Part shown: positions 1-58,592 of the stretch, in pieces | Numbering within the stretch: position 1 is the stretch's first letter | Layout: the number at the start of each line of letters is the position of its first letter | From: Nitrospinales bacterium | GTDB taxonomy: Bacteria > Nitrospinota > Nitrospinia > Nitrospinales > VA-1 | Direction of reading: 5' to 3' | Length of the DNA stretch: 58,592 nt | NCBI GenBank assembly: GCA_022450865.1 | Contig: JAKUOQ010000004.1 | Location: 1-58,592 of the forward strand | Notes under the pieces: generated by a model | The model's input: the letters and a program-made list of their open reading frames with translations, nothing else | Databases searched by the model: none | Told to the model about the DNA's origin: nothing | Position numbers and translations under genes: made by a program

Positions 1-18
1 CATCGGAGCAGATAAATA

Positions 19-999
19 ATGATCGTAGTTACTGGTGGAGCGGGCTTTATAGGAAGTGCCCTGATCCATGGATTAAATAATAAGGGTGTAAAAGAGATTT
101 GGGTTGTTGATCAGGTGGATCATCCTGAAAAACAGAAGAATTTGAATCCCCTTGTTTTTGATAAACTGGTCGACAAGGATGTTTTTTTAAATGATGTTTT
201 AGAAAAAAAACTTCCAAATTGTGATGCAATCTTTCATATGGGTGCTTGTTCTTCAACAACCGAAACTAATGAGTCGTTTTTGAATGAAAACAATTATGAA
301 TATACTCGACACTTGGCGAGTTTCTGTTTGGAAAAAGGGGTTCGATTTATTTATGCCTCCAGTGCGGCAACATATGGTGCGGGAGAAAATGGTTATTATG
401 ATAATGAATCTAGGCTCAAATTATTGCAACCCCTAAACTTGTATGGTGACAGCAAACAAAAGTTCGACTTATGGGCTCAAGCTCAAGGGGCATTAAAAAA
501 AATTGTAGGCTTGAAGTATTTCAATGTGTACGGTCCCAATGAATACCATAAACAGGAAATGCAAAGTATGGTGCGAAAAGGATTTCTTCAAGTGCGGGAT
601 ACAGGCAAATTGCGTTTGTTCAAATCCTACAAACCAGAATATGCTGACGGTGACCAGGAAAGGGATTTTTTATACATCAAAGATGCTGTTTCCATGACCT
701 TATATTTTTTAGATCGGCCTAATCTTGGAGGAATTTTTAATGTGGGCTCAGGAAAAGCAAGAAACTGGAATGATTTAGCAAAGGCTATTTTTTCAGCTAT
801 GAATAAGAAAGAAAATATTGAATATATTGATATGCCTTCGGCGCTTATAAACCAGTATCAATATCATACTTGCTCAGAAACCCAAAAAATTCTTAATTCC
901 GGTTACTCGGATCCGGTAATGTCTTTGGAAGAAGGTATTGCAGATTATGTTGGGCAATACCTAATCCTCGGTAAGCATTTAGGCTCACGTGCTACATAA
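19..999 (+). CDS. hldD: ADP-L-glycero-D-manno-heptose 6-epimerase
   Basis: SDR motifs TGGAGFIG, HMGACSSTTE, YGDSK, LKYFNVYGPNEYHK; adjacent to hldE/gmhA. Confidence 0.95.
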   Translation: MIVVTGGAGFIGSALIHGLNNKGVKEIWVVDQVDHPEKQKNLNPLVFDKLVDKDVFLNDVLEKKLPNCDAIFHMGACSSTTETNESFLNENNYEYTRHLASFCLEKGVRFIYASSAATYGAGENGYYDNESRLKLLQPLNLYGDSKQKFDLWAQAQGALKKIVGLKYFNVYGPNEYHKQEMQSMVRKGFLQVRDTGKLRLFKSYKPEYADGDQERDFLYIKDAVSMTLYFLDRPNLGGIFNVGSGKARNWNDLAKAIFSAMNKKENIEYIDMPSALINQYQYHTCSETQKILNSGYSDPVMSLEEGIADYVGQYLILGKHLGSRAT

Positions 1000-1031
1000 A
1001 ACAGTTGGGATTTTTATTAAAGGTGATGCTT

Positions 1032-2519
1032 CTAATTTCCTTTGCTATCTCCTGAAGGGCGATGGTTCGCAAGAATTTTTTCCAGTGTCATAGTTGTGGA
1101 GTGCCCCTTTACAATGGGGATGAGTTTCACATGGGCCCCATAACCTTCAACTATCTCTCGGCCGACTACGTCATCTATTTTATAGTCGTCGCCTTTAACC
1201 AGAATATCCGGTCTTATTTCCCTAATTAGTTTTTCTGGTGTGGCTTCATTGAACAGGGTGATGTAATCAATAAACTTCAGCGCTGAAAGAATATTGGCGC
1301 GTTCCTTTTCGGTTTTAATGGGTCGCCCTTCTCCCTTTAAATTTTTTACAGAATTATCTGTATTGAGTCCAACCACTAAAATATCTCCCAAGGATTTGGC
1401 TTTTTGCAAAAACTCGATATGGCCTCCATGAATGATGTCAAAACAGCCATTGGTAAAAACAACCTTTTTTTCGGTACTTTTTGCTAAACCAATGATCTTT
1501 TTTAATTCATCAATTTCCAGAACCGTGTGAGAAGTTCGAAGCATTTCTTCATAAAGAAATTCGTTGATTTCGTTTAGAGTGACCACAGCAGTTCCTACTT
1601 TCCCTACCACGATACTAGCTGCCATATTGGAAAGCCATGCGGCCTCTTTAAAACTGAAACCTGCAAATACCGCTATGCTAAAAACACTAATTACTGTATC
1701 TCCCGCGCCTGTAACATCGAAAACTTCTTTTGCCTCTGTTTGAATGGAAATGGGTTTTGCCTTATTCTGAAAAAGAGTCATACCATCTTTTCCTTGAGTG
1801 ATGAGGATAGCTTCCGAGCGAGTGAGATTTAAAAGGTATTCTGCTGCACGATCTAGGTTTTCCTTGTTGGTTATTTTTATGGGCACAGATCGAGCAACTT
1901 CTTTCAAATTTGGTGTGATGACAGTTGCATTTTTATAAAGCGAAAAGTCTGAACTTTTGGGGTCAACAATTACAGGCTTTTTAGCTTTTTTGGCCTTATG
2001 CATGATTGCATGAATCACTTTTTTAGTAAGGATTCCCTTTTGATAATCAGAGCAAATAACACCATCCATGCTTGGAAGCATTTGGTTAATGTATTGAATA
2101 AGTTTTTTTTCGGTCTCTGCTGTAATGGGTCGGTTATCTTCCTTATCGATTCTCATAACCTGTTGGTTGTGCGCAATAATTCTCATTTTCGATGTGGTGG
2201 GACGATGCACAAAACGAAATATTCCTTCAGTTTGGATAGATCGGTTATGGATGGTTTGTAAAAGTTTGTCGCCTTTTTCATCCTGGCCAATAGCACCACA
2301 AAGATGAATTTCGCAACCTAATGCCACCAGGTTGTTGGCAACATTGGCAGCACCCCCCAAAGCCAGGGTTTCTGAACGAGTTTCAAGAATAGGAACAGGG
2401 GCTTCAGGAGATATTCGATTGATTCCACCCCATATATATTCATCTAGTATAAGATCGCCGACCACTAAAATTTTAGGTCGTTTTTTTTGCTCAAAGAAAT
2501 TCTTGAATCGTTCTCTCAT
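1032..2519 (-). CDS. hldE: Bifunctional heptose-7-phosphate kinase / heptose-1-phosphate adenylyltransferase
   Basis: RISPEAPVP and DVTGAGDT (PfkB kinase) plus C-terminal FTNGCFDIIHGGH cytidylyltransferase domain. Confidence 0.95.
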   Translation of the reverse strand: MRERFKNFFEQKKRPKILVVGDLILDEYIWGGINRISPEAPVPILETRSETLALGGAANVANNLVALGCEIHLCGAIGQDEKGDKLLQTIHNRSIQTEGIFRFVHRPTTSKMRIIAHNQQVMRIDKEDNRPITAETEKKLIQYINQMLPSMDGVICSDYQKGILTKKVIHAIMHKAKKAKKPVIVDPKSSDFSLYKNATVITPNLKEVARSVPIKITNKENLDRAAEYLLNLTRSEAILITQGKDGMTLFQNKAKPISIQTEAKEVFDVTGAGDTVISVFSIAVFAGFSFKEAAWLSNMAASIVVGKVGTAVVTLNEINEFLYEEMLRTSHTVLEIDELKKIIGLAKSTEKKVVFTNGCFDIIHGGHIEFLQKAKSLGDILVVGLNTDNSVKNLKGEGRPIKTEKERANILSALKFIDYITLFNEATPEKLIREIRPDILVKGDDYKIDDVVGREIVEGYGAHVKLIPIVKGHSTTMTLEKILANHRPSGDSKGN

Positions 2520-3080
2520 TTACAAGTCTTCTTCTATAATTTCACAGATGATATGACCGATGGTAATGTGGACTTCCTGGATTCGAGCCGTATCGTTTGA
2601 AGGGATAATAATTGGAAGGTTTACAGCATCTTTTAATTTTCCACCATCGTTACCAAGAAGTCCAATAGTGAAAGCACCTATAGAGTTGGCCTTATTGACA
2701 GCCCGTATAATATTTTCAGAATTTCCACTGGTGCTGATACCTATAACCGCATCGTTTTTATTTGCAAGGGCTTCAACCTGTCTTTCGAATATAGTATCGA
2801 ATCCATAATCATTACCGAGGGCAGTTAAAGAAGAGGTGTCGACAGTCAAAGCGAGCGCAGGCATGGCTTTTCTTTCTTTTTTAAACCGACCAACCAGTTC
2901 AGCAGCAATATGTTGGGCATCGGCTGCGCTGCCACCATTACCCATCAACATTAGCTTGCCTCCAGCCTCCAGGCGGTCTTGAATTTTCTGGGCGGCATCT
3001 AGAATTTCAGAAGAAAGAGTTTCAGCTACTGTTTTTTTTAAATCAGCGCTTATATTGAGTAGATTTTTTACGCGTTCCAT
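2520..3080 (-). CDS. gmhA: Phosphoheptose isomerase
   Basis: GNGGSAADAQH, GNDYGF, STSGNS, RIQEVH; start moved to ATG at 3080; stop abuts hldE start. Confidence 0.95.
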   Translation of the reverse strand: MERVKNLLNISADLKKTVAETLSSEILDAAQKIQDRLEAGGKLMLMGNGGSAADAQHIAAELVGRFKKERKAMPALALTVDTSSLTALGNDYGFDTIFERQVEALANKNDAVIGISTSGNSENIIRAVNKANSIGAFTIGLLGNDGGKLKDAVNLPIIIPSNDTARIQEVHITIGHIICEIIEEDL

Positions 3081-3165
3081 ATCTAATTTCTGTTCAAATA
3101 AATATTTTTTGTATTTATAGAGGCCCTTTATCTGCAAAGCTGAAAAAATATTTTCCCGATGATAA

Positions 3166-4104
3166 TCAGGAAGAGTTGAGCTGTTCTTGAAAATATTTTA
3201 GCGTGGACTTCAATCCTTCATCCAAGCTAACTTTTGGTTCCCAGTTTAGTAAAGTTTTTGCAAGAGTTATGTTTGGTTGACGAGTTTTAGGATCATCCTC
3301 TGGCAAAGGAACTTGTACGATTTTACTCTTGCTTCCGGTTGCTTGCAAAATTTTATCGGTCAAACTTTGGATTGTCATTTCATTAGGGTTGCCAATATTA
3401 ACTGGCTTGTTTTGCTCGGACATCAGTAATCGACAAATGCCTTCTATAAGATCTGAAACAAAACAAAAACTACGTGTTTGCGAACCATTGCCGTATACCG
3501 TCAAGTCTTTGCCCGTCAACGCTTGTTTGATAAAGTTGGGTATTGCACGACCATCGTTGATACGCATTCTTGGCCCGTAGGTATTGAATATGCGAACAAT
3601 TTTAGTATTGATGCCGTGCGTCCTGTGGTATGCCATGGTAATAGCTTCCGCAAATCTTTTTGCTTCATCATAAACGCCTCGCGGGCCTATTGGATTAACA
3701 TTTCCCCAATATTCTTCTGGTTGGGGATGAACTAAAGGATCACCATAAACTTCGGATGTAGAGGCCAGCAGAAACACAGCATTTTTTGCCTTTGCAAGGC
3801 CTAATGCGTTATGGGTTCCCAATGCCCCAACTTTTAATGTTTGTATTGGTAACTCCAGATAGTCTATGGGACTTGCGGGAGATGCGAAATGGAGAATGTA
3901 GTCCAGATCTCCATCCAATTTAATAAATTCGGACACATTATGATTGACGAAACGAAAGTTACTACTTTTGATGCCAGAAATATTTTGTTTCGATCCCGTG
4001 ATCAAATTATCCATACAGATCACTTCGTGGCCTTTATCAAGTAAGTATTCGCATAAATGGGATCCTAAAAACCCTGCCCCACCTGTAACCAAAGTTCTTG
4101 GCAT
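3166..4104 (-). CDS. UDP-glucuronate decarboxylase family SDR
   Basis: [39 protein letters not shown]. Confidence 0.9.
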
Positions 4105-4136
4105 ATTGACTCCTTGAATTTTCTAATAATAAAAAT

Positions 4137-5066
4137 TTACCCCAATTTATCTCCGGGGTTAATTTTATAACCTGAGAGAAAACTTTTTACTGGCATTGCC
4201 TTTTTCCCTTCGGGTTTAAGCTCAGTAATTTTTAATCGCTTTTCCCCTGTGCCAACTTCAATGCCGGAATCGGTGATACGTTCAATATAACCAGGGCGAT
4301 CTGAAGGTTCACCTTTAACGACTTCGCTCTTTAAGATACAAAGCCTTTTTCCGTTAAACAAAGTATATGTTCCTGGCCATGGGGTCAGGCCTCGAATTTT
4401 GTTTAAGATATTATTGGCAGACATTTTCCAATCGATCAGGCTTTCTTCCTTTTTTAATTTTGGAGCATAACTAGCTAAATCAGAATCCTGAGGTGTAGGC
4501 AAAAGATTATTCTTTTCTAAAAGAGCAAGGGTCTCAAGAACAAGTTTTCCACCCTGCTCGGCTAGTTTGTCATGTAAGGATTTTGCATCGTCATCTTTCT
4601 CTATTGAGGTTTCTCTAATGAGTAATATGTCTCCTGTATCCATTCCTTTGTCCATTATCATCGTAGTGACCCCCGAGCGGGCATCTCCATTAAGGATGGC
4701 ACGGTTAATAGGAGCAGCCCCCCGATATTTTGGTAAGAGAGAAGAATGTAAATTGATGCAAAACTGTTTAGGAACTTTGAGTAGGGCTTCGTGGAGTATC
4801 TGTCCGAAAGCGACCACGATGATGTAATCTGGGCGCTTTTCTAAAAGAAATTGAATAAAATTTTCAGCGTTGACATTTTCAGGTTGTAGCAAAGGAATAT
4901 TATTTTCAATGGCAAAATTTTTAATAGGAGACGCGACCTTTATTTGCCCGCGGCCTTTGGGTCGATCGGGTTGGGTTACTACAGATATAATAGAATGGGA
5001 AGAGTTGTAGATTTTTCTTAATGTAGGAAGCGCGAACTCAGGGGTTCCCATAAACACTATGTTCAT
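4137..5066 (-). CDS. fmt: Methionyl-tRNA formyltransferase
   Basis: FMGTPEF, NLHSSLLPKYRGAAP, MDTGD; ATGA overlap with def. Confidence 0.97.
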   Translation of the reverse strand: MNIVFMGTPEFALPTLRKIYNSSHSIISVVTQPDRPKGRGQIKVASPIKNFAIENNIPLLQPENVNAENFIQFLLEKRPDYIIVVAFGQILHEALLKVPKQFCINLHSSLLPKYRGAAPINRAILNGDARSGVTTMIMDKGMDTGDILLIRETSIEKDDDAKSLHDKLAEQGGKLVLETLALLEKNNLLPTPQDSDLASYAPKLKKEESLIDWKMSANNILNKIRGLTPWPGTYTLFNGKRLCILKSEVVKGEPSDRPGYIERITDSGIEVGTGEKRLKITELKPEGKKAMPVKSFLSGYKINPGDKLG

Positions 5067-5575
5067 TCTTCCTGCTCTTTAAGTTTCTTTTTAAATTTTC
5101 TCTTTAGGATATCCCTCTTTATTTTTCCCAGGCTGTCCCAAAATAAAATACCGTTTAAATGATCCATTTCATGCTGTAAGGCTCGGGCGAGCAAACCACT
5201 GGCTTCATAGCGAATATCCTTGCCATTAAGGTCAACAGCTTTTATTTCAATTTGAATTGCACGGTTCACTTCGACAACCACATCAGGAATGCTTAGGCAA
5301 CCTTCTTCGCCAGATTCGCTACCCTCCATAGCGGTGATTTCTGGGTTGATGAGAGTGATCAAATTATCGGTATCTGTTTCGACTCCCATATTAACTACAA
5401 AAACTCTCCAAGGAACTCCAATCTGGTTTGCTGCCAAACCAATTCCCGGGGCAGCCAAGGTGGTCTCAATCATATCCTTAGAAAGGGTGATCAGCTCTCC
5501 ATCAATATTTTTAACGATTTCACATTGTTTTCTTAAAACCGGATCGAAGCAATTTTTGATGGGTCTTAGTGCCAT
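5063..5575 (-). CDS. def: Peptide deformylase
   Basis: GIGLAANQ, EGCLS, QHEMDH. Confidence 0.97.
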   Translation of the reverse strand: MALRPIKNCFDPVLRKQCEIVKNIDGELITLSKDMIETTLAAPGIGLAANQIGVPWRVFVVNMGVETDTDNLITLINPEITAMEGSESGEEGCLSIPDVVVEVNRAIQIEIKAVDLNGKDIRYEASGLLARALQHEMDHLNGILFWDSLGKIKRDILKRKFKKKLKEQEE

Positions 5576-5622
5576 TTTTATATTTGTTTATTTAAAGATG
5601 TATTTTGATAGATTCTATCAAG

Positions 5623-6834
5623 CTAGGTGGTATATTCTGCATTTATTTTTACATAATTGTAGGATAGGTCGCAGGTTAAAACTTCCTCCCATTCTTTGCC
5701 ACATTTTAAATCAATGATGATGTTGATTTCATATTTTTTCATTGCTTTTTCTAGTATTTTTTGAGGCAGATTAGTCGGATTTCCATTTTTTAAAAGCAAA
5801 TTTTTATTTAATAAAATATCTACTTTATCAGGATTAAAGGGTACACCGGCATTTCCTACGGCACAAAAAATCCGCCCCCAGTTTGGATCTTCTCCAAACA
5901 ATGCTGTTTTAACAAGAGATGAGGTGGCAACAGAGTTTGCAATAAGGTATGCCTGTTTACGTGTTTTTCCTCCCTGAACCCGTACCGTGACGAACTTGGT
6001 TGCTCCTTCTCCATCGAGAACAATTTTGGAGGCTAGGTTTTTGCTCAGCTTCATCAAAGCTTTTAAAAATACTCGATAGGCAGGAGTATTTGGTTTTATG
6101 GCTGGGTTTTTTGCTTTTCCATTGGCAAGGATTGCAACGCAGTCGTTGGTGCTGTTGTCTCCATCTACTGTGATGCGGTTAAATGAGCGGTTTGTTGCTT
6201 CTTTTAAGGCCATTTTTAGGGTTTTTGCGTCAATGACTGCATCGGTGAATAAAAACCCAAGCATGGTTGCCATGTCAGGATGAATCATGCCCGAGCCTTT
6301 AGTAATCCCTCCAATAGAAATGTTTTTTCCTTTAAAGGGATATTTAATGTAGTCTGATTTGGATATCAGATCGGTGGTCATGATGGCCTCGGATGCATCG
6401 GTCCAATTTTTAGCTGTCCCTCCTAATTTTGCAATCAGATTTGGAGTGGCCTTTATAATTTTTTCTGAGGGAAGAGGTATACCAATAATCCCTGTGGAAG
6501 CAATGAAAACTTCTTTTTGTAGAATGCCAAGTTCGTCCGCCACTTTTTTGGTGATTGTATCGCAATCTTTTAATCCTTTTGGACCGGTCACCGTATTTGC
6601 ATTGCCACTATTAATTATAATAGCGCGGCAGCTACCTGACTTTGCGAGTGCTTTACGACTCCAGATGACAGCCGGAGAGACAACTCGGTTTTTGGTAAAC
6701 ACAGCTGCAGCCGTCGCGGGAACCTCGGATACTATGAGAGCGAGGTCTTTGATATTTTTGTCTTTTATTCCACAATGTAGCCCTGTTGCTTTAAAGCCCG
6801 GTACTGAAGGATTGCGGTTTTTTAATATCTTCAT
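5623..6834 (-). CDS. argJ: Glutamate N-acetyltransferase / ornithine acetyltransferase
   Basis: KGSGMIHPDMATML autocleavage site, DGDNSTND, DGEGATK, C-terminal YVKINAEYTT. Confidence 0.97.
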   Translation of the reverse strand: MKILKNRNPSVPGFKATGLHCGIKDKNIKDLALIVSEVPATAAAVFTKNRVVSPAVIWSRKALAKSGSCRAIIINSGNANTVTGPKGLKDCDTITKKVADELGILQKEVFIASTGIIGIPLPSEKIIKATPNLIAKLGGTAKNWTDASEAIMTTDLISKSDYIKYPFKGKNISIGGITKGSGMIHPDMATMLGFLFTDAVIDAKTLKMALKEATNRSFNRITVDGDNSTNDCVAILANGKAKNPAIKPNTPAYRVFLKALMKLSKNLASKIVLDGEGATKFVTVRVQGGKTRKQAYLIANSVATSSLVKTALFGEDPNWGRIFCAVGNAGVPFNPDKVDILLNKNLLLKNGNPTNLPQKILEKAMKKYEINIIIDLKCGKEWEEVLTCDLSYNYVKINAEYTT

Positions 6835-6840
6835 GATTTT

Positions 6841-7878
6841 TTATGGGAAAATTCCGGGTGATTGAAGACCCAATTTTTCTTCAAACCCTTGCATGATGTT
6901 CATATTTTGAATGGCTTGACCAGAAGCACCTTTTACAAGGTTATCTAGTGCACTTGTAATGATCAGCCTGCCCACCCGCGTATCTACTTTGATTCCAATG
7001 TCGCAGAAATTGGAACGGGAAACAGGATGAGTACTGGCAACCTTGCCTTTACTTAGGATTCGAAGGAAGTATTCATTACTATAAAACTTTTGATAATGCT
7101 CAATAAGATCGTCTTCATTTAACTTCTTTTTTAAATTAATATAAACCGTGCTCAGCATTCCTCGACTCATTGGAATCAGGTGAGGAGAAAAACTTATTTT
7201 AATCGGTTTTCCAGCTAGACCTGAAAGTTCCTGTTCCATTTCGGGGGTATGACGGTGGCCGGCCAAGCCATAAGGGGTCACACCTTCGTTTGCTTCAGAA
7301 AAATGAGTTGTTGTAGATAGTTTTCTCCCTGCACCTGAAATACCCGATTTACTGTCAGAGATAATGCTCGTTAAATCTACCCAATCGGTTTTCATCAATG
7401 GTGCGAGAGCAAGAATCACACTGGTAGGGTAGCAGCCTGGGTTAGCGACCACCTGCGCACTTTTAATTTTTTCGCGGTGCAATTCCGAAAGACCATATAC
7501 AGTCTGAGATAATAACTCAGGATGTGTGTGAGTCAGCGCGTACCATTTAGGGTAAGCATTAGGATCTTGTAATCGATAGTCCGCACTAAGATCCACTACC
7601 TTACAATTTGACTTTATTATTTGCGGCAATTTATCCATGCCGGTAGTGTGAGGCAACGCAAGGAAGACAACATCACAGCTTTTAAAAATTCCACTATCGA
7701 GAGGTTGCAGCTCAATGTCGATGATTCCATTTAATGACGGAAAGACATCGGAAATAGATTTTCCTTTATATGTTTCGGAAGTCAAAACGGATAATTCGGT
7801 TTCAGAGTGATTTGCCAGAAGGCGTATCAATTCGAGTCCGGTATATCCGCTGGCTCCAGCAATGCCAACTTTTATCAT
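6841..7878 (-). CDS. argC: N-acetyl-gamma-glutamyl-phosphate reductase
   Basis: GASGYTG, ANPGCYPT, DNLVKGASGQA. Confidence 0.97.
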   Translation of the reverse strand: MIKVGIAGASGYTGLELIRLLANHSETELSVLTSETYKGKSISDVFPSLNGIIDIELQPLDSGIFKSCDVVFLALPHTTGMDKLPQIIKSNCKVVDLSADYRLQDPNAYPKWYALTHTHPELLSQTVYGLSELHREKIKSAQVVANPGCYPTSVILALAPLMKTDWVDLTSIISDSKSGISGAGRKLSTTTHFSEANEGVTPYGLAGHRHTPEMEQELSGLAGKPIKISFSPHLIPMSRGMLSTVYINLKKKLNEDDLIEHYQKFYSNEYFLRILSKGKVASTHPVSRSNFCDIGIKVDTRVGRLIITSALDNLVKGASGQAIQNMNIMQGFEEKLGLQSPGIFP

Positions 7879-8027
7879 AATAAAAGACTCCTATAAAGAT
7901 AGGATTTTACTTCAATAATAATGGTTTTTTAGAAAAAGAGGTGTTTTTTTCCTGCAAGGTTTTGCGGCTTGGCAAAGCTCAAACACATACTCGCATACGA
8001 TACGAAGGAAAATTGCCAGTTGATTAT

Positions 8028-8417
8028 TTATCTCTTAGAGAACTGGAATTTTTTACGTGCGCCAGGCTGCCCGTATTTCTTTCTTTCTACAGCTCTGGAA
8101 TCTCGGGTGAGGAATCCTGCTTTCTTGAGAGGTGCTCGTAGACTTGAGTTGGTCAAAATAAGAGCTCGGGAAATACCCAGACGAAGAGCACCAGACTGGC
8201 CTGAAAGCCCGCCTCCTTTAACCGTAGCTTTAATATCAATCGACTTAAGAGTATCAGTCTCAATCAAAGGATGTTTGATAATGCATTCCAAGCTTTCGCG
8301 GCAAAAATATTCTTTAAGGGATTTATTATTAACAGTGATATTTCCCTTACCCGCTTGAACCCATACTTTGGCTATGGATTCTTTTCGCTTTCCAGTTGCA
8401 TAAAATCGTTCGATCAT
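8028..8417 (-). CDS. rpsI: 30S ribosomal protein S9
   Basis: YATGKRK, GGGLSGQ, ERKKYG, C-terminal QFSKR. Confidence 0.98.
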   Translation of the reverse strand: MIERFYATGKRKESIAKVWVQAGKGNITVNNKSLKEYFCRESLECIIKHPLIETDTLKSIDIKATVKGGGLSGQSGALRLGISRALILTNSSLRAPLKKAGFLTRDSRAVERKKYGQPGARKKFQFSKR

Positions 8418-8453
8418 AATTGTTATTACTCTCCGTCTTTTCTTATAAGTAGA

Positions 8454-8885
8454 TTAAATAGCTACGTTTTCGGGATTCTGGCTTCCGTGTGGATGCTCTG
8501 CCGTATCGTATATTCTATAATTATTATTCAAGGTGCGACCCAGTCTATTTTTAGGTAACATTCCACGAATGGCTTTTTGCAACAGATCTGAAGGCTTTTT
8601 TTCCAACATTTCTTTAGCAGTGATGGATTTGATTCCTCCAGACCAACCAGTATGGTGGTAATAGATTTTGTCGTCCCATTTTTTCCCGGTTAGTTTTACC
8701 TTAGCGGCATTGATAATGATTACATTATCCCCGGTGTCTGTATGCGGGGTAAAAGTTGGTTTGGTTTTTCCGCGAATTATTGATGCGGCTTTGCTGGCGA
8801 TTCTTCCCAGAACCTTATCTGTTGCGTCAATGAGCACCCATTTTTTCTCGACTTCGCCAGGTTTTGCAAAATAAGTTGTTTTCAT
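8454..8885 (-). CDS. rplM: 50S ribosomal protein L13
   Basis: [21 protein letters not shown]; start set at MKTT because the longer ORF start overlaps the -10 box. Confidence 0.97.
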
Positions 8886-8934
8886 TATATATCCGGCTGT
8901 TTTGATATTAAATTTCAAATGTTTTAAACCCCGC

Positions 8935-8963
8935 ATGGTAAAAGAGATTTATAACATTGTCAA
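8935..8963 (-). promoter_or_regulatory. sigma70-type promoter of rplM-rpsI
   Basis: TTGACA-17 nt-TACCAT on the minus strand. Confidence 0.7.
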
Positions 8964-9065
8964 TGGGTTTTGTTCGGCTCCGCTATATGGTGGGTTTTGC
9001 TTTATAGCATAAAATGGGTTAATTTAGTCTTTTCTTTGGAAATTTTGAGAATATTAGCTAACTGC

Positions 9066-11021
9066 ATGGAAAATATGGATAAATTTACGGAAATGGAAGA
9101 GACCTCTGCGTCATCTGATGGTTCGACTATGACTGAGGAGGTGTTATGCCGCTCTATTGAAAGGTCACAAGATTATCTGTTATCTCGTCAACATGAAAAG
9201 GGCTATTGGGTAGATGAACTGGAGGCTAATGTGACCATTTCTGCCGAACTGATTTTCTTCATGCATTTCACAGATCGATTGGACGCCGAAAGGCAACAAA
9301 AGATAGTCAATTACCTGTTTCATATGCAGCGGGAAGATGGTAGTTGGCCACTTTTCCATGGTGGCTTGTGCGACATCAATTCTACGGTTGAGTCTTATAT
9401 GGCGTTAAAAATTGCGGGGGTGCCGGCCGACCGGGAAGAAATGGTGCGTGCTAGAAACGCAATCCGAAAAAACGGCGGTATAAAGAAGACCCGTGTTTTC
9501 ACCAAAATATTTCTCGCTATGTTCGGCCAGATATCTTGGGATGTTTGCCCTGCTATCCCCATGGAAATCATTTTATTGCCCAATAGGTTCTATTTTAATA
9601 TTTACGAAATTTCCAGTTGGTCGAGGGGAACCTTGGTGCCACTCTCTCTTGTGCGCTCTATTGAGCCGGTGCACCTTTTGCCCGCAGGTCGGGATATTCA
9701 GGAGTTGTTTACAGAAAACGACCGTGACCTCAATTTTATACCCAGCGGCTTGCCGTTCACAAGCTGGAAAAACACATTTATTTATCTAGATCGAATACTA
9801 AAACTCGCCGGCAAATCTCCTTGGAAACCTTTTCGAAAAATGGCAATGCGTGAGGTAGAAAAATGGATACTAGAGCATCAGGAAGAGGAAGGAGATTGGG
9901 CTGGAATCCAGCCTGCTATGCTCAATTCTCTTTTGGCTTTGCATTTTTTAGGGTATTCGAAGGAGCATCCCGCGTGCGTCAAAGGAATGGAAGCGGTTGA
10001 TCGATTTCTTTTGGAAAAAGAAGATAGGCTTTGGATGCAGGCCTGCGTTTCACCTTTATGGGATACCGCAATTTGTTTGAACGCTCTAATGGATTCAGGA
10101 GTGCCTACGGATCACCCTGCTTTGATAAAAGCCGGCGAATGGATTCTTTCTAAACAGGTGGTCAAACGTGGCGATTGGCAAATTAAGAACCCGGATGCAG
10201 AACCCGGTGGGTGGGCGTTTGAGTTTTATAATGAATTGTATCCCGACACAGACGATACCGCAGAAATTTTAATGGCCTTAAATCGGTTAGAACTTCCCGA
10301 TGTCCGAGACAAGCTTAGCGAATGTCAAAGAGCCATGAATTGGTTGCTTAGCATGCAAAGTAAAAATGGGGGATGGGGAGCTTTTGATATCGATAATGAT
10401 AAAGAGGTTTTAAATGAAGTTCCTTTTGCTGACCATAAGGCTTTGCTCGATTCGCCTACCATTGATGTGTCCAGTCGAATTTTATGGATGTTGTCCACAT
10501 GGGGGTTCAAAAGGGAACACCCTCAAGTTGCTAGTGCCTTAAAATTTGTAAAGGATAACCAAGAGCTGGATGGATGCTGGTTTGGTCGTTGGGGCGTTAA
10601 TTATATTTATGGAACATTTTTGGCTTTGAACGGATTATTGGCAATGGGGGAAGACATGAATCAACCTTTTAACCAAAAAGCCATTCAATGGTTAGAAACA
10701 CATCAAAATGAAGATGGTGGATGGGGTGAAACCTGCCAGAGTTATGAAGAGCCTAGTTTGCGTGGACGTGGCAATAGTACAGCTTCTCAAACAGCCTGGG
10801 CGTTACTGGGACTGATCGCAGGTGGTGAAGCTAAGGGTGATGTAGCTAAACGCGGGGTGGGATTTTTATTACGCAATCAAAATGAATTGGGAACCTGGTG
10901 GGAAGATGAATTTACAGGAACAGGGTTTCCCATCCATTTCTTCATCAAATACCATATGTACCAGCACTTCTTTCCTTTGATGGCACTTGGTCGATACCGA
11001 CAGGCAATTAAAAAGGATTGA
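9066..11021 (+). CDS. shc: Squalene-hopene cyclase
   Basis: DTDDTA (DXDD) catalytic motif, QW repeats (QREDGSW, QNEDGGWGE), FTGTGFP; exact start uncertain (9066 or a nearby ATG). Confidence 0.95.
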   Translation: MENMDKFTEMEETSASSDGSTMTEEVLCRSIERSQDYLLSRQHEKGYWVDELEANVTISAELIFFMHFTDRLDAERQQKIVNYLFHMQREDGSWPLFHGGLCDINSTVESYMALKIAGVPADREEMVRARNAIRKNGGIKKTRVFTKIFLAMFGQISWDVCPAIPMEIILLPNRFYFNIYEISSWSRGTLVPLSLVRSIEPVHLLPAGRDIQELFTENDRDLNFIPSGLPFTSWKNTFIYLDRILKLAGKSPWKPFRKMAMREVEKWILEHQEEEGDWAGIQPAMLNSLLALHFLGYSKEHPACVKGMEAVDRFLLEKEDRLWMQACVSPLWDTAICLNALMDSGVPTDHPALIKAGEWILSKQVVKRGDWQIKNPDAEPGGWAFEFYNELYPDTDDTAEILMALNRLELPDVRDKLSECQRAMNWLLSMQSKNGGWGAFDIDNDKEVLNEVPFADHKALLDSPTIDVSSRILWMLSTWGFKREHPQVASALKFVKDNQELDGCWFGRWGVNYIYGTFLALNGLLAMGEDMNQPFNQKAIQWLETHQNEDGGWGETCQSYEEPSLRGRGNSTASQTAWALLGLIAGGEAKGDVAKRGVGFLLRNQNELGTWWEDEFTGTGFPIHFFIKYHMYQHFFPLMALGRYRQAIKKD

Positions 11022-11255
11022 ATCTGAAAATAAAGCAATTTTTAGATTTTAATGACATAGAAATTTTTGATACTATTAGGTTTACAAATACTTAACGATA
11101 AAACTGCTTATTACTCAAAAAACCTGTCCAATTTTTGTCGTATCTAGTTATTGTAAGGAGAGACTTGGCTAGGTTTCTTTAATTTCATTTTTATGTAGGC
11201 ACTATAAAATTAGTGTATAAAATTAAATCATTTTTTAAAATCATGAGAGCTGATA

Positions 11256-12101
11256 ATGTCTAAAATAAAGGGTTTACAGATTATTTTATGCCTAAGCGTT
11301 GCAGGGGTTCTGGTAATGAGTTGTAGTCCAGAGGCCGCTCAAGACGAACCTATGCAAATGCCGTTTAAAGAAAACACCTGGGTACGAAAAGAAGAGATAA
11401 AAAAAACAAAATCATTTATGTTTTCAACAGGTGAGAAGCTTGCTTTGCCTATTGATGACAGGTTGATAAAAAAACTCAATACGATTTCGACTTCAAACTC
11501 TTCAATTAATAGTGAAGAGGAATGCTTATCGCAGGCTAATGCGCTAGATAAAAGACGGATGGTAGTTCAAAAACGTGGTGGGGCGTGGCACGTTTTTGAA
11601 AGGGTTGCTGAAGCTAAAATTTATTCTGATTATGGAATGCAAATAGACAGTCAACTAAATCGACTGGTTTTTTCTCTAAAACACATTTGTCGAGGGGCTA
11701 AAGGAATGCCTTTGGATGCGTGGGGGACAAACAAAGTAGAGGAATTGAAAAAGTATGGAAAAGAAAAGATGAGGAAGGTCTATATTGATCTGGGCAACCC
11801 TCCTGCGGATGTGGACATATGGGTAGCTTATGCTGAAAGGGCCCTCGAGAGCAGAAAACGCAATATCCCCTACTCAGAGATTGGCGAGTCCATATTACGT
11901 ACAGAAAATCTGGTCAATCTTTATGAGGACCTTTCACTTCGAAAGGTGGATGAGGCTTCTTTGAATACCTTTTACTCAGATGCTTCTACCCTGTTGGATG
12001 TCATCAAAAATAGTTTAAAATCGGATCCGCGAGTGGCCCTTGCCATACAGGAAGATAATCTCTTACCAATCGACGATAATGGATTAGGAAACGAAATGTA
12101 G
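11256..12101 (+). CDS. Hypothetical lipoprotein
   Basis: 281-aa ORF with signal peptide ending VMS-C; no family recognised. Confidence 0.7.
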   Translation: MSKIKGLQIILCLSVAGVLVMSCSPEAAQDEPMQMPFKENTWVRKEEIKKTKSFMFSTGEKLALPIDDRLIKKLNTISTSNSSINSEEECLSQANALDKRRMVVQKRGGAWHVFERVAEAKIYSDYGMQIDSQLNRLVFSLKHICRGAKGMPLDAWGTNKVEELKKYGKEKMRKVYIDLGNPPADVDIWVAYAERALESRKRNIPYSEIGESILRTENLVNLYEDLSLRKVDEASLNTFYSDASTLLDVIKNSLKSDPRVALAIQEDNLLPIDDNGLGNEM

Positions 12102-12232
12102 TCGCTTGGGCTGGTGGCCTATGGGTCACCGTTCATCAGCTTTCAAATATTTCTCTAGTTTTTTGGTATATTTGACTAAAGGGCCGAATCTTTTTTTGAT
12201 TCGAAATAATAGGTAAATTTCTAAGCGAAGAT

Positions 12233-13366
12233 TTATATATCCATTGGTGGGGCGCTTACCTTTCTTAAGAAGACCTCAAGAATTTTTTTTTGATAAAGCA
12301 CTACTGCAATATCCATCATTCCATCACGATTAAAATCAGCACCAGTAATAGATCTAGGTTGTGATCCAACAGCATAATTATAGTGTGGATATACAAAGCT
12401 CCCGTCGCCGTTACCTTGGATAACGGAAATGGACCCGCTGCGCCGATTACAAACAACAATGTCGGGAATTTTGTCGCCGGTGAAGTCCCCAACTACAATA
12501 TTATGCGGTCCTTTTTCCCCCGCAAAATCCTGCAATTTGGTGAAGTCCCCTTTTCCGTCCCCCATAAAAATACTGAGGCTGTCTTTCATAGGGCTGGACG
12601 TCAATAGGTCGAGTTTTCCATCTAAATTCATATCATGATGTGTAAGAAAGGAGGATTGACTACCGCCCTTAATCAACTTGGGTGGTGCAAAGGTTCCGTC
12701 GCCGTTGCCATAAAAAATTTTTAAATACCGCACCTTAACCGCATTGAGTGCCAGAGAGATATCTTCATTACCATCGCCATTATAATCGCCAATAGTGATA
12801 TGAGCTGGAGTCGGTGATGCCTGATAAGCTTCTGCTACTTTGAAGGTGCCATCGCCAACACCTAAAAGAATAATCATTTTGTTGAATCGAAGAGTTACCG
12901 CAAGATCATTTATTTCATCGTTGTTAAAATCTCCCGAAGCTATAGCAATGGGCAGGCGCCCTACCTTTACGTTAGTCTTCAGTTTGAAGAGCCCATCTTT
13001 TTGTCCGAGGATAATTGAAACCTCACCATCACCATAATTGCATAGCGCGATATCGGCGATGCGGTCGCCGTTGAAATCAGCCAATTCAATTGCAAAAGGT
13101 TCGCGGCCTGTTTCTATTGTCTGGGCATCTTTGAAAGTTCCATTACCAATGCCTTCGAAGTAGCTCAGCGAATTTCCTGCAGAGTTTACAACAATTAAAT
13201 CAGGGAACTCATCGTTGTTCATATCGTGGGCCATGACAACCTCAGGCTTTTTGCCAACCATATAAGATACAGGTAATGCAAAAATATCCGGCGAAGGTTG
13301 GCTTTGACCACAGCCTAACAACATCCAAGTTGCTATAAATAATGTAATCGTTTTATTAATTTTCAT
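12233..13366 (-). CDS. FG-GAP/VCBS-repeat beta-propeller lipoprotein
   Basis: LLG-C lipobox; repeated DFNGDxxxD and GxGDGTF motifs. Confidence 0.85.
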   Translation of the reverse strand: MKINKTITLFIATWMLLGCGQSQPSPDIFALPVSYMVGKKPEVVMAHDMNNDEFPDLIVVNSAGNSLSYFEGIGNGTFKDAQTIETGREPFAIELADFNGDRIADIALCNYGDGEVSIILGQKDGLFKLKTNVKVGRLPIAIASGDFNNDEINDLAVTLRFNKMIILLGVGDGTFKVAEAYQASPTPAHITIGDYNGDGNEDISLALNAVKVRYLKIFYGNGDGTFAPPKLIKGGSQSSFLTHHDMNLDGKLDLLTSSPMKDSLSIFMGDGKGDFTKLQDFAGEKGPHNIVVGDFTGDKIPDIVVCNRRSGSISVIQGNGDGSFVYPHYNYAVGSQPRSITGADFNRDGMMDIAVVLYQKKILEVFLRKVSAPPMDI

Positions 13367-13464
13367 TACTGTTGTTGTGAATAAAATCAGATGTAAATCG
13401 ATTTTTGTTTATACAGGATGCTTGGTAACTTGTAAATATATTTGAAAAAATGATATAATTTTCA

Positions 13465-14220
13465 ATGAGTTATATCTCACTTCGCTTCCAAATAATGTCC
13501 TTCCATAAATTTTTTAAAACCTTATTTTTATTAACTTTTTTATTTTTAACGGCCTGTCAGGGGTTTCAGTTCGACCCTTGGCCAGAGACTCAGTATGGCA
13601 TTCATCACACGGTTCAAAAAGGCCAGACTTTGTCTCGTATTGCCCAAGCATATAAAATCGACATGGAAGTTCTACGTCGAGCCAACCATATCCGAGATGC
13701 ATCAAAAATCATAGTGGGAACTCAGTTATGGATTCCCGGTGCAAGGCGTGTACTTTCTATTCCTACAACCTCTACTTCTTCGGGCTATTCACGCTTTAAA
13801 TCTGTCAACAAAAAAAATATACCCACTGTCAAACCCCGCAAAGGAATTCTTATATGGCCTACAAAAGGTACTCTTACTTCTGGGTTTGGTAACAGAAACG
13901 GACGTAGGCATGAAGGTATCGATATAGCGGCACCAAAAGGAACGCCTATAAAAGCTGCCGCAGCAGGGAAAGTTGTTTTCAGCGGTTGGGGCCCAACGGG
14001 CTACGGAAAGATGGTTATATTAGAGCACAAAAACAACCTGACAACCGTTTACGCGCACAACTCAAAGATACTGGTAAAAAAAGGTGCTCGCGTAAAACAA
14101 GGACAAAGAATTTCTTTAATGGGAAGTACTGGGCGTTCAACAGGACCTCATCTTCACTTTGAAGTAAGAAACGGTACAGAGCCCAAAAATCCTTTAAAAT
14201 ATTTATCAGTGAAAAGATAA
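13465..14220 (+). CDS. LysM + M23 peptidase lipoprotein (NlpD/MepM-like)
   Basis: LTA-C lipobox, LysM HTVQKGQTL, M23 HEGID, YAH, HLHFE; start 13465 or 13495. Confidence 0.9.
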   Translation: MSYISLRFQIMSFHKFFKTLFLLTFLFLTACQGFQFDPWPETQYGIHHTVQKGQTLSRIAQAYKIDMEVLRRANHIRDASKIIVGTQLWIPGARRVLSIPTTSTSSGYSRFKSVNKKNIPTVKPRKGILIWPTKGTLTSGFGNRNGRRHEGIDIAAPKGTPIKAAAAGKVVFSGWGPTGYGKMVILEHKNNLTTVYAHNSKILVKKGARVKQGQRISLMGSTGRSTGPHLHFEVRNGTEPKNPLKYLSVKR

Positions 14221-14299
14221 AGTTTTCAATGCCAGATATATTTGATAAAAAGCTAAATTGCAATGTATCGTTCCCATTCAAATAAAGAAAGGTCCATCC

Positions 14300-14821
14300 A
14301 TGGAATCCGTAAAACAAATCATCCGCGATATTCCTGACTTTCCTAAGGAAGGAATTATATTTAAAGATATCACCCCACTTCTTGCAGATGCGTCCGCATT
14401 TGGGGAAACTATTAATGCTTTAAAAAAAAGATATGTAGACAAGGAGATCGACAGGGTGGTCGGAGTTGAGGCACGAGGTTTTATTTTCGCATCCGCCTTG
14501 GCATATGCCCTGGGAGCAGGCACCACGATGGTTCGAAAACCAGGAAAGCTTCCTTATAAAACTTATCAAGAAACCTATTCTTTAGAATATGGAACCGATA
14601 CCATTGAAATTCATCAGGATGCCTTTCAACCCAGTGAGCGTATTGTCCTCATTGATGACGTTCTGGCTACTGGAGGAACCCTGGCGGCAACGCTAAACCT
14701 GATTCGCAAAAATTTTGAATCTGTAGAAATCGAAGAGGTCGCATTTCTCATCGAACTGGATTTTCTGAACGGACGCGAAAAACTTAAAGACATCCCTATC
14801 CATTCTCTCATCCATTACTAA
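14300..14821 (+). CDS. apt: Adenine phosphoribosyltransferase
   Basis: IPDFPKEGI, EARGF, VRKPGKLP, LEYG, DDVLATGGT. Confidence 0.96.
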   Translation: MESVKQIIRDIPDFPKEGIIFKDITPLLADASAFGETINALKKRYVDKEIDRVVGVEARGFIFASALAYALGAGTTMVRKPGKLPYKTYQETYSLEYGTDTIEIHQDAFQPSERIVLIDDVLATGGTLAATLNLIRKNFESVEIEEVAFLIELDFLNGREKLKDIPIHSLIHY

Positions 14822-14966
14822 TGGACCACGCTCGTTGAAATTTGGTAAGTTCTATATAGCAAATAATACTCGTTTCCTTCTATTAAAAAGCCCCAACAAT
14901 TCCATGTCTAAAGAATTTTAGCTCATAATACTTGGCGAATTTTATTCTGAGATGGGTTTTGGTTTA

Positions 14967-15230
14967 TTACAGTTGGGTATTAATTTGGCGGAAGGGAATT
15001 TCTTTAGCAAGGGCTTCGGTGAGCTTTTGAGTATCTTCTAAGAAATCTGGAGAGATCATCAGCTCTATAAGGCCGCATGAAGGATCTATCGTTCGGACTA
15101 CAGCAATATGATCGTAACCTTCAAAGATGCTAACGATGTAGGCGATGTCTTTTTTATTAACTTCTACTTGCCATTGAATGGAATCTTTGTGTCTGGAGAC
15201 GGTATTAGGAATACTCACGATTTTTCTCAA
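14967..15230 (-). CDS. DUF4911-like small protein
   Basis: DIAYIVSIFEGYDHIAVVRTID pattern; overlaps mnmG 3' end; start TTG 15230 or GTG 15218. Confidence 0.7.
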   Translation of the reverse strand: MRKIVSIPNTVSRHKDSIQWQVEVNKKDIAYIVSIFEGYDHIAVVRTIDPSCGLIELMISPDFLEDTQKLTEALAKEIPFRQINTQL

Positions 15231-17067
15231 GCAATAACATTATGAGACTGATAGCTGAAGGTGTGATACCCGAGATGCGCGATGCCTGCCCAAGTGTGAC
15301 AGGACGAATAGCCTCTAGTTTTTGCGCTACTTCATGTGAAAGGCCGGAAACACCTTCATACTTAAAACTTTCCGGAATTCGGCAGTGCTCCAACTTTTTC
15401 TGCTTTTCTACTAATTGATTCTGACGAGCGATGAAACCTTCATACTTGATACGAATCTCTACCTGTTCGCCGACTAGTTGTGGGACTTCTTCTCCCTCGA
15501 AGGCACGCAGCAATTCATCATGTTTTACTTCCGGCCTACGCAATAAAACATTCAAGGTCGTTGCATTACGCAATTCATGAATTCCAAGTTTCGACAGGCG
15601 TGTTAGATTGTCTGGATTTGGTGCCACCGTTGTAGCCTCTAATCTTTGGATCTCACGTTCTACAGCATTGTATTTTTCCATACAATGGTTGTAAAGTTCT
15701 CCGCTAACCAGACCCAATTCATAACCCTTTCCCATTAACCGTTGGTCGGCATTATCCTGTCTTAGAATCAGTCGATATTCGGCACGGGAGGTAAACATAC
15801 GATAGGGTTCCTGTGTTCCTTTAGTAACGAGATCATCAATAAGCACACCGATATAGCTATCCATTCTTGTCAGCAAAAACGGTTTACGTTTTTGCGATTT
15901 AAGTGCTGCATTGATTCCCGCCATCAACCCCTGGCCGGCTGCTTCTTCATAACCGGATGTCCCATTAATTTGCCCTGCATGAAATAATCCACTTACTCGT
16001 TTTGTTTCCAGAGAAGGCATTAACTGTGTTGGCGGAACAAAGTCATATTCCACTGCGTAACCTGGAAGAACAATTTCAGCATTTTCTAATCCTGTAATCG
16101 TACGAACTAATTGCTGTTGCACATCCTCATCCATGCTCGTGGAAATACCATTGGGGTAAATCCAATCTGTGTCTAGGCCCTCTGGTTCCAAGAAAATATT
16201 ATGCGATTTCTTGTCGGGGAATTTAATTACCTTGTCTTCAATTGAAGGACAATAGCGGGGTCCTACACCCTCGATGATACCGCTGTATAAAGGTGACCGG
16301 TCGATATTGTTGCGAATCACTTCCGCGGTTTTCTCATTCGTTGCGGTAATATGACAAGGTACCTGTTTGCGTTCTATATGAGACGTGGAAAAAGAAAAAG
16401 GTCGTGGTATTACATCTCCTTCTTGCACGACGCATCGGGAAAAGTCGATACTATCTCGTTTCAATCGCGGTGGAGTACCTGTCTTCAAGCGACCGAGTTC
16501 GAATCCAGCGGCCAGAAACGATTGCGATAATTTTGTCGAAGGTTTTTCACCTACTCTGCCTGCAGGACGACTGTCTAGTCCAATATGTATTCGACCATTT
16601 AAAAAAGTCCCAGTAGTGATGACGATGGAATCACATTGAAACTCCAGTCCGCTAGCAGTTCGTATTCCTCTTACTTCATTATTTTCAAAAATCAGTTCAT
16701 CAACTTCTTCAAAGAGAAGCTCTAGGTTAGCCGTATTTTCAAGAACCCGACGCATGGCATTTTTATATTGGTGTTTATCTGCCTGCGCACGATAGCCGTG
16801 GACTGCGGGTCCTTTAGAAGAATTTAATAAACGAAACTGGATGCCGGTCTCATCGATAACCTTAGCCATCTCACCTCCGAGGGCATCAATCTCACGAACA
16901 ATATGCCCTTTACCTACCCCTCCGATGGCGGGGTTGCATGGCATTAGGGCAATTTTATCTGCTTCAAGGGTGATCAGCGCTGTGGCGCAACCCATTCGCG
17001 CAGAGGCTAAAGCTGCCTCACAACCTGCGTGACCTCCTCCTATTACTATGACATCATATCTGTTCAT
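15205..17067 (-). CDS. mnmG: tRNA uridine-5-carboxymethylaminomethyl modification enzyme
   Basis: GGGHAG, CNPAIGG, KTGTPPR, GPRYCPSIEDK, GQINGTSGYEEAA. Confidence 0.97.
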   Translation of the reverse strand: MNRYDVIVIGGGHAGCEAALASARMGCATALITLEADKIALMPCNPAIGGVGKGHIVREIDALGGEMAKVIDETGIQFRLLNSSKGPAVHGYRAQADKHQYKNAMRRVLENTANLELLFEEVDELIFENNEVRGIRTASGLEFQCDSIVITTGTFLNGRIHIGLDSRPAGRVGEKPSTKLSQSFLAAGFELGRLKTGTPPRLKRDSIDFSRCVVQEGDVIPRPFSFSTSHIERKQVPCHITATNEKTAEVIRNNIDRSPLYSGIIEGVGPRYCPSIEDKVIKFPDKKSHNIFLEPEGLDTDWIYPNGISTSMDEDVQQQLVRTITGLENAEIVLPGYAVEYDFVPPTQLMPSLETKRVSGLFHAGQINGTSGYEEAAGQGLMAGINAALKSQKRKPFLLTRMDSYIGVLIDDLVTKGTQEPYRMFTSRAEYRLILRQDNADQRLMGKGYELGLVSGELYNHCMEKYNAVEREIQRLEATTVAPNPDNLTRLSKLGIHELRNATTLNVLLRRPEVKHDELLRAFEGEEVPQLVGEQVEIRIKYEGFIARQNQLVEKQKKLEHCRIPESFKYEGVSGLSHEVAQKLEAIRPVTLGQASRISGITPSAISLIMLLLEKNREYS

Positions 17068-17174
17068 GTTATCTTGCACCTGATTAATCGGAGCCACTAT
17101 TCTACATTAAAACCCTATTTTTTTAGAATGATAAAACAAACATTCACAATAAATGGATCTTCAGCCGATAAGCG

Positions 17175-17612
17175 ATGAACGACCTAAACTTTGACTTAAA
17201 AAAAATTCTGTCCGACCATAAAAAATGGCTGGATTCAAATGGACAGGAAGGAGCACTTGCTGACTTAAAAAACTGGAAGCTTAAGGGTGCTGTATTAATA
17301 GGTGCAAACTTAAAAAATGCAAACCTTGAAGGAGCTTATCTTTACGGTGCTTATTTTAAAAAAGCGAATCTCGAAAACTCCAACCTTGAAGGAGCAAATT
17401 TGAGGGGTGCAAATTTGAGATGGGCAAACTTGAAAAACACCAACATGAAAAACACCAATCTTGTGAATGCAGATCTGATGCAGGCAAAACTTAAAGATAC
17501 TTCGTTGGAAGGAGCAAACCTTAAGATGGCCAAGGGCCTTACTTCAGAACAATTGCACGGTGCTGTTCTCAACGATAAAACAGTTCTTCCTGAATCACTA
17601 AAGAGAAACTAG
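17175..17612 (+). CDS. Pentapeptide-repeat protein
   Basis: Tandem A(N/D)Lxx repeats; N-terminal HKKWL motif. Confidence 0.9.
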   Translation: MNDLNFDLKKILSDHKKWLDSNGQEGALADLKNWKLKGAVLIGANLKNANLEGAYLYGAYFKKANLENSNLEGANLRGANLRWANLKNTNMKNTNLVNADLMQAKLKDTSLEGANLKMAKGLTSEQLHGAVLNDKTVLPESLKRN

Positions 17613-17613
17613 T

Positions 17614-18621
17614 TTATTGGAATACCATTTTCGCAGAATCCATCATGCCGCGCACGGTTGAAGTAGCTTCATCGACAGCCGTTGGTTCATAACCACAGTG
17701 GGCAGTACAATCAGCACATTTTTCATTATTTGTGTGGCCGTAGTTTTCCCATTCTGTGGTTTCCATCAACTCCTTAAATGTTTCAGCATAACCTTCATCA
17801 AGAAGATAACAAGGTTTTTGCCAACCGAGGACGGAGTAATTTGGATTGCCCCAAGGGGTACATGAGTAATCACGCTTTCCTCTTAAAAATTCTAGGTACA
17901 AGGGCGAATGATTGATATCCCAACGACCATTTTTATTCTTTTCAAGAAGTTTATCAAAAAATTCAAAAGTTTTCTTTCGGCCAAAAAAATGATCCTGGTC
18001 AGGTGCATCTGGGTATCTGAAAGCAGAGGCCATGGTAATTCCGTCAATACCAAGAGGTTTTAAAAAGTCCAAGAATCTCTCTGCTTTTTCAATAGTAGTA
18101 TCTTCGAAAAATGTGGTAGCACTGGTAACTCTAAAACCCTTTTTCTTAGCTTCTATGACTGCTTCCGTTGCAAGTTTGAAGGTGCCCTTTTGATCAACCA
18201 CTCGATCATGATCTTCTTCCATACCATCGAGATGTACAGAAAGAGTCAGATAGGGGCTTACCGGCAAACGATCCAAAAAGTCTTTCAACAAAATAGCATT
18301 AGTGCATAGGTAAATAAATCGTTTTTGAGCTATTAGCCCCTCGACTATTTCAACAATAGCCGGATGCATTAAAGGTTCACCCCCTGCAATGGAAACTATG
18401 GGAGCGCCACATTCTTTAGCCGCCTTAAAACATTTCTCGGGGCTCATGTTTTGTTTTAATATTTCATTAGGTTTTTGAATTTTTCCGCATCCTATGCATT
18501 CCAGATTGCACCTGAATAAAGGTTCAAGCATCATCACTAAAGGATAACGTTTGTTTCCCTTCATCTTTTGCCTGAAAATATAAGAGCCTACTTTAAGTGC
18601 TTGAAAAACAGGTACTGGCAT
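17614..18621 (-). CDS. hpnH: Adenosylhopane synthase, radical SAM
   Basis: LEPLFRCNLECIGCGKI, CTPWGNP, GWQKPCYL, CADCTAHCGYEP; start at MPVP. Confidence 0.93.
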   Translation of the reverse strand: MPVPVFQALKVGSYIFRQKMKGNKRYPLVMMLEPLFRCNLECIGCGKIQKPNEILKQNMSPEKCFKAAKECGAPIVSIAGGEPLMHPAIVEIVEGLIAQKRFIYLCTNAILLKDFLDRLPVSPYLTLSVHLDGMEEDHDRVVDQKGTFKLATEAVIEAKKKGFRVTSATTFFEDTTIEKAERFLDFLKPLGIDGITMASAFRYPDAPDQDHFFGRKKTFEFFDKLLEKNKNGRWDINHSPLYLEFLRGKRDYSCTPWGNPNYSVLGWQKPCYLLDEGYAETFKELMETTEWENYGHTNNEKCADCTAHCGYEPTAVDEATSTVRGMMDSAKMVFQ

Positions 18622-18787
18622 TGTCTCTTTTTGTATTAATGTTGAATAAAAAATTAAAGAACAGTCATTATAAGGTGCTTTTAAATAGAGAACAAAGGAT
18701 TTTATCCTTTGCAATAGATGCACTTAGAATATATTTTGTATAAAATCTCCTAATGGAGTGTGGAAGTAATTTCAAGGAAATAAATCT

Positions 18788-18964
18788 TTGAAGAAAATCT
18801 TTATACTATTAGTAATTACAGTGCTTGCCTTAGCTTTTGACGGCACGTTGGCGAAGGATATATTTGACTATCAACTCAGCAGTTTTACAGATTGGGTATT
18901 GGTAATTTTGATATTTGCAATCCTGCTTTCCATTTCCTGGGCCAATTCCACAAAAAATAACTAG
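18788..18964 (+). CDS. Putative 58-aa two-TM small protein (not in ORF track)
   Basis: TTG start with AAGGA upstream; MKKIFILLVITVLALAFDGTLAKDIFDYQLSSFTDWVLVILIFAILLSISWANSTKNN. Confidence 0.55.
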   Translation: MKKIFILLVITVLALAFDGTLAKDIFDYQLSSFTDWVLVILIFAILLSISWANSTKNN

Positions 18965-19023
18965 AATAAAAATATTCCGGAGAATAAGCACTTCTGAAAG
19001 TTTTGATTTGGATCTGTACTATT

Positions 19024-20295
19024 TCAGGCGGTATTTTTTAGTAGGCTCAATAAAGCATAAGGCTCTACAGGACCATCTGCCTGCACCCACACTGTTCCAT
19101 TACCTCCATGAGCAACTGAAATACTTTCTCCTGCAATCGTTTCCATAGCATTGATTTTAAATTTATATTGTCCGCTTGGTGAAAGGCATTCGGCTTCATC
19201 CCCCAACTCGATTCTATTTCTGACATCAACCTCCATCCATCCCGAACGTTCATTGACCACTTGGCCTCCAAAAATCTGTGGCTGATTAGATTCTTGCGGT
19301 GAATCAAATCTTTCTGTTTCGCGATTTGCTGCAGAAATTAGGAAAGCAGAGGTAAAACCTCGATTAGCTGTTTTGCCTATTTCTTCGATCAGGCTAGGAT
19401 TAAAATTTCGATTTTCTTCCAAATCATCGATTGCACGTCGGTAAGCTCTAGTGACCAAGGAGAGATAATAAATTGATTTGGAGCGACCCTCGATTTTAAA
19501 TGATATAACACCCGCCTTTTTCATTGGGCCCAGAAACTCTATGGCTCGAAGATCTTTAGAGTTCATGATATACGTGCCATGCTCATCTTCCTCAACAGGC
19601 ATTAGCTCTCCATCTCTTTGCTTCTCCTCAATTGCGTACTGACCTTTGATGGGAACATATTCTTCCATGTCTTTGCCTTTTTCCTCATGGATATCATATT
19701 CCCAGCGACAGCTATTGGTACAAGTTCCTTGATTCGCATCGCGGTGATTAAAATAGTTCGAAAGCAAACAACGACCGGAATAAGCGATACAAATTGCTCC
19801 GTGGACAAAAGATTCTAATTCCATTCCCGAGACCCGTGCATGAATTTCAGTTATTTCTTCGAGAGATAATTCACGCGATAAAATAACCCGCTTTACCCCA
19901 AGGTTGTACCAAAATTCTACAGATGGCCAGTTGATGGTATTTGTTTGCACTGATAAATGAACAGGAATTTCCGGAAACTCCTTCAAGGCAAACTGAATCA
20001 TCCCCGGATCCGCCATAATAAAAGCATCAGGCCCCATCTCCGCATGTTGAGCTAAAGATTTTTTAAAAGATTCAATTTTTCGATTGGGAGGAAGAATATT
20101 GGCCGTTATATAAATTTTTTTACCCATTTTATGGGTGTAATCTATTGCATCTTTAAGCAAGTGATCCTTAAATGGATTCTCTTTTGCTCTGAGAGAAAAT
20201 TTTGGGATACCTGCATATACCGCATCAGCACCATAGGCGAGAGCATATTTTAATTTTTCGGGACTTCCCGCAGGAGATAATAATTCCGAATTCAT
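19024..20295 (-). CDS. trhP: U32-family tRNA hydroxylation protein (YegQ/TrhP)
   Basis: ELLSPAGS, GADAVY, HGAICIAYSGRCLLS, GTCTNSCRW, KIEGR, C-terminal U32_C domain. Confidence 0.85.
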   Translation of the reverse strand: MNSELLSPAGSPEKLKYALAYGADAVYAGIPKFSLRAKENPFKDHLLKDAIDYTHKMGKKIYITANILPPNRKIESFKKSLAQHAEMGPDAFIMADPGMIQFALKEFPEIPVHLSVQTNTINWPSVEFWYNLGVKRVILSRELSLEEITEIHARVSGMELESFVHGAICIAYSGRCLLSNYFNHRDANQGTCTNSCRWEYDIHEEKGKDMEEYVPIKGQYAIEEKQRDGELMPVEEDEHGTYIMNSKDLRAIEFLGPMKKAGVISFKIEGRSKSIYYLSLVTRAYRRAIDDLEENRNFNPSLIEEIGKTANRGFTSAFLISAANRETERFDSPQESNQPQIFGGQVVNERSGWMEVDVRNRIELGDEAECLSPSGQYKFKINAMETIAGESISVAHGGNGTVWVQADGPVEPYALLSLLKNTA

Positions 20296-20414
20296 AATAA
20301 TTATAAAGATTCAATAATAATATTTGTTTAACATCTTGAGTGGCTCAGCTTACACTACCTTTATATCTCACTGCAAGCATGTAAACCCTATCATTGAAGG
20401 GTCGTATGGCTGCA

Positions 20415-21230
20415 TTAGGCTGTTTTTCGAGAACGGAAAATGAGAAAAGCGCCTGCCACTAAAAGGAAAAGGCTATAAAAACTACCTCGGCTGAGATCCA
20501 TAATGAGAGGTGCGTCGGGCTCGCGAAATTGTTCACCAAAAATACGCACTACTGCATAGAAAGCCAGAAATTCTCCTGTGAGTCTACCTGATGTTGCTAA
20601 AACTCCAGTCCGCCAGAATCGCCATTGACTATAAATAAGCAACAATAATCCTTCCAATGCTGCTGCATAAAGTTGCGATGGATGTCGAGGCATAATCAAT
20701 TCAAGAGGTGTTCCAAGTGGCGCGCTCTGCGGGAAGATGACAGACCAAGAAACGGTGGAAATTTTTCCCCATAATTCTCCGTTGATAAAGTTAGCAATAC
20801 GGCCCAATAAAATTCCGGGAGGAACTAAAGGACATAAAATATCGCCGAGTTGTAGAAAGCTAATTTTAATTTTTTTCGATATCCACCAACAGGCAAGCAC
20901 CACACCGATGAACCCACCATGACTTGCCATGCCACCTTTCCAGACCTGGAGTATAATCCACGGTCGGTGGATGACATCCTGAAAAGCATAGAAAAACATA
21001 TATCCTAATCGCCCACCCAAAAGGACACCTACCATAATTGCTGTAATCGTTAAGGATTGTTCTTCCTGTGTAAGCGCTACCTTGCCATGTTTGCAAAAAA
21101 TATATAATAACCAGATAGCTACGAGAAACCCTAACGCGTATGCTAGTCCGTAATAGCGAATGCCAAAATTTTCTGTGAATTGAAAAAGGAAAGGGTCTAA
21201 ATCATGAACCCAATATTCGGTTTTAGACAC
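20415..21230 (-). CDS. lgt: Prolipoprotein diacylglyceryl transferase
   Basis: GGRLGY, GGMASHGG, GRIANFINGELWG, RHPSQLY. Confidence 0.96.
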   Translation of the reverse strand: MSKTEYWVHDLDPFLFQFTENFGIRYYGLAYALGFLVAIWLLYIFCKHGKVALTQEEQSLTITAIMVGVLLGGRLGYMFFYAFQDVIHRPWIILQVWKGGMASHGGFIGVVLACWWISKKIKISFLQLGDILCPLVPPGILLGRIANFINGELWGKISTVSWSVIFPQSAPLGTPLELIMPRHPSQLYAAALEGLLLLIYSQWRFWRTGVLATSGRLTGEFLAFYAVVRIFGEQFREPDAPLIMDLSRGSFYSLFLLVAGAFLIFRSRKTA

Positions 21231-21286
21231 GGCGACCTTTTAAGGTGAGAGTTAGAAAAAACGAGGTCGTGCTGCTTAAAAAATTT

Positions 21287-22258
21287 TTATTGCTGCAAGA
21301 GTGAAGCCGCTTCAATAGCTCCATAGGTAAAGATCATGTCGGCTCCAGCGCGTCTCATACTCAAAAGAGATTCCATAAGACAGCTTTCATAATCCAACCA
21401 ACCTTTTTCTGCTGCTGCTTTTAGCATCGCATATTCGCCGCTGACATGATAAGCGGCAATGGGTAATTCAGAATGTTCACGGGTCAAACGTATCACATCG
21501 AGATAAGGTAGGCCAGGTTTGATCAACAGCCAGTCGGCTCCTTCTTCTTCGTCCAAATGTATTTCACGGATAGCTTCGCGAGTATTTGCCGGATCCATTT
21601 GATAGGTTTTCTTGTCCCCTTCTTTAGGTGTCGATTCCAATGCATCACGAAAGGGCCCATAAAATGCTGAGGCATATTTTGCACAATAGCTACAGATCAA
21701 AACATTTTCGAACCCAGCCTCATCAAGAGCCCAACGAATCGCTTCAATTCGTCCATCCATCATATCTGAAGGAGCAACGACATCAACCCCAGCCTTAGCT
21801 TGTGCAACTGCCATAGCGGCCAGTAGCGGCAGAGTTTCATCATTGAGTATTTGTCCATTCTGGACGAGACCGTCATGCCCATCGCTGGAATAAGGATCCA
21901 ATGCCACATCCGTGATAACTACCAATTCAGGTACTTCTTTTTTTAATTCTTTAACCGCTCGTTGCAATAGACCGTCCGGATTTACACTTTCTTTACCTTC
22001 TGGATTTTTTAGGGAATCATCAATGGCAGGGAAAAGAGCAACCGCTGCAACACCTAAATCAAAAGCCTTTTTTGAATCAGCAACCAATTGATCTATAGAA
22101 AGTCGCGATATACCTGGCATTGAAACAATAGGTGTTCTTTGGCTTTTTCCTTCTTGAACAAAAGTAGGCCAGACCAAGTTTTTAGGTTGGATAGTTGTTT
22201 CTCCAACGAGAGCGCGGATTCTTGGGGTCAATCGGTTTCTTCTAGGACGGTTTATCAT
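21287..22258 (-). CDS. hemB: Porphobilinogen synthase (Asp-rich, non-Zn type)
   Basis: DVALDPYSSDGHDG, SDMMDGR, FYGPFRDA, KPG, VSGEYAM. Confidence 0.97.
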   Translation of the reverse strand: MINRPRRNRLTPRIRALVGETTIQPKNLVWPTFVQEGKSQRTPIVSMPGISRLSIDQLVADSKKAFDLGVAAVALFPAIDDSLKNPEGKESVNPDGLLQRAVKELKKEVPELVVITDVALDPYSSDGHDGLVQNGQILNDETLPLLAAMAVAQAKAGVDVVAPSDMMDGRIEAIRWALDEAGFENVLICSYCAKYASAFYGPFRDALESTPKEGDKKTYQMDPANTREAIREIHLDEEEGADWLLIKPGLPYLDVIRLTREHSELPIAAYHVSGEYAMLKAAAEKGWLDYESCLMESLLSMRRAGADMIFTYGAIEAASLLQQ

Positions 22259-22339
22259 GGCGTATCTTATTGTTGAAAAAGGTATTTTGCCTACTTATGA
22301 GAGGATAACCAATCATTTTTAGCAATGCAACCTGTTTCC

Positions 22340-22374
22340 AAAAAAACAAAACCCTGCCGGGCCTCGACAGGGTT
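22340..22374 (-). terminator. Intrinsic terminator after tRNA-Asn
   Basis: Minus strand AACCCTG-TCGAGGCCCGG-CAGGGTT followed by a T-rich tract. Confidence 0.7.
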
Positions 22375-22410
22375 CGAAATAAAAGCATCGTCTTAAAGAC
22401 GGTTTATAAA

Positions 22411-22485
22411 TGGCTCCGGTGAGAGGACTCGAACCTCTAACACATCGGTTAACAGCCGATTGCGCTACCATTGCGCCACACCGGA
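22411..22485 (-). tRNA. tRNA-Asn (GTT), CCA encoded
   Basis: Acceptor stem TCCGGTG/CACCGGA, anticodon arm ATCGG-CTGTTAA-CCGAT, T arm AGAGG-TTCGAGT-CCTCT, GCCA end. Confidence 0.97.
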
Positions 22486-22521
22486 ATGGTTTTATGAGAA
22501 TTTTCGATTTTAAAGGTTTGA

Positions 22522-22550
22522 AAATTAAACTTGTTTTACCATATTGTCAA
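22522..22550 (-). promoter_or_regulatory. Probable tRNA promoter
   Basis: TTGACA-17 nt-TAATTT. Confidence 0.55.
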
Positions 22551-22666
22551 GCGGAATTGTACCCCCTAAAAAGGGATTGATTGCTTTTACGCTAAGGGTT
22601 TTGGTCTATTTACGCATTCGGAGCATGAAAGGCGAGGAAGAATATTATTTGATCCATACCCAGTGG

Positions 22667-23266
22667 TTAGCCCATTTCCATACGTCCTTCGAGGGATTTC
22701 AGCAGGGTGACGGAATCGGCGTATTCGATATCGGATCCTACCGGCAAGCCCCTAGCGATGCGTGTAACTTTTACATTTAGTGGTTTAAGAAATTTTGAAA
22801 TATAAACGGCGGTAGACTCACCTTCCATATCTGGATTGGTAGCAAGAATCACTTCTCGAACATTTTTGCTAGCAACTTTCTTTTTTAAAAGTTCAATATT
22901 CAAATCGTCTGGGCCAATTCCATCCAACGGAGAAATGACCCCCATTAAGACATGATACACGCCTTTGTAATAGCCCATATTTTCCATAACGTAAACGTCA
23001 TGAGGTTCTTCTACGACACAAATCTGTTTTTGGTCTCTGGAGCTATTAGAACAAATTCCACAAGGATCAGTTTCGGTTATTCCGTGACAAACAGAACAGA
23101 GGATAATTTTATCTTTTATATTTTGAATTGCATTTGCAAGTTTGGTGGCTTGATCCACTTTACTGCGCATCAAAAAGAACGACAAACGCTCAGCAGTCTT
23201 TTGTCCAACCCCTGGGAGCCTTTTCAATTCTTCTATAAGTTCTGTTACCGCCGTTGGTCTTTTCAT
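22667..23266 (-). CDS. recR: Recombination mediator RecR
   Basis: LPGVGQKTAER HhH, C4 zinc finger, Toprim YHVLMG and ATNP. Confidence 0.97.
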   Translation of the reverse strand: MKRPTAVTELIEELKRLPGVGQKTAERLSFFLMRSKVDQATKLANAIQNIKDKIILCSVCHGITETDPCGICSNSSRDQKQICVVEEPHDVYVMENMGYYKGVYHVLMGVISPLDGIGPDDLNIELLKKKVASKNVREVILATNPDMEGESTAVYISKFLKPLNVKVTRIARGLPVGSDIEYADSVTLLKSLEGRMEMG

Positions 23267-23489
23267 AGGGTGGCGCTAAATTATATAGCAATATCTTTTT
23301 TAATTAGCATCTGTTCTACAGGGATTGATAAATTGTTTTTCCATTTTCTCTAATGTTCTGGGCATATGCGTCGCTAGGGATATCCGAATCCCAATGAAGT
23401 TCGTAAAGACCCTCCATGCCTTTAAATTTAATTCACAGTATATTTAAATGTATTGAAAAAAATTTTAGAAATTTGCGAAGTTACATTTC

Positions 23490-23816
23490 TTAAGTCGGGG
23501 GGAATAAGCCGGGAATTTTTATGCCCCCGGTCACTTTTGTCATTTCACCCTGAGCCAATTGTTTAACCTCCTTGCTGGCTTCGTTGACGGCACCCGTAAT
23601 CAAATCTTCGAGAACTTCTCGGTCTTTCATGTTAATCAGTTCATCATCAATTTTAATGGATATGATCTCATTGAGTCCATTTGCCACAACTTTTACCATA
23701 CCGCCACCGGTGCTTACTTCAATTGTCTTTTCAGCTAAGCCTTCTTGAATTTCAGCAAGTTTAGATTGCATTTCTGATGCTTGTTTGAATAACCCTGTCC
23801 AACCTTTATCAAACAT
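23490..23816 (-). CDS. ybaB: YbaB/EbfC nucleoid-associated protein
   Basis: GGGMVKV, LEDLI..AVNEA; lies between dnaX and recR; start MFDKG. Confidence 0.92.
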   Translation of the reverse strand: MFDKGWTGLFKQASEMQSKLAEIQEGLAEKTIEVSTGGGMVKVVANGLNEIISIKIDDELINMKDREVLEDLITGAVNEASKEVKQLAQGEMTKVTGGIKIPGLFPPT

Positions 23817-23865
23817 GATATTTATAAATGCCCAAGAACATTTTCCTCCTTTTTCGTAATAACTA

Positions 23866-25458
23866 TCATTTGACCACAATGCCTCCAAAAATGTCCAGAG
23901 CGTCTTGAATAATTTCCGATTCAGATTTCTGTTTTCCAGTTTCAGGGGCTATGAACTTTTTTTTTTCTTCATTAGTAGATTGAATAGGAGACTCCTGAAT
24001 AGACGTGTCGAGGATTAATTTTATATTCACGTCATCACCACAAACTGTCTTTATGGTTTCTTTCAGGAACTGAATATTTTCGGGCGCCTCTACTAAATCA
24101 AAAGTAAAGTTATCAGAAAATGCCAGTTGAATTTCCTTATCGCTAAAAACCGGTACCTGACATTTTTCAAGATAATGCTCAAAAAATGGTTTTGTACTTG
24201 CAACCTGTTGCTTGATTTGATCCCATAAAACCTGAGTATTCTGATTGCCCGTTACTGAAACAGTAGGGCTTTCTTTAGAGTTTTTTTTTCTTGAAAAGTG
24301 TTGAACCGGCTCGATATTATCGTTTTCAGCCTGGTTGATCTTTTCTATGAGTTCATCGATTTTTTTAAAGGGTCGTGTTTCTATCAATCGCAATAAAGCC
24401 ATTTCAAAAACCATTTGCGATAGGGAACTTTTTTTCATTTCCATTTCGGCTTTTGATAGAACCGAAAACATAACCTGCAACTCATCGGCGTGAAAATATT
24501 CTGCCTGTTTTTTTAAGGTTTCTAAACTACAGGTATGGGTATTAATCAAAGTTTCAGGCTGATTTGAAAATTTCACTATCAAAAGATTTCTTAAATACTC
24601 CATAAGGCTGCGACAAAATAACCCAAGATCTTTTCCCTGTTTTACTATTTCCTGTATTAATGTAACCAGAACTGCTGGCTGTCGATCAATTAACCGGTCA
24701 ATAAAAGTTTCAAGAGTATTTCCGCCGACAATGCCCAACACCGCTTCAACGGATTCAGCATCTACTTTTCGACCGCTGTAGGCAATTACCTGATCTAACA
24801 AGCTCTGCGCATCGCGCATACTGCCCGCCCCAATTTTTGAAATATCTTCCAGGCCTCTTTTTTCGATATCAATTTTTTCCTGTTTGCAGATCAATTCCAG
24901 TTGCTGAGTGATTTGGGACTGCGACAAGGGTTTGAACTCAAAACATTGACAGCGGGAAAGAATGGTTTCGGGAATTTTTATTAGCTCTGTTGTAGCAAAA
25001 ATAAAAATTACCCGTGGCGGAGGTTCTTCAAGTGTTTTTAACAATGCATTAAAAGCACTTTTAGAAAGCATATGGACTTCATCAATGATGTAAACCTTGT
25101 ACCGAGCTGCTGAGGTGGCATATTGTACGTTATCTATCAAGTCGCGAACTTCCTGAACCCCATTGTTGGAAGCACCATCTATTTCCTGGACATCAATGCA
25201 ATTTCCTTCAGTTATTTCAGTGCAAAAGGTACAAAGACCACAAGGGTCAACGATAGGACCCTTTTCACAATTGAGGACACGGGCAAGAATTCGTGCGGTT
25301 GTTGTCTTACCCACACCACGAGTACCAGAAAATAAAAAAGCGTGCGAAATACGCTCCAGCTCTATTGCGTTTGAAAGGGTGCGGACAATATGCTCTTGTC
25401 CAATCAACTCACTAAATTTCTGAGGGCGCCATTTCCGGGCTGAAACCTGGAAGTCCAT
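23866..25458 (-). CDS. dnaX: DNA polymerase III subunit tau/gamma
   Basis: ARKWRPQ, GTRGVGKTT, DEVHML, LEEPP, SRC. Confidence 0.97.
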   Translation of the reverse strand: MDFQVSARKWRPQKFSELIGQEHIVRTLSNAIELERISHAFLFSGTRGVGKTTTARILARVLNCEKGPIVDPCGLCTFCTEITEGNCIDVQEIDGASNNGVQEVRDLIDNVQYATSAARYKVYIIDEVHMLSKSAFNALLKTLEEPPPRVIFIFATTELIKIPETILSRCQCFEFKPLSQSQITQQLELICKQEKIDIEKRGLEDISKIGAGSMRDAQSLLDQVIAYSGRKVDAESVEAVLGIVGGNTLETFIDRLIDRQPAVLVTLIQEIVKQGKDLGLFCRSLMEYLRNLLIVKFSNQPETLINTHTCSLETLKKQAEYFHADELQVMFSVLSKAEMEMKKSSLSQMVFEMALLRLIETRPFKKIDELIEKINQAENDNIEPVQHFSRKKNSKESPTVSVTGNQNTQVLWDQIKQQVASTKPFFEHYLEKCQVPVFSDKEIQLAFSDNFTFDLVEAPENIQFLKETIKTVCGDDVNIKLILDTSIQESPIQSTNEEKKKFIAPETGKQKSESEIIQDALDIFGGIVVK

Positions 25459-25486
25459 AGGGTAGAACCTTATATAAAAAGCGAAA

Positions 25487-25620
25487 GGGAACTAAAGGTA
25501 GAATTGTTGGGGATCTCACAGCACATATGGGATTTTGTTACCGCTGCTTCCTTCCGGACCTGACGGGTTTCACAAAGCCATGTTGCGTGAGGCCCAACAA
25601 AACTACCAAAATAACTTCCC
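25487..25620 (-). ncRNA. ffs: Signal recognition particle RNA
   Basis: Helix-8 core GTCAGGTCCGGAAGGAAGCAGC (25543-25564) inside a long hairpin closing GGGAA/TTCCC; canonical position upstream of dnaX. Confidence 0.93.
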
Positions 25621-25751
25621 TCTATTGAGGGGTGAATATATTTTTGTTGATAAACAAACACCAACTTGATTTAACGAGAATTCAACACTCCCTCCTGCGG
25701 CTGCCCATTTTCCAATGAGGGTAGTGATGTATAAAACTGAATTTCGTTCGA

Positions 25752-25780
25752 TTTTCCTTTACATCGCTTCACGTTGCAAC
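25752..25780 (-). promoter_or_regulatory. Candidate promoter for the ffs-dnaX transcript
   Basis: TTGCAA-17 nt-GAAAAT. Confidence 0.4.
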
Positions 25781-26070
25781 ATTTTTCTTAAGCAAATCCA
25801 TGGCGTAAAAATAAATTGCTGCAAAGCCTTGTGTTTTCTACCGTATCTCTTTTTCAGGGAAAACCAAGGAATAGTAAAAAGTACGATGCCTACCACGAGT
25901 TTATGGGTTGATAAAATACTTCGCTCTTACTTGCTTGGGTCGGACTTTTGTCTTAATACCCGATTTACATTTTTGTGTTTTCTGTTAGAAAAGGTGGTGG
26001 TCTGTCTCCAAGCTACTTTCGGTTAAATTGACCTTCTTTTTACTCAGAGGGGGCGGGGACATTTTGTTGA

Positions 26071-26688
26071 TTACGACAGACCGGGAAGAAGGATTTTTAA
26101 TTCTTCGGCGATCATGCCAATGGCTAGGCTACCCAAGAGCAATCCCATGATCTGATGAATAAATTTAATCCCTGTTTTGCTAAGGCTATTTAATATGATC
26201 TTGCTTAGCTTGAGGGTAATCCAAATTAGAAACCCAGCTAAAATAAATTCGGATAGAATAATAACTCTTTCAAGTCGGGTAGAAATCTCGTCTGATTGAA
26301 TGATGACAATGCTGAGGGCAGCAGGTCCAATAAAAAGTGGGAATGTAAGTGGCATCAGCGAGATATCCTCCTTATCGTCGATTTCTTCTGAAAAAGAATA
26401 GAAATTTTTTTCATTGGACAACATGGTGAAGGAAATATAGACAAGGAATATCCCACCAATAAGTTTAAAGGCAGACATTTTTATGCCGAAGAAAGCAATG
26501 ATATATTTCCCAAATAAAAATGAGGCTACCAATAAAATTACAGCTGAACAGGCAGTTTTTAGCGCAATAGATTTGTGCTCTGCATCTGTTTTATGAGAGG
26601 TTAACGCAATATATACAGGGATGTTGCCAATCGGGTCTATAACGGCAACAAGAATTATGAATGTTTTAATCAATTCGGTGGCATCCAT
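26071..26688 (-). CDS. MarC family membrane protein
   Basis: DPIGNIP, PLTFPLFIGPA, about six hydrophobic segments. Confidence 0.9.
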   Translation of the reverse strand: MDATELIKTFIILVAVIDPIGNIPVYIALTSHKTDAEHKSIALKTACSAVILLVASFLFGKYIIAFFGIKMSAFKLIGGIFLVYISFTMLSNEKNFYSFSEEIDDKEDISLMPLTFPLFIGPAALSIVIIQSDEISTRLERVIILSEFILAGFLIWITLKLSKIILNSLSKTGIKFIHQIMGLLLGSLAIGMIAEELKILLPGLS

Positions 26689-27052
26689 CTTTTACTCCTT
26701 TGCTCTCCGCTGGTAGTGAAGCTCATTGGGCTCTGAGTTAATATCTAGAATAGGGTATTTATCTCAATATTTCACTAATAAGTCGGACAGATTTAAATTC
26801 TGGTATTCTTTTGGGGACTGTTATATAATGAATCAATACTTTATGTGGTTATAGCCGTCTAGGGAATTACAGGTGTAGTGGTTTTTGGTTGTGCAGTATC
26901 CGACCCCAGATTTTCTCCCCCGTTTTCTCACTAAGCTCAAACCCCCTAAAAATTTTTGTTAGAAGACTACCGAGTCGCTGATTGCGGAGTTTAATCTAAC
27001 GACGTCTAAGTTTGTCAAAAGACGTTTTTTATCTTCAATTTATAAGGAAATT

Positions 27053-28378
27053 ATGCATACCAACATAACACCACAAACACCTAATGGATTCGATTCTCTA
27101 AATTTGATAAGCCCCTTATGTAGGGCAGTTAATGAGAAAGAATATTCGAACCCAACCCCCATCCAAATGCAAGCTGTTCCGCATCTTTTAAAAGGCCGAG
27201 ATCTTTTGGGATGTGCGCAAACAGGAACAGGAAAAACAGCGGCATTTGCATTACCAATCCTTCAACGCTTGAAAGAAAATTATCAACCAGTTGGGCGGAA
27301 GGAGATACGTTCTCTAATCCTGACTCCAACACGGGAACTTGCAGTGCAGATCATGGAGAGTTTTGAGGATTACGGGCGCTATTTAAATTTAAAACAGACT
27401 GTTATTTATGGCGGCGTAAGACAGGAAAAACAAGTTAAAGCCCTTAAATATGGAGTTGATATTCTGGTGGCCACTCCAGGAAGGTTGTTGGATTTGCACA
27501 ACCAGAAATATTTACGTCTTGACAAGGTAGAGGTTTTTGTTCTCGATGAGGCAGATCGCATGCTGGACATGGGCTTTCTGCCAGATGTGAAAAAAATTCA
27601 TTCCTTTATAACCAAAACTAGTCAGACTATGTTGTTCTCAGCTACCATGCCTATTGAGATACAACGTCTTACCAAAGGCTTCTTAAAAGACCCGATAAAA
27701 GTTGAGGTGGCTCCGCCTTCCACTACTGTTGATAAAATCGATCAGCGGGTATTATTTGTAGACCGGGAAAATAAGGGGGCATTGCTAAAATCCATGTTGG
27801 AAGATGCAACAATCGAAAGAGCCCTTATCTTTGCTCGTACCAAGCACGGAGCCAATAAGATTGTAAAAAATCTGAGTAAAGGCAAAATCAAGGCAGATGC
27901 AATTCATGGAAACAAATCACAAGCGGCTCGGTTAGAAGCTTTGAATAAATTCAAAACTGGGAAAATCCGTGTTCTAGTTGCAACTGATATAGCATCTAGA
28001 GGGATCGATGTGGATGGAATAACTCATGTAATCAACTATGAATTGCCGAACGAACCGGAAAGCTATGTCCATAGAATCGGCAGAACGGCAAGGGCAGGAG
28101 CCGCAGGTATAGCTCTATCCTTATGTGACTTGGGAGAACTCGGTTATTTGAAAAAGATTGAACGCACGACAAATAAATCTGTAGTGATGGAGAAAGATCA
28201 TATCTATCATTCGGAAACCATTGCTTCCAAAAGAGGTCGTTCCTCGGGATTCAAGACCAGGTCGACTCAGAAAAAGAGGTTCTATGGCAAAGGTTCATCT
28301 TCGAGAAAAAATAGCAAGCCTGCTACGAGAAGAGGTCGGTATCAACGTGAAAGACCAGAGCGTGGCAGGAAAAATTAG
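27053..28378 (+). CDS. rhlE: DEAD-box RNA helicase (RhlE-like)
   Basis: PTPIQ, AQTGTGKT, PTRELA, DEAD, SAT, HRIGRTARA; Arg/Lys-rich tail. Confidence 0.88.
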   Translation: MHTNITPQTPNGFDSLNLISPLCRAVNEKEYSNPTPIQMQAVPHLLKGRDLLGCAQTGTGKTAAFALPILQRLKENYQPVGRKEIRSLILTPTRELAVQIMESFEDYGRYLNLKQTVIYGGVRQEKQVKALKYGVDILVATPGRLLDLHNQKYLRLDKVEVFVLDEADRMLDMGFLPDVKKIHSFITKTSQTMLFSATMPIEIQRLTKGFLKDPIKVEVAPPSTTVDKIDQRVLFVDRENKGALLKSMLEDATIERALIFARTKHGANKIVKNLSKGKIKADAIHGNKSQAARLEALNKFKTGKIRVLVATDIASRGIDVDGITHVINYELPNEPESYVHRIGRTARAGAAGIALSLCDLGELGYLKKIERTTNKSVVMEKDHIYHSETIASKRGRSSGFKTRSTQKKRFYGKGSSSRKNSKPATRRGRYQRERPERGRKN

Positions 28379-28462
28379 AAATTTAGTTTTTGCTGAGGTG
28401 TTCCTTTTTTAAGGATAGATTTGGTATGATAATGCCTGATAAAAATATTTTTAAGGTGAATT

Positions 28463-28543
28463 ATGATGCTTAAATTCATGGCCTGGTTTTCAGCTTTTGT
28501 CACCATCGGGTTTATAGTATTGATGGTATTCGACTACGGATAA
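28463..28543 (+). CDS. Putative 26-aa single-TM peptide (not in ORF track)
   Basis: AAGGTG SD-like; MMLKFMAWFSAFVTIGFIVLMVFDYG. Confidence 0.45.
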   Translation: MMLKFMAWFSAFVTIGFIVLMVFDYG

Positions 28544-28573
28544 TAAAGTAGGTAGAGTTATTGAGCTAGATTC

Positions 28574-29104
28574 ATGAAGGTCACGCCCCCTTTAATCAAA
28601 GCATTTTTCATTTTTCCCATGAATATTATGGGGACGATCCCGGGTTTTCTTCTTTGGTCTTCGCGGGAGGGTGGATTTTTTGAAAAATACCCGCTGAGTT
28701 TTGACCTCATTCGATCTTTCCCGGGTGGACTTTTAATCGGTGTCGGTGCAAGCCTATGTTGGATAGCCGTTTCTCTGTTCTCAGAATACGGAGGTGGCGG
28801 GACACCTGCCCCGTATGATCCCCCAAAATATTTTGTGGCGCGTGGTGTATATAGACATGTAAGAAACCCTATGATGATAGGAGTAATTCTGGTTTTATTG
28901 GGAGAGGCGATGCTCTTTGGGTCTTTACCTGTTTTTATTTGGGCCCTTATTTTTTTCCAAGCATGTCTGGTTTTAATACCTTTTTGGGAAGAACCCGACC
29001 TGGAACATAGGTTTGGAGAAGCCTATTTGGAATACAAACGCAAAGTCCCAAGATGGATTCCTAAACTAAAATCCGAACCTCGGACAGATTTAAATGGACA
29101 ATGA
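28574..29104 (+). CDS. Isoprenylcysteine carboxyl methyltransferase / PEMT family membrane protein
   Basis: GTPAPYDPP, GVYRHVRNPM, EE..L..RFG..Y..Y...VPRW. Confidence 0.88.
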   Translation: MKVTPPLIKAFFIFPMNIMGTIPGFLLWSSREGGFFEKYPLSFDLIRSFPGGLLIGVGASLCWIAVSLFSEYGGGGTPAPYDPPKYFVARGVYRHVRNPMMIGVILVLLGEAMLFGSLPVFIWALIFFQACLVLIPFWEEPDLEHRFGEAYLEYKRKVPRWIPKLKSEPRTDLNGQ

Positions 29105-29261
29105 AAAAGAAAAATATTCGTTGATCGATTGGATAGGCAGCTTGATCGGGTTCGTAGTGATAGGTTTTATTGTTTTTATACTCCTCTGGCCTCTTATTGA
29201 TCCTACCCCAGATAAATCTTCTTCACTGAAAGAAAACATTCATAAGGCTATAGGAAAATAA
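29094..29261 (+). CDS. Putative 55-aa single-TM protein (not in ORF track)
   Basis: ATG overlaps upstream gene end; MDNEKEKYSLIDWIGSLIGFVVIGFIVFILLWPLIDPTPDKSSSLKENIHKAIGK. Confidence 0.55.
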   Translation: MDNEKEKYSLIDWIGSLIGFVVIGFIVFILLWPLIDPTPDKSSSLKENIHKAIGK

Positions 29262-29268
29262 GCATTTC

Positions 29269-30000
29269 CTAATCAAACGGAGGCTGGCTTTTTCTTTGGT
29301 ATTCTTCTTCTGTTAAATTCATTCTCCCAAGAATAAATTTTTTTTTCCTTTCTGCAATGGAAACGACCAAAGAATCCTTTTTTTCTTTTCCGAGTTGCCT
29401 GGAAATTTCGATTTCCCTTATAGCTTTTTTCCATTCTTCCAAGCTTTCATAAACACTGATTAAATTTAAATGGGCCTGTGTATGACTTGAGTCTATTTCT
29501 AGCACTTTGTTGTAGTACTCTTTGGATTTTTCCAAATTCTGGTGATACCAATACTCTAAAGCGATTTTGAAAAGAATTTCAGGATCATTCTTTTTAAGAT
29601 CGGCGGCTATAAGGTATTGTTCGACGGCAAGGTCATTGCGGGTTATCATTGAATAGGTTTTCCCCAGCCCTAGCCTAGAGTTTAAATTTTTAGGATCAAT
29701 AGCGATGGCATTTTTAAAGGCCTCGACAGATTCATTTTTTTTGTCGGCTTCAAAAAGGATCAGACCTATTTGGTTATAAGCAGGAACAAATTTAGGGTCA
29801 ATTTTAACGGCCATATTTAAAATTTCAATGGCCTCGTCGTAGGCGCCAATTCTTTGCTTTTCTTTGGAGTTTTCGAGTAAAACTTTCGGGTCTTTAGATA
29901 AAGCTGCTGTCTGAGCATCTTCAGTCGTTTCAATGGTGCTGTCACAGGCCATCAGCATCATGAAAATATAAAGAAAAACTATTGCAATTTTTGCAGTCAT
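29269..30000 (-). CDS. TPR-repeat lipoprotein
   Basis: LMA-C lipobox; about five TPR units. Confidence 0.85.
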   Translation of the reverse strand: MTAKIAIVFLYIFMMLMACDSTIETTEDAQTAALSKDPKVLLENSKEKQRIGAYDEAIEILNMAVKIDPKFVPAYNQIGLILFEADKKNESVEAFKNAIAIDPKNLNSRLGLGKTYSMITRNDLAVEQYLIAADLKKNDPEILFKIALEYWYHQNLEKSKEYYNKVLEIDSSHTQAHLNLISVYESLEEWKKAIREIEISRQLGKEKKDSLVVSIAERKKKFILGRMNLTEEEYQRKSQPPFD

Positions 30001-30205
30001 TCCCGATTAACCATAAAAATGTTTAAATTACTATTTGCTCCTTATTATTACCTTATAATGTAATGATTAACAAGATGTGCAGGTGAGCACTTTGTTTCAT
30101 AATTATTTCTTTGATGAAGTATAGATATTTTTATAATAAAATCCTTTTTGATAGTTTTTAAAAAATTATTCTCAAAACTTAAAATGTATAGGCCGGGCAA
30201 ACACA

Positions 30206-30442
30206 ATGTCAGATGTGCTTTCATATTTAGAAAATGAAGATGGAGAGTTTGCGATTCCCTGTCAAATAAAAATTGCTGAAGATTGTGTCCAGCAGGGTGA
30301 ATTTTGCGAAGATAAGGAAGACGCCCGGGAGTGGGTTGAAGATGAGTGCTGGATTTCTTCCGGCGAAGGTTATTTCTGCACCCAATGTAATGAACAGGTC
30401 CTGCGTAATATTGCAAACCTTGCCACCAAAAAGATGATCTAG
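30206..30442 (+). CDS. Small acidic Cys-rich protein (possible metal binding)
   Basis: 78 aa, six Cys including CTQC, Glu/Asp-rich. Confidence 0.7.
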   Translation: MSDVLSYLENEDGEFAIPCQIKIAEDCVQQGEFCEDKEDAREWVEDECWISSGEGYFCTQCNEQVLRNIANLATKKMI

Positions 30443-30615
30443 CCAGCGTAATGCTGAACTTAATGAACTGATAAGTATAAACAGTTAAATACTGTTTGGC
30501 TTTTAATTTAGTTCGTTAAACAGTTAATTAGAAAAAATACTATCCATTAAGAATCTTAAAAATAGTTAGCTCATTAATTCTCTGATTAGTTTCCTGCAGC
30601 TTAGCGACGCATAAT

Positions 30616-31605
30616 ATGAAAATAATTGAAATCGTAACGCCTATTGAAAACTTTTTTGCTGTGGAAAGTATTATTACCCGGCACCAGTCTGAAATTCTTT
30701 GGGTGAATATTGATGAGGATAAGAAGAAAAAAAGGGTCCGTGCATTGGTCAGCGATGACCAGCGACAATCTGTGCTGGATGCTTTGCAGGGATTATTTCG
30801 CGGCGATGACCATTCAAAAATCCTTGTTATGGCGGTAGAGGCCTCGCTGCCAAGAAAGGAAGTGGCCTCGAAGATAAAAGATTCTTCAGATAAGTCCAGT
30901 ACCACTCGCGAAGAACTTTATAACGAAATAGAAAAAAATACTCGACTCGACTCTACTTATTTGTTGCTAGTTTTTTTATCGACCGTTGTTGTTTCAATTG
31001 GCTTGTTGGAAAATAATGTTGCGGTGGTCATCGGTGCGATGGTTATCGCTCCTCTTTTAGGGCCAAATATTGCCTTGGCTTTGGGTGCGGCATTGGGTGA
31101 TATGCCGCTCATGTGGAAGGCTTTTAAAACAATGGTGACGGGAATTGGATTGGCATTATTTCTTTCTATATGTGTTGGATTTTACCATCCCATGAATTTA
31201 GATAGTCCGGAACTTATGGCACGAACAGATGTGGGATTGGATTCGATTGCTTTGGCATTGGCTTCTGGTGCAGCTGCAGTGCTTTCTTTGACAACGGGAC
31301 TTTCCAGTGTGCTGGTAGGGGTGATGGTAGCGGTTGCGTTATTACCTCCCACTGCTACTCTTGGAATCATGCTGGGTGCGGGACATGTTCAGCTTGCAAT
31401 TGGTGCAGCCATATTGCTTGCGGTAAATATTGTTTGCGTGAATCTGGCGGCAAAAATGGTGTTTCTGTTAAGAGGCATTAAACCTCGGAGCTGGTTAGAA
31501 AAACAAAAAGCCACACAATCGATGACGACTTATTTAGTAATATGGATGTTTTCTCTAACCATACTTTTGGTTGTTATTTTATTCCGCCATGGGTATTTTC
31601 TCTGA
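30616..31605 (+). CDS. TIGR00341/DUF389-type membrane protein
   Basis: VVIGAMVIAPLLGP, GVMVAVALLPP. Confidence 0.88.
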   Translation: MKIIEIVTPIENFFAVESIITRHQSEILWVNIDEDKKKKRVRALVSDDQRQSVLDALQGLFRGDDHSKILVMAVEASLPRKEVASKIKDSSDKSSTTREELYNEIEKNTRLDSTYLLLVFLSTVVVSIGLLENNVAVVIGAMVIAPLLGPNIALALGAALGDMPLMWKAFKTMVTGIGLALFLSICVGFYHPMNLDSPELMARTDVGLDSIALALASGAAAVLSLTTGLSSVLVGVMVAVALLPPTATLGIMLGAGHVQLAIGAAILLAVNIVCVNLAAKMVFLLRGIKPRSWLEKQKATQSMTTYLVIWMFSLTILLVVILFRHGYFL

Positions 31606-31660
31606 CTATACTTTTGTTTGTGCGAAATCATAACTACCATTTAAGTTATTAGCTAATGAT

Positions 31661-32710
31661 TCAGTCGGTACGATTAGGCTTTTCAAGAGATATAGGTTCT
31701 ATTCCGATTGGCTTGTCAGTAATTTGCAAAACATCCTTATCCAATTTATTCAATTCCTTATGAGCCGTATTGTAATGGTTTACCGTTGTGCTGAGAGAGT
31801 TACCAAGTTTTCCCATATATTGATCATAATTCCCTAAATGTTTCCCGAGTTCTTCTACTCTTGCTATGATTTCTTTAGCCGAAGCCTCTATTTTTAATGC
31901 CCGAAATCCCTGGATTACAGTTTGTAGATAGGCCATGAATGAGGTTGGTGAGACAATAATTACTTTCTTCTCAAAGGCATATTCAACCAGATCACGTGAG
32001 GAGGCTTTCACAGACCCGATAGAATTAGATAACAAGTCATAGAAAATGGTTTCGGACGGGATAAACATGAATGCAAAATCGAGAGTATTTTCATTCGGGC
32101 GGATGTACTTAGATGTTTCTAGTATTCGTCCTTTTACGTCTTGGATGAATGCCCTTGCCAATCTATCTTGTTCGGCTTTTGTTTTTTCTTCTATCAGTCG
32201 GTTATAGTTTTCCATGGGAAACTTTGAATCAATCGGAAGAATGGTTTGTCCATCGACTTTTCCAAAAAATATCACAGCGTCTGCTGTATCTCCGTCATTG
32301 AATTTGTACTGCAAGGAATAGTGCTCTGGAGGTAAAACATTTTTTAAGACCGTTTCCAGAAAAAACTCCCCAAGTACGCCGCGTTGTTTTGGATTCATCA
32401 GGATATTCTGGATGGTTTTGAGTTGATTAGTTACATCGATGACTTGTTTATTGGTCTCATTGACTTTTGTAAGTTGCTGAGTGATATCCTTGATGAGCTT
32501 GTTGGATTCACCGATTTGACTTCTCATCGATTCATTCGATTCGCCGAGTTTTTTATCCAAGGTTTCAACCACTTTACTCAACTGTTCCTGGATCAAGAGA
32601 ATGCTCTGGTCCTCTATTTTCGAATTATTTTTCCTAAGTAGTATCCATATCAAAATAACTGCGGCAACGACCAATCCTATCAATACTTCAACCACTGAGC
32701 TGTCCTCCAA
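31661..32710 (-). CDS. rmuC: DNA recombination protein RmuC
   Basis: N-terminal TM, coiled coil, RGVLGE, IDSKFP, FMFIPSE, SPTS. Confidence 0.92.
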   Translation of the reverse strand: MEDSSVVEVLIGLVVAAVILIWILLRKNNSKIEDQSILLIQEQLSKVVETLDKKLGESNESMRSQIGESNKLIKDITQQLTKVNETNKQVIDVTNQLKTIQNILMNPKQRGVLGEFFLETVLKNVLPPEHYSLQYKFNDGDTADAVIFFGKVDGQTILPIDSKFPMENYNRLIEEKTKAEQDRLARAFIQDVKGRILETSKYIRPNENTLDFAFMFIPSETIFYDLLSNSIGSVKASSRDLVEYAFEKKVIIVSPTSFMAYLQTVIQGFRALKIEASAKEIIARVEELGKHLGNYDQYMGKLGNSLSTTVNHYNTAHKELNKLDKDVLQITDKPIGIEPISLEKPNRTD

Positions 32711-32959
32711 TGATTCCTGATTTGATGTTTTCTAACCAGCGCATTGTTGTGGATCCTAACGAGTTTGAAAATTCGTTACTTAATTTAATTAACGAGGTAT
32801 TGAAAAAATATTGTTTTGATAGAAGCAAAGAACAAATGGATAAAGCCAAACTCTGTCATTTTTTAATATAACTTGTTGTTCTAAAATAGAATATTGGAAT
32901 TTGGTTGTTGTCTCAAGGATTTTCTTGCTTCCTTTGGATGGCTCCTCCATAATTTCTGG

Positions 32960-34186
32960 ATGGAATACCGTCGCTTTGGTAAGACCAACGAAAAAATCTC
33001 TGTAATTACCCTTGGTGGCATGCGTTTCAAGCATGGTTGGAATCCGCCACGAAATCATCTTCCTGCCGAATCAATTAAAAATTGTATCGAAATCACAAAG
33101 AAGGCGTTCGATGTCGGCATCAATCATATAGAAACAGCCTATGGGTATATGAAGAGTGAAAACCTTTATGGAATTTCCCTAAAAGAATTAGGAGTGCCGC
33201 GCGACCAATTCAAAATGATGACAAAAGGCGCACCGATGACAGGAGATGAAACTCGGGCCTTGGTAGAGGAGCAATTAACCAGCTTGAAACTGGATTTCAT
33301 CGATTTTTATGGCTGGCATGGAATTAATAATGAAGAAAGATTGCTAGCCGCTATTAAGCCCGGGGGACCCGTAGAGGTTTTGCATCGAATGAAGGAAGAA
33401 GGCCTGGTGCGTCACATTGGGTTTTCCACACACGCTCCGCTGGATATAATTTTGCGAGCCCTAAATACTGATTTATTCAGTTTCGTAAATCTCCATTACT
33501 ATTATTTTTTTCAGCGCAATCTTGCGGCCGTTCAACTAGCTGGGAAAAAGGATATTGGTGTTTTCATTATTTCCCCAAATGAAAAGGGAGGAATGCTTTG
33601 GAAGCCTTCAGTCATTGTTAGGGAAGACTGCGCACCCATGACAGCAATTCAGTTCAATGGCCGGTTCTGTCTTGAGCATCCTGAAATCACCACTCTAAGT
33701 ATGGGAATCCATGAACTGGAGCATTTTCCGCAGAATCTTTCAATTTTAAGTGAAGAGAAAATTTATACTGATAAAGAGCAAAAAATTCGTGGGCAGATGG
33801 ACGGTCGATTAAATGAAGTGGCAGAACTTTGTACTATTTGCAATGAATGCTTACCTTGCCCTGAGGAAATAAACATTCCTGAAGTGTTACGTTTTAGAAA
33901 CTTGTTGCAAGCGTATGATATGGAAGACTATGGAAAGTTTCGTTACAACATGTTTGAGGGAGAGGGCCATTGGTTTCCGGGAAACTTTGCATCAAAGTGC
34001 ACCGAGTGTGGAGATTGCCTTCCCCGATGCCCGGAAAAACTGGAAATCCCTAAACTTTTATTTGATACCCACAATAGATTATTTGACAGGGGGGCTTGGA
34101 TAAAAAGCAAGCTGCTTTACCTGATGTTAAATATTTATAGCTTCATAAAAAAATTTGTTACGGGGATGGGGGGGGGAATAAGATAA
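32960..34186 (+). CDS. Aldo/keto reductase with C-terminal 4Fe-4S dicluster
   Basis: MEYRRFG start, GINHIETA..Y, HIGFSTH, CTICNECLPCP, CTECGDCLPRCP. Confidence 0.9.
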   Translation: MEYRRFGKTNEKISVITLGGMRFKHGWNPPRNHLPAESIKNCIEITKKAFDVGINHIETAYGYMKSENLYGISLKELGVPRDQFKMMTKGAPMTGDETRALVEEQLTSLKLDFIDFYGWHGINNEERLLAAIKPGGPVEVLHRMKEEGLVRHIGFSTHAPLDIILRALNTDLFSFVNLHYYYFFQRNLAAVQLAGKKDIGVFIISPNEKGGMLWKPSVIVREDCAPMTAIQFNGRFCLEHPEITTLSMGIHELEHFPQNLSILSEEKIYTDKEQKIRGQMDGRLNEVAELCTICNECLPCPEEINIPEVLRFRNLLQAYDMEDYGKFRYNMFEGEGHWFPGNFASKCTECGDCLPRCPEKLEIPKLLFDTHNRLFDRGAWIKSKLLYLMLNIYSFIKKFVTGMGGGIR

Positions 34187-34292
34187 GAAATTTAATATGA
34201 GTTTTTAAGGGAGTCATAAAAAAATATAATATTATATTTACTGACCTTAAAAATTTATTGCCCTTGGATATTGTTGTAATTATCGCCACATT

Positions 34293-37200
34293 TTAGGCGC
34301 TGGGAGCTTTTTGGCAGGTTTCCTTCAATTCCCAGGCATTTCGATAGGAGTCGTCTTTTTTAATAACCTTTTCAAGAAGAGGGAGCGCCTTGGTGCATTT
34401 ATTTAGAAGGGTGAAAATTTCTGCCATCATAAATTGCAAATGAATTTCATCGGGATCGATTAGGTTATAACGGCCTCCATACATAAGAACTTCTTTTGCT
34501 TCTCCAAGCCCACGATAGCTTTTTACAATACTCTGCAATACCTTTAGATTCATTTGGTCTTCTTGCAGCAAGGGGAGGGAATATTCTAAAGATTTCAAGT
34601 ATTCCTTTTTTAAATTGTAGAACTCTGCAAGAGATCTTAGTAGAACTGGGTCTTGCGGATTTTTTTCTACTTCTTTTAATAGACTGACTAGCCCGATCTC
34701 TCTCATAACGGTACTAATTTGCTGAGGATCATATTTAGCGGTGTTTTGAAAGAAGATAAGAGCCTCTTCTTTTTTTCCTGACTCCAGCAGATTGTATCCC
34801 ATATAAAGGCTGGCGAAACTCAGATTAGGATTTTTTTCTAAAACCAATCGCAGAATTCTCATGCTTTGTTCATAGTTACCGATCTGGTAAAAACTGTGAG
34901 CTAAATTGAGCATGTACTTTAGATTGTCGGGTTCTTCTTCAATGAGTTGGGCCAAACGTTGCATTTGTTTTCGGTCAGCCTGCAGGTGGTATCGGAATAG
35001 GTCGTCATCCTCAACCAGAGTCATGGCTTTTAAAAGCTGGCCGCGGTTGCTATACATAACCCCGCGCTGGTAGAGGTCCATTGCATCATAATGGATTTTT
35101 AATTTTTGCCTATTTTCTTTTGATAGGTTCGTTATTTGCTTTGCGACATCATCAAACCTCGCGCGGTTGAATACATACCTTTCTTGCCCGGGTACCCCAA
35201 TCACGTTTCCCAGTTCTAAATAAAATTCAATGGCCGGGTGATTGTCAGTAATAAGAGGATAACCTTCCCCAAGTTTGACGACCTGTTCGTTGAGTAGCCA
35301 TATGTTGCTCAGAAAAGAAAAGATGTCTGGAATTTCAATATCCTTCAACGCTTTTTTAATTTCTGGTTCTTGCAGACGTTCGTTTAGTTTATTGAAATCA
35401 ATCTTAATGGGTTGATCAGAACCGATAATGAGAATTTCGTTAGCGACAGAAAGCCATCCCATGGTATAGGGGAAAACAGATTGAAAAGTTTTGAAGTGCA
35501 TGGCAACTTCTTCTTCTCCCTGGCTGTGCAGGGGGATCCATTGCGCTGAGATACCGCCAGGTTTAAGTTTCCTTTTCTGTAATTCATAATATTCCTTGGT
35601 ATACAGGTTGACCGTAAAGGCAGTGCGCGGGGGCGGAGGTTCTGAGGTAATGACGTCATAAAATTTATGGGTCGTTAACAAATGATTTCGACCATCCTGA
35701 ATCACAAAATTCACTTTAGGGTTGGACAGAACATCATGGTTTTGATCCGCAAACATTTTTCCTGCGTTAATAACACTGGAGGATAGTTCCAGGCTATCGA
35801 CGGTTTTTACTCGAGGGTGAATTCCTGCTGCACCTGTGGTCTGACCTGTTCCAAAACAGACTACTAGAACATCATCGGGTTTATCCACAAGAAGAATCGG
35901 AACATGCGCAAAAAGTTTCATATAACGAGTAGCGATCATGTTTGACGCCGACATGGAAATGCCATTGGTAATCAACCTTTTCGCAGATGGATCGAGCAAT
36001 CCGTATTCGTCTTTGAATACAGCAACGGTATCGGACAAGCCTTCTTCAAAATAAATCAGTTTGTTTATATTTCGTTTCCCGGCACTATCGCGCATGAAGA
36101 AAGAATTGAATAAATCATTTGGAATAGACATATTTATAAAAAGAATCAGAGCAACAAATACTATCGTCATGGCTTTTCTAATTGTGAGCGTCAAATAATC
36201 ACTGGTGCGAAACAAAAGAACCATGATAAATAAATTGATCGTTGCGAGTAGGGCAAGGCTGGCCTGGCTGCCAAAGTTAGGCAGGAAAAGAAAACCAGAA
36301 AAAAGAGAACCAAAAATAGCACCCATTGTATTCGCGGCATAAATCTGGCCGGTTGCCTGTCCGATATTTTCATGTTTGTTTGCTATTAGTTGAATAAGCA
36401 AAGGAAAACACATTCCGAGAAGTAAAGTGGGAACCAACATAAGAGCTGCTGAATCTCTAAAGTAGTTCCAGAAGGCCATAGCAGGATTGCCCAGGTTGTA
36501 TGCGTTCCAAGGGGGAGAAAGAATAGACTCTATTCCATAAATGGAGCCAATAACATAAATTCCGATTCCTCCTTGTAAAACCATAAGAATAGTGTGTGAG
36601 TTTTTAATTTTTGATGAAAATGGAATAAGTAAAAGGCTTCCCAGAAAAATACCCAATAAAAAGACAGTGAGCATCATACTGAATGAGTAAACCGTGCTGG
36701 CGATGCTGAATACCAAAAGGCGTGTCCATAAAACTTCATAAGCAAGAGCGGTGAAACCGCAAATGAAACTGATTCCCATCCAGAATTTTTGTTCGGGACT
36801 CCAACCCATCTTTGGAAGTCTGATTTTAGGAAGGCTAAATTTAACAATGCCCCCGTTTTCTTTATAAATACTCAGGGCACTAATGCCAATAATGAGGTTG
36901 CCAGTAGCGGCCATCAAAACTGTTTGTAATACTCCGAAAGCCCCCATCAAGAAAAATCCCGTAATCAAACAACCGAACGCGGCTCCCAGGGTGTTCAGCG
37001 CGTAAAGCAGGCTTACTTGTTTTCTTATGCGCTTGTCGTCAGTAACGCAATATTTGCTGATGAGAGGAAGGGTTGCGCCCATAAATGTTGTGGGTATTAA
37101 CATCAATGTGAAGGAAAAAACCACTCTCAAAAAATTTTGTAGAGCTGGAGATTCTGGAAGGAAGCTGTGGAACAAGGAGTAAACTTCAGCAAAATTAGCA

Positions 37201-37493
37201 AAAATAAGAGAAAGAAGGCCACCGCTTACAAATATCAATATTTCAATCCACCCGTACACCAAAAGCGCAGTCGAAGAAGAGTCTGTGCTATTTGCGGATA
37301 ATTTATCTATTGCATGGCCAAAGAGATAGCTGCCAAATCCCAGACCCGCCATAAATGCGGCAAGTACTACAGAGACTGAAAAAACGGTGTGCCCAAAAAC
37401 AAGGGTGAGCATTCGAGTCCATACGATTTCATAAGTCAGAGCTGTAATGCCTGATAAGAAGAATAAAAAATAGACTATGGGAGAACGTTGCAT
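34293..37493 (-). CDS. Fused multi-TM / spermidine-synthase-like / TPR protein
   Basis: Duplicated YEIVWTR/YEVLWTR and YALNT/YAANT TM halves; DGRNHL, YDVITSEPP, QWIPL, TDNHP; TPR tail. Confidence 0.85.
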   Translation of the reverse strand: MQRSPIVYFLFFLSGITALTYEIVWTRMLTLVFGHTVFSVSVVLAAFMAGLGFGSYLFGHAIDKLSANSTDSSSTALLVYGWIEILIFVSGGLLSLIFANFAEVYSLFHSFLPESPALQNFLRVVFSFTLMLIPTTFMGATLPLISKYCVTDDKRIRKQVSLLYALNTLGAAFGCLITGFFLMGAFGVLQTVLMAATGNLIIGISALSIYKENGGIVKFSLPKIRLPKMGWSPEQKFWMGISFICGFTALAYEVLWTRLLVFSIASTVYSFSMMLTVFLLGIFLGSLLLIPFSSKIKNSHTILMVLQGGIGIYVIGSIYGIESILSPPWNAYNLGNPAMAFWNYFRDSAALMLVPTLLLGMCFPLLIQLIANKHENIGQATGQIYAANTMGAIFGSLFSGFLFLPNFGSQASLALLATINLFIMVLLFRTSDYLTLTIRKAMTIVFVALILFINMSIPNDLFNSFFMRDSAGKRNINKLIYFEEGLSDTVAVFKDEYGLLDPSAKRLITNGISMSASNMIATRYMKLFAHVPILLVDKPDDVLVVCFGTGQTTGAAGIHPRVKTVDSLELSSSVINAGKMFADQNHDVLSNPKVNFVIQDGRNHLLTTHKFYDVITSEPPPPRTAFTVNLYTKEYYELQKRKLKPGGISAQWIPLHSQGEEEVAMHFKTFQSVFPYTMGWLSVANEILIIGSDQPIKIDFNKLNERLQEPEIKKALKDIEIPDIFSFLSNIWLLNEQVVKLGEGYPLITDNHPAIEFYLELGNVIGVPGQERYVFNRARFDDVAKQITNLSKENRQKLKIHYDAMDLYQRGVMYSNRGQLLKAMTLVEDDDLFRYHLQADRKQMQRLAQLIEEEPDNLKYMLNLAHSFYQIGNYEQSMRILRLVLEKNPNLSFASLYMGYNLLESGKKEEALIFFQNTAKYDPQQISTVMREIGLVSLLKEVEKNPQDPVLLRSLAEFYNLKKEYLKSLEYSLPLLQEDQMNLKVLQSIVKSYRGLGEAKEVLMYGGRYNLIDPDEIHLQFMMAEIFTLLNKCTKALPLLEKVIKKDDSYRNAWELKETCQKAPSA

Positions 37494-37614
37494 GTTTAAA
37501 TATAATTCAGTTTTAATATGATATGAATATTACGTGAAAAATTACCCATAAGCTTGATTCTTTTAAAAAATACACCTTTATTTTAGTGATATATCTGGCA
37601 AACCTTTAAATTAA

Positions 37615-37643
37615 TTGACAACGGCCCAAGCTTCAAGTAATTT
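37615..37643 (+). promoter_or_regulatory. Candidate sigma70 promoter
   Basis: TTGACA-17 nt-TAATTT upstream of 37690. Confidence 0.5.
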
Positions 37644-37689
37644 TTATAAATACCTGTGTTTTTGACAATAATAAAAGAAGGTTCTTAAA

Positions 37690-38520
37690 GTGGGGACTCA
37701 AGAAATAAAGATTACGGATGCGGACCACCCTTACGCCAAAGAAAATGGGGTCGTTTGGGCTGAAGAAGCCTGGGAACGTGTGAAACATGCTCCCGAATTT
37801 GTTCGTCCAGGTATCCGGAAGCTTATGGTTCAGCGTTGTGTCAAACGGGGTTATAAAATAGTCACATCCGATTATCTTACAGAAATCCGTAACGAGTCCA
37901 TGATGTTGGTTTCCAAGCGGGTCAAGGGTTTTGGATTTGAAGAGTTAACGATGGATGCCTTCGATGTAGCTAAGGAAAAAATGCGGGAAAGTCCTCGTAA
38001 GGTTGAAGTGATTGAAGAGATCGAGGATTTTCTCTCAATGCGCACAGAGAAAAAAGACGATATTGTAGAAAAATTTAAGAATTATATGGAAGTAACTCCC
38101 ACCTCAGGTGTTCCCTGGAGCAAAGAAGCCAAGGAGAAGATGGAAAAGGTGCCTCCCTTTGTCCTTGGTATGGCCAAGCAAACCATAGAAGGTCGAGCTA
38201 GAGAAAGAGGCGACAAAATGATCACTCCCGATATAATTGATGAAGTATTTACCAACATCATGCCGTCCTCTGCAAAACAAGCCATGGGCATGGAAGTGAC
38301 AGAAGAAGACCTCAAACAAGATGAGCAAATCGAAAAACAAAAGGAAGAACCCGTTCAGCTATCCATGAAATGGGAAGATGATGCGCTGGATAAAGTATCT
38401 CGTATTCCTATTCCTTTTATCCGTAGCATGGCTGTGAAGCGGATTGAGCAAGAAGTGGTAAAGGCTGGCGAAGAAGTTGTTACGATGGATTTGTTTGAAA
38501 AATACCGGTTTACTTTTTAG
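37690..38520 (+). CDS. Protein with three PCP_red-like repeats
   Basis: Three W..EA......P.F.R-type units (WAEEA, WSKEA, WEDDA). Confidence 0.75.
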   Translation: MGTQEIKITDADHPYAKENGVVWAEEAWERVKHAPEFVRPGIRKLMVQRCVKRGYKIVTSDYLTEIRNESMMLVSKRVKGFGFEELTMDAFDVAKEKMRESPRKVEVIEEIEDFLSMRTEKKDDIVEKFKNYMEVTPTSGVPWSKEAKEKMEKVPPFVLGMAKQTIEGRARERGDKMITPDIIDEVFTNIMPSSAKQAMGMEVTEEDLKQDEQIEKQKEEPVQLSMKWEDDALDKVSRIPIPFIRSMAVKRIEQEVVKAGEEVVTMDLFEKYRFTF

Positions 38521-39131
38521 ACAGGTGTTTCCGTTTGATCTCCCTTTCCTGAGGCTAGCTTTTGAAGTTGACTCCAGAGTTCCTTTCTTCCCAGATGATT
38601 CTTACTAGAGTAGGTCACAGCTGCAAGGGCGTTTTCCCCCATAAATGCAGATTTAATTATTTTAGTTTGCTTGCTTCGCTCCACTCCCGATAATTTATCC
38701 GATTTGGTTATAACCAGAATATAATTTCGGTCAAGGTCTTCTAGCCATTCTTTTAAAGTTATATCGAGTTCTGTGGGTTTGCGCCGAATGTCGACAATGA
38801 ACACTATTGCCATCAAAGGTTCGCGGTTAATAAGATATTCCTCGATCATTTGTTTCCATTTTTTTTGAAGAGCCGGGGTGACTCGTGCAAACCCATAGCC
38901 AGGAAGGTCAGCAAACATCAATTTTTCATTAATTCTGAAAAAATTTATTTCTCTGGTTTTACCAGGTGTAGAGCTGATGCGAACAAGCTTTTTTCGATTT
39001 AAAAGAGATCGAATCAGTGAAGATTTTCCGACATTCGATCTGCCAACAAAGGCAAACTCAGGGAAAGCCTCTTTAGGATATTGTTTTGAGGAAACAGCGC
39101 CGGTCACAAACTCCGTGTTTATTACTTTCAT
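38517..39131 (-). CDS. engB: Ribosome biogenesis GTPase YihA/YsxC
   Basis: GRSNVGKSS, PGKT, DLPGYG, TKSD. Confidence 0.96.
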   Translation of the reverse strand: MKVINTEFVTGAVSSKQYPKEAFPEFAFVGRSNVGKSSLIRSLLNRKKLVRISSTPGKTREINFFRINEKLMFADLPGYGFARVTPALQKKWKQMIEEYLINREPLMAIVFIVDIRRKPTELDITLKEWLEDLDRNYILVITKSDKLSGVERSKQTKIIKSAFMGENALAAVTYSSKNHLGRKELWSQLQKLASGKGDQTETPV

Positions 39132-39230
39132 GGACGTATTTTAGTCAAACTACTATTTCTCAAACTTACAAATCTTAGGGTTCATTTACAAAATATTATA
39201 ACAAAAATTAAAATAGTTTTTAAAAACTAC

Positions 39231-39698
39231 TTATAGAGCTTCGCACTGGCATAACTCGCGAATATAACGGACAAGTTCATGGATGGTAGAATCGTTCAGA
39301 GTGTTTCCCCATGCTGGCATACAGGGTGCTCGCCCAACAGATAATCCGCCAAACTTAATGGCTTCAAAAAATTGCTCATCGGTTCGGGTCTCTAAGTATT
39401 CTGCCTTGGTATGATTTCTAGGCGGCACGGTTAAGAATTTTGCATTGATACCATCTCCCTTACCTTTGATTCCATGACATTGGGCGCAATACCATTGATA
39501 GGTTTCACGAGTTTTTGCAGTTACAACAATGGGTTCGGGAGTTACCTCATTACTCAGTTCAAAGGTTTGTGACTCTGTTTTGAGTGGAGGTTTTGGTGTT
39601 ATATTTTTTTCGGTCTTTTGTTCACCACATCCTGATACCCCTATTACGAGCATTAGGATCCCATAATTAAAAATAGATTTTAGTGAAGATTTGATCAT
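39231..39698 (-). CDS. Monoheme cytochrome c lipoprotein
   Basis: VSG-C lipobox, CAQCH, distal Met in CMPAW, C-terminal CQC. Confidence 0.88.
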   Translation of the reverse strand: MIKSSLKSIFNYGILMLVIGVSGCGEQKTEKNITPKPPLKTESQTFELSNEVTPEPIVVTAKTRETYQWYCAQCHGIKGKGDGINAKFLTVPPRNHTKAEYLETRTDEQFFEAIKFGGLSVGRAPCMPAWGNTLNDSTIHELVRYIRELCQCEAL

Positions 39699-39701
39699 AG
39701 C

Positions 39702-40355
39702 TTATCTTAAGTTTTCTTTTTTTAGTGTCATGATGAATTTTGTAAATCGTAAGCGGGTTTCATTATCCATTTTATAAACTGGCATACGACTTTTATTAGA
39801 AAATATTTTTGGGTTTTTAAGCCAGTTTGCCACCCAACTCTCCTTCAACCGATTTCCCGCATTAACCAATGAGGGACCAGAAATTCCACCGCGGGGTTTA
39901 CCGGCTAGATTTAAACTTTGATGGCAGGAAATACAACTGAACGTACGTTCGAATTCGTATTTGGTTTTAGCTATTTGGCCTTTAGTTAAAGGATTAATTT
40001 GTTCTTCAGATAAACCCGGTAGAGTCATTGCCATCAATTCCTGAGTAATATTAACCGCATCGTTTTTATTAAGAATAGGATGTTGTTGTAGGTTTTGTAG
40101 TCCCCCTTTTAGAAAATTTGGACTATTGATAGTCCCAGTCTTTCGGAGGGTCACAGGATTTTGAAGATATTCCTCTAACCAGGCACTTTGAAACTTATTT
40201 CCTGCATAGAACAGATCCGGTCCTTTTTTCTCCTTCCCCACTTTAGATAGTCGATGGCAGGCAGAACAATTTTTTTCTTCGATCAAGGAACCGTACGAAA
40301 ATTGCGGACTATAAAGAACCCATCCGCTAATTAGAAGATAAAAGATTTTTTTCAT
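39702..40355 (-). CDS. Diheme cytochrome c
   Basis: Signal peptide; CSACH..GPDL and CISCH..GPSL..MP domains. Confidence 0.88.
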   Translation of the reverse strand: MKKIFYLLISGWVLYSPQFSYGSLIEEKNCSACHRLSKVGKEKKGPDLFYAGNKFQSAWLEEYLQNPVTLRKTGTINSPNFLKGGLQNLQQHPILNKNDAVNITQELMAMTLPGLSEEQINPLTKGQIAKTKYEFERTFSCISCHQSLNLAGKPRGGISGPSLVNAGNRLKESWVANWLKNPKIFSNKSRMPVYKMDNETRLRFTKFIMTLKKENLR

Positions 40356-43105
40356 AATGGATTCGTTTCATCAGGTATAGGTAAGGATTCAGGCTTTTTT
40401 TCGGTTTCCTGAAAAATATCGTAGGAAAACTCAATAATTCCCTCTTTTTTTTTATCCTGCGGTAGCTCTGTCGTCAAATCACTATCTCCCTCCATTATAG
40501 GCTCTGGCCGCGGTTTTGGTTTTAAATTTATAGGTGGTTTGTGTGCCTCGTTTGGTATTTCTATTTCGACAAATCGGTTTTTCTCAACATCGTAGAAAAG
40601 ATCTTCGCGTGGTTGCGATTCTCCTAAATTGTTATCACGAATATGATGTTTAATGTCATAAGGGAATTCTCTCCGACTCAATAGTCTAGAAAATTTTAAT
40701 TCTCTCAAATTGAGGGAACGAAATGCTCGATACCGGTTTGAAGGTTTCTGCAAAGCAGTGATCTCATTTTTATTTAGAAAACGCGATTTGTCTTGCGGAA
40801 AGAGGGTTTGTAATGCTTGCCCATTAGGGTCTATGCCTTGTTTGAGTTGGAAGTTCTTGTCAACCTGATTACTCTGTTTCAATCTGGAGAAAAATTGTCC
40901 AGCATTTTGAATGGATATTTTTAGGGAATCACCAAGACCGACCGATAAAGAGTTTTGATGACAGTTTTCACAGGAACGAACTGTTTTTCGGATTGTGTGG
41001 GGTGAATAATCTGTCCAAATCAACCCGGCAGAATTGTTAAGTGTTAAGGGAGGCTCTGCCCTTTTTAGGGGAAGTCCTGATGTGCCGGTTTGGTCGGTAA
41101 TAAAATATTGATAGCGAGGTTTTATTATAGAGTACTTGCCACGCGAGTTTTTACCCATAATCATTTCTGACCATCCGGAATCAGAAAACAGGGACCACCA
41201 ATATTCATTTATTGTATCGGCTTTAATTTTCTTTGGTAGTGATTTAGCGGTCAACCAATCAAGCATTCCGGGTTTTTCATTAGAGGGGTCCGCGGGGAAA
41301 CGCATTGGATCTGATAGGTTCCAGTTTCCCCATTTTCTAGGAGCGAAAACTTTTTCTCGTATAACATGCATACCCCAATCTATTGCTGCCCAACGGGCAT
41401 GGCAGGTCGAGCATTCCATTTTTTGCATATGTTTTGGAATCTGGTGTGCGATAGAAGGTTTAAAGTTTTTGAGTAAGGGAATAATATGTTTCTTTCCTGT
41501 TATCTTGGAATACAAAACCCAGTTCTTTTTAATCTTTTTAATATGCGGCATTGGTGAGCCACTTGAATTAACCAAAACGGTATCCCCTGCCCTGACTTTT
41601 TTCTTGAGGTTAGGGTTGAGATCGTTACGTGCTAATAATTTTTTTGCGTTCAGGTCTGACTCGATTAACAAGTATTCTTCAGGAGTTTTTTCCTGGGTGC
41701 CATGGCAATCGATACAGCGGATTTGTACTCCTGATTGGAGTTGATCTGGTTCTATTTCAGGTTTTATTTCTTCGCCAATATGACAGTCGATGCAGTGCAT
41801 CCCTTTTTCGCGATGGATATCAGGGACGAGAAACTCGTGATCTTTACCGTATAGAACAGGTTTTTCTGCATTAATTTGAATGGGTGTTTCCATAGGCCGT
41901 GATGGTTTTGCAAACAGACCTTCGAATTCTTGACCCACACCGTTATTGTTGTGGCAATGTTCGCATTGAACGCTAGGGACAGCGACCGTGAACTTATGGA
42001 GCAGGGGATAGCCACGTGGATTATTCAAAGAATTTTCTGCGAATTTTCTGGTAAAACGATTTTGTTTTTTATTTTTACTTTGAACTTTTTGTATGGCCCT
42101 ATCGTGAGATAATGAGACTCCGTCGTTCGAGTAAATCATGTGACAGGAAGAACAACCTGATGCCCTGTAATCTCCAGGGCGATGCGGACTTTCCGAACCA
42201 ATATGGCAACGCAGGCATTTTGTTCGAAGAAACCTGTCTACGGCATGACCTTCTGTCACAGAGGGGAAGGCTTGCTCGTTGTCATCCGCTTTTAAAGAAA
42301 CGGGAATTTCATCGATAGGCTGAGCACCCCAACCAAATCGGGTGATATTGATGGTTCTTTTAGCGGTAAACATGAGAGACCGTTCCACCTTGTTAACATG
42401 GTTTTCATGGCATTTCCCACAGAATCGGGGAGCGTTTTTTGCTGAAGATGGATTGGCAACAAGGCCTGTATGAGCTCTAGGTAATGAGTTGGATCGCCTG
42501 TTGCCACCATGGCAACGAACACATGAGAAACGGTGGTTTTTGCTGATCCGTTCAATTCCTTGGTGGCAGGTATAGCATCCCCCTCTTCTTTCTAAATATT
42601 CTATTTCTCCATAAACATCTTTAATTGAAAAATTCGATTCTTTGTAGAAATTCTCAATAAACTTATTGGAATCTCCATAGGATTGAAAATTTACTCCATC
42701 CAAAGTGGTACCCGGTTGTAGGACTTTTTCCGTATTTTTCTGGAACCCCCTCACACGAAAAAAAGGGTCTTCAAAATCGGAAGCATCAATTTGAACCTTT
42801 GGAAGCGGAGAGGGTACCTCCACCATTTCTTTTATTTTTAAATTTGTCTCAGGCTTGGGAACAATTTCTACCTCTTCAATTTTTACATCTTCTAAATTGG
42901 ATTCTGGTTTTAGGAAGAAATCTAGTGTCTCAGACGATTCTTTTTCAGTCCGAGTTCTAATTGATTCATCACCATTATTGTCGTCAAAAAAGTCATTAAA
43001 ATTTTTTTCATTTGTCACTTGACCTACAGAATAGGAGGGGAAAGTGCCTAGACAGAATCCTCCAGTAAGAATCAGCGATAGAATAATTTGTGATAATTTG
43101 TTCAC
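40352..43105 (-). CDS. Decaheme cytochrome c (917 aa)
   Basis: Signal peptide; CYTCH, CVRCH, CGKCH, CLRCH, CSSCH, CEHCH, CIDCH x2, CSTCH, CENCH. Confidence 0.9.
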   Translation of the reverse strand: MNKLSQIILSLILTGGFCLGTFPSYSVGQVTNEKNFNDFFDDNNGDESIRTRTEKESSETLDFFLKPESNLEDVKIEEVEIVPKPETNLKIKEMVEVPSPLPKVQIDASDFEDPFFRVRGFQKNTEKVLQPGTTLDGVNFQSYGDSNKFIENFYKESNFSIKDVYGEIEYLERRGGCYTCHQGIERISKNHRFSCVRCHGGNRRSNSLPRAHTGLVANPSSAKNAPRFCGKCHENHVNKVERSLMFTAKRTINITRFGWGAQPIDEIPVSLKADDNEQAFPSVTEGHAVDRFLRTKCLRCHIGSESPHRPGDYRASGCSSCHMIYSNDGVSLSHDRAIQKVQSKNKKQNRFTRKFAENSLNNPRGYPLLHKFTVAVPSVQCEHCHNNNGVGQEFEGLFAKPSRPMETPIQINAEKPVLYGKDHEFLVPDIHREKGMHCIDCHIGEEIKPEIEPDQLQSGVQIRCIDCHGTQEKTPEEYLLIESDLNAKKLLARNDLNPNLKKKVRAGDTVLVNSSGSPMPHIKKIKKNWVLYSKITGKKHIIPLLKNFKPSIAHQIPKHMQKMECSTCHARWAAIDWGMHVIREKVFAPRKWGNWNLSDPMRFPADPSNEKPGMLDWLTAKSLPKKIKADTINEYWWSLFSDSGWSEMIMGKNSRGKYSIIKPRYQYFITDQTGTSGLPLKRAEPPLTLNNSAGLIWTDYSPHTIRKTVRSCENCHQNSLSVGLGDSLKISIQNAGQFFSRLKQSNQVDKNFQLKQGIDPNGQALQTLFPQDKSRFLNKNEITALQKPSNRYRAFRSLNLRELKFSRLLSRREFPYDIKHHIRDNNLGESQPREDLFYDVEKNRFVEIEIPNEAHKPPINLKPKPRPEPIMEGDSDLTTELPQDKKKEGIIEFSYDIFQETEKKPESLPIPDETNPL

Positions 43106-45447
43106 GGCTGAATTTGCCTTGAATTTAATATTTGTTCCCGCAATTGACGATGCTCAAGCGTGCTTGCGAAGGCATAACTTTTCTTAATGTCTTGGTAAAT
43201 ACGGTCGCCATATCGATCGTGGCAGGGAATACAATTACCTACCCTCAAAATTCGTATTATCTCTTTTTGGTTAAAGGGTCTTGCTTTGAGCTGATGACTC
43301 CCTGCAAGAACTTCTCCTCGTATTGAGACTTTTGCCTGAGGATCAAACACTGATGCTTGGGTCTTTTCGTCTAATCGATTTAATGGAACAAGCGAATCAT
43401 TTTTTCCGGTATTGTTTGCTCCAATTTTCAAGTCGCCTTTTCCTAAACCTAAAGTCTCGGGAGATAAATGGCAACTCTCGCAGGAGCGTACTTTAGTGCC
43501 TGTAGAATGAGGATTAAGTGAATATGCTAGATTTGATCCCGAAGAGGTATCGGGATTTGTAAAATGCCATTTTTGATATTTTCCTCGGTGTTGTCCTATA
43601 GATCCCAATGCTAATATTGGATTACCTTTCTCGTCCAGCATGGAAAAATGTCTTTCGGGTTGCGCAAACATAGGGGCGACTTTTCCACGGGGTCCGATCA
43701 TAAGGTAGGGTTGCTGAATTTTTATGGGAGTCTTTTCTGAAGTTTTTAACTCGACCTGTCCTAATTTCATGGATGCATGGCAACTCTGGCATTCCACTAT
43801 TGATTGGGAGTGGCATGCAGTACATTCTAAACGAGATTGATGTTGGGGAATAAAATGGATCTGTTTGTTTCGAAGTAGAGGAATATTATAAACACGGCCA
43901 CTTCGCTTTCCGATCGTAACCATTTTCCCATTTTGTACTTTAACGTTAGTCATGCGCTTTTTTCTTTTGGAAACAGCCATCCAGTCTCCAACAGAGTTTG
44001 GTTTGCCTTTATAATGTTTGCTTAGTCTAATGACCGCATCGTCTAGTTCTGTAACTTTCGATATCATGGGATAGGTACTGTCATTTCCATGACAGGTTTC
44101 GCAACGAATTTCCACAGCTTGATGTTGTTTTGAATAGAGATTTCCGTCTCCCATGATATCCCTTTGTGTGTGGCAGTCGATGCAGTCCAAACCGCGAGCG
44201 GTATGAACATCGATCTGAACATTTCCCTTTCCAGTAAAAAGCGATAGTTCTTCTTCCTCGGCAGACTTGTTATCCTCTTTTTGGGATTCCACAGTAAGTA
44301 ATTCTTCATTGTTCATCATTGCAGAAAACCCTTCGCTCACTTGTTGCTGTTCAACCTCCTCCTCCTGTTGCTGTAGGGTTTCTTCTGGCATATTTTTAGC
44401 TTCTTCATTTTGATTAATTGGCCCTACTATAATATTTTTAACTGGGGAAGGTTCATTGCCCAAAGTTTGTATAGAAAACCTTTGATGGCATTGAACGCAA
44501 ATTTTTCGTTTGGGCAAGGCTTGGATCTGATGAAGTTTTGCATGGCCTGGTTGCGTTTTGGAAATGGTCGGGTCATTGCCTTCATAGAGGCCCGTTTTCG
44601 AATAAGCAAAATGACAAGCAGCGCAACCCTGAGATCGGTATTGGCCTGGCGGTGGTGGAGAATCAATATGGCATTGAAAACACTTCTGGCGTAAAAGACG
44701 ATCACTGGGATGTTTAGAAATTGGTTGAATAGTATTTTTGTCAGATTCAGGGATATCTAAATAAGAAAAGTAGGGGAGTTTGTCCAGTTTTTCCAAGGCA
44801 CCCCATTCATGCGGTATATTTCCATCTTTATCTGAAATAGCCCTCTTTGCATAGCGTGCGGTCTTTTTACTTTGTCCAGCCCATTGGTAACGCAGACCGG
44901 AAATCATTCCGGCCAAAGTGTTCATCATAGACTTATTTAGCCGTTGAATATGGTTTCGGTCTTCGCGAATATGACCGGAGTGACAATAAAGTTGTCCGCA
45001 GGACTGCTCCACTACACTGAGGCTCGACGGGTTCCGTTTTCCCGTCCCCGCCTGAGGATCATAAATCAATGTTGCATGAGCTTGGTTTTTATCTACCGAT
45101 TCTGGTTCGCCACCATGGCAAATAGCGCATCCGAATTCAGGGGGATGAGATGAACTGACACTAGAAATGCCATCGTGACAAGTAATGCAGCGTTCTACTG
45201 TACGATTTTTGTAGCTGGATATTTTCACCCAAGGGTAATCCGGTAAGATTGCAGTGATCCGCATTTCCTTAATATGAGGTTCCTGAGTTCTCCAAAAATA
45301 GGCCGTTTCATAGTCGCTTGCCTTGTCTGCGTTCGCTTGAAAGAATTGGCCCTGCCAAAAAATCCAGTCTTTTTCTTGAGCGAACACAGAGCAGACCCCC
45401 ATTAGGGTAATGAATAAAACCGTCAGCCCCTTTTTGAAAGTGAACAC
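43102..45447 (-). CDS. Multiheme cytochrome c with 11 CXXCH + 1 CX4CH (781 aa)
   Basis: Signal peptide; CITCH, CAICH, CGQLYCH, CFQCH, CAACH, CVQCH, CIDCH, CETCH, CTACH, CQSCH, CESCH, CIPCH. Confidence 0.9.
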   Translation of the reverse strand: MFTFKKGLTVLFITLMGVCSVFAQEKDWIFWQGQFFQANADKASDYETAYFWRTQEPHIKEMRITAILPDYPWVKISSYKNRTVERCITCHDGISSVSSSHPPEFGCAICHGGEPESVDKNQAHATLIYDPQAGTGKRNPSSLSVVEQSCGQLYCHSGHIREDRNHIQRLNKSMMNTLAGMISGLRYQWAGQSKKTARYAKRAISDKDGNIPHEWGALEKLDKLPYFSYLDIPESDKNTIQPISKHPSDRLLRQKCFQCHIDSPPPPGQYRSQGCAACHFAYSKTGLYEGNDPTISKTQPGHAKLHQIQALPKRKICVQCHQRFSIQTLGNEPSPVKNIIVGPINQNEEAKNMPEETLQQQEEEVEQQQVSEGFSAMMNNEELLTVESQKEDNKSAEEEELSLFTGKGNVQIDVHTARGLDCIDCHTQRDIMGDGNLYSKQHQAVEIRCETCHGNDSTYPMISKVTELDDAVIRLSKHYKGKPNSVGDWMAVSKRKKRMTNVKVQNGKMVTIGKRSGRVYNIPLLRNKQIHFIPQHQSRLECTACHSQSIVECQSCHASMKLGQVELKTSEKTPIKIQQPYLMIGPRGKVAPMFAQPERHFSMLDEKGNPILALGSIGQHRGKYQKWHFTNPDTSSGSNLAYSLNPHSTGTKVRSCESCHLSPETLGLGKGDLKIGANNTGKNDSLVPLNRLDEKTQASVFDPQAKVSIRGEVLAGSHQLKARPFNQKEIIRILRVGNCIPCHDRYGDRIYQDIKKSYAFASTLEHRQLREQILNSRQIQP

Positions 45448-45702
45448 AGTAGTTTGCTGTGAAGTGAGCGAGAAGTTAAGAAATCAACCAGACCGCACAA
45501 ACGAATCAGGTGGGTGAATCGTGTCAAATGTAAACGTTGTTCAGATAACTTTTTAATTCATCAAAATAGTTTAGAATTCTATCTGATAAATTTTTCTTCG
45601 TTACCAGGTCAACAGTAGCTCCCAACACCTATTGGTATGGATCTATAACCACCCCTAAGCCTTTTATGAAACAACTCAGGGTGCGGAATTTCATTAAAGG
45701 GT

Positions 45703-46206
45703 TCAATAAATAGGATTATGAAAATAATATAAGGCGTCATCTCCTGGAGTGATGCTGTAATCAGGCAAGCTAGAACAATGTTCAAGTGTTATTTTCCAAC
45801 TAGAACCTTCTTTGACAAAACTATAATTACAGACGCTGTGCTGACGCTCGTCGTTGTCAACAGATTTGGAAGTAACGCTTGCGATTTCATCAACCAGTAC
45901 ATAGCCCACCTTGTTGCCAGCATGCCCAGAGAGAACTTGACGCTGTACCTGACATTTAATACCACGGAAGTCAGCCATCATTTGCTTATAGGCCTTTACC
46001 CTGTTTTCTAATAGGGCACGCTTGTCGTCTTCCATGATAACTCGGTCTTTACCATAAAAACCGAGAAGCTTTTCTGGTTGAGTACAAGCGATGCCATCCA
46101 TTTTATTTAAGATATTGGCATACACATCCGTATCCGCAGCCAAGGCGTTGTTATTGATTACCAGGGACATAATGAAAACCATCCCGGTGAATAAGAAGCG
46201 CTTCAT
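45703..46206 (-). CDS. Secreted NTF2/SnoaL-like protein
   Basis: Signal peptide ALA-AD; C-terminal FVKEGSSWKITLEHCS strand typical of the NTF2 fold; four Cys. Confidence 0.65.
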   Translation of the reverse strand: MKRFLFTGMVFIMSLVINNNALAADTDVYANILNKMDGIACTQPEKLLGFYGKDRVIMEDDKRALLENRVKAYKQMMADFRGIKCQVQRQVLSGHAGNKVGYVLVDEIASVTSKSVDNDERQHSVCNYSFVKEGSSWKITLEHCSSLPDYSITPGDDALYYFHNPIY

Positions 46207-46279
46207 TTTAAAGTTTCTCCAGAAAAAAATTAAAAAGGTCAATATGCTCTAATTTAAACCACTAAAAAAGTGAGATAAA

Positions 46280-48454
46280 TCAGGGGAATTTGTGTAAATA
46301 AATTTCTACAGTTTCGCCATCTTGGGCCCATCCGAAATTTCCAGTTCCCGCAAAAGTGGAAATGATTCCGTTTGCATCCACTTTCCTGATCCGGTTATTT
46401 CCCATGTCTGTAATATACATATTGTTTTTAGAATCAAATGCAATAGCCAAGGGACTTTTAAGCATGGCTTTAGTTGCCGGACCGCCATCTCCAGAATAAC
46501 CCTGATAGCCTCTGCCAGCTACTTTTACTATTTTTCCGTCACTAGTCACTTTTCTAATCATGTTTGAATTCATTCCTACAATATGAAGCTCTCCTTTTGG
46601 ACTGACTTTTAAATAGTCCATGTTGCGGATGCTTGCTTTCAACGCAGGGCCTCCATCACCAGCATTATCATGTTTGCCATTTCCTGCAATAGTTGAAACG
46701 ATACCCTTTGTGTCAATCTTTCGAATTAAATTGTTGGCACCATCTGCGATATACAGGTTTCCTTCTTTATCTGTAGCCAATGCACATGGGTCGCGAAATG
46801 CCGCTTCGCTTGCCGGGCCTCCATCTCCATAAAATCCGGACTCACCCGTTCCAGCTATGGTGGTGACATTGCCTTTAGTATCTATTTTTCGGATCTGATG
46901 ATTGAGCCTGTCAGAAATAAACATATTACCTTTTTGATCGAAAGCGAAATCTGAAAAAGTAGTAATCGTAGCAAGCTCTCCGGTTTGTACCTTACCCTTG
47001 TATTTGCTTTTCGATATCGACTCCAAGTAACTGGGGGTCACCGTGTCTAGAAATTTTCGCATGATCCCTTTTTCATCAATTTTTCGAATCAAGCTCACAA
47101 ATCCGCTAGGACTAATGATAAATATTTCTCCTTTATTGTTCAGCTTCAAAGAGGTGGCACCATAAATGGAGGCTTCTATGGCTGGGAGCCCGTCCCCAAT
47201 ATTTCCTCTGATACCGTTTCCGACAATGGTGTGAATAATGCCCTCGGGAGAAATTTTGCGAATGCGATAGTTTCCCTTATCAGAAACAATCACATTATCT
47301 TTATTATCAACTGTGATTCCATGAGGGAAACTCAAAGTGGCTCCTGTCGCAGGTCCGCCGTCTCCAGCAAACATTTTATTGCCATTACCTGCGATGGTTT
47401 CTACGCCGCCTCTTTTTAAGTTAATACTGCGAATACGGTAATGCGATCGATCAATTACCAGTAAATTCCCTTCAGGGTTTAAGGCTACGCCAAAAGGAAG
47501 GTGAAGGTTAGTCTCGTGTGCTACTTCGGAATCTCCGTTGTAGTCTTGTTTTCCAGTTCCCGCAACAGTGGTGATCATTCCTTGTCGATCCACTGCACGG
47601 ATACGGTTATTTTCTCGGTCAGCAATATAAAGGGTGCCTTGATCATCGACTACGACACCTGTTGGCCCGGCAATACTGGCTCTATAGGCAGGTCCGTTAT
47701 CGCCCATCATAAAATAACCACCATCACCTGCCACGGTGGTGATGATTCCTTGCGTATTGACCTTGCGGACCCGGTTATTACCGCGATCTGCTATATATAA
47801 ATTTCCTTTTCTATCGAAAGCGATTCCAAAGGGTTTGTCCAGAGTAGCTTGCAGGGCGGGTCCGGAATCACCTTTAAAGCCTTCTTGCCCGTTTCCCGCA
47901 TAGGTACGGATATTGCCATTGGAGTCGATCGTACGGATGCGTTCGTTGGACCGATCTGAAAAATATAAATTACCTTTTTTGTCAAAAGCAATTCCAGATG
48001 GATGATTTAATTGTGCTTTGGTAGCAGGCCCCTTATCACCACTAAAACCAGCAGTCCCTGTTCCCGCAATGGTACTTATCGTTCCTCGGGTATCTACTTT
48101 ACGGATACGATGATTATTTCTGTCCGCGATATATAGGTTTCCGCTCTTATCAAAAGCCAGTCCAGCAGGTACATTCAATCTAGCTTCAATGGCCTTGCCG
48201 CCATCACCACTGAAACCGGAAGAACCGTTTCCTGCGTAGGTAGTCATATTACCCTTGAGATCAATACGACTGATAATATTATTGTCACGCATGGCAATAT
48301 AAACATTGCCTCTTTTATCCACAGCGATTCCATCCACCAGAGAAACTTCTGTTTTAGTGGCTGAAAGAACTTTAGCCAAAACCTCACTATCCAGGAAGAA
48401 ACTTCCTAGAAAAGAAGTTAGGATTGCCAATAAGAAAAAATGTTTTTTTAACAT
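46280..48454 (-). CDS. Secreted NHL-repeat (teneurin-like) beta-propeller protein
   Basis: Signal peptide; about 12 repeats of GDGGPA..A....P.G.A.D..GN.YIAD..N.RIRK. Confidence 0.88.
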   Translation of the reverse strand: MLKKHFFLLAILTSFLGSFFLDSEVLAKVLSATKTEVSLVDGIAVDKRGNVYIAMRDNNIISRIDLKGNMTTYAGNGSSGFSGDGGKAIEARLNVPAGLAFDKSGNLYIADRNNHRIRKVDTRGTISTIAGTGTAGFSGDKGPATKAQLNHPSGIAFDKKGNLYFSDRSNERIRTIDSNGNIRTYAGNGQEGFKGDSGPALQATLDKPFGIAFDRKGNLYIADRGNNRVRKVNTQGIITTVAGDGGYFMMGDNGPAYRASIAGPTGVVVDDQGTLYIADRENNRIRAVDRQGMITTVAGTGKQDYNGDSEVAHETNLHLPFGVALNPEGNLLVIDRSHYRIRSINLKRGGVETIAGNGNKMFAGDGGPATGATLSFPHGITVDNKDNVIVSDKGNYRIRKISPEGIIHTIVGNGIRGNIGDGLPAIEASIYGATSLKLNNKGEIFIISPSGFVSLIRKIDEKGIMRKFLDTVTPSYLESISKSKYKGKVQTGELATITTFSDFAFDQKGNMFISDRLNHQIRKIDTKGNVTTIAGTGESGFYGDGGPASEAAFRDPCALATDKEGNLYIADGANNLIRKIDTKGIVSTIAGNGKHDNAGDGGPALKASIRNMDYLKVSPKGELHIVGMNSNMIRKVTSDGKIVKVAGRGYQGYSGDGGPATKAMLKSPLAIAFDSKNNMYITDMGNNRIRKVDANGIISTFAGTGNFGWAQDGETVEIYLHKFP

Positions 48455-48590
48455 GTTAAAAACCTCTTCGTGGACCATAGTAAAAAAATAAAAAACTACC
48501 CCTTAAATCCCATCCAACTTAAATGAAATTCATCAGGGATTAATTGAATTGATTCAGTAATCAAACCTTAAATGTTTTATAAAGTAGATA

Positions 48591-48618
48591 ATTATACGTT
48601 GCCCAAATTTGTTGTCAA
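48591..48618 (-). promoter_or_regulatory. Consensus sigma70 promoter for the NHL gene
   Basis: TTGACA-16 nt-TATAAT. Confidence 0.7.
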
Positions 48619-48826
48619 ATGAATTCAAGAGCTCGTTTGAGTTGGAATAGCGATGTGCCCTCAGCTAGGAATTACAACTAATTTTAAGATTGTAATCCCG
48701 TAATTTTTAAATTACATCGGGCTTATGCGAGGGGGGGGATATCTGGGAATACGGTAAAAAGGGGAAATTTTTTACAAGTTTATATGGCAGATTATAATGG
48801 ACGTTGGGAATAATACGAACTATTTG

Positions 48827-50026
48827 CTAACCGGGCTCGATTTTAAGAAACCTTTTCTTGCCCACTTTAATCATATAAGCCTTGTCCCCGGAAAACGCCT
48901 GATTCACATCTGATATTTTTTCCCCATTCACTGTCACGGATCCTTGCTGAATCAATCTTCGGGCTGCCGAAGTACTATCGGTCAATTTATTTTCTTTGAG
49001 AATATTACAAATGCTGCGCGTTTCTTGTCCCCACCCTTTGATGACCGGAATATCTTCGGGGAGGTTCTTTTTCTTGAATACATTTTCAAATTCATCAGAA
49101 GCGGTTTCTGCTAAGTCTGATGAATGATAGAGAGCAACTATTTCTTTGGCTAATTTCATTTTGGCATTCTTTGGATTTAATTCCCCCGATTTTGCCTGTT
49201 CTTGCATCGCACTGAGCTCATCTGTGGATATTTGGCTTAGAAGTTCATAATACCGCCACATCAATTCATCAGAAATCGACATGATTTTTCCAAACATTTC
49301 ATTTGGGGAATCGAAGACCCCAATACTATTGCCGAGGCTCTTACTCATTTTTTGCACACCATCAGTTCCTTCCAGAAGTGGCATTGTAAGAACAATCTGT
49401 GGTTTCTGCCCATAAGCTCGCTGTAAATCACGACCTACGAGTAAATTGAATTTCTGATCGGTGCCTCCTAGTTCCACATCTGATTTTAGGGCAACAGAAT
49501 CGTAACCCTGTATTAACGGATACATCAGTTCATGAATAGATACGGGAAGATTCTTTGCCAATCTTTTTTGGAAATCATCTCTTTCCAACATACGGGCAAC
49601 GGTATAATGTGCTGCAAGTTCTATCATGTTCACAGAGCTAAACTTTCCCATCCACTCACTGTTATAAGCAACAGTAGTTTTTTCTTTATCAAGAATTTTA
49701 AATACTTGTTTCAGATAAGTTTTGGCATTTTTTTTGACTTCATCGGGCGTAAGGTTTTTTCTTGTTTCAGAGCGCCCTGTTGGGTCTCCGATCATCCCTG
49801 TGAAATCTCCTATTAGGAAAATAACTTCGTGACCCAAGTCCTGAAACTGCTTCATTTTGTGCAAAAGGACGGTGTGGCCCAGATGCAGATCAGGTGCCGT
49901 AGGGTCAAACCCGGCTTTGATTCTTAACGGCATACCCTTTTCCAACAATTGAGCTAGATCTTTTTCATCAATGATTTCAGATGTTCCCCTTCGCAGGGTC
50001 TTTAATTGTTCTTTTGCAGGCAACAT
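48827..50026 (-). CDS. tyrS: Tyrosine-tRNA ligase
   Basis: [24 protein letters not shown]-terminal S4 domain. Confidence 0.97.
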
Positions 50027-50298
50027 AATTTTTTGATCAGAACATTTGATGAATTGAAAGGCTGAATTTCAAATTTAAACCCTGAAAGATGAGTTTTTCC
50101 TCTCGTGGGTTGGCCCCTATGAAATTAAATGCTTTGCCAGATAATCTAATCGGTTTGTATCTGGGTCGTTTATTGCAAATATAAGAAATGGAAGCTAACA
50201 TACCCTAGAATTTACCGCAACCGCCGCTTCAATGCACAAGGATAATAGAAAAGTTGAAAAATATCTCTAAAAATTCGATAATCTCCGAATCCAAGCAA

Positions 50299-50643
50299 AT
50301 GACAGATTCCTCGCGAAGGTTCAAACATGCAGGATATGGATTCCTCTTGCTGAATCTGATTTATCTGGCTTTAGCTATCTTTTTTATTCCCCCTTTTAAT
50401 ATTGGTTTGACAACCTTACTCTCACTTTTGGCGTTTGTCCTGCTATTGGGGGTTCTCACATATTATCTTTTGCAAGAGAAAAAGTTGCTGGCACAATTTC
50501 TTGCGTTTATCTATGGAGCCCGTTCTGTATTTACTGCATACTCCTTTTTTGCTGGAGACACCTTTCAGGCTGTACCATATTTTTTGCCTTGTCTTTTCAT
50601 CACGTTTTATCTTCTCGGACGCGCAGCTTGGAATTGGCCCTGA
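50299..50643 (+). CDS. Hypothetical four-TM membrane protein
   Basis: Four hydrophobic segments; TGATG overlap with the next gene; start 50299 or 50254. Confidence 0.7.
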   Translation: MTDSSRRFKHAGYGFLLLNLIYLALAIFFIPPFNIGLTTLLSLLAFVLLLGVLTYYLLQEKKLLAQFLAFIYGARSVFTAYSFFAGDTFQAVPYFLPCLFITFYLLGRAAWNWP

Positions 50644-51755
50644 TGAATAACTCTTCTTCTATATTTACTAGATCGCAACCCCGATTGCCCTTGGTTACTG
50701 AATCAGGAAAAAAGTATTCTGGGCTGGAAAATTCTAAATCGCCTGAGCTATGCCAGCGAGTCACTATTTTTTTTGATTACCTAAATGAACAGATAGGATT
50801 TCCAAAAACAGATTTGGGTCTAGAAAATCAGGTTTTTTTTAATTTGTTATTACAATCTGCATACCCAGAAATAATGATCGATCTCGCAGATCTTATTTAT
50901 GTTCAACATGAACGACCTGCTGTTTATTTAAATTTTGATCATATTCATATGAATCTTAAAAAAGACCGGGTGGTTCTTACGGAATCAATGGATCAGATCA
51001 ATAAAAAATTTGCAGTCCTTTTCCAGGAATTGGTAAATACTATCAAAGATAGCCCAATCTTATTCAGCGATACCCGAATGATTCGGTTGTTGAGTGAGAG
51101 TTATAGTATTTATCTTTTCCAGACAGAAAATTTTCCATGGGATAATCCTATGGAAATGATTCCCACCGATTTAAAAAACTCAATCATGGATGTTGCAACA
51201 GGTCTCGCCGGTTTCCGTTTAATTCATGACTGGCCCGAGAATTACCCAAAATTGATTCTTACGGACAATTTACCCTTTATCATTATGGGGTTGACTCACT
51301 ACGTGAAACTTTCTGGGAAAACCAATATAGAGATTTTAAATATAGATTTTCCAGATGGACCTCTTGGAAAACGTTGCGGTTGTATTCTTGCAAATAAATT
51401 TTTACACCATTTGCAAAGAAGTGAACGGAAAAAATTTTTACAATGGGCAATTGAGGCTTTGGATACTGATGGAATGTTATTAATTCTCGATACTGATCTG
51501 GAATATCAGATCTTACGGCGTGCGCAAAACCAGGAATACTGCGAAAAACTCATAGATGGATATAAGGAAACCCTTGTTGAAATTGAAGAGAATTTTTGCG
51601 AAACCTTAATCCAAGATGTGAGACACGTTGGTTTCGATGTCTCACATTTTGACTTCCACGAATATGAAGATGAAACTGATGCCTACAGTCAGCGCCCCGG
51701 CGAAAACTTATCCATAAAATTCATAGGTCTTGAGATTATGGCCAATAAAGTTTGA
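50643..51755 (+). CDS. Hypothetical protein with class I SAM-methyltransferase-like C-terminal domain
   Basis: IMDVATGLAG (motif I-like), LILTD, ILANKFLHH, LDTDGMLLILD. Confidence 0.6.
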   Translation: MNNSSSIFTRSQPRLPLVTESGKKYSGLENSKSPELCQRVTIFFDYLNEQIGFPKTDLGLENQVFFNLLLQSAYPEIMIDLADLIYVQHERPAVYLNFDHIHMNLKKDRVVLTESMDQINKKFAVLFQELVNTIKDSPILFSDTRMIRLLSESYSIYLFQTENFPWDNPMEMIPTDLKNSIMDVATGLAGFRLIHDWPENYPKLILTDNLPFIIMGLTHYVKLSGKTNIEILNIDFPDGPLGKRCGCILANKFLHHLQRSERKKFLQWAIEALDTDGMLLILDTDLEYQILRRAQNQEYCEKLIDGYKETLVEIEENFCETLIQDVRHVGFDVSHFDFHEYEDETDAYSQRPGENLSIKFIGLEIMANKV

Positions 51756-51819
51756 GAGAATGACGAACCGCAGCAAGTGAGGGATGATTGTTTTACAGTA
51801 AAGGAGAATCAGCCAAGGT

Positions 51820-52182
51820 TCACTTCAGGTGTTTTTTGAGGGATTTCCACTCTTCCTGTGTGGACTGACTGGCTTTTTTTTCCATATCTCGATAAATTTC
51901 TATTACTTTTTTTCCTAATGGTGTAAGTGCTGCCCCCCCGCCTCCTTTTCCTCCAGTCACGCTTTCTACTAAAGGTTTTTTGAAGCATTGGTTCATAGCG
52001 TCTACCATGTCCCAGGCACGCCGATAACTGATATGACCTTGTCTTGCAGCCTCCGATATGGATCCTGCCTTATCGATGGATTCCAATAAATCTACTTTGC
52101 CCGGACCCAAGGCAATCAAATCATCTGACATGATCCGAAAACGGGAACGACAACGAATGTTTCTGGTTTTGGGTCTCGGCAA
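51820..52182 (-). CDS. Stand-alone ModE-type winged-helix regulator
   Basis: LGPGKVDLL, GSISEAAR..ISYRRAW, GGKGGGGAALT; no TOBE/molbindin domain. Confidence 0.85.
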   Translation of the reverse strand: MPRPKTRNIRCRSRFRIMSDDLIALGPGKVDLLESIDKAGSISEAARQGHISYRRAWDMVDAMNQCFKKPLVESVTGGKGGGGAALTPLGKKVIEIYRDMEKKASQSTQEEWKSLKKHLK

Positions 52183-52497
52183 AATTTGATCCTTTTACTA
52201 TTTTTCCAGAGCTGAAGAATTTTGAATTTTAACCTGTTTTCTGGGCATTGTTATTGCCATTTACAGCTTAAATAGGCAGTTTCTTTTATCATAACATTGA
52301 TTTTAGGCTTGTTTTCGTACATAATATAGAAAAAATACATTGAATCCCTTCTTCTTATGGCGTTTTGATATGGGGATTCTGCTAGAGATATTGGTTGAAG
52401 ATGACGAGAAAGTCAGCTTTAATTTTTTGGGTTTAGTTGACTAATAGTTTTTTAACAGTGTTTATTTATTGTTCCATTTTTTTCAAATGAGGAGTTT

Positions 52498-52944
52498 ATG
52501 AAGATTATTTCTAAAGTAGTAGCCTTGATGGCAGTTTTTGCATTTGTAGGATGTGCGGGTCAAGCTGGCGGCGGATCAACCGCTGGTAAAGTATCTAATA
52601 AACCCATCACCATTACTACACCGGCAACTCTGAGTAATGTAAGTAGTCCGTTGAAAGTTTGCATGGCAACAAAGGGTTATACGGTTGAGCCTGCCAAAAA
52701 GGGTGTTAATCCGGGTAAAGGACATCATCATTTATTGATTGATGTGCCTATCCCTGCAGATTTAAGTAAGCGTATAGGCAAAGATTCAAATCATGTTCAT
52801 ATGGGCGATGGTTCTAAATGTAAAACATTGAACTTAGCTAAAGGACAGCACACAATCACCGCTGTTTTTGCCCAAGGCAACCATGTTCCGTACAATCCTC
52901 CGGTAACGGATGGTGTGACTGTAACCGTTACGCATGTAAAATAA
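52498..52944 (+). CDS. DUF4399-like His-rich lipoprotein
   Basis: GAGGAG SD, FVG-C lipobox, GHHHLLID, NHVHMGDG, GQHTIT, GNHVPY. Confidence 0.85.
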   Translation: MKIISKVVALMAVFAFVGCAGQAGGGSTAGKVSNKPITITTPATLSNVSSPLKVCMATKGYTVEPAKKGVNPGKGHHHLLIDVPIPADLSKRIGKDSNHVHMGDGSKCKTLNLAKGQHTITAVFAQGNHVPYNPPVTDGVTVTVTHVK

Positions 52945-52976
52945 TTTTTACGGGAATAGTTATACTGAAACAATTT

Positions 52977-53012
52977 AATTCCACCCCCGGTTTCGGGGGT
53001 GGAATTTTTTTT
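52977..53012 (+). terminator. Intrinsic terminator
   Basis: AATTCCACCCCCG-GTTT-CGGGGGTGGAATT followed by a T run. Confidence 0.9.
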
Positions 53013-53032
53013 GACCTCTACTCAAATATTTC

Positions 53033-53968
53033 ATGACAAATTTACCCAAAGCTTCGGGCCCGGTTTTTTCTAAAAATCACCTGATTAACCTCTATTACAT
53101 AAACGAGTTATACCAAAATATTGCTATAGAGGTTTCCAGCCGCCTAAAAGAAATCTATGGGCTTGATCTTTCCTTTACATCGGGGATCTGGGGAGGGACT
53201 TATTTAATCGCCAAGCCCAATGGGTTATCGCGTCGCCGAATATGGAGACTCTACTCTATAGTTAACTTGCCGCAGGACAGTTCCTTGGATAAACAAGAGA
53301 ATATGGAAAAGCTGGTTGCTATTTATACTGACGTTTATAAAGAGGCTTTTGCTCCATACCAAATTGCACTTGACTTGAAAATGTGGGGTGGCACATTACC
53401 CCATAGCAATAAGTCAAAACCCAGTCTGACCATGCATATGGAGGATGCAACGGAAAGAGTTCGATGGTTAAGAACATTTTTTGTGTGGAACAAGGTTCCG
53501 TGGGAAGAATCGATAATCAGCGATACGGTAAGAATTATTAAGGAATACAAACCCTTTTTTGATTTAACAAAAGGACCTGTAAAGAAAGACCCAAAGGATA
53601 TTAAATATCTTTTGCAAGACATTATTATCATTTATCGTACTATTGAAAATGCCTGTAGTAAAGATTTTCGAGAACACGCGTCGCCTATTATTGAGAGCAT
53701 GATGCAAGCATTTATGGAAGGTCTCCATGATCCTGAAAAAATAAACGAGCATTACCAGATGGTTTTTAATAATGCCCTGATTTATGGTTTTGAGGAGAGC
53801 TTAGGAGGGCCATTTAAAAAACAAGGTCTCGACATTAAGGCTATCGAAACTTGGCCAGTAGAAAAAATTAATTGGATTCCAGAGGAGTTAAAAGAAAAAC
53901 TCATCCCGCCTATTCAAAATATTTTTAAGGGATTTAGAAAAGAATTGAAAGCAGTTAGTGATTCCTAA
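53033..53968 (+). CDS. Hypothetical cytoplasmic protein
   Basis: 311-aa ORF with protein-like composition; no family recognised. Confidence 0.7.
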   Translation: MTNLPKASGPVFSKNHLINLYYINELYQNIAIEVSSRLKEIYGLDLSFTSGIWGGTYLIAKPNGLSRRRIWRLYSIVNLPQDSSLDKQENMEKLVAIYTDVYKEAFAPYQIALDLKMWGGTLPHSNKSKPSLTMHMEDATERVRWLRTFFVWNKVPWEESIISDTVRIIKEYKPFFDLTKGPVKKDPKDIKYLLQDIIIIYRTIENACSKDFREHASPIIESMMQAFMEGLHDPEKINEHYQMVFNNALIYGFEESLGGPFKKQGLDIKAIETWPVEKINWIPEELKEKLIPPIQNIFKGFRKELKAVSDS

Positions 53969-53970
53969 AA

Positions 53971-54672
53971 TTAATCTTGACTCGACAATGCAGAAACAAA
54001 ATCTGTAAGGCTGGGGAAAACTATTTCTGCACCATTGAAATCAATATTTCTGTTCAAGTCGTTTTTTATAATAATACAAGGCATGCCTGCATCGTTTGCC
54101 GCATTTAATCCTTTCAAAGCATCTTCCAAAACAAAACATTCTGCGGGTGAATGACCCAGTTTTTCTGCAGCATTCAGAAAAATATCGGGAAAAGGTTTTT
54201 CGCGTTTAGCGGATTCTTTTCCGAGTATGACGGGAATTAAGTCCAGTGCATCAGCATTTCGCAAAATGTGTCTAATATCTGTTGCCCAGGAACCGGAAGC
54301 AATTGCCAATCTGAGACTCGAAGATAACTGTTCAATCAGACGAATAGCTTCTGGAAATAGTTTGATTTCACCACTTTGACAAAATCGGGTGTAGACTTCA
54401 AACTTTTGTTTACGCATATCTATCGGGTCGACATCCAGCTTTAAGTTGTGGCGTTCGATTTCCCCTACAATCCCTTTACCTTTGGAGGTCCATTCTATCC
54501 AATATTCTGCTTTATTTAGAGTGTGACCATACCTTTCAAACACCTCGTTATAAGCTTTGTAATGATAGGGTTCTGAATCTGCGAGCAATCCATCGAAATC
54601 CAGTATCGTTGCTTTGGATTTTTTTAGAAGGTTATGAAGTTTTGATTTACGTTCGAAGAACAAGGAGTCCAT
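53971..54672 (-). CDS. HAD-IA family phosphatase (beta-PGM/CbbY-like)
   Basis: DFDGLLADSE, ASGS, KPFPD, EDA..G. Confidence 0.88.
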   Translation of the reverse strand: MDSLFFERKSKLHNLLKKSKATILDFDGLLADSEPYHYKAYNEVFERYGHTLNKAEYWIEWTSKGKGIVGEIERHNLKLDVDPIDMRKQKFEVYTRFCQSGEIKLFPEAIRLIEQLSSSLRLAIASGSWATDIRHILRNADALDLIPVILGKESAKREKPFPDIFLNAAEKLGHSPAECFVLEDALKGLNAANDAGMPCIIIKNDLNRNIDFNGAEIVFPSLTDFVSALSSQD

Positions 54673-54685
54673 CTGTAGTGATACT

Positions 54686-55357
54686 TTATTCTAGTATTTT
54701 TCCAAAGCGGTCAAAGCGTACCCAGCTTTCCAACTGGTTCCAGGACCAGTAGATCATCAAAGCTTTTCCGCGTACCTTATTTATATTGAGAAAACCCCAA
54801 TAGCGACTGTCCTGACTGTTCTCTCGGTTATCCCCCATCATGAATAAATGGTTATCGGGAACTAGTATTGGACCAAAATCATCTCGTGGCACCAGAGAGC
54901 TATCAGAGGGTGATTCGGTATGTCTTGCGTGACGGTCTTCATAGAGTTTACCATTGATAAAAACTTTTTGGTGACGCACTTCCAGTAGATCACCCGGAAT
55001 GCCAATCACTCTCTTAATAAAATCACGCTTCTCGTCTTTAGGATATTTAAAGACGATGATATCGCCGCGCTCAGGTTGTTTGGGAAAAAAGATTATGTCA
55101 TCAAATAATTTAATGTTTAGAAATGGAATTTCATTTGGGATATGCGTCCCGTAGGCAAATTTTGAGACAAGAATGTGGTCGCCTATAAGAAGAGTCTCCT
55201 CCATCGAACCGGAGGGAATTTTAAAAGCCTGAACAAAAAACGTGCGAATAAAAAGGGCAAGAAGAAGGGCAATAAAGATTGCTTCGGTATACTCTCGCGC
55301 AACGCTTTTTCTTTTTACCGTTTGGTTTTCTGTGTTTTCTGATGTGTTATTTGTCAT
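54686..55357 (-). CDS. lepB: Signal peptidase I
   Basis: [24 protein letters not shown]. Confidence 0.96.
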
Positions 55358-57149
55358 CTGTCCTCAACACAGCCAGAAAAGCTTCTTGGGGGATTTCCAC
55401 ACTTCCAATCTGTTTCATTTTTTTCTTTCCTTCTTTTTGTTTTTCAAGCAATTTGCGTTTGCGGGTAATATCCCCTCCGTAACATTTTGCCAGAACATTT
55501 TTTCGTAACGCCTTTACGGTTTCACGGGAAATGACCTTACTACCAATCGCAGCTTGGATGGCGACCTCAAACATTTGCCGGGGAATTTGCTGTTTGAGCT
55601 TTTTAGCTAAATCGCGACCTTGGTAATACACCTTATCTTTATGTGCTATTAAAGACAAAGCATCCACCAGTTCCCCGTTCAAGAGGATGTCCAACTTTAC
55701 CAGACTGGATGTCCTGAAATCTATAAATTCGTAATCAAAGGAGGCGTAACCTTTGGTAGAAGATTTTAGTTTGTCATAAAAGTCCAGCACGATTTCATTG
55801 AAGGGTAATTCGTATTCCAACAGGATGGTTTCTGGGTTAAGGTATTCCATTTTTTTCTGAATGCCGCGTCGGTCCCTCACCAGAGCCATTATAACGCCAA
55901 TATATTTCTCCGGTACAATAATGGTCCCCATAACATAGGGCTCTTCCAGGTGGTCAATGTTCTTCTGTTCTTTTAATTTGGTTGGGTTGTCGATCATTAT
56001 GGTTTTGCCATCGGTGGTAATCACCTTATAAATAACCGTAGGTGCGGTAGTGAGGAGATCGACTTTATATTCTCTCTCAATACGTTCTCGAATGATTTCC
56101 ATATGTAATAATCCGAGGAACCCGCAACGAAAACCAAACCCCAGCGCAGTTGATGTTTCTGCTTCATAAGAGAATGAAGCATCGTTCAGAGTTAATTTTT
56201 TAAGAGAGTCGCGCAGGTCTTCATAGTCATCGCCACTAATGGGATAGAGGCCACTGAACACCATAGGTTTTACTTCTTTATAACCAGGTAAAGGTTTTTC
56301 AGCAGGAGATTTAGCATGTGTGATTGTATCACCAACTTTAGTTTGATCCAGTTGTTTGATTCCCGCTATCAAGTAACCCACCTCCCCGGCTTGCAAGGTA
56401 GCTTTGGGTTCCTGTTTAGGGTTAAAGGTGCCGAGTTCTTCCACTACAAATTTATTATCTGTGGCCATCATGGTTATTTCATCGCCCACCTTGAGTATTC
56501 CATGTTGAACTTTAATTAGGATAATGACACCGCGAAAAGAATCGTACCAGGCATCGAATAGTAAGGCTTGCAGTGTTCCATGTTCATTACCTTCGGGGGA
56601 TGGAATTAAATTTGTTATCGATTCCATCAACTCATCGATACCTATTCCTTCTTTAGCGCTTACCAGAACAGCATTATCTGACTCGATCTGCAATACGTCT
56701 TCTAGTTGTTCTTTAATAAAATCTGGGTTTGCGCTGGGGAGGTCAATTTTATTGATGACGGGAACCACAGCCAGGTCATGCTGCATAGCTAAATTTAGAT
56801 TAGCAATTGTTTGTGCCTGAATACCTTGTGTTGCATCAATGACCAGCAATACACCTTCACACGCAGCAAGACTGCGTGATACTTCGTATGTGAAATCTAC
56901 ATGCCCTGGCGTGTCAATCATATTGAATACAAAGTTACCTTCCTCCTTGGAGGAATGCTTTAAGCAAACCGTTTGCGCTTTAATGGTAATCCCACGTTCA
57001 CGTTCGAGATCCATATTATCCAAAACCTGATCTTTCATTTCTCGCTGGGAAAGCGCAGAAGTAGCAAGAATCAATTTGTCTGCCAGCGTAGATTTACCAT
57101 GATCAATATGGGCAATGATGGAAAAATTTCTTAATTTATTTTGTTCCAT
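55347..57149 (-). CDS. lepA: Elongation factor 4
   Basis: [31 protein letters not shown]. Confidence 0.98.
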
Positions 57150-57255
57150 AGTTTTTTAAAAATTTGCAAAACTTAAAAAATCAGTTAAAGCTTCCGGGAA
57201 AATTAGACAGGAGATGTTGTAATCCTGGAGGTATTTAAGTAATAAATACTTCTTA

Positions 57256-58275
57256 TTAGTTCATGGAAGAAGTGCGTGCCACTTTACGGGAAGGGAAAAA
57301 TGTCTCGCTGTATTTTTCAACTTTGGTAAGGGGTGTCGTCCTTAAAAATTTCTGCCATTCATCAAATTGGATTTTCATTGCCTCATAATCTTTTGCATTA
57401 TCAATATCTAGGGCGGCTCCTGGAAAAGGTACTTCAAGAGTCGAAAATCGAGTATTCATTATAGTGGATATTGTTTCTTCCAATTCCTTTTTAGGGTTCA
57501 GCTTCCTAAAATAATTTACCACGAACTCAAGACCTAGTCCGCCAAAAAACAAACATAGTTGCAGTCCAATATAATTTTTATAATGCTTTGCCTTATCTTT
57601 TCCAAATACGGACAAACTAAATAACACCAGATTTTTGAAGTTTCTCTGATAACGATACTGGTACATTTTTTGGATATATTCCCGATTCTCAATGCGCAGA
57701 GGCTTGACTAGGTGCAAGTTATTAATGCGGAAACTATCTTCATTGATGTGTAAGTAGGCCATTTTGATTCCGGGTTTGCCTTCCTGGGGATAAAAATGTC
57801 GTAGTTTTTCTCGCGATACCAGCCCTAGAACATGATCGTAACGATTCATATCCGCATTGGAAATAAAATATTCAACTTCATGCGGAGTAATCAGTGGAGC
57901 ATCACAAGGCACAACAAGGACGGCTTTATCACGGTGTGAGTCCTTATTTACATCCTCTACCTGTTGAGATTGTAAAAATGTCTGCCAGACGTTTTCATAC
58001 AAATTGGCTTTTTGTTCGACAACATGAATGCGTTTTGGAAATTCACGGTCAATTCGGCTCGAATGCAGAACCTGATCCAGCTTGTCTTTCAATCCAACAA
58101 TATAGATATCCCCAATCGATTTAACCTGTTGCAAGGCTTGAATTACATAAAGAATGACGCATTTTCCCTGTAGGGTCAGAAATGCCTTGTTCTGGCGATA
58201 AACTTTATAGCTGGACTTTCCTTCGCCCGCTACCAGAATCACATCATATTTTTTATGTCCGATTGATGAACCCAT
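57256..58275 (-). CDS. MobA-like NTP-transferase domain protein
   Basis: ILVAGEG..NKAF, PCDAP, DID motif near the C-terminus. Confidence 0.7.
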   Translation of the reverse strand: MGSSIGHKKYDVILVAGEGKSSYKVYRQNKAFLTLQGKCVILYVIQALQQVKSIGDIYIVGLKDKLDQVLHSSRIDREFPKRIHVVEQKANLYENVWQTFLQSQQVEDVNKDSHRDKAVLVVPCDAPLITPHEVEYFISNADMNRYDHVLGLVSREKLRHFYPQEGKPGIKMAYLHINEDSFRINNLHLVKPLRIENREYIQKMYQYRYQRNFKNLVLFSLSVFGKDKAKHYKNYIGLQLCLFFGGLGLEFVVNYFRKLNPKKELEETISTIMNTRFSTLEVPFPGAALDIDNAKDYEAMKIQFDEWQKFLRTTPLTKVEKYSETFFPSRKVARTSSMN

Positions 58276-58393
58276 AACTCTAGTTTACCACTTCCTTTTC
58301 CTTTTTTACTATTTGTAATTTCTTGCACGTTTCCGGTAAATTGGTTATACACATGATTCGTTTTTTATTAATTAAAACACCAAATGTCTTCCT

Positions 58394-58592
58394 ATGGCAA
58401 ATGATTCAAATCTAAAAACCACTCCTCTTCACTCAATGCATAAGGAACTTGGGGGCAAGCTGGTTCCTTTTGCTGGCTGGCATATGCCTATTCAATTTAA
58501 AGGAGTGATTCAAGAGCATCAATGCGTTCGGCATAGCGTCGGTATTTTTGATGTTAGCCATATGGGCGAAATTGAAATCGCCGGTCCTGAAG
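58394..58592 (+). CDS. gcvT: Glycine cleavage system aminomethyltransferase, partial (runs off window)
   Basis: [33 protein letters not shown]. Confidence 0.93.

Follow-up and report, generated by a model that had tools for sequence, protein, structure and literature searches.

The dnaX gene of this Nitrospinales bacterium, carried on the 58,592-nucleotide stretch of DNA analysed here (the window), contains a run of ten A's near its 3' end that is conserved at the DNA level and is probably a transcriptional slip site (23957-23966) giving a tailless DnaX of about 505 residues. RNA polymerase would slip at this conserved A10 run, adding an A, and on part of the mRNA translation would then end at a stop seven codons further on, producing a DnaX without its last 29 residues. 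In the predicted layout a clamp-loader core is followed by a first linker, a KH-like domain, a second linker and a helical tail; the lost tail would tether the Pol III alpha subunit, and the short form may serve as gamma and so restrict how many polymerases a clamp loader holds. The A10 run lies 94% of the way along the gene, with 32 codons left before the stop. An earlier, sequence-only reading had proposed programmed dnaX recoding at an upstream run of nine A's and did not mention this longer run in the same gene. Its proposal of recoding at poly-A in this lineage is well supported, but the conserved site is the A10 run, and the predicted product has about 505 residues rather than being a gamma of about 394. 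The gene, its sites and its neighbours are as follows.

25502-25599, minus strand: SRP RNA gene (ffs), immediately preceding dnaX in the same orientation.
23866-25458, minus strand: dnaX, a single ORF of 530 aa (tau, 59.9 kDa), assigned from the ORF, Pfam and the E. coli match.
24349-25458, minus strand: clamp-loader core, domains I-III, residues 1-370 (Pfam); runs of at least nine A's fall here in none of 72 complete orthologues.
24281-24289, minus strand: A9 run in linker 1, codons 390-393 (AGA AAA AAA AAC), private to the strain group.
24275-24277, minus strand: TAA reached with one A added at A9 (394 aa, 44.6 kDa, ending RKKKL).
24252-24254, minus strand: TAA reached with one A lost or two added at A9 (401/402 aa).
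24010-24243, minus strand: residues ~406-483, predicted to form a type II KH-like domain, which the A10 product would retain and the A9 product would lack.
23957-23966, minus strand: A10 run in predicted disordered linker 2, codons 498-501 (GAA AAA AAA AAG), containing A_AAA_AAG.
23949-23951, minus strand: TAG reached with one A lost or two added at A10 (502/503 aa).
23942-23944, minus strand: TGA reached with one A added (or a -1 ribosomal shift) at A10 (505 aa, ending EEKKKVHSP).
23869-23955, minus strand: conserved C-terminal tail, residues 502-530, with a predicted helix at 513-524; removed by a slip at A10.
23490-23888 and 22667-23266, minus strand: two ORFs downstream of dnaX that appear from their sequences to resemble YbaB/EbfC and RecR, respectively.
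22414-22485, minus strand: tRNA gene downstream of dnaX.

The protein matches Pfam families PF13177 (DNA_pol3_delta2), PF22608 (DNAX_ATPase_lid) and PF12169 (DNA_pol3_gamma3, residues 232-370), and residues 1-364 match E. coli gamma/tau with E=3e-87, so that an AAA+ clamp-loader core with domain III is present. Tau is encoded in one frame, in a single 530-aa ORF, and is not split over two. The segment downstream of dnaX (22414-23888) is the usual dnaX neighbourhood. RNA-library contig depth is far higher over the SRP RNA gene than over dnaX.

The region beyond the core was modelled from 86 orthologues; residues ~398-492 were also compared by fold, and a profile of the C-terminal 145 residues was run against PDB sequences. 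In the model, residues ~386-404 are disordered, ~406-483 form a folded alpha/beta domain (pLDDT 77-87), ~489-510 are again disordered and 513-524 form a helix of low confidence; the tau C-terminal domain has this arrangement, a type II KH-like fold with a tail after it. The predicted KH-like domain resembles DnaA domain I by profile (E 4e-7) and by fold (Z 11.2) and more weakly that portion of E. coli tau's domain V which is globular, residues 521-613 (Z 6.0, rmsd 3.9). DnaA domain I alone was matched in the profile search against PDB, with no tau chain among the matches. Pfam DnaX_C is found in 39 of the 86 members (best E 1.3e-7), and this protein falls below its cut-off. The tail carries the motif ExEIIQDALDIFGG, which is the alignment consensus. 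For E. coli tau, the stretch reported to bind alpha is the unstructured end of the chain beyond the KH-like fold (PMC1888804, PMC1888800), and removal of seven C-terminal residues is reported to weaken the KD for alpha from ~260 pM to 7 uM (PMC1888804); PMC3643586 links the final residues of B. subtilis tau to helicase/primase control. By analogy, residues 502-530 may bind Pol III alpha as a polymerase tether, in which case a slip at A10 would remove the tether and keep the rest, and a slip at A9 would remove the KH-like domain as well.

All 11 relatives within the genus keep A10 or A11 at this place, despite divergence of the flanking linker. Conservation within the genus is weak evidence by itself, because the protein alone yields a run in 61-77% of resamplings (Lys codons in the genus dnaX genes are 84% AAA), because several other conserved Lys columns are AAA in 25-26 of 26 genes (96-100%) beside 30 of 30 for the Lys codons of the run, and because kin are not independent. 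The evidential weight lies with GC-rich and distant lineages and with run positions that are not homologous.

In a survey of the phylum 120 genomes were searched, 100 gave a match and 104 loci were scored (90 full length; 73 in the order). Dropping L017, which has two homopolymer losses, gave an order set of 72 complete dnaX genes; also left out were L026 (42% identical, of a different lineage), L079 (an internal TAG; it has A9 at codon 393) and seven loci that end before the 3' end. L026 is the sole dnaX-like match in its same-genus bin (G016), which suggests a contaminating contig. The L017 gene appears frameshifted, with A8 and A5 where L018 has A9 and A6, and these losses are likely homopolymer errors of assembly. 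Six partial genes lie outside the 72, four with A10 at -32 codons and two, of genus g22, without a run.

A run of A9-A12 is present after codon 370 in 61 of the 72 genes and before codon 370 in none. Synonymous-codon resampling of the same 72 proteins predicts 22.7 genes with a run; 62 of the proteins yielded one at all in resampling, and 61 of these genes really have one. Of the 72 genes, 49 have the run in the last linker alone, 9 in the first alone and 3 (this genome, L090 and L094) in both; the 11 with neither include all six genus g22 genes in the set. Adding partial genes that retain the 3' end gives 68 runs, all 9-12 A's long because only such lengths were counted; measured from the gene end, 47 are at 30-35 codons, two at 24, two at 46 and five at 50-51, and 12 are in the first linker. 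Nine is the run length in 28 of the 68, and A8 near-misses are few. Outside the order, A9 at -32 is found in 2 of 4 genes of the nearest family, and the class's four remotest families show no run in any of 13 genes. Because run-less genes exist (11/72, including g22, and 13/13 in the distant families), the short form must be dispensable there or made otherwise; by analogy with Caulobacter, run-less lineages such as g22 could make it by proteolysis. Three g22 genes (L068, L076, L086) have A6 (xxT/C AAA AAA GCx) at codons 397-399, the linker-1 place of other families, possibly a decayed slip site.

The run is also found in dnaX genes with GC3 of 0.7-0.8. As controls, runs of at least nine A's occur in none of 30 longest ORFs at dnaE loci (one of these picks being an antisense ORF) and in 2 of 142 ORFs of the same retrieved loci, a set that includes dnaE parts. 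Five relatives have 48-136 A9 words per whole genome, which by arithmetic is ~1-4% per gene. On a tree of the core domains the first-linker run changes state at least six times and the last-linker run nine times. Within a tight clade of genus g19 (L053, L055, L057, L058, L061) two genes have the run in linker 1, one in linker 2 and two have none; L058 also lacks most of linker 2, and turnover in g19 is the fastest seen.

Long A runs are otherwise avoided in this genome, in which 75% of Lys codons are AAA. Among its 1242 long ORFs, sense A8 runs are not depleted (279 seen, 255 expected), whereas A9 runs are (45 seen, 92 expected), and runs of ten or more are strongly so (6 seen, 50 expected), the dnaX A10 being one of the six. 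This drop at nine A's matches the pattern described by Baranov 2005 (PMC1088944), where depletion of runs above a given length is taken as a sign of slippage-prone lengths and of selection against them. The five other ORFs with sense A10 or A11 runs are on contigs C71, C45, C205, C190 and C112 of this assembly (G000). The sole sense T10 among the 1242 ORFs (ATT TTT TTT TTA, codons ~167-170) lies in a second Pol III alpha homologue of 1008 aa with a shorter C-terminus, probably DnaE2 (L109:1048-4074, on G000:C181); of five relatives searched, one gave a match to that gene, with T8 in place of the T10. Contig ends interrupt the replicative dnaE (L110, G000:C181:45263-46522, and L111, C173), whose C-terminal 420 aa include a putative tau-binding domain.

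The A9 run flagged by the sequence-only reading is real. Nine A's lie at 24281-24289 within TCA AGA AAA AAA AAC TCT AAA, at codons 390-393 as proposed; the product with one added A does end in RKKKL before TAA, and that with one A fewer does end in RKKTLKKALLFQ before TAA (24252-24254). Stops are thus close in both shifted frames at both runs, at 394/401 aa for A9 and 505/502 aa for A10, and each is a run of at least nine A's after the core of a single tau ORF. Assembly error was considered as a source of A9 and is ruled out, since the run is intact in independent contigs of near-identical strains (sequencing runs X15 and X16); it is broken in the majority contig of run X17 (depth 22.1 of 34.3). 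The same reading had offered conservation in orthologues as a check and a run broken by synonymous AAG codons in relatives, together with no truncated product or RNA indels, as grounds for abandoning the idea, and here A9 fails: it is kept by none of the 11 genus relatives, in which the longest run at this place is only 3-6 A's. As a control, the window's three further coding A9 runs were compared with their orthologues, and the run was retained in 0 of 14 cases. At the A9 place the two nearest relatives have AGG AAA ACA GAT and GAA AAA ACA AAT, so by this comparison A9 would be one or two substitutions old. Forty-nine of the 1242 long ORFs carry a sense run of at least nine A's, or ~6% per gene of dnaX length; one A9 is therefore unremarkable, and alone does not much exceed chance. 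The simplest view of A9 is that it was gained recently, in a gene already tolerant of truncation. It may well slip, because a run of nine is the sole run in many relatives, because 11 other genes carry a linker-1 run and because runs of this length are depleted in the genome; it may thus leak some classical 394-aa gamma, though it is not the conserved signal of the lineage.

Assembled contigs from 8 of 24 listed sequencing runs were compared with dnaX. Two RNA-library contigs span A10 without a gap, and another, from run X4 (depth 6.7), carries T23962C, a synonymous AAG that breaks A10; among the listed RNA-library pieces none bridges A9. No indel is found among the listed contig differences from the eight runs, assembled contigs being of a kind that drops mixed variants. 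Such contigs cannot show a mixed mRNA population, and slippage itself is therefore something that we infer. Two RNA contigs of different studies end at 23946. We rejected this as a sign of slippage because the position adjoins a synonymous third position, stops 11 bases before the run is reached, and is not where an indel bubble would end.

The features of the 68 runs bear on whether polymerase or ribosome would slip. The residues encoded over the run vary (EKKK, QKKT, KKKT, VKKN, GKKN, DKKK, LKKN, SKKK), and the runs occur in all three codon phases (11, 44 and 13 in phases 0, 1 and 2). In the frame reached by one added A a stop follows within 9 codons in 67 of 68 runs, compared with 43% of control positions in the same gene regions; in the frame reached by one lost A this is so in 43 of 68 (control 35%), with stops up to 63 codons away. 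Since near stops are concentrated in the +1A frame, the selected outcome would be an added A or a -1 ribosomal shift. A ribosomal origin of the same product at the same site, by a -1 shift or sliding on A_AAA_AAG/A_AAA_AAA at codons 498-501, accordingly has to be weighed, and we judge it rather unlikely. The selected frame fits it equally, the A10 run ends in G and so gives the E. coli heptamer (in frame at codons 499-501 here) in all 12 genus genes covering the site, and the bare E. coli site is reported to shift at 14% in vitro without stimulators (bioRxiv 2025.10.02.679949). Across the order, in contrast, A_AAA_AAG is present in just 15 of 68 runs (A9 here contains A_AAA_AAC and lacks A_AAA_AAG), no hairpin is conserved, and Shine-Dalgarno-like words (GGAG/GAGG/AGGA) precede 7 of 68, with none 3-22 nt before either run here. 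The 60 nt after A10 fold with -6.8 kcal/mol (z +0.1), which is no stable stem-loop, and those after A9 with -12.9 kcal/mol (z -1.5). For the heptamer 6-7 A's would suffice, yet in all three phases the runs remain at 9-12, the lengths counted. Runs of at least nine A's without stimulators fit Thermus-type slippage better than ribosomal shifting as these are described in PMC3711429, PMC5009743 and PMC1088944. Both processes could act on the A10G sequence of this genus.

Three further accounts differ in what they take the run to be for. The A9 run might be a selected, working second site that makes the classical 394-aa gamma, with the gene caught midway as its site moves from linker 2 to linker 1. 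The 11 other complete order genes with a linker-1 run speak for this, nine of them having none in linker 2 and most resembling A9 here in being in phase 2 and in meeting a +1A stop after 5-9 codons, as do the repeated changes of the linker-1 run on the tree, the commonness of length nine and the presence of A9 in near-identical strains. We nevertheless hold it to be decidedly unlikely: the genus relatives lack A9, ~6% of genes this long carry such a run anyway, A10 is still intact, and the trade-off between linkers visible in the raw counts (49/9/3/11) comes down to four independent pairs with a median p=1. That there is no recoding at all, and that a short lysine patch needed by the protein together with AAA-biased codons produces the run, would agree with the codon bias of the genome and of the genus dnaX genes, with the resampling within the genus and with the RNA-library contig bearing a synonymous break. 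We consider this very unlikely, given the 61 runs seen against 22.7 expected, the seven GC-rich genes (L011, L018, L019, L020, L070, L071, L089) that have a run at a resampling chance of 0.01-0.1, the flanking non-Lys codons that extend the run, its non-homologous places, the clustering of stops in the +1A frame and the purging of long runs elsewhere in the genome. Action at the DNA level, with replication slippage giving phase variation of tau, is extremely improbable. It could claim the A8 and shifted frame of L017, but that gene has a second one-base loss in an A run 20 bases on, typical of homopolymer sequencing error, and the listed contig differences of the eight runs include no indel. 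Tau is, moreover, essential in the bacteria studied.

Transcriptional slippage at the A10 run would set this gene beside the Thermus-type dnaX genes, in which the short protein is made about 1:1 with tau. In T. thermophilus slippage takes place on an A9 run seven-eighths along a single ORF (Larsen et al. 2000, as cited in PMC1088944, PMC5009743 and PMC3711429). The present gene likewise has a single tau ORF with 9-10 A's late in the gene, stops close in both shifted frames and a short form that would arise by added A's. It differs from Thermus in the position of the run, 94% of the way along the gene, where a slip would take off just 29 residues and leave the tau-domain-V-like fold on the short form; across the order, the run may occupy the first or the second linker, and in the second it is found at four offsets (24, 30-35, 46 and 50-51 codons from the end). 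With E. coli it shares A_AAA_AAG, inside the genus A10, and a tau in frame 0 with the short form reached through the -1 frame; it lacks two of the three E. coli features, having neither an SD-like word nor a stable hairpin, and the heptamer is in only 15/68 runs. E. coli gamma (430 aa) is without domains IV-V entirely, whereas the product here would be without the tail only. Two-ORF ('reversed') poly-A dnaX genes are described by Antonov et al. 2013 (PMC3711429), 17 genes in 12 genera, nine of them with A10. As that account presents them, A10 is the usual length there too and transcriptional realignment is likewise deduced from conservation, but tau needs the slip, whereas here a single assembly, probably erroneous, is the exception to a tau encoded in frame. 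Caulobacter also has a C-terminally shortened DnaX from one gene; in the account of bioRxiv 2022.11.10.516041 its gamma arises by ClpXP partial proteolysis, a post-translational route unlike the one proposed here. A literature search, with subscription journals and supplements outside its scope, found no paper with both 'Nitrospina' and 'dnaX' and none on dnaX recoding in this group.

A wider conjecture is possible, although we would not call it likely. The Nitrospinales may have been selected to keep one slip site anywhere upstream of the last ~25 residues of DnaX, the site having jumped between linkers several times, and this strain, holding both, would make three subunits (530, ~505 and ~394 aa). 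The usual short form would then be a 'tailless tau' that keeps the DnaA-domain-I-like domain, possibly for helicase contact, without the polymerase tether.

The mechanism itself has been known since 2000; its placement near the gene end is unusual. Slip sites of dnaX in intact ORFs may be missed if only the classical gamma/tau boundary is examined. Why bacteria make gamma is still debated, and a 'tailless tau', if true, would show that the job of gamma is only to leave a polymerase seat empty. The predicted loss of a 29-residue tail alone, alongside sister lineages cut 140-180 residues earlier or not at all, would amount to a natural experiment on the part of tau that has to be missing. The marine nitrite oxidisers of the Nitrospina group are abundant, and the finding would add programmed recoding to these bacteria at a gene where annotation shows one protein.

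Follow-up and report, generated by a model that had tools for sequence, protein, structure and literature searches.

The extKLMNOPQS cluster of Geobacter sulfurreducens is also called Cbc6. To our knowledge, neither Ext-type complexes nor the R/b complexes of anammox bacteria have ever been characterized biochemically, so that any claim that another system works like them is a statement about gene context. In the Geobacter cluster, ExtM and ExtN carry 12 and 10 hemes, respectively, and their genes adjoin those for a Rieske protein (ExtO), a cytochrome b (ExtP), ExtQ, and a lipoprotein cytochrome (ExtS) (PMC5877670). Published accounts of N. gracilis, Kuenenia, and M. oxyfera describe a split b6-type cytochrome b, a subunit IV, and an octaheme cytochrome c replacing cytochrome f (PMC3578206 and PMC12954380), and the extra multiheme proteins on R/b complexes were proposed to run an exergonic half-reaction (PMC12954380).

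The locus presented here lies in a window of 58,592 nucleotides (the whole stretch of DNA analyzed) from a metagenome-assembled genome (MAG) of a Nitrospinales bacterium. The lineage is that of marine, chemolithotrophic Nitrospinaceae, which bears out the likely chemolithotroph named in a first-pass annotation of the letters alone. Nitrospinales perform most of the nitrite oxidation in the ocean. We know of no account of the path by which their electrons pass from periplasmic nitrite oxidoreductase (NXR) to the oxidase and uphill to quinone through the Rieske/cytochrome b complex, and a near-universal 25-heme module is an obvious candidate for this missing link. No such module was found in the published models consulted, and the one passing mention found calls its role “unclear” (PMC11995701); the main text of PMC3578206, on N. 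gracilis, does not mention a 12/10-heme cluster. With a probability of roughly 0.55, the operon is a detached periplasmic multiheme module of a b6f-like Rieske/cytochrome b complex, and it is judged to be a variant of a known but biochemically uncharacterized type. It would join the Ext cluster of Geobacter, the R/b complexes of anammox bacteria, and the Nitrospina bc-like operon in one family, a grouping that is open to testing with cultured Nitrospina.

Four exported cytochromes c with 25 heme sites

Four co-directional ORFs on the minus strand encode exported c-type cytochromes. Gene A (positions 43102 to 45447) encodes an ExtM-like 12-heme protein of 781 aa, and gene B (40352 to 43105), a paralogue of A in the position of ExtN, encodes a 10-heme protein of 917 aa. 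These are followed by C (39702 to 40355), encoding a diheme class I cytochrome c of 217 aa, and D (39231 to 39698), encoding a monoheme class I lipoprotein cytochrome c of 155 aa. Motif counts (12, 10, 2, and 1 heme sites; 25 in sum) and coordinates agreed with those first annotated, as did the junctions, which consist of a GTGA overlap (43102 to 43105), an ATGA overlap (40352 to 40355), and a 3-nt gap (39699 to 39701). Across the 1.76-Mb genome, 51 ORFs of at least 60 aa contained CxxCH. The multiheme pattern is not due to chance, since the richest ORF after A and B had only 6 such motifs and the sites of A were 100% conserved (12 of 12 motifs among 76 homologues, including Geobacter-type proteins).

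A Pfam scan that covered 52 of the 59 window ORFs with a length of ≥100 aa detected no Rieske protein, cytochrome b, NrfD/NapC, molybdoenzyme, or recognizable porin, in line with the original description. ORFs without a Pfam match remained at positions 11256 to 12101, 25715 to 26026, 30048 to 30416, 45703 to 46242, 50254 to 50643, 50589 to 51755, and 53033 to 53968, so that the negative result for porins in the window does not amount to proof of absence. This result bears on a very unlikely reading, that the module is a conduit for extracellular or mineral (Fe/Mn) electron transfer. Large periplasmic multiheme cytochromes in tandem are indeed shared with the Mtr, Pcc, and ExtHIJKL conduits, an MtrC/MtrF domain family is carried by a few homologues of A, and Geobacter extM and extN adjoin the ExtHIJKL porin-cytochrome genes (PMC5877670). 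Clusters of at least three multiheme genes, with up to 12 hemes, have also been reported from Nitrospinaceae MAGs, for which extracellular electron transport was raised (PMC11995701). Unlike those conduits, however, the operon had no porin gene nearby, none being found by Pfam in the scanned ORFs or in the synteny of 16 sampled genomes, and the closest relatives tie its genes to an inner-membrane Rieske/cytochrome b complex rather than to an outer-membrane conduit. D is a lipoprotein, but it could sit in either membrane. In contrast to Geobacter, genes for an ExtHIJKL-like porin and rhodanese were absent, and the host is an aerobic nitrite oxidizer.

Pieces of all four genes were present (≥95% identity) in Logan contigs from four marine RNA-library runs in three studies, with the junction of A and B spanned in X1 record 4 and that of B and C in X8 record 25. 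Transcription, its strand, and its level cannot be read from such contigs, and the genes on either side were covered too; as evidence for expression of the operon, they are a weak hint at most. A promoter and terminator scan of positions 38400 to 46500 returned fewer sites than shuffled sequence and was uninformative.

Relationship of the two large cytochromes to ExtM, ExtN, and multiheme enzymes

The heme sites of A comprise 11 CxxCH motifs and one CxxxxCH motif (C150 to H156; positions 44980 to 45000, minus strand). The latter was invariant in both alignments (A1 and A2), aligned with an ordinary CxxCH in B, and sets A apart from Geobacter-type proteins, which have 12 CxxCH motifs. An acidic, Gln-rich linker predicted to be disordered (residues 323 to 410; 44218 to 44481, minus strand; pLDDT <50) divides an N-terminal from a C-terminal six-heme half, and homologue matches fell in two stretches (approximately residues 83 to 325 and 410 to 777); A is about 160 aa longer than Geobacter ExtM, with this linker as a further difference. 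The AlphaFold2 model of A had a pLDDT of 77.7. The start of A is ambiguous, as many database homologues are annotated 16 aa shorter and one record begins at residue 21; a signal peptide was predicted for the long form only. The pattern used for locus searches was taken from a nine-sequence alignment, the first alignment being too diverse to provide one. The distribution of the A family in a protein atlas (Nitrospinota and Thermodesulfobacteriota) was the same as in the other surveys presented here.

B contains 10 CxxCH motifs and lacks equivalents of hemes 10 and 12 of A. It carries a low-complexity N-terminal extension (residues 21 to 170; 42596 to 43045, minus strand) and a Lys/Glu/Pro-rich C-terminal tail (residues 811 to 917; 40355 to 40675, minus strand), both predicted to be disordered (pLDDT <50), and its model had a pLDDT of 59.7. 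Among Nitrospinales, B ranged from 818 to 1,261 aa in length. That A and B are colinear paralogues, as first proposed, was upheld by BLASTP (E value of 3e-44; 26% identity over approximately 737 columns); the shared motifs listed in support were all present, although the spacing from PH to VRSCE is five residues and not four. In a FastTree phylogeny (42 rows), B formed a clade separate from A that included Desulfobacterota and Thermodesulfovibrionales, and on this basis B is classed as an ancient paralogue of A. A recent A/B duplication within the Nitrospinae was ruled out by the tree.

The resemblance to ExtM that the first-pass annotation had noted was recovered with NCBIfam models. A matched the ExtM model (NF040943) at 288.6 bits (E value of 8e-86) and B at 176.4 bits (E value of 8e-52), both far under the equivalog cutoff of 800 bits, which no protein in the genome exceeded in the profile search. 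The matches covered model positions 14 to 586 of 599 with all twelve heme sites of A colinear. B also matched the ExtN model (NF040967) at 65.2 bits, below its cutoff of 200 bits. As judged from these profile matches, A and B are distant ExtM/ExtN-type proteins. As with G. sulfurreducens ExtM (GSU2935) and ExtN (GSU2934), the gene for the 12-heme protein precedes that for the 10-heme protein, whereas B, at 917 aa, is far from the approximately 415 to 450 aa of Geobacter ExtN and falls in a separate clade.

Comparisons with multiheme enzymes bear on an unlikely alternative, in which A and B would form a periplasmic oxidoreductase in its own right, belonging to the multiheme superfamily of NrfA, OTR, and HAO, with C and D as dedicated electron carriers, with hydroxylamine, NO, or a small oxyanion of N, S, or Se as the substrate, and tied to the Rieske/cytochrome b complex only through a common cytochrome c pool. 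The octaheme tetrathionate reductase (OTR) of Shewanella oneidensis (PDB 1sp3) was the only chain at a Z score of ≥2 among 48,161 for the models of both A (Z, 5.6; root mean square deviation [RMSD], 5.0; 267 residues aligned) and B (Z, 5.0; RMSD, 5.0; 291 of 436 aligned), but Z scores of 5 to 6 fall under the safe level of the tool. A profile of 29 homologues of A weakly matched Escherichia coli NrfA (4wjy; E value of 1.5e-6, 30 bits), the four consecutive motifs of A hemes 5 to 8 aligning with those of NrfA hemes 2 to 5 and CIDCH being shared. Foldseek comparison of the A model with the PDB, however, gave nothing at an E value of ≤0.001, and phmmer comparison of B with PDB sequences gave only two weak cytochrome matches (E values of 0.014 and 0.056). 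The active heme of OTR is Lys ligated, and a motif scan of the four proteins found no CxxCK; A and B further differ from OTR and NrfA in having 12 and 10 hemes rather than 8 or 5, and the similarity is weak.

Heme ligation was examined in the same light. Conserved His and Met residues outside the motifs numbered only about 10 for the 12 hemes of A, to which Lys514 (97% conserved) may be added, in keeping with the enzyme alternative; in B, candidates were as many as hemes, which counts against it, and a five-coordinate heme in either protein is hypothetical. Genetic evidence implicates the Ext cluster in the reduction of selenite and tellurite (PMC5877670), although no substrate could be inferred for A and B. 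On sequence and models, A and B may have a catalytic role, and the “heme wire or redox enzyme” first offered is still the right pair of options. The enzyme alternative would overlap with a module of the Rieske/cytochrome b complex if the enzyme were the electron sink of that complex.

Rieske/cytochrome b genes in this genome and in other phyla

A second contig of the same genome (C178) encodes a b6f-type Rieske protein, cytochrome b6, subunit IV, and a truncated multiheme cytochrome c. The cytochrome b6 matched ExtP at 267 bits (cutoff, 290), subunit IV matched ExtQ at 57 bits, and the multiheme cytochrome matched ExtS at 69 bits; among the matches listed, there was none to ExtO for the Rieske protein. 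The full-length octaheme cytochrome, as found in two related genomes (G073 and G024), has 888 to 926 aa. The genome thus encodes counterparts of the Geobacter partners, namely, a b6f-type Rieske protein and ExtP-, ExtQ-, and ExtS-like proteins, and all twelve heme sites of A align with those of Geobacter-type proteins; in contrast to Geobacter, only B, in the ExtN position, adjoins A, the Rieske and ExtP/Q/S-like genes are on C178, and the partners of A and B are a diheme and a lipoprotein monoheme cytochrome. The split b6, subunit IV, and multiheme c set is the core also found in Kuenenia Kustd1480-1485 and Kuste4569-4574 and in the N. gracilis bc-like operon, which supports the link to anammox-type bc complexes that the first-pass annotation had suggested. 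Unlike in the anammox R/b complexes, A and B are ExtM-like where the extra anammox subunit is HAO-like, the four genes of Nitrospinales lie at a great distance from those of the complex, and the gene upstream of the Rieske gene encodes a FAD/NAD protein of the Pyr_redox_2 type rather than an Fe-S-containing subunit (PMC12954380).

Among loci of other phyla with a homologue of A, 39 of 56 had a Rieske, cytochrome b6, or subunit IV gene within ≤10 kb, several of the 17 loci without such a match being short contigs. ORFs for this survey were called naively and assigned by their best BLASTP match (E value of ≤1e-6), and related genomes within it are nonindependent samples. The closest relatives outside the Nitrospinota (loci L067, L069 to L075, and L083) belonged to Desulfobulbia and Thermodesulfovibrionales, at 32 to 34% identity. 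They shared the order Rieske protein, b6, subunit IV, octaheme, D-like protein, A, B, D-like protein, and tetraheme, so that both Nitrospinales loci are united there, with A and B directly after an operon of the R/b type. In the phylogeny (FastTree, 42 rows), Nitrospinales were sister to these fused-cluster lineages in both the A and the B clades (supports of 96 and 99), the same placement in each indicating that the pair was inherited as a unit. The operon and the Rieske/cytochrome b locus were adjacent in 0 of 24 Nitrospinota loci and lay 0.8 to 3 Mb apart in all 5 closed Nitrospinales genomes. The label “orphan” is therefore untenable: the operon belongs to the core genes of the order, and its partners (Rieske protein, b6, subunit IV, and multiheme) are on C178 here and contiguous with A and B elsewhere. 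As for a full match of the operon to a characterized complex with its membrane subunits encoded elsewhere, raised in the first-pass annotation as counterevidence, the results come near to it in that the subunits are indeed elsewhere, but the complex is uncharacterized and the scores were sub-equivalog.

C has SoxX/FixO-like domains and was homologous to the repeats of the octaheme from the Rieske/cytochrome b locus (BLASTP E values of 1.4e-14 for G073 and 3.7e-13 for G024); it was present at 21 of the 24 loci from Nitrospinota and at none of the 56 from other phyla. D is a CBB3-type cytochrome in which Met127-Pro is invariant and a CxC motif lies at the C-terminal end, and its lipid anchor, as first annotated, was corroborated by the lipobox V-S-G-C24 read from the sequence (39627 to 39638, minus strand). 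The lipobox Cys was kept in 14 of 14 Nitrospinales orthologues versus 0 of 5 D-like proteins of other phyla. A complex prediction with full-length A and D scored 0.00 and gave no answer either way.

The family matches to ExtM and ExtN, the presence of partner genes in the genome, their linkage elsewhere, the tree, the homology of C to the octaheme, and the co-occurrence within the order support coupling to a Rieske/cytochrome b complex. Counting against it are the distance between the two loci in Nitrospinota, the ExtM scores far under the equivalog cutoff, and, as described below, a genome (G054) and a family (f5) that have the octaheme and lack A. We infer that this coupling in Nitrospinales, whether physical or functional, would involve a partner complex of Rieske protein, split cytochrome b6, subunit IV, and an octaheme cytochrome c replacing cytochrome f, of one kind with the Geobacter ExtMNOPQS cluster and the anammox R/b complexes. 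The Rieske cluster and the membrane-anchored octaheme would exchange electrons with the small, putatively high-potential class I cytochromes, C being a probable paralogue of the diheme repeat of the octaheme and D being tethered to the membrane by its lipid. C and D would pass electrons to, or receive them from, the A/B pair with its 12 and 10 hemes, flow being conceivable in either direction, and A/B may spread electrons to periplasmic partners on the NXR side and the cbb3 oxidase side or, alternatively, may spend them at a catalytic heme. In Nitrospinales, the module genes would have become separated from those of the membrane core.

The catalytic option has a more specific form, regarded as quite unlikely, in which A and B would be a catalytic OTR/NrfA-superfamily module that gives the Rieske/b6/octaheme complex an exergonic periplasmic half-reaction of its own, similar to what was proposed for the HAO-like subunit in anammox R/b complexes. 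With such a module, quinol oxidation could bifurcate toward a low-potential acceptor, which, if true, would be a hitherto unseen route to reductant in the main nitrite oxidizers of the ocean and a new enzyme class in the ExtM family.

Distribution and dispensability of the operon in Nitrospinales

Of 101 Nitrospinales genomes (families f1 to f4), 93 contained A and 86 contained the octaheme; in family f5, the octaheme was found in 4 of 4 genomes and A in 0 of 4. Among sampled Nitrospirota genomes, 2 of 151 had a homologue of A at an E value of ≤1e-20. The four-gene order and heme counts were kept in 15 of 16 sampled Nitrospinales genomes; the loss of order that the first-pass annotation had named as counterevidence was thus not observed, and the operon is a conserved unit.

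One genome (G054; 97% complete, 1.7 Mb) contained NxrA and the octaheme, and neither A nor B was found in it; the contig with the syntenic position was intact, and the operon was absent there. The operon is therefore dispensable and not an obligatory subunit, as would also be expected of an accessory enzyme, and this lineage offers a natural “knockout” for comparison. Only 50 of the 101 Nitrospinales genomes gave an NxrA match at an E value of ≤1e-100, and this MAG gave none. G054 excepted, the comparison of NxrA with the operon was uninformative, because many NxrA matches were cut by contig ends and the gene assembles poorly. No NxrA match was found in the two searched genomes with the fused cluster, which suggests that the module is not tied to NXR.

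Dispensability in a streamlined genome would also fit a periplasmic electron store, buffer, or protective sink without a fixed partner, in which about 25 hemes would act as a capacitor when the supply of nitrite or oxygen fluctuates. The large number of hemes and the long disordered linkers and tails of A and B are in keeping with such a store, but it makes no specific prediction and leaves the Rieske/cytochrome b linkage in other phyla unexplained, and the strict conservation of heme sites, gene order, and two class I cytochromes fits a defined pathway better; it is considered very improbable indeed. Twenty-five hemes also have a price in iron, which is of consequence in mesopelagic water, where iron is scarce.

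Some relatives had extra genes at two places, one between A and the gene for a 179-aa protein and the other between EngB and D. On visual inspection, these resembled genes for a GlgX-like enzyme, a small Hpt-like protein, and a DUF1015-like protein, and they were treated as unrelated insertions.

Operon layout and protein families

The four cytochrome c genes, designated A to D, were found on the minus strand exactly where the first-pass annotation had placed them: A at 43102-45447 (781 amino acids [aa]), B at 40352-43105 (917 aa), C at 39702-40355 (217 aa), and D at 39231-39698 (155 aa). Its total of 25 heme sites was recovered on counting, with 12 in A (11 CxxCH and one CxxxxCH), 10 in B, 2 in C, and 1 in D, and the GTGA and ATGA overlaps and the 3-nt gap at the junctions were all present. 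The proposed colinear paralogy of A and B was borne out (BLASTP, E = 3e-44, 26% identity), with counterparts of A hemes 10 and 12 missing from B, and the lipid anchor claimed for D was read in the sequence as lipobox VSGC24. Signal-peptide-like N termini were seen by eye in all four proteins. Genome-wide, CxxCH motifs were confined to 51 ORFs (length, 60 aa or more), and apart from A and B the highest count was six. Outside the operon, Pfam scanning of 52 of the 59 window ORFs of at least 100 aa recognized housekeeping genes alone and, as had been claimed, no Rieske, cytochrome b, NrfD, NapC, molybdoenzyme, or recognizable porin gene among those 52.

The start of A is ambiguous (45387-45447): many homologues are annotated in databases with 16 fewer residues, and in one record the protein begins at residue 21. 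The signal peptide is given only by the GTG at 45447, and no Shine-Dalgarno-like sequence was found before either candidate start. In D and its relatives, His96 and the C-terminal Cys150-x-Cys152 were invariant in 19/19 sequences, with Cys125 also adjoining the Met127 heme ligand in Nitrospinales forms; these residues could form a disulfide or metal site.

Pfam assigned only generic c3/c7 multiheme domains to A and B, class I cytochrome c domains (FixO/SoxX-like) to C, and a class I cytochrome c domain (CBB3-type) to D. The nearest NCBIfam model to A and B was ExtM (288.6 and 176.4 bits, respectively; cutoff, 800), and B also matched ExtN (65.2 bits). According to PMC5877670, Geobacter ExtM and ExtN carry 12 and 10 hemes, and their genes are accompanied by those for ExtO (Rieske), ExtP (cytochrome b), ExtQ (a membrane protein), and ExtS (a lipoprotein cytochrome). 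The pairing of a 12-heme with a 10-heme protein is common to both systems, whereas the A and B scores are far under the ExtM cutoff. The family is large (an exhaustive search retrieved 1017 representatives at E ≤ 1e-3, of which 115 reached E ≤ 1e-30), and 12/12 heme sites of A were invariant across 76 homologues from several phyla. Residues 552-583 of B matched the ExtN (415 positions) and ExtO (416 positions) models at the same model positions and with nearly equal scores (65.2 versus 66 bits); ExtO in the literature is a 14-kDa Rieske protein, and these models may be redundant or one of them mislabeled.

Conservation and gene neighborhoods

The window, contig C148, belongs to a metagenome-assembled genome (MAG; 1.76 Mb, 83% complete), and its closest protein and locus matches were from marine Nitrospinaceae/Nitrospina. 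Of 120 genomes from the phylum, 96 contained a homologue of A (E ≤ 1e-10). Within the order to which the MAG belongs (four families), the count was 93 of 101; none were found in the 10 genomes of families f5 to f8, and 2 of 8 genomes of family f9 matched weakly. A gene-neighborhood survey, as proposed in the first-pass annotation, covered 16 genomes that represent different genera within the order, and the A-B-C-D order and heme counts of 11(+1)/10/2/1 were retained in 15; the sixteenth (G091) contained A-B only. Upstream of the operon, on the minus strand, are ORFs predicted to encode an exported NHL-repeat propeller (46280-48478; 732 aa) and a 179-aa protein of no family (45703-46242). These neighbors occurred in 10/16 sampled genomes and 16/24 Nitrospinota loci and were not found beside A-B in other phyla; unrelated genes were inserted between the blocks in several of the sampled genomes. 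They are not counted as parts of the system.

The main new evidence is a survey of 80 loci from a scan of species-representative genomes, in which ORFs were called and compared (BLASTP, E ≤ 1e-6) with the genes of the window and of C178, another contig of the MAG that carries Rieske, cytochrome b6, subunit IV, and multiheme cytochrome genes. B was present in all 24 Nitrospinota loci, C in 21, and D in 19, the loci missing C or D lying on short contigs; no Rieske, b6, or subunit IV gene was nearby in any of the 24. Among the 56 loci from other phyla, 39 had a Rieske, cytochrome b, or subunit IV match in their flanks; octaheme-like genes were present in 13 loci, B-like genes in 25, D-like genes in 10, and C-like genes in none. 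The nearest relatives of A (32 to 34% identity) were from Desulfocapsa, Desulfobulbus, Desulfobulbia, a Desulfobacteraceae MAG, and a Thermodesulfovibrionales MAG, with a common cluster of Rieske, b6, subunit IV, octaheme, D-like, A, B, D-like, and tetraheme genes; in Desulfocapsa the tetraheme is c554-like and is followed by a cupredoxin. Other orders were ExtM, ExtN, Rieske, b, subunit IV, and tetraheme (Geobacter type); A, B (620 to 680 aa), Rieske, and b (Desulfarculales type); and subunit IV followed directly by A (Syntrophales type). Because these neighborhoods join them, the two Nitrospinales loci correspond to one gene cluster elsewhere. In a FastTree phylogeny of 42 A-like, B-like, and ExtN-position proteins, the B clade had a support of 100, and Nitrospinales were sister to the lineages with this fused cluster in both the A and B clades (supports, 96 and 99), which argues that the A/B duplication is old and that the pair travelled together.

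With a probability of roughly 0.55, A to D encode the periplasmic multiheme partner of a b6f-like Rieske/cytochrome b/octaheme complex, the genes having become detached in Nitrospinales. The class I cytochromes C and D would be go-betweens, and the A/B pair a large acceptor, donor, or distributor. Extracellular electron transfer and a role as a mere electron buffer fit less well, and both are very improbable.

Probable Rieske/cytochrome b partners and dispensability of the operon

A single Rieske gene and two genes for cytochrome b were identified in the MAG. The C178 genes, all running in one direction, are predicted to encode a FAD/NAD(P) pyridine-nucleotide-disulfide oxidoreductase (438 aa; L025, 4356-5672, minus strand; immediately upstream of the Rieske gene and in the same orientation), a b6f-type Rieske protein, a cytochrome b6 (ExtP, 267 bits; cutoff, 290), a subunit IV (ExtQ, 57 bits), and a multiheme cytochrome truncated at the contig edge (ExtS, 69 bits). 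The counterpart of the latter in two other genomes (G073 and G024) is a full octaheme of 888 to 926 aa, to whose internal repeats C is homologous (E = 1.4e-14). This set is the N. gracilis "bc-like operon with an atypical octaheme," which PMC3578206 describes as common to Kuenenia and M. oxyfera; no mention of a 12/10-heme cluster was found in the portions of its main text covered. In each of five closed Nitrospinales genomes, 0.8 to 3 Mb separate A-B-C-D from the Rieske/b6 locus.

The upstream oxidoreductase keeps this position in G073 and G024 (51 and 33% identity, respectively). Anammox Rieske/cytochrome b complexes also have an NAD(P) oxidoreductase, but of another, Fe-S-containing type. 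The octaheme gene of the MAG is broken over C178 (4-1947) and C180 (5159-6601), in pieces that overlap, matching the G073 protein at residues 2-649 and 409-888; this suggests either that the assembly broke within internal repeats or that strains are mixed (MAG contamination, 6%). The second, unsplit cytochrome b (337 aa; ExtP, 154 bits) is in a minus-strand locus on C173 (L026, 24-2514). Its neighbors there are a ResA-like thioredoxin, a (seleno)protein of the CYCXC family (117.6 bits to NF041379; cutoff, 90), and a protein of 138 aa that belongs to no family.

A streamlined Nitrospinaceae genome of the same family (G054; 1.7 Mb, 97% complete) retains the nitrite oxidoreductase subunit NxrA (97% identity) and the octaheme, and neither A nor B was found in it. 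Its intact 31-kb contig C11 (L131) contains the NHL and 179-aa genes, with no A-D remnant downstream by tblastn; the whole operon has been lost from its syntenic place. In family f5, the octaheme was present in 4/4 genomes and A in 0/4. NxrA had no match in two searched genomes carrying the fused cluster, and only 2 of 151 sampled Nitrospirota genomes had an A homologue. Because of these distributions, the module is regarded as accessory to the Rieske/cytochrome b complex and as not tied to nitrite oxidation as such.

PMC11995701 mentions such multiheme clusters in Nitrospinaceae MAGs and calls their role unclear; no other mention was found in the covered portions of the literature on Nitrospina and multihemes. 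The openly accessible main texts searched contained no statement linking the A-D genes to the Rieske/b operon. A-D is a variant of a known, uncharacterized kind of system.

Predicted folds and other window genes

The predicted model of A was good (pLDDT, 77.7; pTM, 0.77; disordered linker, 323-410), and that of B was weaker (pLDDT, 59.7; disordered ends, 21-170 and 811-917). Foldseek returned no match at E ≤ 0.001. By an exhaustive aligner, the sole chain with Z ≥ 2 for each model was the Shewanella octaheme tetrathionate reductase (OTR) 1sp3 (A: Z 5.6, rmsd 5.0, 267 residues aligned; B: Z 5.0, rmsd 5.0, 291/436 aligned). The A-homologue profile weakly matched NrfA (E = 1.5e-6), aligning NrfA hemes 2-5 with A hemes 5-8. 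The scores are modest. Because two models and one sequence profile agree, a distant place in the NrfA/OTR superfamily is plausible, but this agreement does not establish catalysis. The main alternative, in which A/B would be an enzyme of the OTR/NrfA type in its own right, is unlikely. Conserved non-motif His/Met residues number about 10 for the 12 hemes of A, together with Lys514 (97% conserved), and about 10 for the 10 hemes of B, counts that offer no more than a lead; no CxxCK motif was found in A, B, C, or D. The enzyme and partner readings would be compatible if the enzyme were the electron sink of the complex, as proposed for anammox Rieske/cytochrome b complexes (PMC12954380).

Elsewhere in the window, a plus-strand ORF (37690-38520) encodes a 276-aa protein consisting of three copies of PF08369, the C-terminal domain of the protochlorophyllide reductase 57-kD subunit, in a nonphototroph; it adjoins EngB and is conserved there in close relatives. 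The product of a minus-strand ORF (34293-37493) is a polytopic membrane protein of 1066 aa in which a spermidine-synthase-like domain is combined with TPR repeats at the C terminus.
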